Below are positions 1 through 64,000 of a stretch of DNA of 64,000 bases, piece by piece; positions within the stretch are counted from its first letter, which is position 1; each line of letters opens with the position of its first letter. A program made the position numbers and the translations under genes. The DNA lies in NCBI GenBank assembly GCA_964016885.1, contig OZ024750.1, positions 44,826,001 through 44,890,000 on the forward strand, read 5' to 3'. Under the pieces are notes generated by a model. The model saw only the letters and a list, made by a program, of their open reading frames with translations. It was not told where the DNA came from and made no database searches. Source of the stretch: Eledone cirrhosa. Taxonomy: Eukaryota.

Positions 1-112
1 GTCACAAAAGACAAATAGTAAAGAAAATATACGTATAAAGGATTAATGTATATATATATATACATCATATATATATATATATATACATACATACATATAT
101 ATATATATGTAC

Positions 113-193
<81 letters not shown>

Positions 194-227
194 GAGAGAG
201 AGATATGTACATATATATATTTATATT

Positions 228-258
<31 letters not shown>

Positions 259-270
259 ATATATATATAT

Positions 271-338
<68 letters not shown>

Positions 339-569
339 GTGTTATAGATCTGATAAAAAATGGTTTATTTTTTTAAACATAATTCTGCAAACTATTTTAT
401 TGAAATTCAAAAACCCACATTTATCTGGTTTTTACATCCGTATGATTATATATATATATATGTATGTATATATATATATATATGTATGTATATCTGTGTA
501 TATATAAATATATAATATTTATGTGAATATACAAACAAACGCGTGCACACACACACACACACACACACA

Positions 570-611
<42 letters not shown>

Positions 612-1167
612 CATTTAGTTACATATAGATATATTTAGATATATAGGAGTGTATATACAATTTATATATTCAATACACCGCTTTTTTCTCATGCTTTGTC
701 AAAACTACTTTTTCTCATGCTTTGTCAAAACTACTTTTACATCCGTATGAAAAGTAAAAGTACAACAATATTGAAACATGTTTCAGAGGATGTCGTACAA
801 ATATGTACATAGTACATACCGGTACACACGAAACACACACATGCACTCACACACAAATACCCACTTATACACACACGTGTAACCATACATACCCACACTC
901 ACTCACATGTATATATATACAGTATATTCACGTGCATACATCACAGAAACCTTTATGATATAAGGTTTAGGCTAACAATGTTAAACTTGTTTCTGTGAGA
1001 AAAATATTATTGACTGATGAAGCGGATTTGTCGATATTGAAAATGGCTGAAGGACAAAATCTTTTAAAGAAATTTATTTTCAAACGGAAGCATTATGATA
1101 ACTGATAACTTTACATACGTATTTTACCCTGAGACAAATAACACAGTATTATATGTATGGCAGTAAG

Positions 1168-1935
1168 GGCGGTGAATTGGCAGTATCGGTAGAGGGTTGG
1201 ACGCCATGCTTTCTAGCATAGTTACGTCCCTTTACAGTCTGAGTTCAAATCCCGCCAAGGTTAACTTTACCATTCATCCTTACGGGGTCGATAAAATAAA
1301 GTACCTGTAATGTACTGGGTAATTGCTGGCCTTGTGCCTAAAGTAGAAACAATTATATGTATGGCAGTATCAGTAAAGGGTCGGACGCCATGCTTTGACG
1401 CAAAGAGTCACGTCCCTTTACGATCTGAGTTCAAATGCCGCCGAGGTTAACTTTGCCTTTCATCCTTACGGGGTCGATAAAATAAAGTACCAGTAATGTA
1501 CTGGGTAATTGCTGGCCTTGTGCCAAAAGTAGAAACAATTATATGTATGGGCGATTGATTATCAGTATTGGTAGAGGTTCGGACGCTATGCTTTGCAGCA
1601 TAGAGTTACGCCCCTTTACGGTCTGAGTTCAAATCCCGCCGAGGTTAACTTTGCCTTTCATCTTTACGGGGCCAACAAAATAAAGTACCACTAACGTAAT
1701 CGGGTCGATTTAATCGACTTTCCCCTCCCCCCAAATTACTGGCCTTGTGTCTATACTAGAAACCATTTATTAGTTATGGCCCTTTACGGTCTGAGTTCAA
1801 ATCCCGCCGAAAATAGCTTTGCCTTTCATCATTACGGAGCCAATAAAATAAAGCAGCAGTGACATACTAGTGTCAATTTAATCGACTTTCCCCTCGGATT
1901 CAAATTACTGGCTTTGTCCCTAAAGCAGAAAGAAT
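1168..1935 (+). mobile_element. Tandem cluster of four tRNA-derived SINE copies
   Basis: A-box-like TGGCAGTATCGG and B-box GTTCAAATCC. Conserved body cctttcatccttacggggtcgataaaataaagtacc and 3' end agtagaaac. Copies start near 1168, 1362, 1562 and 1779, with attatatgtatgg repeated at several junctions. Confidence 0.88.
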
Positions 1936-2242
1936 TATATGTAAGCATGTGTAGACAATTGTTTCTAACTGAGAAGGTACGTTATTTAAGCAGCCAGAAT
2001 CACTGAACAGATGTTAAGAGCAAAACCATCCAGCAGGAGATCCAGGTATACATCCTGAATAAGATGGTTTGGCAGCATCCAAGAGCATGGATGGTTTTGT
2101 CTGGAAATCCAGCCGGATCAATTGGAGACCGATGCTTCTGAAATAACTAACTGAAAGACGTGCTTGATGAGTCTGCCCACATGACCAACCTCAAAATAAG
2201 GGGGTGAATAAGAAGAAGAAGAAGAAGAAGAAGAAACTCACT

Positions 2243-2672
2243 CAGATGGTGGATGGGTGCCACACGAGAATGCTGAGTATGGCTCTGAACATTAATTGTT
2301 TCTACTTTAGGCACACGGCCAGCAATTACCCAGTGCATTACTGGTACTTTATGTTATCGACCCCGTAAGGATGAAAGGCAAAGTCAACCTCGGCGGGATT
2401 TGAACTCAGAGCTGTACGGGAGCCTTCCAAAACTCAGCTCCAGAACAGCACAGAGGAGACTGAGGTCAGCTGGACATGCTCACCAACATCCAGAGTTGAC
2501 ACTGTACTCAGTGCTCCAGCGGGAGCCCCTGCATGGACACACTGCAAGAGGGAGACCGGGGTTGGTATATGTTGAAGCCCTAAGTACAGACACTGGTCTC
2601 CTGGAGACGCAGGACATGGCAGCGATAATGAGAGACAGAGACCGCTGGAGAGAACTCGTCCATGGATCTTGG
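2243..2672 (+). pseudogene. 3' fragment of an RTE/RTEX-like non-LTR retrotransposon ORF, interrupted by a SINE
   Basis: Translates as DGCHTRMLSMALNI ... ELYGSLPKLS...RRLRSAGH...HPE...P.HG...RGRP...DTG...MRDRDRWRELV, which I recognise from memory as the RTE-group C-terminal pattern. Confidence 0.78.
2294..2410 (-). mobile_element. 5'-truncated SINE inserted in the LINE fragment
   Basis: Reverse complement of the same SINE, from the B-box to the 3' end. Confidence 0.88.
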
Positions 2673-2868
2673 GGAATTTTACCCGCCCTATATATATATA
2701 TATATATATATTGGAATAAATGCTCTGAAATAGCGATATATATGTGAATATAGACATAGAATATTCGAAAATATTCTGTATGTTTATAATAAACATTTTG
2801 AAGACCCAATCGCTATAGAATAGAATACGTCACGTATTACAATTAGATTCTCGACAAAAGCAAGGGAA

Positions 2869-2911
2869 GTAATCTACGCGTTTCATTCTTGTTAGAAATC
2901 ATCAGGACTAC
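2869..2911 (-). ncRNA. Minimal type I hammerhead ribozyme (first of 12 minus-strand copies, period 310, last at 6279-6321)
   Basis: Minus strand reads GUAGUC-CUGAUGA-UUUCU AACA AGAAU-GAAA-CGCG-UA|GAUUAC. Stem I is GUAGUC/GAUUAC, stem II is UUCU/AGAA, stem III is the palindrome ACGCGU, and the cleavage triplet is GUA. Confidence 0.88.
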
Positions 2912-5900
2912 ATATCCAGTGCTTTTATCGAGAATGACACAGCTAGAGACTTATAGAATACTTAGCTGTGTACAGGAACTGGTTTGAAAGAGCGGTTGCC
3001 GGTCCGGCAGAAATTAGAAATTGGAATAAATGCTCTGAAATAGCGATATATATGTGAATATAGACATAGAATATTCGAAAATATTCTGTATGTTTATAAT
3101 AAACATTTTGAAGACCCAATCGCTATAGAATAGAATACGTCACGTATTACAATTAGATTCTCGACAAAAGCAAGGGAAGTAATCTACGCGTTTCATTCTT
3201 GTTAGAAATCATCAGGACTACATATCCAGTGCTTTTATCGAGAATGACACAGCTAGAGACTTATAGAATACTTAGCTGTGTACAGGAACTGGTTTGAAAG
3301 AGCGGTTGCCGGTCCGGCAGAAATTAGAAATTGGAATAAATGCTCTGAAATAGCGATATATATGTGAATATAGACATAGAATATTCGAAAATATTCTGTA
3401 TGTTTATAATAAACATTTTGAAGACCCAATCGCTATAGAATAGAATACGTCACGTATTACAATTAGATTCTCGACAAAAGCAAGGGAAGTAATCTACGCG
3501 TTTCATTCTTGTTAGAAATCATCAGGACTACATATCCAGTGCTTTTATCGAGAATGACACAGCTAGAGACTTATAGAATACTTAGCTGTGTACAGGAACT
3601 GGTTTGAAAGAGCGGTTGCCGGTCCGGCAGAAATTAGAAATTGGAATAAATGCTCTGAAATAGCGATATATATGTGAATATAGACATAGAATATTCGAAA
3701 ATATTCTGTATGTTTATAATAAACATTTTGAAGACCCAATCGCTATAGAATAGAATACGTCACGTATTACAATTAGATTCTCGGCAAAAGCAAGGGAAGT
3801 AATCTACGCGTTTCATTCTTGTTAGAAATCATCAGGACTACATATCCAGTGCTTTTATCGAGAATGACACAGCTAGAGACTTATAGAATACTTAGCTGTG
3901 TACAGGAACTGGTTTGAAAGAGCGGTTGCCGGTCCGGCAGAAATTAGAAATTGGAATAAATGCTCTGAAATAGCGATATATATGTGAATATAGACATAGA
4001 ATATTCGAAAATATTCTGTATGTTTATAATAAACATTTTGAAGACCCAATCGCTATAGAATAGAATACGTCACGTATTACAATTAGATTCTCGACAAAAG
4101 CAAGGGAAGTAATCTACGCGTTTCATTCTTGTTAGAAATCATCAGGACTACATATCCAGTGCTTTTATCGAGAATGACACAGCTAGAGACTTATAGAATA
4201 CTTAGCTGTGTACAGGAACTGGTTTGAAAGAGCGGTTGCCGGTCCGGCAGAAATTAGAAATTGGAATAAATGCTCTGAAATAGCGATATATATGTGAATA
4301 TAGACATAGAATATTCGAAAATATTCTGTATGTTTATAATAAACATTTTGAAGACCCAATCGCTATAGAATAGAATACGTCACGTATTACAATTAGATTC
4401 TCGACAAAAGCAAGGGAAGTAATCTACGCGTTTCATTCTTGTTAGAAATCATCAGGACTACATATCCAGTGCTTTTATCGAGAATGACACAGCTAGAGAC
4501 TTATAGAATACTTAGCTGTGTACAGGAACTGGTTTGAAAGAGCGGTTGCCGGTCCGGCAGAAATTAGAAATTGGAATAAATGCTCTGAAATAGCGATATA
4601 TATGTGAATATAGACATAGAATATTCGAAAATATTCTGTATGTTTATAATAAACATTTTGAAGACCCAATCGCTATAGAATAGAATACGTCACGTATTAC
4701 AATTAGATTCTCGACAAAAGCAAGGGAAGTAATCTACGCGTTTCATTCTTGTTAGAAATCATCAGGACTACATATCCAGTGCTTTTATCGAGAATGACAC
4801 AGCTAGAGACTTATAGAATACTTAGCTGTGTACAGGAACTGGTTTGAAAGAGCGGTTGCCGGTCCGGCAGAAATTAGAAATTGGAATAAATGCTCTGAAA
4901 TAGCGATATATATGTGAATATAGACATAGAATATTCGAAAATATTCTGTATGTTTATAATAAACATTTTGAAGACCCAATCGCTATAGAATAGAATACGT
5001 CACGTATTACAATTAGATTCTCGACAAAAGCAAGGGAAGTAATCTACGCGTTTCATTCTTGTTAGAAATCATCAGGACTACATATCCAGTGCTTTTATCG
5101 AGAATGACACAGCTAGAGACTTATAGAATACTTAGCTGTGTACAGGAACTGGTTTGAAAGAGCGGTTGCCGGTCCGGCAGAAATTAGAAATTGGAATAAA
5201 TGCTCTGAAATAGCGATATATATGTGAATATAGACATAGAATATTCGAAAATATTCTGTATGTTTATAATAAACATTTTGAAGACCCAATCGCTATAGAA
5301 TAGAATACGTCACGTATTACAATTAGATTCTCGACAAAAGCAAGGGAAGTAATCTACGCGTTTCATTATTGTTAGAAATCATCAGGACTACATATCCAGT
5401 GCTTTTATCGAGAATGACACAGCTAGAGACTTATAGAATACTTAGCTGTGTACAGGAACTGGTTTGAAAGAGCGGTTGCCGGTCCGGCAGAAATTAGAAA
5501 TTGGAATAAATGCTCTGAAATAGCGATATATATGTGAATATAGACATAGAATATTCGAAAATATTCTGTATGTTTATAATAAACATTTTGAAGACCCAAT
5601 CGCTATAGAATAGAATACGTCACGTATTACAATTAGATTCTCGACAAAAGCAAGGGAAGTAATCTACGCGTTTCATTCTTGTTAGAAATCATCAGGACTA
5701 CATATCCAGTGCTTTTATCGAGAATGACACAGCTAGAGACTTATAGAATACTTAGCTGTGTACAGGAACTGGTTTGAAAGAGCGGTTGCCGGTCCGGCAG
5801 AAATTAGAAATTGGAATAAATGCTCTGAAATAGCGATATATATGTGAATATAGACATAGAATATTCGAAAATATTCTGTATGTTTATAATAAACATTTTG

Positions 5901-6617
5901 AAGACCCAATCGCTATAGAATAGAATACGTCACGTATTACAATTAGATTCTCGACAAAAGCAAGGGAAGTAATCTACGCGTTTCATTCTTGTTAGAAATC
6001 ATCAGGACTACATATCCAGTGCTTTTATCGAGAATGACACAGCTAGAGACTTATAGAATACTTAGCTGTGTACAGGAACTGGTTTGAAAGAGCGGTTGCC
6101 GGTCCGGCAGAAATTAGAAATTGGAATAAATGCTCTGAAATAGCGATATATATGTGAATATAGACATAGAATATTCGAAAATATTCTGTATGTTTATAAT
6201 AAACATTTTGAAGACCCAATCGCTATAGAATAGAATACGTCACGTATTACAATTAGATTCTCGACAAAAGCAAGGGAAGTAATCTACGCGTTTCATTCTT
6301 GTTAGAAATCATCAGGACTACATATCCAGTGCTTTTATCGAGAATGACACAGCTAGAGACTTATAGAATACTTAGCTGTGTACAGGAACTGGTTTGAAAG
6401 AGCGGTTGCCGGTCCGGCAGAAATTAGAAATTGGAATAAATGCTCTGAAATAGCGATATATATGTGAATATAGACATAGAATATTCGAAAATATTCTGTA
6501 TGTTTATAATAAACATTTTGAAGACCCAATCGCTATAGAATAGAATACGTCACGTATTACAATTAGATTCTCGACAAAAGCAAGGGAAGTAATCTACGCG
6601 TTTCATTCACTGGATAT

Positions 6618-6660
6618 GTAGTCCTGATGATTTCTAACAAGAATGAAACGCGTAGATTAC
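6618..6660 (+). ncRNA. Minimal type I hammerhead ribozyme in the inverted arm (also 6928-6970 and 7238-7280)
   Basis: gtagtc CTGATGA tttctaacaagaat GAAA cgcg TA gattac, with predicted cleavage after 6654. In full units stem I extends by 16 bp (attctcgataaaagca / tgcttttgtcgagaat) beyond an internal loop. Confidence 0.88.
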
Positions 6661-7429
6661 TTCCCTTGCTTTTGTCGAGAATCTAATTGTAATACGTGAC
6701 GTATTCTATTCTATAGCGATTGGGTCTTCAAAATGTTTATTATAAACATACAGAATATTTTCGAATATTCTATGTCTATATTCACATATATATCGCTATT
6801 TCAGAGCATTTATTCCAATTTCTAATTTCTGCCGGACCGGCAACCGCTCTTTCAAACCAGTTCCTGTACACAGCTAAGTATTCTATAAGTCTCTAGCTGT
6901 GTCATTCTCGATAAAAGCACTGGATATGTAGTCCTGATGATTTCTAACAAGAATGAAACGCGTAGATTACTTCCCTTGCTTTTGTCGAGAATCTAATTGT
7001 AATACGTGACGTATTCTATTCTATAGCGATTGGGTCTTCAAAATGTTTATTATAAACATACAGAATATTTTCGAATATTCTATGTCTATATTCACATATA
7101 TATCGCTATTTCAGAGCATTTATTCCAATTTCTAATTTCTGCCGGACCGGCAACCGCTCTTTCAAACCAGTTCCTGTACACAGCTAAGTATTCTATAAGT
7201 CTCTAGCTGTGTCATTCTCGATAAAAGCACTGGATATGTAGTCCTGATGATTTCTAACAAGAATGAAACGCGTAGATTACTTCCCTTGCTTTTGTCGAGA
7301 ATCTAATTGTAATACGTGACGTATTCTATTCTATAGCGATTGGGTCTTCAAAATGTTTATTATAAACATACAGAATATTTTCGAATATTCTATGTCTATA
7401 TTCATATATATATATATATATATATATAT

Positions 7430-7818
<389 letters not shown>

Positions 7819-8856
7819 TTGTGTGTGTGTGCAAAAGATAAACGATTCATGTTGCCATCTGCACGTAGAGTAATATCCTGCGTTTCGGATTCTCATCCGC
7901 CGAACTTTATTTAAATATATTTAAATTCTTTATTGAACATAAATAAACATGTTATTCTATTTAACCTATAAGAGAAATGGTCTGATTCGAAACTTTGGTT
8001 ATAAGCACGTACAACTTTATTTTTGAAAATATTTGTTTCATATCGAAGAATAAGGAAAAATTGCTTCCTTCGAACGTTTTTATTAAAAACAGTATTCCCA
8101 CAATAAACACACGATTTAATGGATAAAGAGATTAAAAATGTTTGTCTATTAAGGGTGCACACTGTTCCTTTAATACAGTACAAAATTGTGCCAAGCATGA
8201 AACTATTCTCATATAATTGTTTTTTCGCATTTGCCAGTGTATTGTGTCGTACACAAAAACAAACTCACAACCATAAGAGGGAACAGATACATAGAGATGT
8301 TACTGTTGTTTAAACCCAATCACCCCATCACTTTTATATATGATCTGTAGCCGTTGCTTCTTAGTTGATTTCATACGGACAACCTAACAGTAGAGTTTGG
8401 TTGTTTTTTTTTTCGGACCTGGTGTAATATTTAAGAGAGAATGAGCAACTAAGCAATAAACTGAAGTGAACATCAAGTAGCTAGCTGATTCTTACAGTAT
8501 GTAATTCTGTTGACAATATATATAATGAAATTAAAAATGAGGCTGGATAGATAGATCATTAAGTAAACAAGGAATACGTCGCATCACAAAAGATAGATAG
8601 ACAAATAGATAGATAGATAGATATAAAGAGAGGGGGAGAGAGGGGGAGAGTGAGAGCTGGATATATATATAGAAAGAGATATAGAAAAGAGAGAGAGAGA
8701 TATATATATAGAAAAGAGAGAGAGAGAGAGAGAGAAACAGAGAGAGGGAGAGAGATGTAGCAAAGAGAGATGTGCTAAATTTGCAGAAAAATCGGAATTT
8801 TTCTAAAAATTTTTCATAACTGATGTCGCTTTTGAAGCAATTTCCGCTTTTTATAT

Positions 8857-8996
8857 TCTTTTACTGTTTTGCTGGTTTCAGCAGTTAGACTGCGGCCATA
8901 TTGTTGCGCCGCTTTGAAGAGACTTGGTCGATCATATTGAACTTAGTAATTATATTTTAAAGTTTGTGGCTTATACTATCGATCTCTTCCTTTTGA
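8857..8996 (-). mobile_element. Degenerate SINE 3' fragment (second family)
   Basis: tttcagcagttagactgcggccatattgttgcgccgc resembles the reverse of the tail gcggtgccccagcatggcc seen at 10272-10315. Family recognised from memory of octopus repeats. Confidence 0.5.
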
Positions 8997-9261
8997 TAAA
9001 TTTGTACTTTCAGTTTTTAATTCTAACTTCCTTAAACATTCATATTCAACATTTGCATATATATATATATATATATACTGGTACATGTGTATTTGTGTTG
9101 TCTACATCTATGTCTATACTTACATATGTATATGTATATATATTTGTATATATGTACGTATGTATATATTTATGGACGTATATATATGTTTGTAGGTTTG
9201 TATATATATATATATATATATATTGTGTGTACCGATTATGTTTACCTTTTACATACATATG

Positions 9262-9351
<90 letters not shown>

Positions 9352-9377
9352 AAGGGATTTATTTATTTATGACCTTA

Positions 9378-9413
<36 letters not shown>

Positions 9414-10374
9414 AATATATATCAATTACTGTGGTTTAGTTGGAATTTTGAAATATGTATCATCACGAAAACATCTAAAATATATTTCGTTTGATTTCTT
9501 AATCATGAATGATAACTCTATGGTGGTGATGGTGGTGTAGTGGTGATGGTGGTGATAGTGGTGGTGGTGGGGGTGGTGTTAGTGGTGCTGGTGGGTGTGA
9601 TGGTGATGTTGGTGGTAGTGGGGATTGTAATCGTGATGCTAGTGGTGGTGACAATTTCACTTTTGATATCCACCATTACTCTTGTATAAATCCTTAACTG
9701 AAAATATAGAAATACTTATCATGCAATGAAGGTAAATTAAAAATAAAGAAAGAAAAACATATTTTAAATGTTTTAATTTTCTCAATGTTTTTTGTTTATT
9801 TTGCCGAGATATCTTTCAATTTTTTCTCTTTATATAATATAATTTTTCAATATATCTCACAAGTTAATGATACAAATATTTCTAACAGACACGCACCTGA
9901 TACAGATAGGGCCGTTGTTTCTCTTTATGATGATGATGACGAGGATGATGATGTTGACAATGATGATAAGTATCATAATGATGGTGATGATGAGGATAAC
10001 AATAATGATGACGACAATTACAATAACAACAATAACGATTTGTTTCCTGGCCCGAGGTTCAAAATACGGTGAATCAAGTTCAAATATGACATTCAGAAGA
10101 AAACAACAAAGAAAGCAAAACCAGGGCATTTAGACTGATTAAAAGGGAGGAAGAAGAAAGAAACCCCTCTCTTTCTGTCTTTTTTTCTTTCTTTCTTTCT
10201 CTTTTTTATTCTTTCTTCCTTTCTTTCTTTCTTTCTTTCATTCATTATTTCTTTATAAATAAATATATATAAGCGGTGCCCCAGCATGGCCTCAGCCTCT
10301 CAGCTGTAATGCAAATAATAAAAATATATATTTATACATACACACCCACACACAAAGAGGCACACACACACACG

Positions 10375-10406
<32 letters not shown>

Positions 10407-10494
10407 CATACAAATATATTTACGCAAAGATTAATATATAGACAGATAGAGAGATATGAGATGGAGAGTACAGACATACATATATGATGCTGTA

Positions 10495-10725
10495 GGTGGA
10501 TCTCCTCGATTTCGACGATGAACATTCCAGTTGTTGTTTGAACAACAAAAAAGCTTGCTCGTGAAATTAACGCGTGAGTGGATGAGCATTTCATAGACAC
10601 GTGTATTCTTAATATAGTTATCAGCGAGATTCAATATGACAAAGAATGTGACTAGGCTAAGTCCTTTGAATTAGGTGTACTGCTCATTCTTGGTAACAGA
10701 GTTGATTATAGCAATCGAAAATAAT
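10495..10725. mobile_element. Degenerate interspersed repeat / SINE-body fragment
   Basis: gaaattaacgcgtgagtggatgagcatttcatagacacgtgt...gagattcaatatgac resembles a common cephalopod repeat (recognition from memory only). Confidence 0.4.
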
Positions 10726-10726
10726 G

Positions 10727-10760
<34 letters not shown>

Positions 10761-11153
10761 AAGAAAAAGAGATGAAATCGAAAATGCAACTGAAATCTTA
10801 TTTTAAAAAAAAATATATATATTTATTTGGTTCCTTTACCGGTTTCGCAGTTCTTCTGCTTTTCAAAAGGTGAGTTGAGATGGAGGGTCTGTGGTTTTTC
10901 TCATAGATGTGAGTTGAGATGGAGGGTCTGTGGTTTTTCTCACCGATGTGAGAAAAACCACAGATCCTCCATCTCAACTCACCTTTTGAAAAGCAGAAGA
11001 ACTGCGAAACCGGTAAAGGAACCAAATAAATATATATATTTTAAAAATAAGACTTCAGTTGCATTTTCGATTTCATCTCTTTTTCTTTATACTTTCACTC
11101 GTGTAGGACACCTCGGTTATTTTTCATTTTGTAAAAAAAACCTCACTTTCTAA
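10761..11153. mobile_element. Head-to-head foldback hammerhead element in (TA)n (U3-A8 family 1)
   Basis: Inverted arms meet near 10945. The left arm has an internal ~38-bp tandem duplication. Ribozymes at 10833-10870 (-) and 10982-11019 (+). (TA)n on both sides. Confidence 0.85.
10982..11019 (+). ncRNA. Minimal hammerhead ribozyme with variant core UUGAAAA
   Basis: cctt TTGAAAA gcag aagaa ctgc GAAA ccgg TA aagg. Stem I is cctt/aagg, stem II is gcag/ctgc, stem III is the palindrome ACCGGU. The C3-G8 pair is replaced by U3-A8. Confidence 0.8.
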
Positions 11154-11171
11154 TATATATATATATATATA

Positions 11172-11366
11172 TAATATAGATGAGATTCTATAGGACTAGA
11201 ACTGTTTCATTCTTTAGAAATCATCAGGAATCCCTGATGATTTCTAAAGAATGAAACAGTTCTAGTCCTGTAGAATCTCATCTATATTAAACATTTTATA
11301 CTCTGCAATGTATTGAGTACCTTACTTACTGTGGTTACCTCCGATTCAACCCGGAATAACGTACCT
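11172..11366. mobile_element. Short head-to-head foldback element with hammerheads at 11182-11234 (-) and 11233-11277 (+)
   Basis: Minus strand reads gggattc CTGATGA tttctaaagaat GAAA cag ttctagtc cta TA gaatctc. The plus copy has an intact stem III (cag/ctg), but its 5' stem I is cut by the inversion junction. (TA)n flanks. Confidence 0.82.
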
Positions 11367-11387
11367 ATATATATATATATATATATA

Positions 11388-11852
11388 TTAGTAAAAGGAA
11401 AGGAAAATGCTGACAAATTTTTGCCCTTGAAAAATAGTTTAATTAGGAATAAGTAAAAATTAGTAATAAGTATTGGTTAGTATTCAGTTTTAGTTTTAAG
11501 TTTTTACCGGTTGCGCATTTCTAATACTTTACAAAAATAATTTTGAGATAGAGCACCGTGATGTTTGTTCTAATCTGATCAGTTTTGGAAATTCTTCCTG
11601 TTTTTTTTATGTGAAAAAAGTGGCTCCAGAGGTATTAAGATTTGGTTGGTTATTGAATGTCACGTGATTGAGTACTATAAATTTCGCGCCAATTCGTGTT
11701 GCAAAAATTCTTGTAGTCAAAACAATTTCGATTAGTCGGTAGAGGTCACGTGAATGTTAAAAATTAATTTTGCGCCAAATGTAGGTTTGTCGAAGAGTGT
11801 CCTTTTTCGCCTGATTGAGAAGACACTGAAAAATTAGTCTTTTAAGACAAAT
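11388..11852. mobile_element. Degenerate relative of the 10.8-kb hammerhead family between (TA)n tracts
   Basis: 11503-11560 (tttaccggttgcgca...ttttacaaaa...ttgagatagag) aligns by eye to tttaccggtttcgca...ttttcaaaa...ttgagatggag of the 10.8-kb element. Confidence 0.45.
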
Positions 11853-11957
11853 ATGTATATATGTATATATATATATATATATGTATATATCTATATATAT
11901 ATATATGTATATATGTATATATATATATATGTATATATGTATATATATATATATATA

Positions 11958-12147
11958 GTAAAAGAGATGAAATCGAAAATGCAACTGGAGTCTTATTTTT
12001 TTTAAAAATATATATTTATTTGGTTCCTTTACCGGTTTCGCAGTTCTTCTGCTTTTCAAAATGTGAGTTGAGATGGAGGGTCTGTGGTTTTTCTCACATC
12101 TGTGTAGGACACCTCGGTTATTTTTCATTTTGTAAAAAAAACCTCAC

Positions 12148-12154
<7 letters not shown>
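11958..12154. mobile_element. Second copy of the 10.8-kb hammerhead family, with a short right arm
   Basis: Nearly identical to 10765-10910 (ribozyme at 12026-12063, minus strand), joined to gtgtaggacacc...ctttctaa. It ends at the same point as the copy ending at 11153. (TA)n flanks. Confidence 0.85.
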
Positions 12155-12193
<39 letters not shown>

Positions 12194-12364
12194 AATAAGA
12201 GAGACGGATTTACTCGTAAATCTTCTTTTTATTACATAATTCTATTATAGATATTTCGAAGATGTCAAAATAGTTACATAAACGCCTGGTAAGATGCAAT
12301 GTTGTATGTTTTGATATATTACTGGTTTCTCGTGGTGTATACATTACATCACCTAACTGAATAA

Positions 12365-12422
<58 letters not shown>

Positions 12423-12479
12423 TATATATACATATTATTCAGTCAGGTGATGTAACATATATATATGTATATATATATG

Positions 12480-12582
<103 letters not shown>

Positions 12583-12773
12583 TATAATATATATATATAT
12601 GAGTGTGTGTGTATGTATAAATATGTATGTATATGTGTGAGTGTCTGTGTGTGTTTGTGTCTGCGTCTGTCTATCTTTGTGTGTGTGTGTGTTTGTTTGT
12701 TTGTGTGTGTGTGTCTGGGCGTGGCTATCTGTGCATGTCTGCGTCTGTATATGTTTATGTGTGTGTGTTTGTT

Positions 12774-12818
<45 letters not shown>

Positions 12819-13258
12819 ATGTGTGCGTGAGTTTATGTATGCCTATATATTTGCCGATACATACGATAAATGCAATACACATGTGATGTTGCAGAGGAAT
12901 AGAATAATATCTCACATTACAAATAAAACATACTGAAAGGTTTATTTATCTTATACGCAATAAACAGAGAAACCACGAAGCTATACAAAGCTATGCTAAA
13001 TATGTCTAATGGTCAGATTGAGAGTGTATGCAATTTGTTACTCTGTTATTTCCAAATATATGATAGACTGGTGCTTTTAAAGAACTCTATGCATATTTCA
13101 GATTACTGTTAATGGATCTTTTACGATTATTCTCCATTCATACTCAATATTTTCTTCAATATCTTTTGACTTTTAGCACAATGGCTATGGACATATATAT
13201 AAATACGTATGCACTCACACACAGACACACATACACACATACACGTCTTCATATCTTC

Positions 13259-13305
<47 letters not shown>

Positions 13306-13344
13306 TATCCATATATATGTGTGTGTGTGTTTATATATATATAT

Positions 13345-13375
<31 letters not shown>

Positions 13376-13392
13376 AAGATACACAGACACAC

Positions 13393-13469
<77 letters not shown>

Positions 13470-13506
13470 TATATAAATATATATATATAAAGATACACGC
13501 ACACAG

Positions 13507-13590
<84 letters not shown>

Positions 13591-14191
13591 TACATATATA
13601 CATAAATAAAAAAAATATATACGTGCCCTTGCACACACACACATGCGTATATACATATATATATATTTAGTGGTAGAGAGAGACAGAGAGAGAGAGAGAA
13701 AGAATGATGTGGCAGAACGCATTTTATTATATATAAATGTACATACGGGTACATACACTAATACAACGTGATTAAAATATAGGAAAATATATATACACGC
13801 TATAAGACGCACTCATACTATGATACACACAAATACATATGAAGTATAAAAATATGTATGTGCGTACATATATATATATAAATACATGCTTACACACATC
13901 TCTCTCTCTCTGTATATATATATTTTTTTTCTTTATATATATATATACATACATATATACATACATACATAGATGTTTGCATACATATGTAAATGCGTAT
14001 GTATATAAAGGAGATATTATATGCATAAATACAATTGCTTGACGTTCGTGTGTATTGGTTAAAATATAGAGAAACTTTTCATTAAAGGCCGTATGCCTTT
14101 ATTGAAATGCAAACACGCAATAACATTTTTGAATTGATTTGCATGCAAAGTATTGCTTACATACACCTACTGAAATCAACAAATATACTCA

Positions 14192-14244
<53 letters not shown>

Positions 14245-14304
14245 GATATATATATACATATATACATACATATTTACTTTATATTTACATCATGTATATA
14301 TATG

Positions 14305-14340
<36 letters not shown>

Positions 14341-14488
14341 CATATAGACACATATCTGTGTGTGTGTATGTGTATGTGTGTGTGTGTTTGTGTGTCTGTT
14401 TGTGTGTGTGTGCGTGTGTGTGAGTGTCTGTAGGCAATATGAATATACGTTAAATAAAAATAGTGTATATATATATTACTCTCTCGCT

Positions 14489-14519
<31 letters not shown>

Positions 14520-14565
14520 CACAAACACACACGCACAGACACACACACAGAGACACACACATATA

Positions 14566-14620
<55 letters not shown>

Positions 14621-15475
14621 CTATATATATATAGCTGAGACATAGAGAAGGAGAGAGTTTGGGAGAGGAAAATGTCAAATGATATACATCGAATATGTAG
14701 TTAGAAACGCATAGAGACACTAATGGAAATTTAGAAAAACGCTTCGTATACGATCGTATACAAGCACGTATATGTATTACATACACTGGGTATATGTATA
14801 TGCAATAATTCAAGCCAATGAAACCACCCAGAGTGCAAACACTTGTCTATACATACATATGTAAATACTTTGCAGATGTATACCCGTTTTAAAACTGCCC
14901 TCAGCTATAGCTAACAATACGGCCATGATATTTTGAAGTATAACTTATTTTCCTTCATTTTCTTACACGTTTTTCTCCCTCTGTTTCGTCATTTTATTTC
15001 AGTTAGACACGAAATATTTTGTGTGGGATTTCTGAAGAAAAAATATATATAATGTTTTATACAGTTTTGGCTAGATCTAAATACCGAAACACACATACAT
15101 AAAGGAAATAGCCACACAGAGATACATATACAAATACATAGTTATACAATGAAGCATGCACACACAGAGACAATACATATATATGTGTATATACTTTATA
15201 AAACCATGTTGAAACCCAAACATCTATGCATGTGTATGCGTGAATGCATGTATGTGTATGAGTGTATGTACACAAAATATATATGTAACTATATATATTC
15301 ACAAACAGACAGATATATTTTATATATACGCGTACAGAAACATACATACATGGAAATATAACTCTCTTTCAATATATTGACTTATAAATATATATGCAAA
15401 TTTTCTTTTACCTCCCTATTATTTCCACGTATTTCACGAACATCATTTATTTAACCGTGCATTTACAACGTGTTC

Positions 15476-15599
<124 letters not shown>

Positions 15600-15851
15600 T
15601 ATATACATATATATATATATACATATATGTATATATATATATATATATACATATATACATATATATATTGTTATATATTATATATACTATAAATGACATA
15701 TTTATGTATATGCATAGTTTCATATATATAAATACACACACATATATAAATATATACATATATTTAAATGTATGTATATATGTCTATATATATATTGTTA
15801 CATATTATATATACTACAAATAACATATGTATTTATGTATATGCATAGTTT

Positions 15852-15941
<90 letters not shown>

Positions 15942-16275
15942 CATATATCCATATGTATGTATATATGTGTATATATATATTATATATACTATAAATAATA
16001 TATATATATTTATATATATATATATATATATTTGTTTACATATATATATATGTATAGATATATATATGCATTTATATATATATATATAATCTTACATTCA
16101 AAATGTCAAAAATTCTTGTGCGTATGGCAGCAGCAAAAGATTTAGTAAATAGAATTTTATATGCCAATTGTTGCGTTGACATGGGGATGATTTTTCCCTT
16201 TTTTGTCTAATTTTCAAAAATATACAGAAAAGAAATGTTTTGTGATATCTTTGAATTAATGGGGCTTTCTTCTTG

Positions 16276-16306
<31 letters not shown>

Positions 16307-16361
16307 AATATACATGAGCATAAATATATATATATATATATATATATAAATATACATGAGC

Positions 16362-16396
<35 letters not shown>

Positions 16397-16405
16397 TACA
16401 TGAGC

Positions 16406-16478
<73 letters not shown>

Positions 16479-16504
16479 TGTATATATATATATATATGTA
16501 TATA

Positions 16505-16588
<84 letters not shown>

Positions 16589-16786
16589 CATATGTATATA
16601 TATTTATTTACATATACAAAGCCAACACAGATATAAATGTTTGAACAAAAGAAAAATATACCACCACACATTCCACCATTGATATGGGCGCACGTAACAT
16701 GCGTATATTTATATTTATATATATACATTTTTATGCATACACAAAATGCATATACACGATGTATATTTATATATATATCTAAATAA

Positions 16787-16836
<50 letters not shown>

Positions 16837-17101
16837 TTATATGTATGTATATATATACATATATATATATATATACTAAATGTTTGGCCACGCTATAAAA
16901 AGATGAAAGCATATTAATCATCACTGCACGCACATACGCACATTAACATACGTATGTACGCATGCGTGTGAGGATTTATGAATTCTCTATGATTGAAGAA
17001 ATGAATATATACTATATTATTTAAATGCCATACGATGATATCTCTTATTTATCTCACAATCATTATTTACCAGATTGCTAAACTTACTTGATTGTATATA
17101 C

Positions 17102-17223
<122 letters not shown>

Positions 17224-17797
17224 ATGTATATTTATATATATATATATACTTTCATACTTTCTTGCTTACAGACATACTCGCACGCATCTCCGAGTCTACA
17301 CGCATACGTACGTCGAATACACATACACACCCACTCACACACATGTATATACACACACATATATACATATATATATATGTTTGTGTGTGTGTGTGTTTGT
17401 ATACTGATGTATGTAAGTATATGTTTGTATCTGTATGTTACTGGATGTATGTATATATTTAATAGTTGAAGTTTGTATTATATAAAAATTCTCAGAATAA
17501 TATACATTTCATTTCTCGAAAGATTTCTATATTGACTGGATTCTACAGAAATCCATGTATCTATGTTTTTGTAAATATCAATACAACTATCTATACATCT
17601 ATCTACCGAGCTATTTTCTCTCCCACTTCCTCTTACTCCCTTTTCGTTTCTGGTCTTTCCAACTATTTATACCCCCCCCCCCTCTCTCTCTCTCTCTCTT
17701 CTCTTTATATATATATACACATACATACATAGATATATATACAGTATATATATGTATATATATATATAGATATACATATATATATACATATATATAC

Positions 17798-17828
<31 letters not shown>

Positions 17829-17835
17829 CATATAT

Positions 17836-17887
<52 letters not shown>

Positions 17888-18314
17888 CTTACGTTAACTA
17901 TTTTTCCCATCTTGACGACATATTTGTTGTCACAACAAACAGCGAAAGACGCGTTCCGGACTTGGCCGACAGACAACCTTTTCCCCCACCCCGGAAAAAA
18001 AACCCAGTTGATGGATGTGAATTCGAAATATATAGGGACTATTAAATCTCTCCCAAGGTAACTCTCTCTTGTGTTGTTATTTTTATTTTTATCCTTTATA
18101 CTCTTCCCTTCATTCTACACATCTCACACATCTTATACACACCACGCATCTCAACGTACACCCACTTACATCTCTCTCTCCACCACCGGACCTTGTTAGC
18201 CGGAGATTTACCCATTTGCATTGTCGAGGCTTCCAAACGACTTAAAGATATTTACTTATTGTTCCACAATGCTTCAAGCAAACTTCAATACTCTCTTATA
18301 TATATATATATATA

Positions 18315-18529
18315 TAGGAAAAAGCTTAACACCGACGCCAGAGCTCAAGGCGTTTCGACAGTTATTGCTATTGCTATGTCACTGAATTTAGTCCAGAAAT
18401 AGCCGTCAAACGGTTTGAGCTCTGCCGTCGTGGTTAAACTTTTTCCTATTACCCACTCCACTACCCTAAGAATTGAGCACTCTGGTGTGTTATGGTCCAT
18501 CTGGTTCCTTATCACTCCTCCTTCGTTAT

Positions 18530-18530
<1 letters not shown>
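18315..18530. mobile_element. Decayed foldback element between (TA)n tracts with a hammerhead 3'-half remnant
   Basis: Imperfect inverted repeat ggaaaaagcttaacaccgacgccagagctcaaggcgtttcgac / gtcaaacggtttgagctctgccgtcgtggttaaactttttcc. The minus strand has gtcGAAACGCCTTgagctc, but no intact CUGANGA. Confidence 0.45.
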
Positions 18531-18562
<32 letters not shown>

Positions 18563-18566
18563 CACG

Positions 18567-18613
<47 letters not shown>

Positions 18614-18673
18614 AATGTGTGATAAGATATCAGGTGCATCATAGCGAATCAGACTACTCAATATGTAACTATC

Positions 18674-18760
<87 letters not shown>

Positions 18761-18894
18761 CAGTTAAACAAAATTCAATGAGTATATCAAAGAATGAGTT
18801 TTACAGCAGATTGGAAGCACTCTACAGCAACGAATTTTCCAGAGTTTTAATATTAGAATATAAATATTAATAAAATAGATGTTCTTTTGATCAT

Positions 18895-18955
18895 TTACAT
18901 TTTATTATACATATTTCGGATGTACAACAGTACGTCCTCATCAGACAAAATATAA
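18895..18955 (-). ncRNA. Type I hammerhead ribozyme
   Basis: uuauauuuugu CUGAUGA ggacguac uguu guacaucc GAAA uaugua UA|auaaaauguaa. Stem I has 11 bp, stem II has one mismatch, stem III is short and quasi-palindromic. Confidence 0.85.
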
Positions 18956-19074
18956 TGATACATGAGATGTTAAATGGTTAAGATTTAAGCGAACTTAATT
19001 AAATCTTGTCTACCTTGATTAAATCTTAACCATTTAACATCTCAGGGTATGTCATGTATCATTATATATTGTCT

Positions 19075-19240
19075 CGGTAGAGGGTCGAACGCCATGCTTT
19101 CCAGCATAGTTACATCCCTTTACGATCTGAGTTCAAATCCCGCCGAGGTTGACTTTGCCTTTCATCCTTACGGGGTCGATAAAATAAAGTACCAGTAATG
19201 CACTGGTTAATTGCTGGCCTTGTGCCTAAAGTAGAAACAA
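19075..19240 (+). mobile_element. SINE inserted in the hammerhead element, with a 14-bp target-site duplication
   Basis: TSD attatatattgtct (19061-19074) / attatagtttgtct (19240-19253). B-box GTTCAAATCC. Confidence 0.9.
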
Positions 19241-19337
19241 TTATAGTTTGTCTGATGAAGACGTACTGTCGTACATCCGAAATATGTATAATAAAATGTA
19301 ATTGATCAAAAGAACATCTATTTTATTAATATTTATA

Positions 19338-19368
<31 letters not shown>

Positions 19369-20440
19369 CTGTGTGTGTGTGTGTATGGGTGTGAGTGTGT
19401 GGGTGTGCGTGTGTGTGTAGATAGATAGATAGATATTTGTAGTGTGTAGGCTCCCGATTGGTGTCAGAAGGTTTGAGCGCTAACCCCAGTTGAAAAAATG
19501 TAGTCAATAAGTTGGTTGTGTATAGCCTTCTTTATTATATATAAATATTAACTCTACAATCATTCTTATGAAATCATTCTTATGGTTAATGCAATAGAAA
19601 ATGTGTTCACACAGGTATTAGAAAAGTACAATTCCTTGACTAGCCCGCAGCCGAAGCCAAGAAAGAGCTAGAAAACCAGAGGTAAAGAGAGGCGTTGGGA
19701 ATGGGAAATTAGGTAACTGCCATACGTGATTGGTATTTTAATTATTGATTTTGGAATGATGTAAGCGGCGTAGAGCAAAGTTGTTCTTGGGGGATTACAT
19801 AATAACTTCTTTTAGATAGCGACAGAGATTATACAGCAAAACCCCAAAATATATGTGAAGCAAAGTTAGAAGTGTTATTGTGTTTAGAGCGTATGATTAA
19901 AAGCAACACGGTATTTGATTTGATCCGGTTTCAAACACTTTGAGTTCAAATCCCACCAAGACCAACTTTCATCCATGGTCGAACGCTGGATTTCCCATAA
20001 AATGAAATAAATTAAAACAAAATTTCAATAAAATACATATTTAGGGGGCACCATAAAATGTACGATTCAAGATGTTTTGTAGAATATATTTTCACGTGAA
20101 TTCTCGGAAGTGCTCTATAAGAGGAAATTAACAAAGACCTAGGTTTGATGTGGAAGTTTGTAACGGTCTGAGATTTCCTGTGCCATTATTGGTATTAAGG
20201 CATATCGGACTTTGACTTTCATATAAACATCGATGGGCTAGTGAGGGAAGGCATGCTTATATTGTCAATTAAATGTATATCGCTCTAATGATTTCACCTT
20301 ATTCTTATATTCCTGTGTCAATTGCTTTAGCTGCATATGTAGGAGTCAATTAACTTTTGTCAAATCGGACCGATGAAACAATGTTTCTAATGGTCTTTCC
20401 AATTGCTAATACTATATATCGGTCGCAACTCCAGGTAGAA

Positions 20441-20538
20441 GGAGCAACGTGAAATAAAGTGCCTTGCTCAAGGACATAACGCATGAACCGGTCCAGGAAT
20501 CGAACTCTCAAACTCACGATTGTGCATCATATTCGCTA
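20441..20538 (-). mobile_element. 5' part of a tRNA-derived SINE with CORE/V-like central motif
   Basis: Minus strand has A-box TGGCTGAGTGG and B-box GTTCGATTCC, then TGTCCTTGAGCAAGGCACTTTATTTCAC. Confidence 0.75.
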
Positions 20539-21056
20539 CCCACTCAGCCACGCGCCTTCAAAATAGCTACATATAACAGATATAAAAACACTCGAGCATA
20601 CACATGCACACACATATACACACACACATATAGATACACACAGAAAAAAACAAACAGAAAAAACAAAAGTAGAACAGGCATATACACGAGGGACATTCAA
20701 GAACCAAACAACTCAAGATTTAAAATATACTGAAACATCGAATTTCGTCATTTCAAAATTTCAATTCAGACTGACTGATTATAAAATCCTGGATGTTGAA
20801 GAGAGGAGAAGAAAATATTTAGTTAAAATGATAAATACGCAATAGGGCAATTAGAGGGAAGGGGAAAAGATTATCAAAATAAACATGGAGTAACATGTTT
20901 GAAAAAATAAAATAAACAATGATTATTTACCAAACAGGAAAGTCATTCTTATATCGCGCCATGGATGAGAGACAGTCTAGCATGTTTTATGAAGACATAA
21001 AGAATTTCATTTGCTTCATAGAAATTACGCTATGAATATGAATAAATTCAGGTTCC

Positions 21057-21610
<554 letters not shown>

Positions 21611-21974
21611 ATATATATATATGAGTTTGTGTTTGTGTATATATACGGATACTCAGGCAGAAACGCAGCCAGACATTCACAAATATATATATATGAATCT
21701 AACTAAACTAAAGGGATTCGTTCAGTAGTGAAATATAATACAAATACATTTGTGATAGAGGTATTATAAAAGAGTGCGTGTCGGATCATATATGTACCCG
21801 TGTAACCTGATTATTTTGTAGAAGTGTTGAAGAAGACAACGACTGTACAGAGACGATGCTGTATCTAGCAAAATATAAATATCATCAAATATGAAAGGGA
21901 CGTAACTGAGTTTCCCGTCTCCTTTGCCTTCAATACTGAATTAAATTTTACTCCTTGATTGGCCTATACTTATA

Positions 21975-22057
<83 letters not shown>

Positions 22058-22167
22058 TTATATATATATGTATATATATATATAATATATATATATATTT
22101 ATATATGAAATATATATATATATTCATATATAATATATGATATAATATATATATATATATATATTAT

Positions 22168-22218
<51 letters not shown>

Positions 22219-22675
22219 TACAGTGTGTTGATCGTAATAAAGGGTATTCAATTTATATTGAAGATATCGTAAAAGTGAGCGTGCATCTATTACTTATCTC
22301 CATTCAAAAGTTTATGTTTGGAAAAAAATGGAAGAGGAGGATTTTTTTCTCGCATGAATCATCCTCTGGTGCGATTAGTTACAAAGCAATGATAATCAAA
22401 ATGTCGCCGTATTTCGCTCTGCCAGCTCCTTCCTTCAATATATATATATATATATATATATTCATATATATTTATACATATATGATTATACTTATGTATA
22501 CACATCTGTACATAGACACACAAACACACATATACCACACACACACACTCACACACACCCATATATATATGTGTGTATGTGCGTGTATGTGTGTGTATCT
22601 CGTATATTTTCATATAGAAGTCGATTTTTTAACTATTATTTGGGTTTAAATTTGTGGCCTTGCTTAATATAAGGT

Positions 22676-22769
<94 letters not shown>

Positions 22770-22990
22770 TATATATATATATTTAAAAAATGAAAAAAAT
22801 GACTTCACTTGTATTTCTAAAGAATTTAATTTAATTTTATAATATTATGATTTTACGATTTATTTTTTAGATCTAGTAAACTCGTTGTTACTTTAGTTCT
22901 TTATTATTTTTAAAGAATCCTGGTTAACTTTCTTGGAGCACTATCTCGCATTCGTCGGTGGCAATTGTCTATATATAAGTATATATATTA

Positions 22991-23770
22991 GAGAATCTCT
23001 CCAGATATAATCATCTGGATATAGAAATACCTCGAATGTGGAAAATGAAAACAGAAACAATATCTATAATAATAGGTGCTCTAGGAATGATAACAAACAC
23101 AAAGACAAATATATACCCAAATCCCTGTACTTACAAAAGATAGCACTACTAGACACTGTATATATATTATATAGAGTACCCCAGGACTTACAAATATATA
23201 CAGCATGCAAAAGATAGTACTACTAGACACTGTATATATATTATATAGAGTTCACCAGGACTTACAAATATATACATCATGCAAAAGTTAGCACTACAAG
23301 ACACTGTATATATATTATATAGAGTACCCCAGGACTTACAAATATATACAGCATGCAAAAGTTAGCACTACATGACACTGTATATATATATATTATAGAG
23401 TACCCCAGGACTTACAAATATATACAGCATACAAAGATAGCACTACTTGGTACTGTATATATATATTATATAGTGTACCCCAGGACTTACAAATATATAC
23501 AGCATGCAAAAGTTAGCACTACAAGACACTGTATATATATATTATATAGAGTACCCCAGGACTTACAAATATATACAGCATGCAAAAGTTAGCACTACTA
23601 GGTACTGTATATGTATTACGAAAAGTACCATCAATACAATAGAAACAACAGCAAAAACTACACTGCACATACCCAAGGCACACAGAGCTGTGCTCAGTAA
23701 AGCAGTAATGATGCGCAATAGAAATAATAAAGGAAATAATACTAATACTAATAATAACAATAAATATGAT
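22991..23770 (+). pseudogene. 3' end of an RLE-type (R4-like) non-LTR retrotransposon with 3' UTR and (AAT)n-like tail
   Basis: Translates as ENLSRYNHLDIEIPRMWKMKTETISIIIGALGMI ... QKIALL ... ALLGTVYVLRKVPSIQ*. This matches the K..KY.DL..EI..MW / IIIGALG / QK.ALLGT pattern of RLE C-termini. Confidence 0.72.
23135..23612 (+). repeat. ~74-bp tandem repeat, about 6.4 copies
   Basis: Unit aaaag(a/t)tagcactac(t/a)agacactgtatatatattatatagagtaccccaggacttacaaatatatacagcatgc, with starts at 23135, 23209, 23283 and onward. Confidence 0.9.
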
Positions 23771-23799
23771 GAAAACCGAAATCCGAAGGGTGCTCGATA

Positions 23800-24073
23800 A
23801 AGATTAATATGGTTCATTGATTACTCAATGAATATAGTTTTACAATAGATTAAAAGCACTCTACAAGAAAGTTTTCTGGAGTTATTAATATTATTCAAAA
23901 TATTAAAAAATATTAATAATACTGGAATTGAACCATCAATACCGTTGAGGTATGTCATACATCAATTCATGTATTTTATCTGACGAGGACGTACTGAAAA
24001 AACACCACAATACCTTCGAAATAAAGATAATAAAACATATATTTTGATTATGTGAAATTAATATTTTAAATAA

Positions 24074-24080
<7 letters not shown>
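23800..24080. mobile_element. Older, diverged relative of the 18.8-kb hammerhead family (ribozyme 23974-24035, +)
   Basis: ttttat CTGACGA ggacgta...taccttc GAAA taaaga TA ataaaa. Upstream ggtatgtcat and aagcactctaca...ttttc match the 18.8-kb element. A short inverted remnant lies near 23884-23905. Confidence 0.65.
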
Positions 24081-24119
<39 letters not shown>

Positions 24120-25199
24120 TAGGTAGATAGATATGAAACCGTAGAGAAAATGCTTATTAATAGAACAGATTAAAGTAAAGAATCGCTGCTTTCTCCCTCT
24201 TCCGGGTTCTTTTGAAACTGTATGTATATATATATATGTAATAAAAGTATATATTCCTATGTGTAAATAATATACACAGGGATACAAGTATTTTCCAACC
24301 GTATGCCAGTGTGGTTCGATGGCAAGTTAATAAATTAACATGCCAGAACATATAAAACCAAGGTCAAGCAAATAGAGAAAAAGTTTTTAAATAAATTTCA
24401 AAAAGTGTTACTGTTAATTGCCTTTACCGCGGTTTCTGATCCCAAAATAAACAGATAATCCAAGCGGATTTCCATTGAAAAGAGATCGTCGTCAGAAAGA
24501 TTTTTTCGCTCAAATCACAACTGGCGCCACACACAATTGTTCCCGAAGGAGAGTGAATGAGAGAGGAAAACAATATTGTATATACTTTATTAAGCGTGCA
24601 ATAGTTCGTATATCCCCTTACTCTAGTTTTCTTGAATATTTCCTTACATTCCATGGCAGGAATTGTTTGAAGTAGGAATTAAAGTCAAGTATCAAGTTGG
24701 CTTCGAAAGTCACATCCTTATCTCGTGTGAAATACTAGTACACACATACGCGTACACACACAGACGCACACACACATACATATTCACATCAACATACACA
24801 TACACACACACGCACACTTACACGCCGGATCCCTCACTCCTTGAAACAATGCCCACACATACGCGTGTGATTGTACCAAAATATATGTATACGCATAAAT
24901 TACAATGTCTATTCTTTGCTGTTTAAGACGTCGAAACCTCGAGATTGGTTTGTATGTCAGGTATGGCGTATCTGAAGGTGAATAATTAAGTCTGTCTGTG
25001 CCAAGATGTCCTTTCCTACATATATAAAAAATAATAAAGATCCCATAACACCTTGTAGAGTCGTAGAGGCCCTGTCATATGGTGTGTTTAGGACACTTTC
25101 AAACCCGGCGGAGCCCAACACTCCCCAGACCTGAACAGCAGATTTTTTCTATTGAGGAAAAATCGACTCAAGTACTGGACTAGTATTATTTTTATCGAC

Positions 25200-25383
25200 G
25201 GTGGCTCGGCAGTATCGGTAGAGGATCGGACGCCATGCTTTGACGCTTAGAGTTACGGCGCTTGCCATTCTGAGTTCAAATCCCGCCGAGGTTAACTTTG
25301 CCTTTCATCCTTATGGGGTCGATAAAATAAAGTACCAGTAATGCACTGGGTAATTGCTGGCCTTGTGCCAAAAGTAGAAACAA
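25200..25383 (+). mobile_element. SINE nested in an older opposite-strand SINE (~25160-25450), with a 15-bp TSD
   Basis: attatttttatcgac lies on both sides. The flanks join to read as a degenerate minus-strand SINE ending gggatttgaactcag. Confidence 0.87.
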
Positions 25384-25779
25384 TTATTTTTATCGACCTC
25401 GGAAGGAATAAAGGCAATGTTGATCAAGAAGGGATTTGAACTCAGCGCGCACAATGAGGTGGGACGAATGCCTTAATGTATTGTATCCGATGTCTTAATG
25501 TATTGTATCCGACTCTGCCTTTTCCTACCTATAGGGCATGTATGAAATGATTCGGCTCCTGTATTACCCTTATATCTATTGAGGCAATTCATTGGTGTTA
25601 CCAAGTTTCGGTAAGGTAATTCAAAGTAATTCACAGTAAAGCCTTGGCACTATTCGATTCTGCTAGGAGATTAAGTTATATAAGCCTGTGAAATAGTAGC
25701 TAGACATTTCAACAAGAACACATTCAATTGACAGTTCAGTTGAATCTGTTAAAAAATGCAAACTCGAACTGATGGATCA

Positions 25780-26288
25780 AACCGCCAACTTCTTTCAAAG
25801 ACGAAAGAGAGGCGGTGTTCCTCTGTATAGTGCCTATGGTAAAAGAGATTATATGGTGGACGAGATTGAGAGGACTGAGGACAGAAGCCTTTCTCTCCAG
25901 ACAACAACTCATTCCCTTCTTTAGGTACCACTTTAGAAGGAGAATTAGAGTGGAAATAGAGGTACTGCACCCCAGTAAATTTACTGGAAGGTGGGTGAAT
26001 ATATCAAACATGGCCCGAGCGATTGGGCCTTCTTTGTATATAAATTTTTAGGTTTAAGAAGAGAGCAAAAGGAAGAAACGAGTACTTGCACAACATGCTC
26101 CTGGAGTTTGGGGTTGTTCTATCTACGGGGTATTAAACAACCCATTTGTAACGCCTCCCCACTATTGGGGATTTCGGTTGTTGAATTTGTTTGTTAAAAA
26201 TTTGTTTACACGATTGTATGTAAAATCCCCGGCATATGTCCTTGTATTGTCCCCTTTTCTTGAGTGCCCTTGTGGCAAATAAAAAAAT
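25780..26288 (+). pseudogene. 3' end of an L1/Tx1-like LINE ORF2 plus 3' UTR and poly(A) remnant
   Basis: VFLCIVPMVKEIIWWTRLRGL...FFRYHFRRRIRVEIEVL...KFTGRWV matches the Tx1/L1 C-terminal K..IW..R ... F..RW pattern. It ends in aataaaaaaa near 26278-26288. Confidence 0.65.
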
Positions 26289-27037
26289 CTATCTGTGTAT
26301 AACAAGCATTGATATGCACGTGTATGTATGAATGTATGTGTGTATATATGCATGAATGTATGTTTGTATGCCTCTATGTATGCATTTGTATTAGTGTATG
26401 TGTGTAAGTATATACACACACACACACACACAGGCACACACAGGCACACACAGACATATATATATATTTGTATACGACTATCTTTGTAAATATCTATCCA
26501 TGTATCTATCTACCTCTCTCTCTCTCTCCATCTGTCTATTTATCTGATCCTGTTTCCATACGTGTCTATCTGTTTCTCCCTGTCTGTATCTCTGTGCACA
26601 ATTATCTTTCGTTGTTTTCACTTGTTTTTGCCAATCAGTCTTATTTCACGTATTTATTACTGTCTCCAAAGCAAGCATCAACTGCAAACAAGACATTGTT
26701 TCTTTGGCGGGATTCTTTTTCCAAGGAAGGAACGTGAAATGGCATCGGCGTAAATAAACACATAAAAACAATGTGTTTACTAGTTTTTCTATAAGAAAAA
26801 GTGGAAGGACAACTATGGAATGCATCGTATATTGATTATAGTTTAACCTGTAATCGAACGTTTGTAATCACGGTGAGGAATAACACAATACAATGATGGT
26901 GAAAATAAAAACCAAAATGTCTGCCGATTAGAATAAAAACAAAATGGAGGATAAATTAATGAAATAACAGTGTTCAGTTATGTTTTTTACGTTTACATCT
27001 TCCAGTTCAAGTCCTGATATTATATACACGCACACAC

Positions 27038-27148
<111 letters not shown>

Positions 27149-27188
27149 CATATACATATATATATACATATATATATATACATATACA

Positions 27189-27238
<50 letters not shown>

Positions 27239-27239
27239 C

Positions 27240-27360
<121 letters not shown>

Positions 27361-27746
27361 CATATATATATACATATATATATATACATGTATATGTGTA
27401 TATATATATATACATATGCGCATGTGTGTGCGAGTGTGTTAGATTCTGTACGTATGTACATATGATTATATAGATATATGTGACTGTGTCAGCGTTCCGG
27501 TAGTTTGGAAGCCAGAGATAGAGTTTGGTAGGTGAAGGTTGGGGGGGGGGGGGAGAAAAAGAAGAAGAAGAAGAAGAAGAAGATGATTATGTCTCAGAAA
27601 TAATAGAGCAATGGAGAGAATGGTAATGTCTATCGTTTATATACTACACTCTAAATAGTCTTGTTTGCTATGACATATGTACTGTAAATGTCTTGTTTTT
27701 ATTTTTATTTTCAATTACCTATAAAATACCGGGTCAGCTGAAGTAA

Positions 27747-27807
<61 letters not shown>

Positions 27808-27913
27808 CATACATAGACACACACACTCAAGCTCATACACATATAGACACTCGCATTTCTCTTTCTATATATATATAAATACATATATATGTCTCTCTCT
27901 TTCTCTCTCTCTC

Positions 27914-28031
<118 letters not shown>

Positions 28032-28059
28032 CAGAAAGGAAAGAAATCAACAACTCAAC

Positions 28060-28302
28060 CACAGTGTGCGTTTCCGGGGAAAACACAAAAACTTCTCAGT
28101 TAATCAGTAGTTTTTATTTCAATGAATTGGAAATGTAAATTGACGAAAAAAATAGACAAACGAAATACAGCAAAAGGGTAAAATGGCGGCCGCGTTCATT
28201 ATTCCGTTACAATATTCCAGCCTACCTACATCTTGTACATGTATCACATAATTGACAGTGGTGTTTCTGTTTTCATTCAACTATTTTTATATAATTGGTA
28301 AG
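28060..28302 (+). promoter_or_regulatory. Candidate promoter / first non-coding exon
   Basis: YY1-type AAAATGGCGGC near 28180, TTTCCGG at 28071, and a consensus donor G|GTAAGT near 28296, all in a non-repetitive stretch. Confidence 0.35.
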
Positions 28303-28692
28303 TTAATGCTGTTGTTATTGTTATTCTTGTCAGTATTTAGTCTCAAATCCTCCCCAACGGTTTTCGTCTGTAAATATTTGATTTCTGTTTTTAGTATGTT
28401 AGTTTGTATTGATTTATGGCATACGAAATGGGATACTTTCTTAAATTGTGTGAAATATATTTAAAACAATTGGAATACAAATATATTTAGGATATATTTC
28501 TAATTGCAATAAATATATAAATCCTTAGTGTTAATGATAAATCTTGTCTTGTAAATCAAGGGAAAGAACTTTGAAATCTAAAGTGTCTAAAACATAATTA
28601 ATGACATGCCGGGGAACGCGAATCTTAGCTGTAGCCATTTGATCATTTCGAACAGCATGCCACTATTGAATGTTAATCAATTTTATATTCAG

Positions 28693-28779
28693 ATATTTGT
28701 TTTCCATCCGTGGGAATCTGTTCGCTTCTTTTTCTTTCCAATATTGGTGCTGGGAATTTTTTGATATGAAATTACTCAG
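28693..28779 (+). other. Candidate 87-bp spliced exon, possibly containing a start codon (ATG 28766, MKLL..)
   Basis: Acceptor ttttatattcAG and donor CAG|GTAAAC, with one open frame. No homology recognised. Confidence 0.3.
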
Positions 28780-29675
28780 GTAAACAATATCGGCAGAGTT
28801 TTGAATTTGTCTCGACTCCCGTAGCTTTCACTTAATTTTCGTTTGACATATGTACTTCTAGATCAATGTAGTATTTTCCGTGAGATGATGCCCCGAATAA
28901 TTACCATTCTACTGAAGTCTATTCAATCAAATCATAAATATCTTTCACTTGGCTCAAAGGGGAGTATGTTTAACAAAGAGAACGAATGGAATAGAATGAT
29001 AGGCTGAGGAGGAGCGAAATCTGGGATAAAAAACATTACATGGTGTGGAATATAAATATACCCAAAATAACAGTTCAGAAAAAAAAAGCAGTTTCAGAGT
29101 GTTTCCAGTTTGAGTCTACATAAATATTTAGGTTTGAAAAACCATGCTCATATTGATATGGTATACGAGTGAAAGAATTCCTTGATGACAAATTCTAAAC
29201 GGTGTAAGAATGGGGAAACCACGGAGTAGAAGAAGAAGAAGGTGACTTGGATTTCTGGGAAGTATTGTTCTATTTCGTAAAGAGTTACAGTCGATAAAAT
29301 AAAACCAGTTAAATACATAGATTAATGCCATCATTGAAAATGGCGCCTAACCATAAGCAGTATACAATGAGAAACAGCAGTAAAAGAAGACAGAGGGACA
29401 TGTTGTATTAAGCATTATACACGTGTAAACAACAATTTGAAGATATATAGCTACGTTAATTTATTTATATCGATTGAATCTCTTGTTTATATATTAGTAT
29501 CTACATGGATATAATTTATTTCACGCTCACTTTTACTGAAAACCTCGCACCTTTCAGATTATCACTCAATCTGTCTCTCTTACTACCTCTCTCCCTATCT
29601 CTGCATCTCTCGCTCTCTCTCTTCCTCTCTCTCTTTCTCAATATATATATATATGTATATATATGTATGTATATA

Positions 29676-29762
<87 letters not shown>

Positions 29763-29773
29763 GTATATATAGG

Positions 29774-29842
<69 letters not shown>

Positions 29843-29859
29843 TTAAGAAAATATACATA

Positions 29860-29889
29860 CGTCTTCAGAAATAATTATTTCTGAAGACG
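29860..29889. repeat. Perfect 30-bp palindrome containing CTGAAGA, in a ~65-bp island between (TA)n tracts
   Basis: cgtcttcagaaataattatttctgaagacg equals its own reverse complement. Confidence 0.8.
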
Positions 29890-29901
29890 GGGGGTAGTGA
29901 A

Positions 29902-29955
<54 letters not shown>

Positions 29956-29968
29956 TATAGATATATAT

Positions 29969-30238
<270 letters not shown>

Positions 30239-30683
30239 CTGCATATACGTCTATACATACATGCATATGCATGCATATATACGCCTCCTTTCGCATAGTT
30301 TAAAAGAGTTTTAAAACAAGTTTAAAACAGTTGATTGTGTTTCAAACCACATAATACCTATCTGATATTAAAAATAAACAAATGCGATTTCTATTATCTT
30401 TATATTGAATACAATTTACATCTAATAACATTTCAACGATATGTATTGGTATAACAATCACATCTCGTTGTAACGACAACTTTTATATTTCTATGGAATA
30501 TATCTTTAACATATAATTTACTTTTTTAGAACTACTTAACTTTATATGACATTGTCAACCTTTATCTTAACATCTAGCTTCTGTTTATTTACTCTTGCTT
30601 TTACTGTTGTTATTGTTGTTAATGTTGTTAGTATGGCTTTGCATTGTTGTTATTGTTATTGTCATTCATTTTGTAGTTGTGAT

Positions 30684-30685
<2 letters not shown>

Positions 30686-30730
<45 letters not shown>

Positions 30731-30883
30731 GGTGTAATTGTCAGTTCATTTATGCTGTTATTGATGTTGTTTCTGTTAGTCTTCTTCTTCTTCTTCTTCT
30801 TCTTCTTCTTCTTCTTCTTCTTCTTCTTCTTCTTCTTCTTCTTCTTCTTCTTCTTCTTCTTCTTCTTCTTCTTCTTCTTCTTC
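30686..30883. repeat. (ATT)n and long perfect (CTT)n trinucleotide microsatellites
   Basis: Read directly; (CTT)n spans 30781-30883. Confidence 0.95.
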
Positions 30884-31410
30884 TATTCACCTTTATTATT
30901 ATTATTATTACTATTATTATTAATATTATTATTGTTGTTGTTGCCGGTAATATTCTATTGTTATGCTTATTTCTATTACAACAGATGACAATATATTTTT
31001 AAATATACCTCAATTGCTCTCATAAGAAGTCTCATTATTATTATTATTACTATTATTACTATTATTATTATTAATATTATTTGGATACAATTCTATTATT
31101 AATTATTATCGATATCATTATTGTTGTTGTTTTTATTGTCATCGTCGTTGTTGTCGTCGTTGTTATTGTCTCTGTTGTTCACATCCAACAGAATATATTT
31201 CAATAGAAATTATACATTAAATGAAAATATGGTCTATATTTTGTTGGTGTCACCGTTTCACCTAACTTCTCTTATTTCTTCTATTAATTGTTTATCTTAT
31301 TTTTACTTTACCTGTCACTTCTATCCTTTCATGATATGTTCTATGTAAATATAAATGGTGTATATATGTTCAAATGTTATCCTTCTGTTTCTATATATAT
31401 CTTGTATGTG

Positions 31411-31521
<111 letters not shown>

Positions 31522-31525
31522 ATAT

Positions 31526-31902
31526 AAATCATGAAAGAAGAGTGACACTGTTTGCTATACAAAAAAGGTTTTTAATCACATTGCTGATTACAACTATGTA
31601 TTGGTGATCAATTGACGCGAAAACAGGCGGGTAGCGATCTCTAGACCTACAAATCCAGAGGAACAATTGTCAGCAATTTGATTAAAATCCTTTTTTGTAT
31701 AGCAAACCGTGTCACTCTTCTTTCTTGATTTATCATTACTCCAAGTCTTAACAACATAGAAATCACCGCGTACTCGTAGCATCACTATGGAAACGCCTTG
31801 TTGAGTCAAACTTAGCCAAGCGTTGATATCATCCACTACTCGGAGTACCCTAACTGGACTACACCTAAGTGGACTACCTATAACAATAATCTGTTATCCC
31901 GT
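31526..31902. mobile_element. Foldback element in (TA)n with a core-deleted hammerhead (31747-31805, +)
   Basis: 31526-31588 is an inverted repeat of ~31668-31732. The motif cttaac [AA] catag...ctatg GAAA cgcc TT gttgag keeps stems I and II, but only AA remains of the 7-nt core. Confidence 0.6.
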
Positions 31903-31921
31903 TATATATATATATATATAT

Positions 31922-32927
31922 ATACATTATGAAGAGAGAAGAAACATTTAGATATAATTAGTAATAAAATGTATCATACCTAAACTGTTCCTAAATTCCT
32001 CGACTACGTAGTTTCGTGGCATAAACAAAAACAATATATCAAAGATATAGAGTCCTTGCGAGGTCTGCCGACTTATCAAGAGGATACCTCATTTTACTAG
32101 TCTCAAGAACGCGTCTACACGACGTGAGAAAGAATCCCAAAAGGCGGAGGGGGAGATAGTCACGCGATATAACGGTCGAGAAACAGAGCTAAGCCTCTTA
32201 TAACCACGAAGAAAATACCACGGAGGCGGAGGGGGTATTCATATCGAGGCCGTAGAAGAGGTAGTGAAGAAGGCGAGAGGTATGAGTAATGGAAGCTTTC
32301 CAGTTGTCCCCACACCTCAAAGATTGCTCGACCAGAGGGAGTTATTAATATATTTAGAAACACACAGATACATGCGGACGCACACATATATACATGAATG
32401 CATCCGCACCCAACTGTGAGTTAAGGGTGCCAACTTCACCGATGTTGCTCAATGAATGACTGGGACAGACCAATTTTTCTTCGTGGTTATAAGAGGCTTA
32501 GCTCTGTTTCTCGACCGTTATATCGCGTGACTATCCCCCCCTCCGCCTTTTGGGATTCTTTCTCACGTCGTGTAGACGCGTTCTTGAGACTAGTAAAATG
32601 AGGTATCCTCTTGATAAGTCGGCAGACCTCGCAAGGACTCTATATCTTTGATATATTGTTTTTGTTTATGCCACGAAACTACGTAGTCGAGGAATTTAGG
32701 AACAGTTTAGGTATGATACATTTTATTACTAATTATATCTAAATGTTTCTTCTCTCTTCATAATGTATGTTTAACTCTGATACTGGTTCAGTCTAGTTCA
32801 AACTGAATTGGTCTGTCCCAGTCATTCATTGAGCAACATCGGTGAAGTTGGCACCCTTAACTCACAGTTGGGTGCGGATGCATTCATGTATATATGTGTG
32901 CGTCCGCATGTATCTGTGTGTTTCTAA

Positions 32928-32935
<8 letters not shown>
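31922..32935. mobile_element. Head-to-head hammerhead element whose arms are circular permutations of a ~590-nt monomer
   Basis: Blocks run A(31922-32215) x B(32346-32475) | A'(32475-32768) y B'(32806-32935), where A' and B' are reverse complements of A and B. (TA)n on both sides. Confidence 0.88.
32606..32693 (+). ncRNA. Hammerhead ribozyme with variant core UUGAUAA and extended stem II (mirror copy 31997-32084, -)
   Basis: tcctc TTGATAA gtcggca...tgccac GAAA ctacgtag TC gagga. Stem I is tcctc/gagga, stem III is the palindrome ACUACGUAGU, and the triplet is GUC. Confidence 0.8.
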
Positions 32936-32996
<61 letters not shown>

Positions 32997-33009
32997 ATAA
33001 ATATATATT

Positions 33010-33395
33010 TATATCTTGTATGTGTATGTATATGTATATGTATGTATATGTGGGTTTATATATACATTGTATATGTATGTGTATGTGTCTATTTATATCT
33101 TGTATGTGTATGGAAATGTGGGTTTATATATGTATTGTATATGTATGCAGTTGTGTCTATTTTTATCTTGTGTGTGTATGTATATGTGGGTTTATATGTA
33201 TTGTATATGTGGGTGTATGTATATGTGGGTTTATATGTATTGTATATGTAGGTGTATGTATATGTGGGTTTATATATGTATTGTATATGTATATGTATGT
33301 GTGTCTGTATATGTCGTTTATGTGTATGTATACATGGGTCTGTATATGTATTGTACATGTATGTGTATGCGTGTCTTGTAATATATGTTTTGTAC
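33010..33395. repeat. Imperfect GT/AT-rich tandem repeat
   Basis: tatatgtgggtttatat..gtattgtatatg recurs. Confidence 0.7.
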
Positions 33396-33859
33396 ATTAA
33401 TACAATAAATGCATTATTGAAAGTTCAGTAAAGTGTGTATGTATACTTGTGTGTGTATGTGTGTTCGTGTGTGTTTATTTGTTTATGTTTGTGCTTGTGT
33501 GTGTATAAATGTGTGCGTGTATGTATGCCTATGCATTTGAGCCTGTGTGTTTGTATGTATGTGTGTAAGTGTGAGTATATTCCTCTATTATTCACATATA
33601 CACTTCACTATAATGAAATTAAACAAATATAATATCATAAGCACATACATGTACAGAGCGTATACACAGAGTATACAGCGCGTATACACAGCGTATACAC
33701 AATATATATACATCATTGTTTACATATATGTATTGTAGATATATTCTTTAAATGCTTTATTTGAATTTAAATTAAAGAAATTAGGACAGACCTTTACCTA
33801 TTGAATTCTTCTTATGTCAAACATTGCTATTTAAATTGATATAAATACTTAATTCTAAA

Positions 33860-35690
33860 ATATATATAACATATATGATAATATATATAACATATATGAT
33901 AATATATATAACATATATGATAATATATATAACATATATGATAATATATATAACATATATGATAATATATATAACATATATGATAATATATATAACATAT
34001 ATGATAATATATATAACATATATGATAATATATATAACATATATGATAATATATGTAACATATATGATAATATATATAACATATATGATAATATATATAA
34101 CATATATGATAATATATATAACATATATGATAATATATATAACATATATGATAATATATATAACATATATGATAATATATATAACATATATGATAATATA
34201 TATAACATATATGATAATATATAAATGACATATATGATAATATATATATAACATATATAATAATACATATGAAATATATAATAATATATATGACATATAT
34301 GATAATATATATAACATATAATGATATATATAACATATATGATAATATATATAACATATATGATAATATATATAACATATATGATAATATATATAACATA
34401 TATAATAATATATATAACATATATAATAATATATATAACATATATAATAATATATATAATAATATATATAACATATATAATAATATATATATAACTGTAC
34501 CTACTTTAGGCACAAGGCTAGCAATTAAACAGTACATTACTGGTACTTTATTTTATCGACCCCGTAAGGATGAAAGGCAAAGTCAACCTCGGCGGGATTT
34601 GAACTCAGATCGTAAAGGGACGTGACTATGCTGGAAAGCATGGCATCCGACCCTCTACCGATACTGCCAATATGACATATATAATAATATATATATAACA
34701 TATAATAATATATATAACATATAATAATATATATAACATATATAATATATATAACATATATAATAATATATATAACACATATGATAATATATATAACATA
34801 TATAATAATATATATAACATAATAATAATATATATAACATATATAATAATATATATAAGATATATGATAATATATATAAGATATATGATAATATATATCA
34901 CATATATGATAATATATATAACATATATGATAATATATATAACATATATAATAATATATATAAGATATATGATAATATATATCACATATATGATAATATA
35001 TATAACATATATGATAATATATATAACATATATGATAATATATATAACATATATAATAATATATATAACATATATGATAATATATATAACATATATAATA
35101 ATATATATAACATATAAAATATATATAACATATATAATATATATAACATATATAATAATATATATATAACATAAAATATATATAACATATATAATATATA
35201 TAACATATATAATAATATATATAACATATAAAATATATATAACATATATAATATATATAACATATATAATATATATAACATATATAATATATATAACATA
35301 TATAATATATATAACATATATAATAATATATATAACATATACAATATATATAACATATATAATATATATAACATATATAATATATATAACATATATAATA
35401 TATATAACATATATAATAATATATATATATAACATAAAATATATATAACATATATAATATATATAACATATATAATAATATATATAACATATAAAATATA
35501 TATAACATATATAATATATATAACATATATAATATATATAACATATATAATAATATATATAACATAAAATATATATAACATATATAATATATATAACATA
35601 TATAATATATATAACATATATGATAATATATATAACACATATAATAATATATACAACATATAATAATATATAAAACATATATAATAATAT
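33860..35690. repeat. AT-rich 18-21-bp minisatellite (ATATATAACATATATGATAAT)
   Basis: Direct periodicity, interrupted by a SINE at 34497-34669. Confidence 0.93.
34497..34669 (-). mobile_element. tRNA-derived SINE
   Basis: Reverse complement of the SINE, from A-box to 3' end. Confidence 0.88.
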
Positions 35691-35705
35691 AGAGTAATTA
35701 ATAAA

Positions 35706-35885
35706 TAATTGTTTCTACTTTAGGCACAAGGCCAGCAATTGCCCAGTGCATTACTGGTACTTTTATTTTATCGACCCCGTAAGGATGAAAGGCAAAGTCA
35801 ACCTCGGCGGGATTTGAAATCAGATCGTAAAGGGACGTAACTATGCTGGAAAGCATGGCGTTCGACCCTCTACCGATACTGCCAA
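35706..35885 (-). mobile_element. tRNA-derived SINE with TSD aataaataat
   Basis: Full SINE body with aataaataat on both sides. Confidence 0.88.
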
Positions 35886-36016
35886 ATAAATAATGAAATA
35901 TTGTTCATTATAGATTGTTCATGAGTTGGTAAGTAGCCGGAAGCCGTAAACTTTGCTTCCATTTCACCAAACAATTAAATAAAGAGGGAGTTCTAACGTG
36001 AGTAAAAAACTGAAGA

Positions 36017-36920
36017 GCGATGACAATGACAAGGAGAACAACAGCAGCACTAGCGAGGAATACAATAACAGCAGCACTAGTGATGACAATCACAAGGAGA
36101 ACAACAGCAGCACTAGCGAGGAATACGACAACAGCAGCACTAGTGATGACAATAACGACAACAGCAGCACTAGTGAGGAATACAGCAACAACAGCACTAG
36201 TGAGGAATACTACAACAGCAGCACTAGTGAGGAATACAGCAACAGCAGCACTAGTGAGGAATACAACAACAGCAACACTAGTGAGGAATATAACAACAGC
36301 AGCACTAGAGAGGAATACAACAACAGCAACACTAGTGAGGAATATAACAACAGCAGCACTAGTGAGGAATACAACAACAGCAGCACTAGTGAGGAATACA
36401 ACAACAGCAGCACTAGTGAGGAATATAACAACAGCAGCACTAGTGAGGAATACAGCAACAACAGCACTAGTGAGGAATACAACAACAGCAACACTAGTGA
36501 GGAATACAGCACAACAGCACTACTGAGGAATACAGCAACAACAGCACTACTGAGGAATATAACAACAGCAGCACTAGTGAAGACAATGACAAGGAGAACA
36601 ACAGCAGATGCGAGGGATACGACAACAGCAGCAGTAGCGAGGAATACAGCAACAACAGCACTAGTGAGGAACACAGCAACAACAGCTCTAGTCATGAAAA
36701 TGACAAGGAGAACAACAGCAGATGCGAGGGATACGACAACGGCAGCACATGCGAGGAATACAGCAACATCAGCACTAGTGATGACAATAACGACACAGCA
36801 GCACTAGTGAGGAATACAGCAACAACAGCACTAGTGATGACAACGATAGAAACAAGTGTCAGTGATGACAACAACAAAACAGCATCATTGAGGACAAGAC
36901 AACAACAACAACAGCAACAA
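36017..36920. repeat. 27-bp AAC/AGC-based minisatellite (AACAACAGCAGCACTAGTGAGGAATAC)
   Basis: Direct periodicity, with a frameshift near 36510. Confidence 0.9.
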
Positions 36921-37470
36921 TAATTGTTTCTACGAAAGGCACAAGGCCAGCAATTTAGAAGGAGGGGAAAGTCGATTAAATCGACCCCATTGCATTACTG
37001 GTACTTTGTTTTATCAACCCCCGTAGGGATGAAAGGCAAAGCTAACCATCGATGACAATAACAACAACAACAACAACAGCAACAACAACAAAAGATAAAA
37101 TAATTGTTTCTACTTTTGGCACATGGCCAGCAATTAACCAGTACATTACTGGTACTTTATTTTATCGACACCGTATGGATGAAAGGCAAAGTTAACCTCG
37201 GCGGGATTTGAACTCAGATCATAAAGGGACGCAACTATGCTGGAAAGCATGGCCGACCTTCTACCGATACTGCCAATTGACCAATAAAAGATAAAATAAT
37301 GATTTCTAATATAGGCACAAGGCCAGCAATTTTGGATTAGGGGAAAGTCAATTAAATCGATCCCATACTGTTGCTTTATTTTATCCACCCTGTAATCATG
37401 AAAGGTAAAGCTAAAGATATAATATTTGTTTCTACTTTTGGCACAAGGCCAGCACATCATCCAGTACATT
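36920..37470 (-). mobile_element. Cluster of four SINE copies or fragments
   Basis: Copies near 36920-37048, 37100-37275 (TSD aaaagataaaataat), 37298-37415 and 37422-37470. Confidence 0.83.
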
Positions 37471-37537
37471 AGATACACGTACACTATCCAGTTGTTTTTA
37501 TATACTTAGAAGTGACCAGGATACTAATAATTCTTCA

Positions 37538-37612
37538 CCCGCTGATGAGCTAGAATTTTGGTATTTCTCTTCACAAATAATATTGCGAACAGTATTATCC
37601 AAACTACCCGGG
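37538..37612 (+). ncRNA. Degenerate hammerhead remnant; the host element runs 3' into (TA)n at ~37790
   Basis: cccg CTGATGA gc...gc GAAC agt...act acc cggg. Stem I and the base of stem II pair, but GAAA and the cleavage triplet are mutated. Confidence 0.5.
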
Positions 37613-37788
37613 GGATTGTTAGTTACCACAATTCTGGTTTGTATTTATTTCCTTGATTTATTCTTAAATTGAGTCTGGTAAACCCCATTGTCTGTAGTTA
37701 GTGTTCTCTTCCCCTTAGCAAATCTGGTCCCTTACGATTTGAACACATATATGTATATGGCTGTGATCGTTTTTTCTTTTTTGTTTAG

Positions 37789-37857
<69 letters not shown>

Positions 37858-37858
37858 C

Positions 37859-37891
<33 letters not shown>

Positions 37892-37910
37892 CATATATAT
37901 ATATATATAT

Positions 37911-37992
<82 letters not shown>

Positions 37993-38639
37993 GTACGTCT
38001 GTATGTATCTTATCTGCGATATTTTGTACATGATTGTATGCGTTTGCATCTATGCATAGATGCATAGATGCATAGATGTGTGTGTGCGTGTATGTGTACG
38101 TTCATGTTATTCGCTATTGTATACACATACATGTGTTTATGATACAAACACACAAACACGATTACCTATACATAGGCAGACACAACCTCTACACGTCTAA
38201 ATTATTCATCTGGTGATCTGTTTCATCTTTCGCTATGTATCTACAACAGATCTGTAGAAATAACTCGACAATTGTCTTTATCGTCAATAAGTTCTACTTG
38301 TGAACATATATAGATTTCTACTTGGAAACATTCCTGGTGGTGTTAGTGGTAGTGGAGGTAGGGTGATGGTGGTGGTGGTGGTGGTGGTGGTGGAGTTGTT
38401 CTGTAGGCGAGTGTGTTTGTATGTGTGTGTGTTGATGGTGTTATCATTGATGTTATGATGTTGGTGGGATTGTAGGTGGTGTTGGTGGTAGTAGTAGTGG
38501 TGGTGTTAGTGGTAGTGATAATGGTGGTGTTAGTAGTAGTGGAGGTAGAGTGGGAGGAGTTTTGTTCTGTAGGGGATGTGTGTGTGTCTGTGTGTGTGTT
38601 GATGGTGTTATCATTGCTGTTATGATATTGGTGGTGTTG

Positions 38640-41600
38640 TAGGTGGTGTTAGTGTCAGTGGGGGTGGTGGTGTTAGTGTCAGTGGTAGTGGTGGTGTTAG
38701 TGTCAGTGGTAGTGGTGGTGTTAGTGTCAGTGGGGTGGTGGTGTTAGTGTCAGTGGGGGTGGTGGTGTTAGTGTCAGTGGGGGTGGTGGTGTTAGTGTCA
38801 GTGGTAGTGGTGGTGTTAGTGTCAATGGTAGTGGTGGTGTTAGTGTCAGTGGGGGTGGTGGTGTTAGTGTCAGTGGTAGTGGTGGTGTTAGTGTCAGTGG
38901 TAGTGGTGGTGTTAGTGTCCGTGGTAGTGGTGGTGTTAGTGTCAGTGGTAGTGGTGGTGTTAGTGTCAGTGGGGGGGGGTGTTAGTGTCAGTGGCGGTGG
39001 TGGTGTTAGTGTCAGTGGGGGTGGTGGTGTTAGTGTCAGTGGCGGTGGTGGTGTTAGTGTCAGTGGTAGTGGTGGTGTTAGTGTCAGTGGTGGTGGTGGT
39101 GTTAGTGTCAGTGGTAGTGGTGGTGTTAGTGTCAGTGGGGGGGGGGTGTTAGTGTCAGTGGTAGTGGTGGTGTTAGTGTCAGTGGGGGTGGTGGTGTTAG
39201 TGTCAGTGGGGGTGGTGGTGTTAGTGTCAGTGGTAGTGGTGGTGTTAGTGTCAGTGGTAGTGGTGGTGTTAGTGTCAGTGGGGGTGGTGGTGTTAGTGTC
39301 AGTGGGGGTGGTGGTGTTAGTGTCAGTGTGGGGGGGGGGTGTTAGTGTCAGTGGTAGTGGTGGTGTTAGTGTCAGTGGTAGTGGTGGTGATAGTGTCAGT
39401 GGTAGTGGTGGTGTTAGTGTCAGTGGTAGTGGTGGTGATAGTGTCAGTGGTAGTGGTGGTGTTAGTGTCAGTGGTAGTAGTGGTGTTAGTGTCAGTTGTA
39501 GTGGTGGTGTTAGTGTCAGTGGTAGTGGTGGTGTTAGTGTCAGTGGTAGTGGTGGTGTTAGTGTCAGTGGTAGTGGTGGTGTTAGTGTCAGTGGTAGTGG
39601 TGGTGATAATGTCAGTGGTAGTGGTGGTGTTAGTGTCAGTGGGGGTGGTGGTGTTAGTGTCAGTGGTAGTGGTGGTGTTAGTGTCAGTGGTAGTGGTGGT
39701 GTTAGTGTCAGGGGTAGTGGTGGTGGTGTTATTGGTAGTGGTGGTGTTAGTGTCAGTGGTAGTGATGGTGTTAGTGTCAGTGGTAGTGGTGGTGTTAGTG
39801 TCAGTGGTAGTGGTGGTGTTAGTGTCAGTGGTAGTGGTGGTGATAGTGTCAGTGGTAGTGGTGGTGTTAGTGTCAGTGGTAGTGGTGGTGTTAGTGTCAG
39901 TGGTAGTGGTGGTGATAGTGTCAGTGGTAGTAGTGGTGTTAGTGTCAGTGGTAGTAGTGGTGTTAGTGTCAGTGGTAGTGGTGGTGATAGTGTCAGTGGT
40001 AGTGGTGGTGTTAGTGTCAGTGGTAGTGGTGGTGTTAGTGTCAGTGGTAGTGGTGGTGTTAGTGTCATGGTAGTGATGGTGTTAGTATCAATGGTAGTGG
40101 TGGTGTTAGTGTCAGTGGTAGTGGTGGTGATAGTGTCAGTGGTAGTGGTGCTGATAGTGTCAGTGGTAGTGGTGGTGTTAGTGTCAGAGGTAGTGGTGGT
40201 GTTAGTGTCAGTGGTAGTGGTGGTGTTCGTGTCAGTGGTAGTGGTGGTGTTAGTGTCAGTGGTAGTGGTGGTGTTAGTGTCAGTGGTGGTGGTGGTGTTA
40301 GTGTTATTGGTAGTGGTGGTGTTAGTGTCAGTGGGGGTGGTGGTGTTAGTGTTATTGGTAGTGGTGGTGTTAGTGTCAGTGGTAGTGGTGGTGTTAGTGT
40401 CAGTGGTGGTGGTGGTGTTAGTGTTATTGGTAGTGGTGGTGTTAGTGTCAGTGGTAGTGGTGGTGGTGTTATTGGTAGTGGTGGTGTTAGTGTTATTGGT
40501 AGTGGTGGTGTTAGTGTCAGTGGTAGTGGTGGTGTTAGTGTCAGTGGTAGTGGTGGTGGTGTTAGTGTCAGTGGTGGTGTTAGTGTCAGTGGTGGTGGTG
40601 GTGTTAGTGTCAGAGGTAGTGGTGGTGTTAGTGTCAGTGGTAGTGGTGGTGTTAGTGTCAGTGGTAGTGGTGGTGTTAGTGTCAGTGGTAGTGGTGGTGT
40701 TAGTGTCAGTGGTGGTGGTGGTGTTAGTGTCAGTGGTGGTGGTGGTGTTAGTGTCAGTGGTAGTGGTGGTGTTAGTGTCAGTGGGGGGGGGGGTGTTAGT
40801 GTCAGTGGTAGTGGTGGTGTTAGTGTCAGTGGGGGTGGTGGTGTTAGTGTCAGTGGGGGTGGTGGTGTTAGTGTCAGTGGTAGTGGTGGTGTTAGTGTCA
40901 GTGGTAGTGGTGGTGTTAGTGTCAGTGGGGGTGGTGGTGTTAGTGTCAGTGGGGGTGGTGGTGTTAGTGTCAGTGTGGGGGGGGGGGGGGGGGTGTTAGT
41001 GTCAGTGGTAGTGGTGGTGTTAGTGTCAGTGGTAGTGGTGGTGATAGTGTCAGTGGTAGTGGTGGTGTTAGTGTCAGTGGTAGTGGTGGTGATAGTGTCA
41101 GTGGTAGTGGTGGTGTTAGTGTCAGTGGTAGTAGTGGTGTTAGTGTCAGTTGTAGTGGTGGTGTTAGTGTCAGTGGTAGTGGTGGTGTTAGTGTCAGTGG
41201 TAGTGGTGGTGTTAGTGTCAGTGGTAGTGGTGGTGTTAGTGTCAGTGGTAGTGGTGGTGATAATGTCAGTGGTAGTGGTGGTGTTAGTGTCAGTGGGGGT
41301 GGTGGTGTTAGTGTCAGTGGTAGTGGTGGTGTTAGTGTCAGTGGTAGTGGTGGTGTTAGTGTCAGGGGTAGTGGTGGTGGTGTTATTGGTAGTGGTGGTG
41401 TTAGTGTCAGTGGTAGTGATGGTGTTAGTGTCAGTGGTAGTGGTGGTGTTAGTGTCAGTGGTAGTGGTGGTGTTAGTGTCAGTGGTAGTGGTGGTGATAG
41501 TGTCAGTGGTAGTGGTGGTGTTAGTGTCAGTGGTAGTGGTTGTGTTAGTGTCAGTGGTAGTGGTGGTGATAGTGTCAGTGGTAGTAGTGGTGTTAGTGTC

Positions 41601-44600
41601 AGTGGTAGTAGTGGTGTTAGTGTCAGTGGTAGTGGTGGTGATAGTGTCAGTGGTAGTGGTGGTGTTAGTGTCAGTGGTAGTGGTGGTGTTAGTGTCAGTG
41701 GTAGTGGTGGTGTTAGTGTCATGGTAGTGATGGTGTTAGTATCAATGGTAGTGGTGGTGTTAGTGTCAGTGGTAGTGGTGGTGATAGTGTCAGTGGTAGT
41801 GGTGCTGATAGTGTCAGTGGTAGTGGTGGTGTTAGTGTCAGAGGTAGTGGTGGTGTTAGTGTCAGTGGTAGTGGTGGTGTTCGTGTCAGTGGTAGTGGTG
41901 GTGTTAGTGTCAGTGGTAGTGGTGGTGTTAGTGTCAGTGGTGGTGGTGGTGTTAGTGTTATTGGTAGTGGTGGTGTTAGTGTCAGTGGGGGTGGTGGTGT
42001 TAGTGTTATTGGTAGTGGTGGTGTTAGTGTCAGTGGTAGTGGTGGTGTTAGTGTCAGTGGTGGTGGTGGTGTTAGTGTTATTGGTAGTGGTGGTGTTAGT
42101 GTCAGTGGTAGTGGTGGTGGTGTTATTGGTAGTGGTGGTGTTAGTGTTATTGGTAGTGGTGGTGTTAGTGTCAGTGGTAGTGGTGGTGTTAGTGTCAGTG
42201 GTAGTGGTGGTGGTGTTAGTGTCAGTGGTGGTGTTAGTGTCAGTGGTGGTGGTGGTGTTAGTGTCAGAGGTAGTGGTGGTGTTAGTGTCAGTGGTAGTGG
42301 TGGTGTTAGTGTCAGTGGTAGTGGTGGTGTTAGTGTCAGTGGTAGTGGTGGTGTTAGTGTCAGTGGTGGTGGTGGTGTTAGTGTCAGTGGTGGTGGTGGT
42401 GTTAGTGTCAGTGGTAGTGGTGGTGTTAGTGTCAGTGGTAGTGGTGGTGTTAGTGTCAGTGGTGGTGGTGGTGTTAGTGTCAGTGGTAGTGGTGGTGTTA
42501 GTGTCAGTGGTGGTGGTGGTGTTAGTGTCAGTGGTAGTGGTGGTGGTGTTAGTGTCAGTGGTGGTGTTAGTGTCAGTGGTAGTGGTGGTGTTAGTGTCAG
42601 TGGTAGTGGTGGTGGTGTTAGTGTCAGTGGTGGTGTTAGTGTCAGTGGTAGTGGTGGTGTTAGTGTCAGTGGTAGTGGTGGTGTTAGTGTCAGTGGTGGT
42701 GGTGGTGTTAGTGTCAGTGGTAGTGGTGGTGTTAGTGTCAGTGGTAGTGGTGGTGTTAGTGTCAGTGGTAGTGGTGGTGTTAGTGTCAGTGGTAGTGGTG
42801 GTGTTAGTGTCAGTGGTGGTGGTGGTGTTAGTGTCAGTGGTAGTGGTGGTGTTAGTGTCAGTGGTAGTGGTGGTGGTGTTAGTGTCAGTGGTGGTGTTAG
42901 TGTCAGAGGTGGTGGTGGTGTTAGTGTCAGTGGTGGTGGTGGTGTTAGTGTCAGCGGTAGTGGTGGTGTTAGTGTCAGTGGTAGTGGTGGTGTTAGTGTC
43001 AGTGGTGGTGGTGGTGTTAGTGTTATTGGTAGTGGTGGTGTTAGTGTCAGTGGTAGTGTTGGTGTTAGTGTCAGTGGTAGTGGTGGTGGTGTTATTGGTA
43101 GTGGTGGTGTTAGTGTTATTGGTAGTGGTGGTGTTAGTGTCAGAGGTAGTGGTGGTGGTGTTATTGGTAGTGGTGGTGTTAGTGTTTTTGGTGGTGGTGG
43201 TGTTAGTGTCAGTGGTAGTGGTGGTGTTAGTGTCAGTGGTAGTGGTGGTGTTAGTGTCAGTGGTGGTGTTAGTGTCAGAGGTAGTGGTGGTGTTAGTGTC
43301 AGTGGTGGTGGTGGTGTTAGTGTCAGTGGTAGTGGTGGTGTTAGTGTCAGTGATAGTGGTGGTGTTTGTGTCAGTGGTGGTGGTGGTGTTAGTGTCAGCG
43401 GTAGTGGTGGTGTTAGTGTCAGCGGTAGTGGTGGTGTTAGTGTCAGTGGTGGTGGTGGTGTTAGTGTCAGCGGTAGTGGTGGTGTTAGTGTCAGTGGTAG
43501 TGGTGGTGTTAGTGTCAGTGGTAGTGGTGGTGTTAGTGTCAGCGGTAGTGGTGGTGTTAGTGTCAGTGGTAGTGGTGGTGTTAGTATCAGTGGTGGTGGT
43601 GGTGTTAGTGTCAGTGGTAGTGGTGGTGTTAGTGTCAGTGGTAGTGGTGGTGTTAGTGTCAGTGGTAGTGGTGGTGTTAGTATCAGTGGTGGTGGTGGTG
43701 TTAGTGTCAGTGGTAGTGGTGGTGTTAGTGTCAGTGGTAGTGGTGGTGTTAGTATCAGTGGTGGTGGTGGTGTTAGTGTCAGAGGTGGTGGTGGTGGTGT
43801 TATTGGTAGTGGTGGTGTTAGTGTCAGTGGTAGTGGTGGTGTTAGTGTCAGTGGTGGTGGTGGTGTTAGTGTTATTGGTAGTGGTGGTGTTAGTGTCAGT
43901 GGTAGTGGTGGTGGTGTTATTGGTAGTGGTGGTGTTAGTGTTATTGGTAGTGGTGGTGTTAGTGTCAGTGGTAGTGGTGGTGTTAGTGTCAGTGGTAGTG
44001 GTGGTGTTAGTGTCAGTGGTAGTGGTGGTGTTAGTGTCAATGGTAGTGGTGGTGTTAGTGTCAGTGGTAGTGGTGGTGTTAGTGTCAGTGGTAGTGGTGG
44101 TGTTAGTGTCAGTGGTAGTGGTGGTGGTGTTATTGGTAGTGGTGGTGTTAGTGTCAGTGGTAGTGGTGGTGGTGTTATTGGTAGTGGTGGTGTTAGTGTC
44201 AGTGGTAGTGGTGGTGTTAGTGTCAGTGGTAGTGGTGGTGTTAGTGTCAGCGGTAGTGGTGGTGATAGTGTCAGTGGTAGTGGTGGTGTTAGTGTCAGTG
44301 GTAGTGGTGGTGTTAGTGTCAGTGGTAGTGATGGTGTTAGTGTCAGTGGTAGTGGTGGTGTTAGTGTCAGTGGTAGTGGTGGTGTTAGTGACAGTGGTGG
44401 TGTTAGTGTCAGAGGTAGTGGTGGTGTTAGTGTCAGTGGTAGTGGTGGTGTTAGTGTCAGTGGTAGTGGTGGTGTTAGTGTCAGTGGTAGTGGTGGTGTT
44501 AGTGTCAGTGGTGGTGTTAGTGTCAGAGGTAGTGGTGGTGTTAGTGTCAGTGGTGGTGGTGGTGTTAGTGTCAGCGGTAGTGGTGGTGTTAGTGTCAGTG

Positions 44601-47600
44601 GTAGTGGTGGTGTTAGTGTCAGTGGTGGTGGTGGTGTTAGTGTTATTGGTAGTGGTGGTGTTAGTGTTATTGGTAGTGGTGGTGTTAGTGTCAGTGGTAG
44701 TGGTGGTGTTAGTGTCAGTGGTAGTGGTGGTGTTAGTGTCAGTGGTAGTGATGGTGTTAGTGTCAGTGGTAGTGGTGGTGTTAGTGTCAGTGGTAGTGGT
44801 GGTGTTAGTGTCAGTGGTAGTGGTGGTGTTAGTGTCAGTGGTAGTGGTGGTGTTAGTGTCAGTGGTAGTGGCGGTGTTAGTGTCAGTGGTAGTGATGGTG
44901 TTAGTATCAGTGGTGGTGGTGGTGTTAGTGTCAGAGGTAGTGGTGGTGTTAGTGTCAGCGGTAGTGGTGGTGTCAGTGGTAGTGGTGGTGTTAGTGTCAG
45001 TGGAGGTGGTGGTGTTAGTGTCAGCGGTAGTGGTGGTGTTAGTGTCAGTGGTAGTGGTGGTGTTAGTGTCAGTGGTGGTGGTGGTGTTAGTGTTATTGGT
45101 AGTGGTGGTGTTAGTGTCAGTTGTAGTGGTGGTGTTAGTGTCAGTGGTAGTGGTGGTGTTAGTGTTATTGGTAGTGGTGGTGTTAGTGTCAGCGGTAGTG
45201 GTGGTGTTAGTGTCAGTGGTGGTGGTGGTGTTAGTGTCAGTGGTAGTGGTGGTGTTAGTGTCAGTGGTAGTGATGGTGTTAGTGTCAGCGGTAGTGGTGG
45301 TGTTAGTGTCAGAGGTAGTGGTGGTGTTAGTGTCAGTGGTAGTGGTGGTGTTAGTGTCAGAGGTAATGGTGGTGTTAGTGTCAGTGGTAGTGATGGTGTT
45401 AGTGTCAGTGGAGGTGGTGGTGTTAGTGTCAGTGATAATGGTGGTGTTAGTGTCAGTGGTAGTGGTGGTGTTAGTGTCAGTGGTAGTGGTGGTGTTAGTG
45501 TCAGTGGTAGTGGTGGTGTTAGTGTCAGTGATAGTGGTGGTGTTAGTGACAGTGGTAGTGGTGGTGTTAGTGTCAGTGGTAGTGGTGGTGTTAGTGTCAG
45601 TGATAGTGGTGGTGTTAGTGTCAGTGGTAGTGGTGGTGTTAGTGTCAGTGGTTGTGGTGGTGTTAGTGTCAGTGGTAGTGGTAGTGGTGGTGTTAGAGTC
45701 AGAGGTAGTGGTGGTGTTAGTGTCAGTGGTGTTGGTGGTGTTAGTGTCAGTGGTAGTGGTGGTGTTAGTGTCAGTGGTAGTGGTGGTGTTAGTGTCAGTG
45801 GTAGTGGAGGTGGTGGTATTGGTAGTGGTGGTGTTAGTGTCAGTGGTAGTGGTGGTGTTAGTGTCAGTGGTAGTGGTGGTGTTAGTGTCAGTGGTAGTGG
45901 TGGTGTTAGTGTCAGTGGTGGTGGTGGTGTTAGTGTCAGAGGTAGTGGTGGTGTTAGTGTCAGTGGTAGTGGTGGTGTTAGTGTCAGTGGTAGTGGTGGT
46001 GTTAGTGTCAGTGGTGGTGGTGGTGTTAGTGTCAGAGGTAGTGGTGGTGTTAGTGTCAGTGGTAGTGGTGGTGTTAGTGTCAGTGGGGGTGGTGGTGTTA
46101 GTGTCAGTGGGGGTGGTGGTGTTAGTGTCAGTGGTAGTGGTGGTGTTAGTGTCAGTGATAGTGGTGGTGTTAGTGTCAGTGGTAGTGGTGGTGTTAGTGT
46201 CAGTGGTAGTGGTGGTGTTAGTGTCAGTGGTGGTGGTGGTGTTAGTGTCAGAGGTAGTGGTGGTGTTAGTGTCAGTGGTAGTGGTGGTGTTAGTGGTGGT
46301 GTTAGTGTCAGTGGTAGTGGGGGTGTTAGTGTCAGTGGTGGTGGTGGTGTTAGTGTCAGATGTAGTGGTGGTGTTAGTGTCAGTGGTAGTGGTGGTGTTA
46401 GTGTCAGTGGTAGTGGTGGTGTTAGTGTCAGTGGTAGTGGTGTTGTTAGTGTCAGTGGTAGTGGTGGTGTTCGTGTCAGTGGTGGTGGTGGTGTTAGTGT
46501 CAGAGGTAGTGGTGGTGTTAGTGTCAGAGGTAGTGGTGGTGTTAGTGTCAGAGGTAGTGTTGGTGTTAGTGTCAGTGGTAGTGGTGGTGTTAGTGTCAGT
46601 GGTGGTGGTTGTGTAAGTGTCAGAGGTAGTGGTGGTGTTAGTGTCAGTGGTAGTGGTGGTGTTAGTGTCAGTGGTAGTGGTGGTGTTAGTGTCAGTGGTA
46701 GTGGTGTTGTTAGTGTCAGTGGTAGTGGTGGTGTTCGTGTCAGTGGTGGTGGTGGTGTTAGTGTCAGAGGTAGTGGTGGTGTTAGTGTCAGTGGTAGTGG
46801 TGGTGTTAGTGTCAGTGGTAGTGGTGGTGTTAGTGTCAGTGGTAGTGGTGGTGTTAGTGTCAGTGGTAGTGGTGGTGTTAGTGTCAGTGGGGTGGTGGTG
46901 TTAGTGTCAGTGGTAGTGATGGTGTTAGTGTCAGTGGTAGTGATGGTGTTAGTGTCAGTGGTAGTGATGGTGTTAGTGTCAGTGATTGTGGTGGTGTTAG
47001 TGTCAGTGGTAGTGGTGGTGTTAGTGTCAGTGGTGGTGGTTGTGTAAGTGTCAGAGGTAGTGGTGGTGTTAGTGTCAGTGGTAGTGGTGGTGTTAGTGTC
47101 AGTGGTAGTGGTGGTGTTAGTGTCAGTGATAGTGGTGGTGTTAGTGTCAGTGGTAGTGGTGGTGTTAGTGTCAGTGGTAGTGGTGGTGTTAGTGTCAGTG
47201 GTAGTGGTGGTGTTAGTGTCAGTGGTAGTGGTGGTGTTAGTGCCAGTGGTAGTGGTGGTGTTAGTGTCAGTGATTGTGGTGGTGTTAGTGTCAGTGGTAG
47301 TGGTGGTGTTAGTGTCAGTGGTGGTGGTGGTGTTAGTGTCAGTGGTAGTGATGGTGTTAGTGTCAGTGGTAGTGGTGGTGTTAGTGTCAGTGGTAGTGGT
47401 GGTGTTAGTGTCAGTGGTAGTGGTGGTGTTAGTGTCAGTGGTAGTGGTGGTGTTAGTGCCAGTGGTAGTGGTGGTGTTAGTGTCAGTGATTGTGGTGGTG
47501 TTAGTGTCAGTGGTAGTGGTGGTGTTAGTGTCAGTGGTGGTGGTGGTGTTAGTGTCAGTGGTAGTGATGGTGTTAGTGTCAGTGGTAGTGGTGGTGTTAG

Positions 47601-47878
47601 TGTCAGTGGTAGTGGTGGTGTTAGTGCCAGTGGTAGTGGTGGTGTTAGTGTCAGTGATAGTGGTGGTGTTAGTGTCAGTGGTAGTGGTGGTGTTAGTGTC
47701 AGTGGTAGTGGTGGTGTTAGTGTCAGTGTGGGTGGTGGTGTTAGTGTCAGTGGTAGTGGTGGTGTTAGTGTCAGTGGTAGTGGTGGTGTTAGTGTCAGTG
47801 GTGGTGGTGGTGTTAGTGTCAGTGGTAGTGTTGGTGTCAGTGTCAGTGGTAGTGGTGGTGTTAGTGTCAGTGGGGGTG
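38640..47878. repeat. ~9.2-kb 24-bp minisatellite (GTGGTGGTGTTAGTGTCAGTGGTA)
   Basis: Direct periodicity with variant units. A higher-order duplication has a period of 1654 bp. Confidence 0.97.
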
Positions 47879-48004
47879 GATTATCCATTTATTTTGAGGC
47901 ATGAAACCGTGCGGTAAGGGTAATTATAGTAATAGTAAGTACAGTAAACTTTTTAAAATTAATTTTAAAACACTTTCTCTATTTGCTAAACCTTTATTAT
48001 ATAA

Positions 48005-48080
<76 letters not shown>

Positions 48081-48714
48081 GGAAAAAATGAAACGAAATT
48101 TCATTTCCCACTCTTAGTACGGCTGTTACACTAATATAAGTATTTAACGTACATACATATATGTATACAGACGTACATTAGTATGTATATATATATACAT
48201 ACATGCACACATATATATATATGTACGTATGGATTCACCGAACATTTATTATAATGCTCGGTGTGTTTGTAAACAAACATCACGTATTAAGCTGTAGTGT
48301 CTAGCAACCATCGTTGCTCGTTTGTTCAACACTGATAAAGGAACACTGTACTCACACGATAGTTCTTTCTGTTGAGTGTGCGCCTGCATGTCTACGATTG
48401 TGGTTTAACATCTATATGTCTTTGGTGATGCTGTATAACCCTCGGTCAGTCAACTCTATGTGAGGAACTATATACCCCGAGACATTCCTCTCGTGACAAA
48501 CTCATTTTTTGGTTAGGATTCTAGGGTGGTAATTGAGGAAATTTGGTTGCTATTTATAGCAGTTCAATTTGCCACTTATTTTTATTGGTGCTGAGTGTCC
48601 CAGTTAAATCAGGATTCTGAAACCTATGGTCAAGGACCTCTATCTGAGACAACCCATCTTAATCCTGATATCGAATATTATGTTGTTGTTGACGGCGTTT
48701 GCCGTTGACATATT

Positions 48715-51700
48715 GTGATGGTATTGGTGTTGTTGTTGGTGATGGTATTGGTGTTGTTGTTGATGATGGTATTGGGGTTGTTTTTGGTGATGGTATTGGT
48801 GTTGTTGATGGTGATGGTATTGGTGTTGTTGATGTCGATGGCTTTTGCCGTTGTCATATTGGTGATGGTATTGGGGTTGTTATTGGTGATGGTATTGATG
48901 TTGTTGGTGATGGTATTGATGTTGTTGGTGATGGTATTGGGGTTGTTGTTGGTGATGGTATTGGGGTTGTTGTTGGTGATGGTATTGGTGTTGTTGTTGG
49001 TGATGGTATTGATGATGTTGTTGGTGATGGTATTGATGTTGTTGTTGGTGATGGTATTGGGATTGTTGTTGGTGATGGTATTGGGGTTGTTGGTGATGGT
49101 ATTGGGGTTGTTGTTGTTGATTGTTTTGGGGTTGTTGTTGGTGATGGTATTGATGTTGTTGTTGGTGATGGTATTGATGTTGTTGTTGGTGATGGTATTG
49201 GTGTTGTTGTTGGTGATGGTATTGGTGTTGTTGTTGGTGATGGTATTGATGATGTTGTTGGTGATGGTATTGATGTTGTTGTTGGTGATGGTATTGGGGT
49301 TGTTGTTGGTGATGGTATTGAGGTTGTTGTTGTTGATGGTATTGGTGTTGTTGTTGGTGATGGTATTGGTGTTGTTGTTGATGATGGTATTGGGGTTGTT
49401 GTTGGTGATGGTATTGGGGTTGTTGTTGGTGATGGTATTGGGGTTGTTGTTGGTGATGGTATTGGTGTTGTTGGTGATGGTATAGGGGTTGTTGTTGGTG
49501 ATGGTATTGGTGTTGTTGTTGGTGATGGTATTGAGGTTGTTGTTGGTGTTGGTATTGGGGTTGTTGTTGGTGATGGTATTGGGGTTGTTGTTCGTGGTGG
49601 TATTGGGGTTGGTGTTGGTGATGGTATAGGTGTTGTTGTTGGTGATGGTATTGGTGTTGTTGTTGGTGATGGTATTGATGTTGTTGTTGGTGATGGTATT
49701 GGTGTTGTTGTTGGTGATGGTATTGGTGTTGTTGTTGGTGATGGTATTGGTGTTGTTGTTGGTGATGGTATTGGTGTTGTTGTTGGTGATGGTATTGGGG
49801 TTGTTGTTGGTGATGGTATTGGTGTTGTTGTTGGTGATGGTATTGGGGTTGTTGTTGGTGATGGTATTGGGGTTGTTGTTGGTGATGGTATTGGTGTGGT
49901 TGTTGGTGATGGTATTGAGGTTGTTGTTGTTGATGGTATTGGTGTTGTTGTTGGTGATGGTATTGGTGTTGTTGTTGATGATGGTATTGGTGTTGTTGTT
50001 GGTGATGGTATTGGGGTTGTTGTTGGTGATGGTATTGGGGTTGTTGTTGGTGATGGTATTGATGTTGTTGGTGATGGTATTGATGTTGTTGGTGATGGTA
50101 TTGGGGTTGTTGTTGGTGATGGTATTGGGGTTGTTGTTGGTGATGGTATTGGTGTTGTTGTTGGTGATGGTATTGATGATGTTGTTGGTGATGGTATTGA
50201 TGTTGTTGTTGGTGATGGTATTGGGATTGTTGTTGGTGATGGTATTGGGGTTGTTGGTGATGGTATTGGGGTTGTTGTTGTTGATTGTTTTGGGGTTGTT
50301 GTTGGTGATGGTATTGGTGTTGTTGTTGGTGATGGTATTGATGTTGTTGTTGGTGATGGTATTGATGTTGTTGTTGGTGATGGTATTGGTGTTGTTGTTG
50401 GTGATGGTATTGGGGTTGTTGTTGGTGATGGTATTGATGATGTTGTTGGTGATGGTATTGATGTTGTTGTTGGTGATGGTATTGGGATTGTTGTTGGTGA
50501 TGGTATTGATGTTGTTGGTGATGGTATTGGTGTTGTTGTTGTTGATTGTTTTGGGGTTGTTGTTGGTGATGGTATTGGTGTTGTTGTTGGTGATGGTATT
50601 GATGATGTTGTTGGTGATGGTATTGATGTTGTTGTTGGTGATGGTATTGGGATTGTTGTTGGTGATGGTATTGATGTTGTTGGTGATGGTATTGGTGTTG
50701 TTGTTGTTGATTGTTTTGGGGTTGTTGTTGGTGATGGTATTGGTGTTGTTGTTGGTGATGGTATTGGTGTTGTTGTTGGTGATGGTATTGGTGTTGTTGT
50801 TGGTGATGGTATTGATGATGTTGTTGGTGATGGTATTGATGTTGTTGTTGGTGATGGTATTGGGATTGTTGTTGGTGATGGTATTGATGTTGTTGGTGAT
50901 GGTATTGGTGTTGTTGTTGTTGATTGTTTTGGGGTTGTTGTTGGTGATGGTATTGGTGTTGTTGTTGGTGATGGTATTGGTGTTGTTGTTGGTGATGGTA
51001 TTGGTGTTGTTGTTGGTGATGGTATTGGTGTTGTTGTTGGTGATGGTATTGATGATGTTGTTGGTGATGGTATTGGTGTTGTTGTTGTTGATTGTTTTGG
51101 GGTTGTTGTTGGTGATGGTATTGGTGTTGTTGTTGGTGATGGTATTGGTGTTGTTGTTGGTGATGGTATTGGTGTTGTTGTTGGTGATGGTATTGGTGTT
51201 GTTGTTGGTGATGGTATTGGTGTTGTTGTTGGTGATGGTATTGGGGTTGTTGTTGTTGATGGTATTGATGATGTTGTTGGTGATGGTATTGATGTTGTTG
51301 TTGGTGATGGTATTGGGATTGTTGTTGGTGATGGTATTGGGGTTGTTGTTGGTGATGGTATTGGTGTTGTTGTTGGTGATGGTATTGATGATGTTGTTGG
51401 TGATGGTATTGATGTTGTTGTTGGTGATGGTATTGGGATTGTTGTTGGTGATGGTATTGGGGTTGTTGTTGGTGATGGTATTGGTGTTGTTGTTGGTGAT
51501 GGTATTGATGTTGTTGTTGGTGATGGTATTGGGATTGTTGTTGGTGATGGTATTGGGGTTGTTGTTGGTGATGGTATTGGTGTTGTTGTTGGTGATGGTA
51601 TTGGTGTTGTTGGTGATGGTATGGGGGTTGTTGTTGGTGATGGTATTGGTGTTGTTGTTGGTGATGGTATTGGTGTTGTTGTTGGTGATGGTATTGAGGT

Positions 51701-54700
51701 TGTTGTTGGTGATGGTATTGGGGTTGTTGTTGGTGATGGTATTGGGGTTGTTGTTCGTGGTGGTATTGGGGTTGGTGTTGGTGATGGTATAGGTGTTGTT
51801 GTTGGTGATGGTATTGGGGTTGTTGTTGGTGATGGTATTGGTGTTGTTGTTGGTGATGGTATTGGGGTTGTTGTTGGTGATGGTATTGGGGTTGTTGTTG
51901 GTGATAGTATTGGGGTTGTTGTTGGTGATGGTATTGGTGTTGTTGTTGGTGATGGTATTGGTGTTGTTGTTGGTGATGGTATTGGTGTGGTTGTTGGTGA
52001 TGGTATTGAGGTTGTTGTTGTTGATGGTATTGATGTTGTTGGTGATGGTATTGGTGTTGTTGTTGTTGATTGTTTTGGGGTTGTTGTTGGTGATGGTATT
52101 GGTGTTGTTGTTGGTGATGGTATTGGTGTTGTTGTTGGTGATGGTATTGGTGTTGTTGTTGGTGATGGTATTGATGATGTTGTTGGTGATGGTATTGATG
52201 TTGTTGTTGGTGATGGTATTGGGATTGTTGTTGGTGATGGTATTGATGTTGTTGGTGATGGTATTGGTGTTGTTGTTGTTGATTGTTTTGGGGTTGTTGT
52301 TGGTGATGGTATTGGTGTTGTTGTTGGTGATGGTATTGGTGTTGTTGTTGGTGATGGTATTGGTGTTGTTGTTGGTGATGGTATTGATGATGTTGTTGGT
52401 GATGGTATTGGTGTTGTTGTTGTTGATTGTTTTGGGGTTGTTGTTGGTGATGGTATTGGTGTTGTTGTTGGTGATGGTATTGGTGTTGTTGTTGGTGATG
52501 GTATTGGTGTTGTTGTTGGTGATGGTATTGATGATGTTGTTGGTGATGGTATTGATGTTGTTGTTGGTGATGGTATTGGGATTGTTGTTGGTGATGGTAT
52601 TGATGTTGTTGGTGATGGTATTGGTGTTGTTGTTGTTGATTGTTTTGGGGTTGTTGTTGGTGATGGTATTGGTGTTGTTGTTGGTGATGGTATTGGTGTT
52701 GTTGTTGGTGATGGTATTGGTGTTGTTGTTGGTGATGGTATTGGTGTTGTTGTTGGTGATGGTATTGGGGTTGTTGTTGTTGATGGTATTGATGATGTTG
52801 TTGGTGATGGTATTGATGTTGTTGTTGGTGATGGTATTGGGATTGTTGTTGGTGATGGTATTGGGGTTGTTGTTGGTGATGGTATTGGTGTTGTTGTTGG
52901 TGATGGTATTGATGATGTTGTTGGTGATGGTATTGATGTTGTTGTTGGTGATGGTATTGGGATTGTTGTTGGTGATGGTATTGGGGTTGTTGTTGGTGAT
53001 GGTATTGGTGTTGTTGTTGGTGATGGTATTGATGATGTTGTTGGTGATGGTATTGATGTTGTTGTTGGTGATGGTATTGGGATTGTTGTTGGTGATGGTA
53101 TTGGGGTTGTTGTTGGTGATGGTATTGGTGTTGTTGTTGGTGATGGTATTGGTGTTGTTGGTGATGGTATGGGGGTTGTTGTTGGTGATGGTATTGGTGT
53201 TGTTGTTGGTGATGGTATTGGTGTTGTTGGTGATGGTATGGGGGTTGTTGTTGGTGATGGTATTGGTGTTGTTGTTGGTGATGGTATTGGTGTTGTTGGT
53301 GATGGTATGGGGGTTGTTGTTGGTGATGGTATTGGTGTTGTTGTTGGTGATGGTATTGGTGTTGTTGGTGATGGTATGGGGGTTGTTGTTGGTGATGGTA
53401 TTGGTGTTGTTGTTGGTGATGGTATTGGTGTTGTTGTTGGTGATGGTATTGAGGTTGTTGTTGGTGATGGTATTGGGGTTGTTGTTGGTGATGGTATTGG
53501 GGTTGTTGTTCGTGGTGGTATTGGGGTTGGTGTTGGTGATGGTATAGGTGTTGTTGTTGGTGATGGTATTGGGGTTGTTGTTGGTGATGGTATTGGTGTT
53601 GTTGTTGGTGATGGTATTGGGGTTGTTGTTGGTGATGGTATTGGGGTTGTTGTTGGTGATAGTATTGGGGTTGTTGTTGGTGATGGTATTGGTGTGGTTG
53701 TTGGTGATGATATTGGTGTTGTCGTTGGTGATGGTATTGGTGTTGTTGTTGGTGATGGTATTGGGGTTGTTTTTGGTGATGGTATTGGGGTTGTTGTTGG
53801 TGATGGTATTGGGGTTGTTGTTGGTGATGGTATTGGTGATGTTGTTGGTGATGGTATTGAGGTTGTTGTTGTTGATGGTATTGAGGTTGTTGTTGGTGAT
53901 GGTATTGGTGTTGTTGTTGGTGATGGTATTGGTGTTGTTGTTGGTGATGGTATTGATGTTGTTGTTGGTGATGGTATTGGTGTTGTTGTTGGTGATGGTA
54001 TTGGTGATGTTGTTGGTGATGGTATTGGGGTTGTTGTTGGTGATGGTATTGGTGTGGTTGTTGGTGATGGTATTGAGGTTGTTGTTGTTGATGGTATTGG
54101 TGTTGTTGTTGGTGATGGTATTGGTGTTGTTGTTGGTGATGGTATTGGGGTTGTTGTTGGTGATGGTATTGGGGTTGTTGTTGGTGATGGTATTGGGGTT
54201 GTTGTTGGTGATGGTATTGGGGTTGTTGTTGGTGATGGTATTGGTGTTGTTGTTGGTGATGGTATTGGTGTTGTTGTTGGTGATGGTATTGGTGTTGTTG
54301 TTGGTGATGGTATTGGGGTTGTTGTTGGTGATGGTATTGGGGTTGTTGTTGGTGATGGTATTGGTGTGGTTGTTGGTGATGCTATTGGTGTTGTTGTTGG
54401 TGATGGTATTGGTGTGGTTGTTGGTGATGTTATTGGTGTTGTTGTTGGTGATGGTATTGGGGTTGTTGTTGGTGATGGTATTGGGGTTGTTGTTGGTGAT
54501 GGTATTGGGGTTGTTGTTGGTGATGGTATTGGTGTGGTTGTTGGTGATGCTATTGGTGTTGTTGTTGGTGATGGTATTGATGTTGTTGGTGATGGTATTG
54601 GGGTTGTTGTTGGTGATTGTATTGATGTTGTTGTTGGTGATGGTATTCGTGTTGTTGTTGGTGATGGTATTGGTGTTGTTGTTGGTGATGTTATTGGTGT

Positions 54701-57700
54701 TGTTGTTGTTGATGTTATTGGTGTTGTTGTTGGTGATGGTATTGGGGTTGTTGTTGGTGATGGTATTGGTGTTGTTGTTGGTGATTGTATTGATGTTGTT
54801 GTTGGTGATGGTATTGGTGTTGTTGTTGGTGATGGTATTGGTGTTGTTGTTGGTGATTGTATTGATGTTGTTGTTGTTGATTGTATTGGGGTTGTTGTTG
54901 GTGATGTTATTGGTGTTGTTGTTGGTGATGTTATTGGTTTTGCTGTTGGTGATGGTATTGGTGTTGTTGTTGGTGATGGTATTGGTGTTGTTGTTGGTGA
55001 TTGTATTGGGGTTGTTGTTGGTGATGTTATTGGTGTTGTTGTTGGTGATGTTATTGGTTTTGCTGTTGGTGATGGTATTGGGGTTGTTGTTGGTGATGGT
55101 ATTGGTGTTGTTGTTGGTGATTGTATTGATGTTGTTGTTGGTGATGGTATTGGTGTTGTTGTTGGTGATGGTATTGGTGTTGTTGTTGTTGATTGTATTG
55201 GGGTTGTTGTTGGTGATGTTATTGGTGTTGTTGTTGGTGATGGTATTGGGGTTGTTGTTGGTGATGGTATTGGTGTTGTTGTTGTTGATGTTATTGGTGT
55301 TGTTGTTGGTGATGGTACTGGTGTTGTGGTTGGTGATTGTATTGGTGTTGTTGTTGGTGATGTTATTGATGTTGTTGTTGTTGATGTTATTGGTGTTGTT
55401 GTTGGTGATGGTATTGGTGTTGTTGTTGGTGATGGTATTGGGGTTGTTGTTGGTGATGGTATTGGGGTTGTTGTTGGTGATGGTATTGGTTTTGTTGTTG
55501 GTGATGGTATTCGTGTTGTTGTTGTTGATGGTATTGGTGTTGTTGTTGGTGATGGTATTGGTGTTGTTGTTGGTGATGGTATTGGTGTTGTTGTTGGTGA
55601 TGGTATTGGTGTTGTTGTTGGTGATGGTATTCGTGTTGTTGTTGGTGATGGTATTGGTGTTGTTGTTGGTGATGGTATTCGTGTTGTTGTTGGTGATGGT
55701 ATTGGTGTTGTTGTTGGTGATGGTATTGATGTTGTTGTTGGTGATGGTATTCGTGTTGTTGTTGGTGATGGTATTGGTGTTGTTGTTGGTGATGGTATTC
55801 GTGTTGTTGTTGGTGATGGTATTGGTGTTGTTGTTGGTGATGGTATTCGTGTTGTTGTTGGTGATGGTATTGGTGTTGTTGTTGGTGATGGTATTCGTGT
55901 TGTTGTTGGTGATGGTATTGGTGTTGTTGTTGGTGATGGTATTCGTGTTGTTGTTGGTGATGGTATTGGTGTTGTTGTTGGTGATGGTATTCGTGTTGTT
56001 GTTGGTGATGGTATTGGTGTTGTTGTTGGTGATGGTATTCGTGTTGTTGTTGGTGATGGTATTGGTGTTGTTGTTGGTGATGGTATTCGTGTTGTTGTTG
56101 GTGATGGTATTGGTGTTGTTGTTGGTGATGGTATTGAGGTTGTTGTTGGTGATGGTATTGGTGTTGTTGTTGGTGATGGTATTCGTGTTGTTGTTGGTGA
56201 TGGTATTGGTGTTGTTGTTGGTGATGGTATTGGTGTTGTTGTTGGTGATGTTATTGGTGTTGTTGTTGGTGATGGTATTGGTGTTGTGGTTGGTGATGGT
56301 ATTGGGGTTGTTGTTGGTGATGGTATTCGTGTTGTTGTTGGTGATGGTATTGGGGTTGTTGTTGGTGATGGTATTCGTGTTGTTGTTGGTGATGGTATTG
56401 GGGTTGTTGTTGGTGATGGTATTCGTGTTGTTGTTGGTGATGGTATTGGGGTTGTTGTTGGTGATGGTATTCGTGTTGTTGTTGTTGATGGTATTGGTGT
56501 TGTTGTTGGTGATGGTATTGGTGTTGTTGTTGGTGATGGTATTCGTGTTGTTGTTGGTGATGGTATTGGTGTTGTTGTTGGTGATGGTATTGGTGTTGTT
56601 GTTGGTGATGGTATTGGTGTTTTTGTTGGTGATGGTATTGGTGGTGTTGTTGGTGATGGTATTGGTGTTGTTGTTGGTGATGCTATTGGTGTGGTTGTTG
56701 GTGATGGTATTGGTGTTGTTGTTGGTGATGGTATTCGTGTTGTTGTTGGTGATGGTATTCGTGTTGTTGTTGGTGATGGTATTGGTGTTTTTGTTGGTGA
56801 TGGTATTGGTGTTGTTGTTGGTGATGGTATTGGTGTTGTTGTTGGTGATGCTATTGGTGTGGTTGTTGGTGATGGTATTGGGGCTGTTGTTGGTGATGGT
56901 ATTGGGGTTGTTGTTGGTGATGGTATTGGTGTTGTTGTTGGTGATGGTATTGGTGTTTTTGTTGGTGATGGTATTGGTGTTGTTGTTGGTGATGGTATTG
57001 GTGTTGTTGTTGGTGATGCTATTGGTGTGGTTGTTGGTGATGGTATTGGGGCTGTTGTTGTTGATGGTATTGGTGTTGTTGTTGGTGATGGTATTGGTGT
57101 TGTTGTTGGTGATGGTATTGGTGTTGTTGTTGGTGATGGTATTGGTGTTGTTGTTGGTGATGGTATTCGTGTTTTTGTTGGTGATGGTATTGGTGTTGTT
57201 GTTGGTGATGGTATTGGTGTTGTTGTTGGTGATGGTATTCGTGTTGTTGTTGGTGATGGTATTGGTGTTGTTGTTGGTGATGGTATTGGGGTTGTTGTTG
57301 GTGATGGTATTGGTGTTGTTGTTGGTGATGGTATTGGTGTTTTTGTTGGTGATGGTATTGGTGTTGTTGTTGGTGATGGTATTGGTGTTGTTGTTGGTGA
57401 TGCTATTGGTGTGGTTGTTGGTGATGGTATTGGGGCTGTTGTTGTTGATGGTATTGGTGTTGTTGTTGGTGATGGTATTGGTGTTGTTGTTGGTGATGGT
57501 ATTGGTGTTGTTGTTGGTGATGGTATTGGTGTTGTTGTTGGTGATGGTATTCGTGTTTTTGTTGGTGATGGTATTGGTGTTGTTGTTGGTGATGGTATTG
57601 GTGTTGTTGTTGGTGATGGTATTCGTGTTGTTGTTGGTGATGGTATTGGTGTTGTTGTTGGTGATGGTATTGGGGTTGTTGTTGGTGATGGTATTGGTGT

Positions 57701-60700
57701 TGTTGTTGGTGATGGTATTGGTTTTGTTGTTGGTGATGGTATTAGGGTTGTTGTTGGTGATGGTATTGGTGTTGTTGTTGGTGATGGTATTGGTTTTGTT
57801 GTTGGTGATGGTATTAGGGTTGTTGTTGGTGATGGTATTGGTGTTGTTGTTGGTGATGGTATTGATGTTGTTGTTGGTGATGGTATTGGTGTTGTTGTTG
57901 GTGATGGTATTCGTGTTGTTGTTGGTGATGGTATTGGTGTTGTTGTTGGTGATGGTATTCGTGTTGTTGTTGGTGATGGTATTGGTGTTGTTGTTGGTGA
58001 TGGTATTGGTGTTGTTGTTGGTGATGGTATTGGGGTTGTTGTTGGTGATGGTATTGGGGTTGTTGTTGGTGATGGTATTGGTGTTGTTGTTGGTGATGGT
58101 ATTGGTTTTGTTGTTGGTGATGGTATTCGTGTTGTTGTTGGTGATGGTATTGGGGTTGTTGTTGGTGATGGTATTGGTGTTGTTGTTGGTGATGGTATTA
58201 GGGTTGTTGTTGGTGTTGGTATTGGGGTTGTTGTTGGTGATGGTATTGGTTTTGTTGTTGGTGATGGTATTGGTGTTGTTGTTGGTGATGGTATTGGTGT
58301 TGTTGTTGGTGATGGTATTGGGGTTGTTGTTGTTGATGGTATTGGTGTTGTTGTTGGTGATGGTATTGGGGTTGTTGTTGGTGATGGTATTGGTTTTGTT
58401 GTTGGTGATGGTATTAGGGTTGTTGTTGGTGATGGTATTGGTGTTGTTGTTGGTGATGGTATTGGGGTTGTTGTTGGTGATGGTATTGGTGTTGTTGTTG
58501 GTGATGGTATTGGTGTTGTTGTTGGTGATGGTATTGGTTTTGTTGTTGGTGATGGTATTGGTGTTGTTGTTGGTGATGGTATTGGTGTTGTTGTTGGTGA
58601 TGGTACTGGTGTTGTTGTTGGTGATGGTATTGAGGTTGTTGTTGTTGATGGTATTGGTGTTGTTGTTGGTGATGGTATTGGGGTTGTTGTTGGTGATGGT
58701 ATTGGTGTTGTTGTTGGTGATGGTATTGGGGTTGTTGTTGGTGATGGTATTGGTGTTGTTGTTGGTGATGGTATTGGGGTTGTTGTTGGTGATGGTATTG
58801 GTGTTGTTGTTGGTGATGGTATTGGGGTTGTTGTTGGTGATGGTATTGGTGTTGTTGTTGGTGATGGTATTGGTGTTGTTGTTGGTGATGGTATTGGTTT
58901 TGTTGTTGGTGATGGTATTGGTGTTGTTGTTGGTGATGGTATTGGGGTTGTTGTTGGTGATGGTATTGGTGTTGTTGTTGGTGATGGTATTGGTGTTGTT
59001 GTTGGTGATGGTATTGGGGTTGTTGTTGGTGATGGTATTGGTGTTGTTGTTGGTGATGGTATTGGTGTTGTTGTTGGTGATGGTATTGGTTTTGTTGTTG
59101 GTGATGGTATTGGTGTTGTTGTTGGTGATGGTATTCGTGTTGTTGTTGGTGATGGTATTGGTGTTGTTGTTGGTGATGGTATTGGTGTTGTTGTTGGTGA
59201 TGGTATTCGTGTTGTTGTTGGTGATGGTATTGGGGTTGTTGTTGGTGATGGTATTGGTGTTGTTGTTGGTGATGGTATTCGTGTTGTTGTTGGTGATGGT
59301 ATTGGTTTTGTTGTTGGTGATGGTATTGGTGTTGTTGTTGGTGATGGTATTCGTGTTGTTGTTGGTGATGGTATTGGTTTTGTTGTTGGTGATGGTATTG
59401 GGGTTGTTGTTGGTGATGGTATTCGTGTTGTTGTTGGTGATGGTATTGGGGTTGTTGTTGGTGATGGTATTGATGTTGTTGTTGGTGATGGTATTGGTTT
59501 TGTTGTTGGTGATGGTATTAGGGTTGTTGTTGGTGATGGTATTGGTGTTGTTGTTGGTGATGGTATTGATGTTGTTGTTGGTGATGGTATTGGTGTTGTT
59601 GTTGGTGATGGTATTGGGGTTGTTGTTGGTGATTGTATTGATGTTGTTGTTGGTGATGGTATTGGTGTTGTTGTTGGTGATGGTACTGGTGTTGTTGTTG
59701 GTGATGGTATTCGTGTTGTTGTTGGTGATGGTATTGGGGTTGTTGTTGGTGATGGTATTGGTGTTGTTGTTGGTGATGGTATTCGTGTTGTTGTTGGTGA
59801 TGGTATTGGTGTTGTTGTTGGTGATGGTACTGGTGTTGTTGTTGGTGATGGTATTCGTGTTGTTGTTGGTGATGGTATTGGGGTTGTTGTTGGTGATGGT
59901 ATTGGTGTTGTTGTTGGTGATGGTATTCGTGTTGTTGTTGGTGATGGTATTGGGGTTGTTGTTGGTGATGGTATTGGTGTTGTTGTTGGTGATGGTATTC
60001 GTGTTGTTGTTGGTGATGGTATTGGGGTTGTTGTTGGTGATGGTATTGATGTTGTTGTTGGTGATGGTATTGGTTTTGTTGTTGGTGATGGTATTAGGGT
60101 TGTTGTTGGTGATGGTATTGGTGTTGTTGTTGGTGATGGTATTGATGTTGTTGTTGGTGATGGTATTGGTGTTGTTGTTGGTGATGGTATTGGGGTTGTT
60201 GTTGGTGATTGTATTGATGTTGTTGTTGGTGATGGTATTGGTGTTGTTGTTGGTGATGGTATTCGTGTTGTTGTTGGTGATGGTATTGGTGTTGTTGTTG
60301 GTGATGCTATTGGTGTTGTTATTGGTGATGGTATTGGTGTTGTTGTTGGTGATGGTATTGGTGTTGTTGGTGATGGTATTGGTGTTGTTGTTGGTGATGG
60401 TATTGGTGTTGTTGTTGGTGATGGTATTGGTGTGGTTGTTGTTGATGGTATTGGGGTTGTTGTTGGTGATGGTATTGGTGATGTTGTTGGTGATGGTATT
60501 GGTGTTGTTGTTGTTGTTGATGGTATTGGGGTTGTTGTTGGTGATGGTATTGGTGATGTTGTTGGTGATGGTATTGGGGTTGTTGTTGGTGATGGTATTG
60601 GGGTTGTTGTTGGTGATGGTATCGGTGTTGTTGTTGGTGATGGTATTGGTGTTGTTGTTGTTGATGGTATTGGGGTTGTTGTTGGTGATGGTATTGGTGT

Positions 60701-63700
60701 TGTTGTTGTTGATGGTATTGGTGTTGTTGTTGGTGATGGTATTGGTGTTGTTGTTGGTGATGGTATTCGTGTTGTTGTTGGTGATGGTATTCGTGTTGTT
60801 GTTGGTGATGGTATTGGTGTTGTTGTTGGTGATGCTATTGGTGTTGTTATTGGTGATGGTATTGGTGTTGTTGTTGGTGATGGTATTGGTGTTGTTGGTG
60901 ATGGTATTGGTGTTGTTGTTGGTGATGGTATTGGTGTTGTTGTTGGTGATGGTATTGGTGTGGTTGTTGTTGATGGTATTGGGGTTGTTGTTGGTGATGG
61001 TATTGGTGATGTTGTTGGTGATGGTATTGGTGTTGTTGTTGTTGTTGATGGTATTGGGGTTGTTGTTGGTGATGGTATTGGTGATGTTGTTGGTGATGGT
61101 ATTGGGGTTGTTGTTGGTGATGGTATTGGTGTAGTTGTTGGTGATGGTATTGGGGTTGTTGTTGTTGATGGTATTGGGGTTGTTGTTGGTGATGGTATTG
61201 GTGTTGTTGTTGGTGATGGTATTGGTGTTGTTGTTGGTGATGGTATTGGGGTTGTTGTTGGTGATGGTATTGGGGTTGTTGTTGGTGATGGTATTGGTGT
61301 TGTTGTTGGTGATGGTATTGGTGTTGTTGTTGGTGATGGTATTGGTGTTGTTGTTGGTGATGGTATTGGGGTTGTTGTTGGTGATGGTATTGGTGTTGTT
61401 GTTGATGATGGTATTGGTGTTGTTGTTGGTGATGGTATTGGGGTTGTTGTTGGTGATGGTATTGGTGTTGTTGTTGGTGATGGTATTGGTGTTGTTGTTG
61501 GTGATGGTATTGGTGTTGTTGTTGGTGATGGTATTGGGGTTGTTGTTGGTGATGGTATTGGGGTTGTTGTTGGTGATGGTATTGGTGTTGTTGTTGGTGA
61601 TGGTATTGGTGTTGTTGTTGATGATGGTATTGGTGTTGTTGTTGGTGATGGTATTGGGGTTGTTGTTGGTGATGGTATTGGTGTTGTTGTTGGTGATGGT
61701 ATTGGTGTTGTTGTTGGTGATGGTATTGGTGTTGTTGTTGATGATGGTATTGGGGTTGTTGTTGTTGATGGTATTGGTGTTGTTGTTGGTGATGGTATTG
61801 GGGTTGTTGTTGGTGATGGTATTGGGGTTATTGATGGTGATTGTATTGGGGTTGTTGTTGGTGATGGTATTGGGGTTGTTGTTGGTGATGGTATTGGGGT
61901 TATTGATGGTGATTGTATTGGGGTTGTTGTTGGTGATGGTATTGGTGTTGTTGTTGGTGATGGTATTGGTGTTGTTGTTGGTGATGGTATTGGGGTTGTT
62001 GTTGGTGATGGTATTGGGGTTGTTGTTGGTGATGGTATTGGTGTTGTTGTTGGTGATGGTATTGGGGTTGTTGTTGGTGATGGTATTGGGGTTGTTGTTG
62101 GTGATGGTATTGGGGTTGTTGATGGTGATTGTATTGGGGTTGTTGTTGGTGATGGTATTGGTGTTGTTGTTGGTGATGGTATTGGTGTTGTTGTTGGTGA
62201 TGGTATTGGGGTTGTTGTTGGTGATGGTATTGGGGTTGTTGTTGGTGATGGTATTGGGGTTGTTGTTGGTGATGGTATTGGGGTTGTTGTTGGTGATGGT
62301 ATTGGGGTTGTTGATGGTGATTGTATTGGGGTTGTTGTTGGTGATGGTATTGGGGTTGTTGTTGGTGATGGTACTGGTGTTGTTGTTGGTGATGTTATTG
62401 GTGTTGTTGTTGGTGATGGTATTGGGGTTGTTGATGGTGATGGTATTGGTGTTGTTGTTGGTGATGGTATTGGTGTTGTTGTTGGTGATGGTATTGGGGT
62501 TGTTGTTGGTGATGGTATTGGGGTTATTGATGGTGATTGTATTGGGGTTGTTGTTGGTGATGGTATTGGTGTTGTTGTTGGTGATGGTATTGGTGTTGTT
62601 GTTGGTGATGGTATTGGGGTTGTTGTTGGTGATGGTATTGGGGTTGTTGTTGGTGATGGTATTGGGGTTGTTGATGGTGATTGTATTGGGGTTGTTGTTG
62701 GTGATGGTATTGGGGTTATTGATGGTGATTGTATTGGGGTTGTTGTTGGTGATGGTATTGGTGTTGTTGTTGGTGATGGTATTGGTGTTGTTGTTGGTGA
62801 TGGTATTGGTGTTGTTGTTGGTGATGGTATTGGGGTTGTTGTTGGTGATGGTATTGGGGTTGTTGTTGGTGATGGTATTGGGGTTATTGATGGTGATTGT
62901 ATTGGGGTTGTTGTTGGTGATGGTATTGGTGTTGTTGTTGGTGATGGTATTGGTGTTGTTGTTGGTGATGGTATTGGGGTTGTTGTTGGTGATGGTATTG
63001 GGGTTATTGATGGTGATTGTATTGGGGTTGTTGTTGGTGATGGTATTGGTGTTGTTGTTGGTGATGGTATTGGTGTTGTTGTTGGTGATGGTATTGGGGT
63101 TGTTGTTGGTGATGGTATTGGGGTTATTGATGGTGATTGTATTGGGGTTGTTGTTGGTGATGGTATTGGTGTTGTTGTTGGTGATGGTATTGGTGTTGTT
63201 GTTGGTGATGGTATTGGTGTTGTTGTTGGTGATGGTATTGGGGTTGTTGTTGGTGATGGTATTGGGGTTGTTGATGGTGATTGTATTGGGGTTGTTGTTG
63301 GTGATGGTATTGGGGTTGTTGTTGGTGATGGTACTGGTGTTGTTGTTGGTGATGTTATTGGTGTTGTTGTTGGTGATGGTATTGGGGTTGTTGATGGTGA
63401 TGGTATTGGTGTTGTTGTTGGTGATGGTATTGGTGTTGTTGTTGGTGATGTTATTGGTGTTGTTGTTGGTGATGGTATTGGGGTTGTTGATGGTGATGGT
63501 ATTGGTGTTGTTGTTGGTGATGGTATTGATGTTGTTGTTGGTGATGGTATTGGTGTTGTTGTTGGTGATGGTATTGGTGTTGTTGTTGGTGATGGTATTG
63601 GTGTTGTTGTTGGTGATGGTATTGGGGTTGTTGTTGGTGATGGTATTGGGGTTGTTGATGGTGATGGTATTGGGGTTGTTGTTGGTGATGGTATTGATGT

Positions 63701-64000
63701 TGTTGTTGGTGATGGTATTGGTGTTGTTGTTGGTGATGGTATTGGTGTTGTTGTTGGTGATGGTATTGGTGTTGTTGTTGGTGATGGTATTGGGGTTGTT
63801 GTTGGTGATGGTATTGGGGTTGTTGATGGTGATGGTATTGGTGTTGTTGTTGGTGATGGTATTGGGGTTGTTGTTGGTGATGGTATTGGGGTTGTTGTTG
63901 GTGATGGTATTGATGTTGTTGTTGGTGATGGTATTGATGTTGTTGTTGGTGATGGTATTGGTGTTGTTGTTGGTGATGGTATTGGTGTTGTTGTTGGTGA
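48715..64000. repeat. >15-kb 24-bp minisatellite (GGTGATGGTATTGGTGTTGTTGTT), running off the window end
   Basis: Direct periodicity with variant units in regional blocks. Confidence 0.97.

Follow-up and report, generated by a model that had tools for sequence, protein, structure and literature searches.

Why does a tandem array of nearly identical 310-bp ribozyme units run in two opposite directions inside a microsatellite, and by what route were its units copied? The array lies in a window of 64,000 nucleotides of the Eledone cirrhosa genome (GCA_964016885.1, contig OZ024750.1, 44,826,001-44,890,000 of the forward strand); all coordinates below are window positions. The answer that we favor, with a probability of about 0.65, is that a young, non-coding family of hammerhead retrozymes inserted here once: a borrowed Penelope-type enzyme likely cut (TA)n and likely used one circular RNA of 310 nt as the template for repeated copying from both DNA ends. 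Comparisons with PMC7229834, PMC11167929, PMC8557442 and PMC3846280 refer throughout to the available parts of these papers.

The array and its predicted ribozyme

The first-pass annotation had described about 15 near-identical 310-bp units with one hammerhead each, and this description was accurate. The period is 310 bp across 2710-7404, with 15 hammerhead cores in 15 full passes; over about 4,700 bp, the sequence departs from the unit at two positions only, 5368 and 3784. The array stands in (TA)n and consists of two back-to-back arms, with 12.6 units on the minus strand and 2.6 on the plus strand (Table 1). Twelve cores lie on the minus strand and three on the plus strand (6624, 6934 and 7244); in the core at 5385, one change breaks a stem II pair. 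The unit is low in GC (108 of 310 bases, < 50%) and non-coding, its longest stop-to-stop frame having 59 codons. No frame encoding RT plus GIY-YIG was found among its stop-to-stop frames, so the unit is not an autonomous Penelope-like element (PLE). The unit also gave no match to a Pol III A or B box pattern.

Table 1. Features of the array, in window positions.
Feature	Position	Strand	Details and basis
(TA)n target microsatellite, left side	2689..2709	.	Sequence
Left arm	2710..6608	-	12.58 head-to-tail units, 12 cores; outer (3') end at unit position 212 (site B), inner end at unit position 34; unit mapping
Inversion junction	6608..6608	.	One base (C) common to the 5' ends of both arms
Right arm	6608..7404	+	2.57 units, 3 cores; outer (3') end at unit position 177 (186 including TA microhomology; site A); unit mapping
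Type I hammerhead of one unit	6618..6660	+	Motif and helix anatomy, fold; activity predicted
Stem I	6618-6623/6655-6660	+
CUGAUGA	6624-6630	+
GAAA	6645-6648	+
Stems II and III		+	U.U, then 4-bp stem II; stem III is palindromic ACGCGU; predicted cut after 6654
Stem I extension, 3' strand	6669..6682	+	Pairs with unit 297-310 (6904-6917) and closes the circle structure; predicted fold
Module common to older sister circles	6713..6867	+	Unit 106-260; helix 106-113/185-192, two covarying hairpins, sites A and B, downstream hairpin; family alignment
A-to-B stretch	6784..6821	+	Unit 177-214, about 35 nt, equivalent of the Penelope 'tail'; end mapping, available parts of PMC11167929 and PMC8557442
(TA)n target microsatellite, right side	7405..7429	.	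Sequence

No Rfam hammerhead family (clan CL00010) matched the unit at its gathering score, the best (Hammerhead_HH9) reaching 18-20 bits against a cut-off of 52, and the hammerhead call therefore rests on motif and helix anatomy. The predicted cut, between GUA and GAUUAC, maps in the sequence exactly where it had been placed. Each of the five inverted-repeat pairs previously listed occurs in the sequence with exact complementarity, and the circular fold contains the 16-bp extension of stem I at pair probabilities of 0.64-1.0; however, atgtttat/ataaacat cannot pair all 8 bases, because only a 1-nt loop would be left, and the family alignment supports 6 pairs. The idea that adjacent hammerheads act as dimers fits the predicted fold: stem III has a probability of 0 in the monomer (stem II, 0.13-0.16), and two unit copies are predicted to co-fold as a double hammerhead. 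The ribozyme is not of the minimal (PLE-type) kind, however, as its stem I runs through an internal loop into 16 further pairs. Only one of nine predicted dimers cleaved in vitro in another study (bioRxiv 2026.07.22.740005).

Folded as a circle, the monomer is predicted to be highly self-paired. The circular fold, 60% paired, has an energy of -67.8 kcal/mol against -49.5 +/- 4.4 for shuffles (z -4.1; 0 of 100 as low); for the linear fold, z is -2.35 and 4 of 100 shuffles are as low. The antisense circle folds better still (-73.6), so the folding energy is silent on which strand exists as RNA. In the family alignment, two hairpins of the module stay paired through 3 two-sided changes across three subfamilies, and the module is probably the region recognized by the enzyme. 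A small hairpin between sites A and B was rejected (probability 0.07, no covariation).

A dispersed family with one insertion plan

A search of the genome returned 17,859 intact hammerhead cores of this family, and a reversed-pattern control returned 0. We estimate roughly 1,300-2,000 dispersed insertions, a dispersal that rules out a local satellite; the outer-junction patterns matched 634 (B) and 1,018 (A) times on the forward strand. Insertions reach 13 kb, and arms chain up to 30 units. Judged from sequence and predicted fold, the unit is a non-LTR retrozyme: like the metazoan elements described in PMC7229834, it is dispersed and non-coding, with a type I hammerhead per 150-450-bp tandem unit, GC < 50% and a predicted self-paired circle. 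The locus is one ordinary member of its family and a candidate source of circular RNA. The earlier retrozyme identification is supported both by dispersal and by fixed variants that spare the catalytic core: 10 of 23 fall inside the hammerhead and none at its 14 core positions (P 0.02), although this sparing is not significant against single-unit variants (0/10 vs 4/13, P 0.10).

Schistosome SM-alpha likewise consists of tandem hammerhead units of about 300 bp that cleave as dimers. The same holds for newt satellite 2 (PMC7229834), but the present family differs from both in forming dispersed, very young two-armed insertions and no described satellite block. Its stem III, one pair plus a palindromic tetraloop, resembles that of the axolotl HHR_Amex1, and the U.U at the base of stem II that of HHR_Amex2 (PMC7229834). 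RNA, cleavage and circles have been shown for the retrozymes of that paper; for the present family they are predicted.

The family follows a common plan, in which one arm ends at unit position ~177-186 (A) and the other at ~210-219 (B), an offset of ~35 nt. Using coordinates alone (C1, 1-118 Mb), divergent neighbors were A+B in 38 of 40 cases, and the remaining two, scored A/A, map as B+A once the sequence is read (L108 and L306). Among 69 stretches read, arm pairs were A+B in 58/65 and never A+A or B+B; about 32 of the 69 had been chosen for paired junctions, so this count is biased and the coordinate-only 38/40 is the unbiased one. Arms stood back to back in 61 stretches and 8 had one arm only; the flanks were (TA)n or AT-rich. 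L290, two near-identical copies that are probably a duplication, is counted twice among these 65 pairs and among the 62 insertions typed below. Site A contains a TATA-like run, which may be due to chance in AT-rich DNA.

An assembly artefact of the array or its inversion had been raised as a possible refutation. The unit number and the 6608 junction are known from the assembly only, but the 58/65 arm pairs show the identical build with different junctions, the left arm holds two single-unit variants, and contigs of run X1 (which may be the assembly's own source) exit the unit at A and B into TA-rich sequence, all of which makes an artefact of the array or its inversion extremely unlikely. The unit was also present in 20 runs with 17 organism labels; none of those listed was an RNA run, which speaks neither for nor against expression. 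Horizontal transfer or a free circle elsewhere was rejected after examination of four of them (X1, X4, X6 and X7): X4, X6 and X7 yield one 340-nt contig (310+30) each, but a dispersed repeat that is abundant in the host also occurs in them, at a depth about 1e-4 to 4e-6 that of X1, so that trace carry-over of host DNA explains their unit contigs.

By analogy to EN+ PLEs, the ~35-nt offset, the inversion and the (TA)n target are marks of a Penelope-like element. EN+ PLEs also show an inverted 5'-truncated copy, a 30-40-nt tail at one end, a (TA)n or AT-rich target and two adjacent reverse-transcription start sites (PMC11167929, PMC8557442, PMC3846280); both target strands are cut and extended, and a protein dimer is predicted (Frangieh 2024, PMC11167929; Craig 2021, PMC8557442). 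Unlike them, the present family has no frame above 59 codons and its arms are chains of up to 30 short units; the strict use of one site per arm, counted here in the present family, is set against EN+ PLEs. These marks modify the suggestion that the array was one rolling-circle reverse-transcription product. The single haplotype of both arms and the unscarred ligation junctions agree with a single event; however, the inversion is the family's normal build and the outer ends lie ~35 nt apart, which points to two priming events rather than one product.

How the arms were copied

Of the 47 insertions in which each arm has one unit or more, 46 showed a single insertion-specific haplotype in both arms. 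The 62 insertions typed, a set without one pair of L277 and without L105 and L113, which belong to an older subfamily of 312 nt, gave 28 haplotype labels, many seen once and the common ones recurring in 8-11 insertions. The window's own G at unit position 115, present in 16 of 16 copies, is fixed in no other young insertion read. Fixed variants are rich in A>G (8/20 fixed vs 4/91 single-unit changes, P 9e-5; P 0.002 minus two re-polarized sites), although fixed A>G do not significantly exceed T>C (8 vs 4, P 0.11). Inner ends were evenly spread around the unit (P 0.51), 3 of 118 falling near the predicted cut site against 3.4 expected, and the 681 passes contained no single-unit indel at unit positions 45-50, leaving the ligation junctions unscarred. 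Such homogeneous arms, with inner ends blind to the cleavage site, fit a template that was one covalent RNA circle, read over and over from two primers. A tandem could also arise if the enzyme jumped from one linear, hammerhead-cut monomer template to the next, and L310, with one allele in 2/6 and 7/7 units, has an allele switch within one arm; yet the absence of scars or an end pile-up at the cut site, and arms that keep to a single haplotype in those 46 of 47 insertions when the genome contains many, make this route highly improbable.

A short two-armed PLE-type insertion of one to two units might instead have grown later in the DNA, by unequal crossover or a rolling DNA circle; later DNA-level amplification is the route favored in bioRxiv 2026.07.22.740005. 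Single-unit variants (a count that omits L285 and L310, which have end-extension artefacts) bear on this. Those repeated (13 of 91) sit in the longest arrays (L043+44, L280, L283 and L284), L283 having two variants repeated 7 units apart, and five single-unit substitutions are common to both arms. Together with L310, the repeated variants show later duplication or template change. Against growth in the DNA as the source of the arrays, 78 of the 91 variants were seen once only, 21 two-armed insertions of up to 14.2 units had no single-unit variant, arms shorter than one unit occur with long partners, and both arms would have had to expand at hundreds of loci within 0.05% divergence. We consider it improbable.

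Two single-unit variants lie at mirror positions in the two arms (L114+38+115 and L296), as would be expected if one primed cDNA folded back and self-primed the second arm, a possibility discussed for PLE inverted junctions (PMC3846280). Inner ends are also slightly closer in phase than chance (P 0.036, omitting L105, L113, L277 and L290), to which we give little weight; a stronger phase link (P 5e-5) was discarded as inflated by extension through the stem I palindrome. However, neither arm can always have come first, since 24 of 56 insertions have the A arm as the longer one; most single-unit variants within the other arm's reach are unmirrored, and fold-back gives the second arm no reason to stop at the other fixed site. 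This explanation thus appears very unlikely.

Penelope-type double priming could, finally, have had as its template a long linear transcript, read through from a parent array that was homogeneous already, with the circle unneeded and the hammerhead perhaps idle at insertion. Such a parent would also yield homogeneous daughter arms, and the recurrence of the common haplotypes would be expected. Moreover, the anole PLE took unprocessed RNA in vitro, hammerhead cleavage not being needed (PMC11167929), and the monomer fold has the weak stem II and missing stem III given above. On the other side, in L043+44 a new allele is fixed in all 43 units, which needs a one-unit bottleneck, and many haplotypes occur once; sharing of single-unit variants between two different loci is limited to 5 cases, with no ordered set observed a second time, and insertions are as long as 13 kb. 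We therefore hold this reading to be unlikely, if worth keeping in mind.

A proposed mechanism and its partner enzyme

The copying of a circle from two DNA ends, the reading that we prefer, can be arranged in four steps. By analogy to the retrozymes of PMC7229834, a multimeric transcript would be cut to monomers by paired hammerheads and ligated into a circle. A dimeric PLE protein would then bind the conserved structured module, cut both (TA)n strands and prime at a pair of sites ~35 nt from each other; both sites, and the use of one by each arm, are observed, and the enzyme is suggested by PMC11167929. Each end would be extended round the circle for an independent number of turns, the arms being homogeneous as observed and the rolling itself presumed. 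Lastly, the two cDNAs would be joined at their far ends via short microhomology, of which the junctions are seen and the repair route is conjectural. The longest arrays were slightly remodeled afterwards at the DNA level.

Young intact PLEs, including a 717-aa family, are present in the genome. No autonomous PLE with the module was found beside 100 PLE-protein loci (80 plus 20 wider, best candidates scored), among 90 sister-family loci or in two follow-ups, and the best candidates scored in the 100 loci had no pLTR similarity to the unit. A hammerhead element at 11175-11370 was dropped as a lead: it has only stem II and GAAA (28 nt) in common with the unit, and no linked reading frame was found in 4 loci.

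The results touch two open questions, namely which enzyme moves animal retrozymes and how the inverted, tailed insertions of PLEs originate. Tandem cDNA copying from a circle by a PLE enzyme was proposed by Cervera and de la Pena 2020 (PMC7229834), and bioRxiv 2026.07.22.740005 also ties retrozymes to PLEs, through co-occurrence and pLTR similarity where we use insertion marks. The two disagree on the tandems, which the former derives from circle copying and the latter from local amplification. The family's insertions, which number over a thousand, are nearly identical, have two fixed priming sites and carry one haplotype apiece; they form a natural data set that favors circle copying, and suggest that a PLE enzyme likely copied one RNA circle from both ends of a DNA cut, a mode of spread that has been proposed for such elements. 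The element class itself is known; the open-access full text searched yielded no description of such a two-armed build in retrozymes. In the available part of PMC7229834 we found no two-armed build, paired end sites or single haplotype per insertion (the word 'inverted' is absent from its main text), and 'tail' and 'head-to-head' are absent from the text of bioRxiv 2026.07.22.740005. The insertions define a substrate of 310 nt with its two start sites and a structured module; if our reading is true, the family would be an example, in a eukaryote, of rolling-circle reverse transcription from two ends together with integration.

A bolder version, which is speculative and which we are inclined to doubt, sees in every insertion the fossil record of an individual RNA molecule. 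One ribozyme circle of 310 nt would be gripped by a PLE dimer at two points with 35 nt between them, and each active site would roll around it for up to 30 turns, so that RNA-level changes, including A-to-I edits, would enter every unit and become heritable, possibly a path from RNA editing into germ-line DNA. The family would evolve as a selected RNA circle, its hammerhead free to change and its priming module kept. Such edits would explain both the A>G excess among the fixed variants and the window's own G at unit position 115.

The array and its predicted ribozyme

The array consists of two back-to-back arms with a (TA)n tract on either side and one base common to both at their join (see table). 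Fifteen hammerhead cores were counted, and only two mismatches were found across about 4,700 bp, which bears out the first-pass annotation's claim of some 15 nearly identical units with one hammerhead each. With a longest reading frame of 59 codons, the unit (35% GC) is non-coding. The predicted ribozyme is a type I hammerhead: a 6-bp stem I, an internal loop and 16 further pairs, then CUGAUGA, a U.U pair plus a 4-bp stem II, GAAA and a palindromic ACGCGU stem III, and it would cut after 6654. In an Rfam search, the hammerhead scored below the cut-off. When the unit was folded as a circle, stem I formed almost certainly, stem II weakly (0.13-0.16) and stem III not at all; two copies folded together paired with each other through stem III as a double hammerhead, at -22.3 kcal/mol versus -13.2 kcal/mol for two separate folds.

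By the criteria in the available text of PMC7229834, the young family (the genome-wide copies of this unit) is a non-LTR retrozyme on all features assessed from sequence, with cleavage and circles predicted. The unit is not an autonomous Penelope-like element (PLE). We consider it roughly 65% probable that the array is one insertion of a hammerhead retrozyme, whose circular RNA was copied from both DNA ends by a Penelope-type enzyme. Retrozyme insertions with two arms and a tail were not found described in the open-access text searched, nor by word search of PMC7229834 and bioRxiv 2026.07.22.740005; supplements or subscription papers could hold one.

Features of the window and of stretches read elsewhere in the genome (L-numbers)
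Feature	Location	Sense	Description
Left arm	window 2710-6608	-	12.58 units of 310 bp
Right arm	window 6608-7404	+	2.57 units of 310 bp
Two-armed element	window 11175-11370		(TA)n-flanked; hammerhead-like core, stem II common to array
Inverted pair	window 10761-11160		roughly 64-nt tail
Short elements	window 7430-7700, 18880-19320, 21200-21500, 23980, 1014		minimal hammerhead-like cores; some inverted pairs
Dispersed repeats	window 1178-1917, 2300-2690		very abundant; SINE-like copies in tandem
21-bp minisatellite	window 33859-35691		AT-rich, 90 copies
27-bp minisatellite	window 36037-36837		29 copies
24-bp satellites	window 38642-47879, 48715-64000		about 387 and at least 639 copies
Young intact PLE, 717 aa	L126:1177-3330 (G000 C1:437.20 Mb)		in 3,531-bp tandems; CxCx5C motif before endonuclease part
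Other PLE family	L348:3320-6270		46% to 717-aa protein; inverted hammerhead-bearing end; inserted beside sister circle
Older sister circles	L188, L197-L226, L247-L276		same priming module, other hammerheads, some with U3-A8 core variant

A two-ended plan across the genome

On their outer side, young-family arms end at unit positions 174-186 (site A) or 210-219 (site B) and run into (TA)n. Judged by coordinates alone on sequence C1, 1-118 Mb (69 A and 49 B sites, 38 without a partner match), divergent neighbours were one A and one B in 38 of 40 cases, and the two exceptions were B+A on reading the sequence. In 69 stretches read, about 32 of them picked for having paired junctions, arm pairs were A+B in 58/65 and A+A or B+B in 0/65; the other seven involved a gap, an edge, an older-subfamily end, a rearrangement or mapping overshoot. 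Eight of the 69 stretches held one arm only.

The available text of PMC8557442 describes PLEs as targeting (TA)n, with a truncated copy in inverted orientation and a tail of 30-40 nt on one side. In that of PMC11167929, the tail was shown to occupy the interval separating the two positions where a PLE protein (from anole) begins reverse transcription; this protein, a predicted dimer, cuts both strands and extends them. Young-family insertions share this anatomy (inverted copy, tail, (TA)n target), and by analogy a Penelope-type enzyme may lie behind them.

The host genome, 3.0 Gb and microsatellite-rich, and its dispersed repeat suggest a cephalopod. Unit matches at 99-100% occur on many chromosomes, and the exact intact-core pattern at 17,859 places genome-wide (control 0). 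Forward-strand junction patterns numbered 634 for site B and 1,018 for site A, the A pattern also matching an internal variant, which suggests roughly 1,300-2,000 insertions; reverse-strand counts were inflated by overlapping matches. Two-armed insertions read had a median of 8.4 units (largest 42.6). The unit's apparent spread over other organisms was dismissed as trace carry-over in three such sequencing runs (X4, X6, X7).

A probable single template per insertion

In 46 of the 47 insertions with one or more units in each arm, the two arms agreed in haplotype. A set of 62 insertions fell under 28 haplotype labels, some due to partial cover; the window array has G at position 115 in 16/16 copies, where A stands in the other young insertions that were read. 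Inner ends were evenly spread round the unit (P 0.51), with no pile-up near the cut site (3/118 against 3.4 expected), and neither arm was regularly the longer (A in 24/56). Single-unit substitutions amounted to 0.05% per base; 78 of 91 occurred once, and 21 insertions with as many as 14.2 units lacked them altogether. Among young-family units read, positions 45-50 carried no single-unit indel. A covalent circle, read repeatedly from two primers to give both arms, would fit the shared haplotype, even inner ends and rare single-unit changes more closely than would a second arm made by fold-back or a template jump from one linear monomer to the next. Against the circle, uniform arms would also be expected if the template were a linear transcript from an already homogeneous parent. 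We further count against it the recurring variants of the longest arrays, which show later duplication at the DNA level, five single-unit substitutions common to both arms, two at mirror positions, and one insertion (L310) in which one arm switches after four units to the other arm's allele, through either a template switch or later conversion.

Several patterns may reflect an existence as RNA. Ten of 23 fixed variants lay in the 43-nt hammerhead, whose 14 core positions were all spared (P 0.02); fixed and single-unit variants did not differ significantly in this sparing (P 0.10). Fixed hammerhead substitutions fall in loops or leave pairs kept or improved; two other variants are one-base insertions in stem I. 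A>G made up 8/20 fixed versus 4/91 single-unit substitutions (P 9e-5), or 6/20 fixed without two majority-polarised sites (P 0.002); its asymmetry with T>C was not significant (P 0.11). Either A-to-I editing of the template or a tolerance for G.U pairs within stems would account for the excess. In four stretches (L277, L279, L299, L303), every unit is a 311-nt variant with one extra base 2-3 positions past the predicted cut.

Sister circles, PLEs and neighbouring elements

The older sister circles, related units some 320 nt long, match unit positions 106-282 at 77-82%, a stretch that includes the module (106-260), and both of their ends agree with those of the young family, but their hammerheads are clearly different. 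A further pattern occurs at 3,057 places. Pairing in two module hairpins was kept through three two-sided changes, to be read as three inherited events and not 16, with 97% of cells paired (22 copies, three subfamilies). The module ends about 45 nt beyond site B, an extent we liken to the 55-60 nt or so that the anole PLE requires beyond its start sites (available text of PMC11167929); the module may bind the enzyme.

No autonomous partner with the module was found among 100 PLE-protein loci (best candidates scored) and 90 sister-family loci. Young intact PLEs are nevertheless present, such as that of L126, whose family has at least 73 scored copies at 97-100%; its flanks yielded no hammerhead pattern, and a Pfam scan of a 635-aa copy gave no match.

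Within the window, the (TA)n that hosts the array borders one of the short hammerhead-like elements, and a dispersed repeat interrupts one inverted pair of these. For the (TA)n-flanked two-armed element, a first look gave 1,317 candidates; its longer copies have some 500 bp in common, and its ends lie about 80 nt apart. The tailed inverted pair matches, by eye, a PLE family (L227) at its 3' end; that family has an open frame of 938 codons. Summed depth over the dispersed repeats reached 14 million (sequencing run X1), and both 24-bp satellites show extreme strand skew, with GC skew up to 1.0.

Follow-up and report, generated by a model that had tools for sequence, protein, structure and literature searches.

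The inverted insertion at positions 31922-32935 of the window (i.e., the whole 64-kb stretch of DNA analysed here) appears to be a young, non-coding retrozyme of 591 nt, which would be mobilised in trans by Penelope-like elements (PLEs) and copied from an RNA circle by paired priming at a short (S) and a long (L) site; the probability of this reading is put at about 0.7. An earlier note on this DNA had described the two permuted arms, and had missed that they belong to a retrozyme family with a Penelope "tail", a (TA)n target and an editing footprint which favours a monomer over a multimer as template. What sets the family apart is its long unit, its tail of 165 nt and the strict pairing of one short with one long arm.

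Architecture of the insertion

In ribozyme sense, the left arm reads B-x-A and the right arm A-y-B, as the earlier note had stated (Table 1). Blocks of 294 (A), 37 (y), 130 (B) and 130 nt (x) add up to a closed unit of 591 nt with one ribozyme. This reconstruction proved exact, since a natural 591-nt unit, cut from another locus (L009), matched the pieces of the window with 99.5-100% identity. Unit positions are numbered from the predicted ribozyme cut. Both arms cross this cut site, in keeping with the proposal of a circular or multimeric template; the T-rich microhomology postulated near 32475 shrinks to one shared T. Both outer ends of the arms extend into (TA)n. The two arms differ from each other at one shared site and carry no informative edit; the claim of a single template for this locus comes from the family, not from its own arms. 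The tail contains a long conserved hairpin, as predicted, immediately before site L.

No long frame was detected in any of the six frames of the unit, whose GC content is 42% (247/591). An autonomous Penelope-like element was ruled out, since no open reading frame for a reverse transcriptase or a GIY-YIG endonuclease was found in the unit or in the 64-kb window; nor was the unit similar to any of five proteins from local PLEs (best E value 0.12). The surroundings include a MITE-like, imperfect inverted repeat (76%; 31524-31733), 190 nt to the left of the element, and a GC-richer stretch with a 15-nt duplication (31740-31900).

Table 1. Positions of features of the retrozyme insertion in the window.
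Feature	Position	Strand	Remarks
Left arm	31922-32475	-	554 nt; unit 118-591, then 1-80; 99.8% identity to natural unit
Right arm	32475-32935	+	461 nt; unit 378-591, then 1-247; 99.6% identity to natural unit
5'-to-5' join of arms	32475	.	single shared T
Block A	31922-32215 and 32475-32768		reverse complements; 294 nt, 1 mismatch at 32536
Block B	32346-32475 and 32806-32935		reverse complements; 130 nt, 100% identity
Block x	32216-32345	-	unit 248-377, 130 nt, left arm only
Block y	32769-32805	+	unit 81-117, 37 nt, right arm only
Hammerhead-like motif, right arm	32607-32692	+	predicted cut after 32688
Hammerhead-like motif, left arm	31998-32083	-	predicted cut between 32002 and 32001
165-nt "tail"	32769-32933	+	unit 81-245; terminates L arm, missing from end of S arm
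Site S, internal pass	32763-32768	+	unit 75-80, ATGTAT
Site S, terminal copy	31922-31927	-	end of left arm
Site L	32928-32933	+	unit 240-245, ATATAT; continues into (TA)n target
(TA)n target, left part	31904-31921	.	
(TA)n target, right part	32936-32993	.	

Ribozyme motif

The ribozyme was identified by motif and stem pairing only. The motif has a type I hammerhead-like layout with stem I (CCTC/GAGG), the core TTGATAA, a long stem II and GAAA; stem III is self-complementary (palindromic), and the predicted cut site is GUC. Each 591-nt unit contains one such motif, hence the two at the locus described here. In the core, U3 and A8 replace C3 and G8, with retention of the 3-8 pair; this exchange would be tolerated. 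Core and stem III were invariant in 12 copies of 76-99% likeness. A comparison with Rfam revealed no family in the window at gathering score, and no hammerhead even at E values up to 10; in the minimum-energy folds calculated for motif and circle, stem III is held out of the active form. The exact motif pattern was matched 7,004 times in the 3.0-Gb genome (control, 0), a figure which represents ribozyme copies of all subfamilies, not insertions. A z score of -5.6 was calculated for the circular fold of the unit. Two-sided changes occurred in only 3 of 105 predicted pairs; thus, the hairpins are conserved, while proof by covariation is lacking.

Genomic copies and samples

A genome search with the left arm, for which 40 of 412 candidates were scored, yielded at least 103 matches of 97-100% identity. 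Many of these were spaced exactly 591 bp apart, as were the ribozyme motifs, and tandems of about 591 bp, expected elsewhere in the genome by the earlier note, are therefore present. The longest tandem in a single arm comprised 7.3 units, and arm lengths ranged from 0.1 to 7 turns.

Two samples were evaluated. Set A consisted of 55 merged stretches with 41 two-armed insertions and 16 single arms; it was picked by similarity and is therefore biased toward young, long copies. For set B, matches to the motif pattern on contig C1 were taken in order of position up to the hundredth, minus three clusters of set A; this set contained 46 stretches with 27 two-armed insertions (26 when one duplicated insertion is counted once) and 20 single arms (11 S, 8 L, 1 other). 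About a third of the insertions (the 16 of set A and the 20 of set B) thus show just one detectable arm. Neither a fixed 5' end nor a pair of LTRs was found in the 101 stretches. At one place on contig C4 (G000:C4, near 236196000-236199000; L128, L022), three retrozyme insertions of different ages adjoin in one (TA)n tract.

A near-identical unit is present in 20 public runs (X1-X20) from 17 organisms and 16 studies; this spread could be due to related species, shared material or recent transfer. No RNA data set was listed among the runs with the unit, which speaks neither for nor against expression. In run X1, the unit reached a very high summed depth, with 1,140 contigs, and showed partial A>G at unit positions 14 and 107; this run, which is of uncertain kind and without matched DNA, was left out of any inference on expression or editing. 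Run X4 contained a closed contig of 621 nt, which is compatible with a tandem as much as with a circle.

Two fixed 3' ends and the pairing of arms

The orientation of the two-armed insertions was 5'-to-5' throughout (41/41 in set A and 27/27 in set B), which bears out the suggestion that two separately primed cDNAs had been joined at their 5' ends. Variable permutation points, also anticipated in the earlier note, were found for the 5' ends; the 3' (priming) ends, however, are fixed at two sites, 80 nt (S; unit 74-82) and about 245 nt (L; unit 239-250) after the ribozyme cut. Among the 41 pairs of set A, 35 were S/L, one was L/L, one was S/S, two had an arm ending elsewhere and two were cut by an edge, the latter being read later as S/L as well. 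Thus, of the 37 pairs in which both ends fell on S or L, 35 combined one S with one L end (p 5e-9 relative to a coin toss). The 26 pairs of set B comprised 23 S/L, none with both ends at the same site and three with an end elsewhere, so that in this position-ordered sample all 23 pairs with both ends at the sites were S/L (p 1e-7); altogether, an arm ended elsewhere in five pairs of the two sets. Subfamilies of 76-95% identity have kept both ends, and in contigs of the independent run X1, loose (AT)n ends occur at S and L as well.

The S and L ends of both sets run into (TA)n throughout, and the words at S (ATGTAT) and L (ATATAT) are each able to pair with a (TA)n primer. At S, G77 was replaced by the A of the target in 14 of 84 termini versus 0 of 202 internal passes; an overwriting which is restricted to termini would be expected if the primer anneals at S. 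Words resembling those at S and L, located at unit 198-228 and 554, were unused, which indicates that position or structure matters; both sites are preceded by a long hairpin, according to structure prediction. Target-site duplications were not above shuffles (7 of 67, as compared with a shuffled mean of 2 and a maximum of 7).

A DNA-level origin, i.e., insertion or expansion of a tandem repeat as DNA, followed by inversion, fold-back or homogenisation through recombination or assembly, would find an analogy in gene conversion, which can homogenise inverted arms and tandem units, and a few pairs do possess near-palindromic joins (341/341, 176/176). Such an origin, however, cannot account for the S/L pairing, the uniform 5'-to-5' orientation, the strand-specific A>G changes described below or the presence of two constant 3' ends in (TA)n; in addition, the presence of 149 single-pass variants shows that the units were not collapsed. 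This explanation is very improbable and already largely refuted. The later inversion of a fixed linear element, which the earlier note had set against its own proposal, is likewise unsupported.

5' ends and joins

The 5' ends of the arms were scattered over the whole unit; some arms start at unit 1-23, yet the cut is no preferred point of 5' truncation. Of the 41 joins, 23 had an overlap of 1-7 nt, seven were flush and 11 contained 1-9 extra bases. Arm lengths were weakly anticorrelated (rho -0.32, p 0.06). At G000:C1:50594000 (L184), the join is filled by about 60 nt in which short pieces of the element are reiterated, representing a templated fill-in.

Twin priming, as known from L1, yields inverted 5' pieces, whose outer end varies and lies next to the start of the partner piece. 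Mobilisation in this manner by another reverse transcriptase and endonuclease, for example those of a microsatellite-targeting LINE, would be in line with the lack of a sequence link between the unit and PLEs. In the insertions analysed here, however, the inverted piece ends outwardly at a fixed site, and no set relation links the paired 5' ends, whose differences are spread over the unit. Moreover, a two-ended tail has been described, in the portions of the literature considered, as particular to PLEs (PMC8557442, PMC11167929), and the local PLEs possess one. A mobiliser other than a PLE is thus hardly to be expected.

Putative editing footprint and identity of the template

Variants were compared in 84 of 103 insertions, which were at least 96.5% identical to the unit, and were divided into those present in every pass and those present in a single pass. 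Of the 58 distinct sites with all-pass variants, 25 showed sense A>G and 8 T>C, whereas A>G made up 9 of 149 single-pass variants (T>C, 24; p 1e-9 for A>G versus all-pass). When only all-pass variants private to one insertion were considered, for which the direction of change is safe, A>G accounted for 11 of 31 (p 4e-5). Set B alone gave 18 of 39 for all-pass versus 4 of 45 for single-pass variants. A 5' G neighbour was present at one of the 25 A>G sites, compared with 28 of 133 adenosines; the preference of ADAR enzymes is known to include depletion of 5' G. Unit site 107 (UAG) occurred in all four haplotypes with each of sites 213, 194, 296 and 340 and must therefore have changed more than once. 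The picture is blurred by four A>G sites which were carried by some, but not all, passes of an insertion. At site 21, the passes of one such insertion show G,G,T,G; this could be, as an anecdotal case, one inosine which was read four times. In the predicted fold, the edited sites were barely more paired than other adenosines (0.66 vs 0.60).

Minor alleles in the paired arms of 56 two-armed insertions agreed in 87 cases and disagreed in 12, while shuffled arm pairs agreed in 9.6% on average and in 20% at most. The only S/S insertion (L052, G000:C1:297550475 region) accounts for seven of the 12 disagreements; its arms represent different haplotypes, and one of them carries an internal deletion. 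The L/L insertion was uninformative in this respect. The ribozyme seam was crossed 159 times with one indel. A cluster of errors at the seam, noticed by eye only, was dismissed (5 seen versus 2.7 expected, p 0.14).

Taken together, the A>G changes and the shared alleles point to an ADAR-edited monomer, most likely a circle, which was re-read from both nicked strands. The occurrence of the edits in all passes, and not in single ones, favours a circle over an uncleaved multimer. An alternative, albeit an unlikely one, is double priming by a PLE on RNA transcribed from a donor array, which would be long, multimeric and uncleaved: donor arrays of seven or more units exist, homogeneous donors would provide all passes with the same variants, a protein dimer could force S and L onto one unit, and the element Poseidon PAc used mainly unprocessed RNA in vitro (PMC11167929). 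Editing of such a transcript should hit single units, contrary to the proportions of A>G among single-pass (9/149) and private all-pass variants (11/31), and a new edit could reach every pass only if one monomer was re-read at some step. The all-pass edits and shared haplotypes would be accounted for equally well by a self-cleaved linear monomer, on which the reverse transcriptase jumps precisely from the 5' end to the 3' end of the same molecule, with no ligation being involved; linear monomers of retrozymes are known (PMC7229834). A circle is preferred in this case because the seam is clean: the 159 crossings with one indel, seam errors which were not in excess, and 5' truncations which are spread over the unit, with no heap at the cut, render precise jumping rather improbable, even more so than copying of a multimer. 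What counts against the circle is that the one PLE studied in vitro used mainly uncleaved RNA and primed without homology (PMC11167929).

Proposed mechanism

Tandem genomic copies would give rise to transcripts, from which the hammerhead would release monomers that become closed into a structured RNA circle, as may be deduced from the retrozyme literature; the A>G pattern suggests that ADAR could edit some adenosines of this circle. A PLE endonuclease would presumably nick both strands of a (TA)n tract, and the two freed 3' ends could pair through AT-rich words of about 6 nt with S (+80) and L (+245) on one and the same RNA. Such primer pairing is supported by the overwriting of G77 at the termini. 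Two reverse transcriptases would then make 0.1 to 7 turns of the presumed circle, crossing the ribozyme seam; the cDNAs would stop at unrelated points and become joined 5'-to-5' by microhomology of 0-7 nt or short fill-ins, perhaps through host end joining. The arms of the expected product lie head-to-head, and only one of them bears the tail; in the present case, the S arm has 554 nt and the L arm 461 nt. A stricter version, for which the odds are only slightly better than even, holds that each two-armed insertion is the fossil of a single A-to-I-edited RNA circle, which was held by a dimer of Penelope reverse transcriptase and copied simultaneously from both cut (TA)n strands at the two fixed sites.

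Penelope-like relatives and search for a helper

The genome holds 10,595 GIY-YIG candidates, of which 150 were scored and 46 loci were examined. Several PLE families possess long frames with matches to reverse transcriptase and GIY-YIG, although the reverse transcriptase scores of two such families were slightly under the Pfam cut-off. Local families contain the C-x4-C-xx-C linker of the Neptune/Nematis type, a criterion taken from PMC8557442, and minimal palindromic hammerheads. One autonomous family has the U3/A8 core, with 6,009 exact copies of the motif; its short end lies 79-82 nt after the cut, like that of the retrozyme, and the long end is at 142-151 nt in most cases. All nine resolved pairs combined a short with a long end, three further pairs being ambiguous. 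Since the S/L rule is also true of a long autonomous PLE, the rule alone does not need a circle.

No alignable homology of the unit to an autonomous PLE was detected at E < 0.01 in the 46 GIY-YIG loci from the 10,595 candidates, and the pattern search of the genome revealed no PLE parent with a short-stem version of the retrozyme ribozyme; the short-stem pattern with the same palindrome was matched 11 times, eight of the matches being retrozyme copies (control, 2). The word TTTCTAA, common to the retrozyme and the long end of the PLE family, was discarded as a weak link, not being conserved in older retrozyme subfamilies. The Neptune-type PLE with the U3/A8 core is the best helper candidate, if a weak one.

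A tiny head-to-head insertion of this PLE, with one short and one long end, is located in the window at about 10760-11160; its ribozymes are at 10837-10870 (- strand) and 10982-11015 (+ strand), and a further remnant lies near 12030. Other local PLE families (L123, L117, L110, L082-L105) likewise have fixed ends in (TA)n. In one of these, the ends are near +122 and +165, with L123 having one of each; another, whose core is likewise TTGATAA, has one end located at about +182 to +202.

Other features of the window

A second retrozyme family of the same build occupies positions 2710-7413. Its unit of 310 nt has the canonical CTGATGA core and a CGCG palindrome; the arms, of 12.6 (left) and 2.6 units (right) with 99.6-100% identity, meet head-to-head at about 6608, and both ends lie in (TA)n, about 26 nt apart on the unit. 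Positions 1178-1917 contain tandem copies of 168-186 nt, which we take to resemble a tRNA-derived SINE. Judged by its SINE and microsatellite content, the host may be a cephalopod of octopus type. One array of 27-bp repeats (36037-36837) and two very long arrays of 24-bp repeats (38642-47873 and 48715-64000) show strong strand skew; some of their frames, translated in short pieces, correspond to Ser/Thr/Pro-rich, mucin-like repeats.

Comparison with known systems

By its motif, tandem arrangement, non-coding nature and GC content, the element is classed as a non-LTR retrozyme, and it would work like a non-autonomous PLE. Non-LTR retrozymes have been defined in PMC7229834, where their circular RNAs were shown and copying of the circles into tandem cDNA by PLEs was proposed; Li, Clavereau and Pollet linked retrozymes to the pLTRs of PLEs by sequence and reported self-cleavage of one of nine predicted elements of Xenopus (bioRxiv 10.64898/2026.07.22.740005). 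Features in common with metazoan non-LTR retrozymes are the non-coding tandem, one type I hammerhead and a GC content below 50%; LTR, PBS and PPT are absent from such retrozymes, and the 101 stretches likewise revealed no pair of LTRs. The unit of 591 nt compares with 170-400 nt (PMC7229834) and 51-972 bp (bioRxiv 10.64898/2026.07.22.740005). The parts of these two sources that were available contain no description of dispersed, short insertions of head-to-head type whose 3' ends are fixed at two sites in (TA)n. Specifically, the words "inverted" and "microsatellite" do not appear in the main text of PMC7229834, nor does "tail" in the preprint; RNA editing is named there only as one possible cause of heterogeneity. 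A plant LTR retrozyme, which has type III hammerheads in two LTRs and a 4-bp duplication, was ruled out by the type I topology, the lack of an LTR pair in the stretches analysed and the lack of a demonstrable duplication.

The EN+ PLEs of the Neptune type possess an inverted 5' copy, often a tail of 30-40 bp at one end, and (TA)n targets (PMC8557442). The retrozyme resembles EN+ PLEs in 5' truncation, partial tandems, an inverted 5'-truncated copy, a tail at one end, (TA)n and a palindromic stem III; it differs from them in the absence of an open reading frame, in the length of the tail (165 nt vs 30-40 bp) and in a long instead of a minimal stem II (PMC8557442). No alignable pLTR parent of the retrozyme was found in the 46 GIY-YIG loci. 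For Poseidon PAc of the green anole, two internal start sites, cleavage and extension of both strands and a predicted dimer have been reported (PMC11167929). The two internal starts which define a tail, the AT-rich target and the extension of both strands, which is deduced for the retrozyme, are shared; the sites of Poseidon PAc, however, are adjacent, priming proceeds with no homology and the RNA is uncleaved (PMC11167929), whereas those of the retrozyme are separated by 165 nt, share a match of about 6 nt with the (TA)n primer and are used once each per insertion. Chlamys elements such as MRC1 are also non-autonomous, of PLE type, and form multicopy head-to-tail insertions; in contrast to the retrozyme, their 3' end generally resembles that of the autonomous partner, and most Chlamys elements have no hammerhead (PMC8557442).

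Significance

Since retrozyme circles, PLE tails and inverted copies are already in print, the class of the element and the shape of the insertion are known. No paper was found on paired priming at two sites in retrozymes, on editing footprints in genomic copies or on the 591-nt family; older work on Penelope lies largely outside the literature searched, so that absence from print is not established. Copying of retrozyme circles by PLE enzymes is a hypothesis in the literature seen, and the inverted ends and one-sided tail of PLEs are a named open question there. With thousands of near-identical copies, priming sites, arm pairing and template identity become countable, and a protein-free substrate of 591 nt, together with intact local PLE frames (families L111, L113 and L114), would suit a test in vitro. 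The A>G pattern could serve generally to separate monomeric from multimeric templates in families of retrozymes or PLEs, and points to RNA editing which was written back into the germline genome. If the stricter version of the mechanism is true, the genome would be a base-by-base record of ADAR activity in the germline, the retrozyme family would owe its heritable change mainly to editing, and the one-end tail and the inverted 5' copy of Penelope elements would be the outcome of one event on one template.
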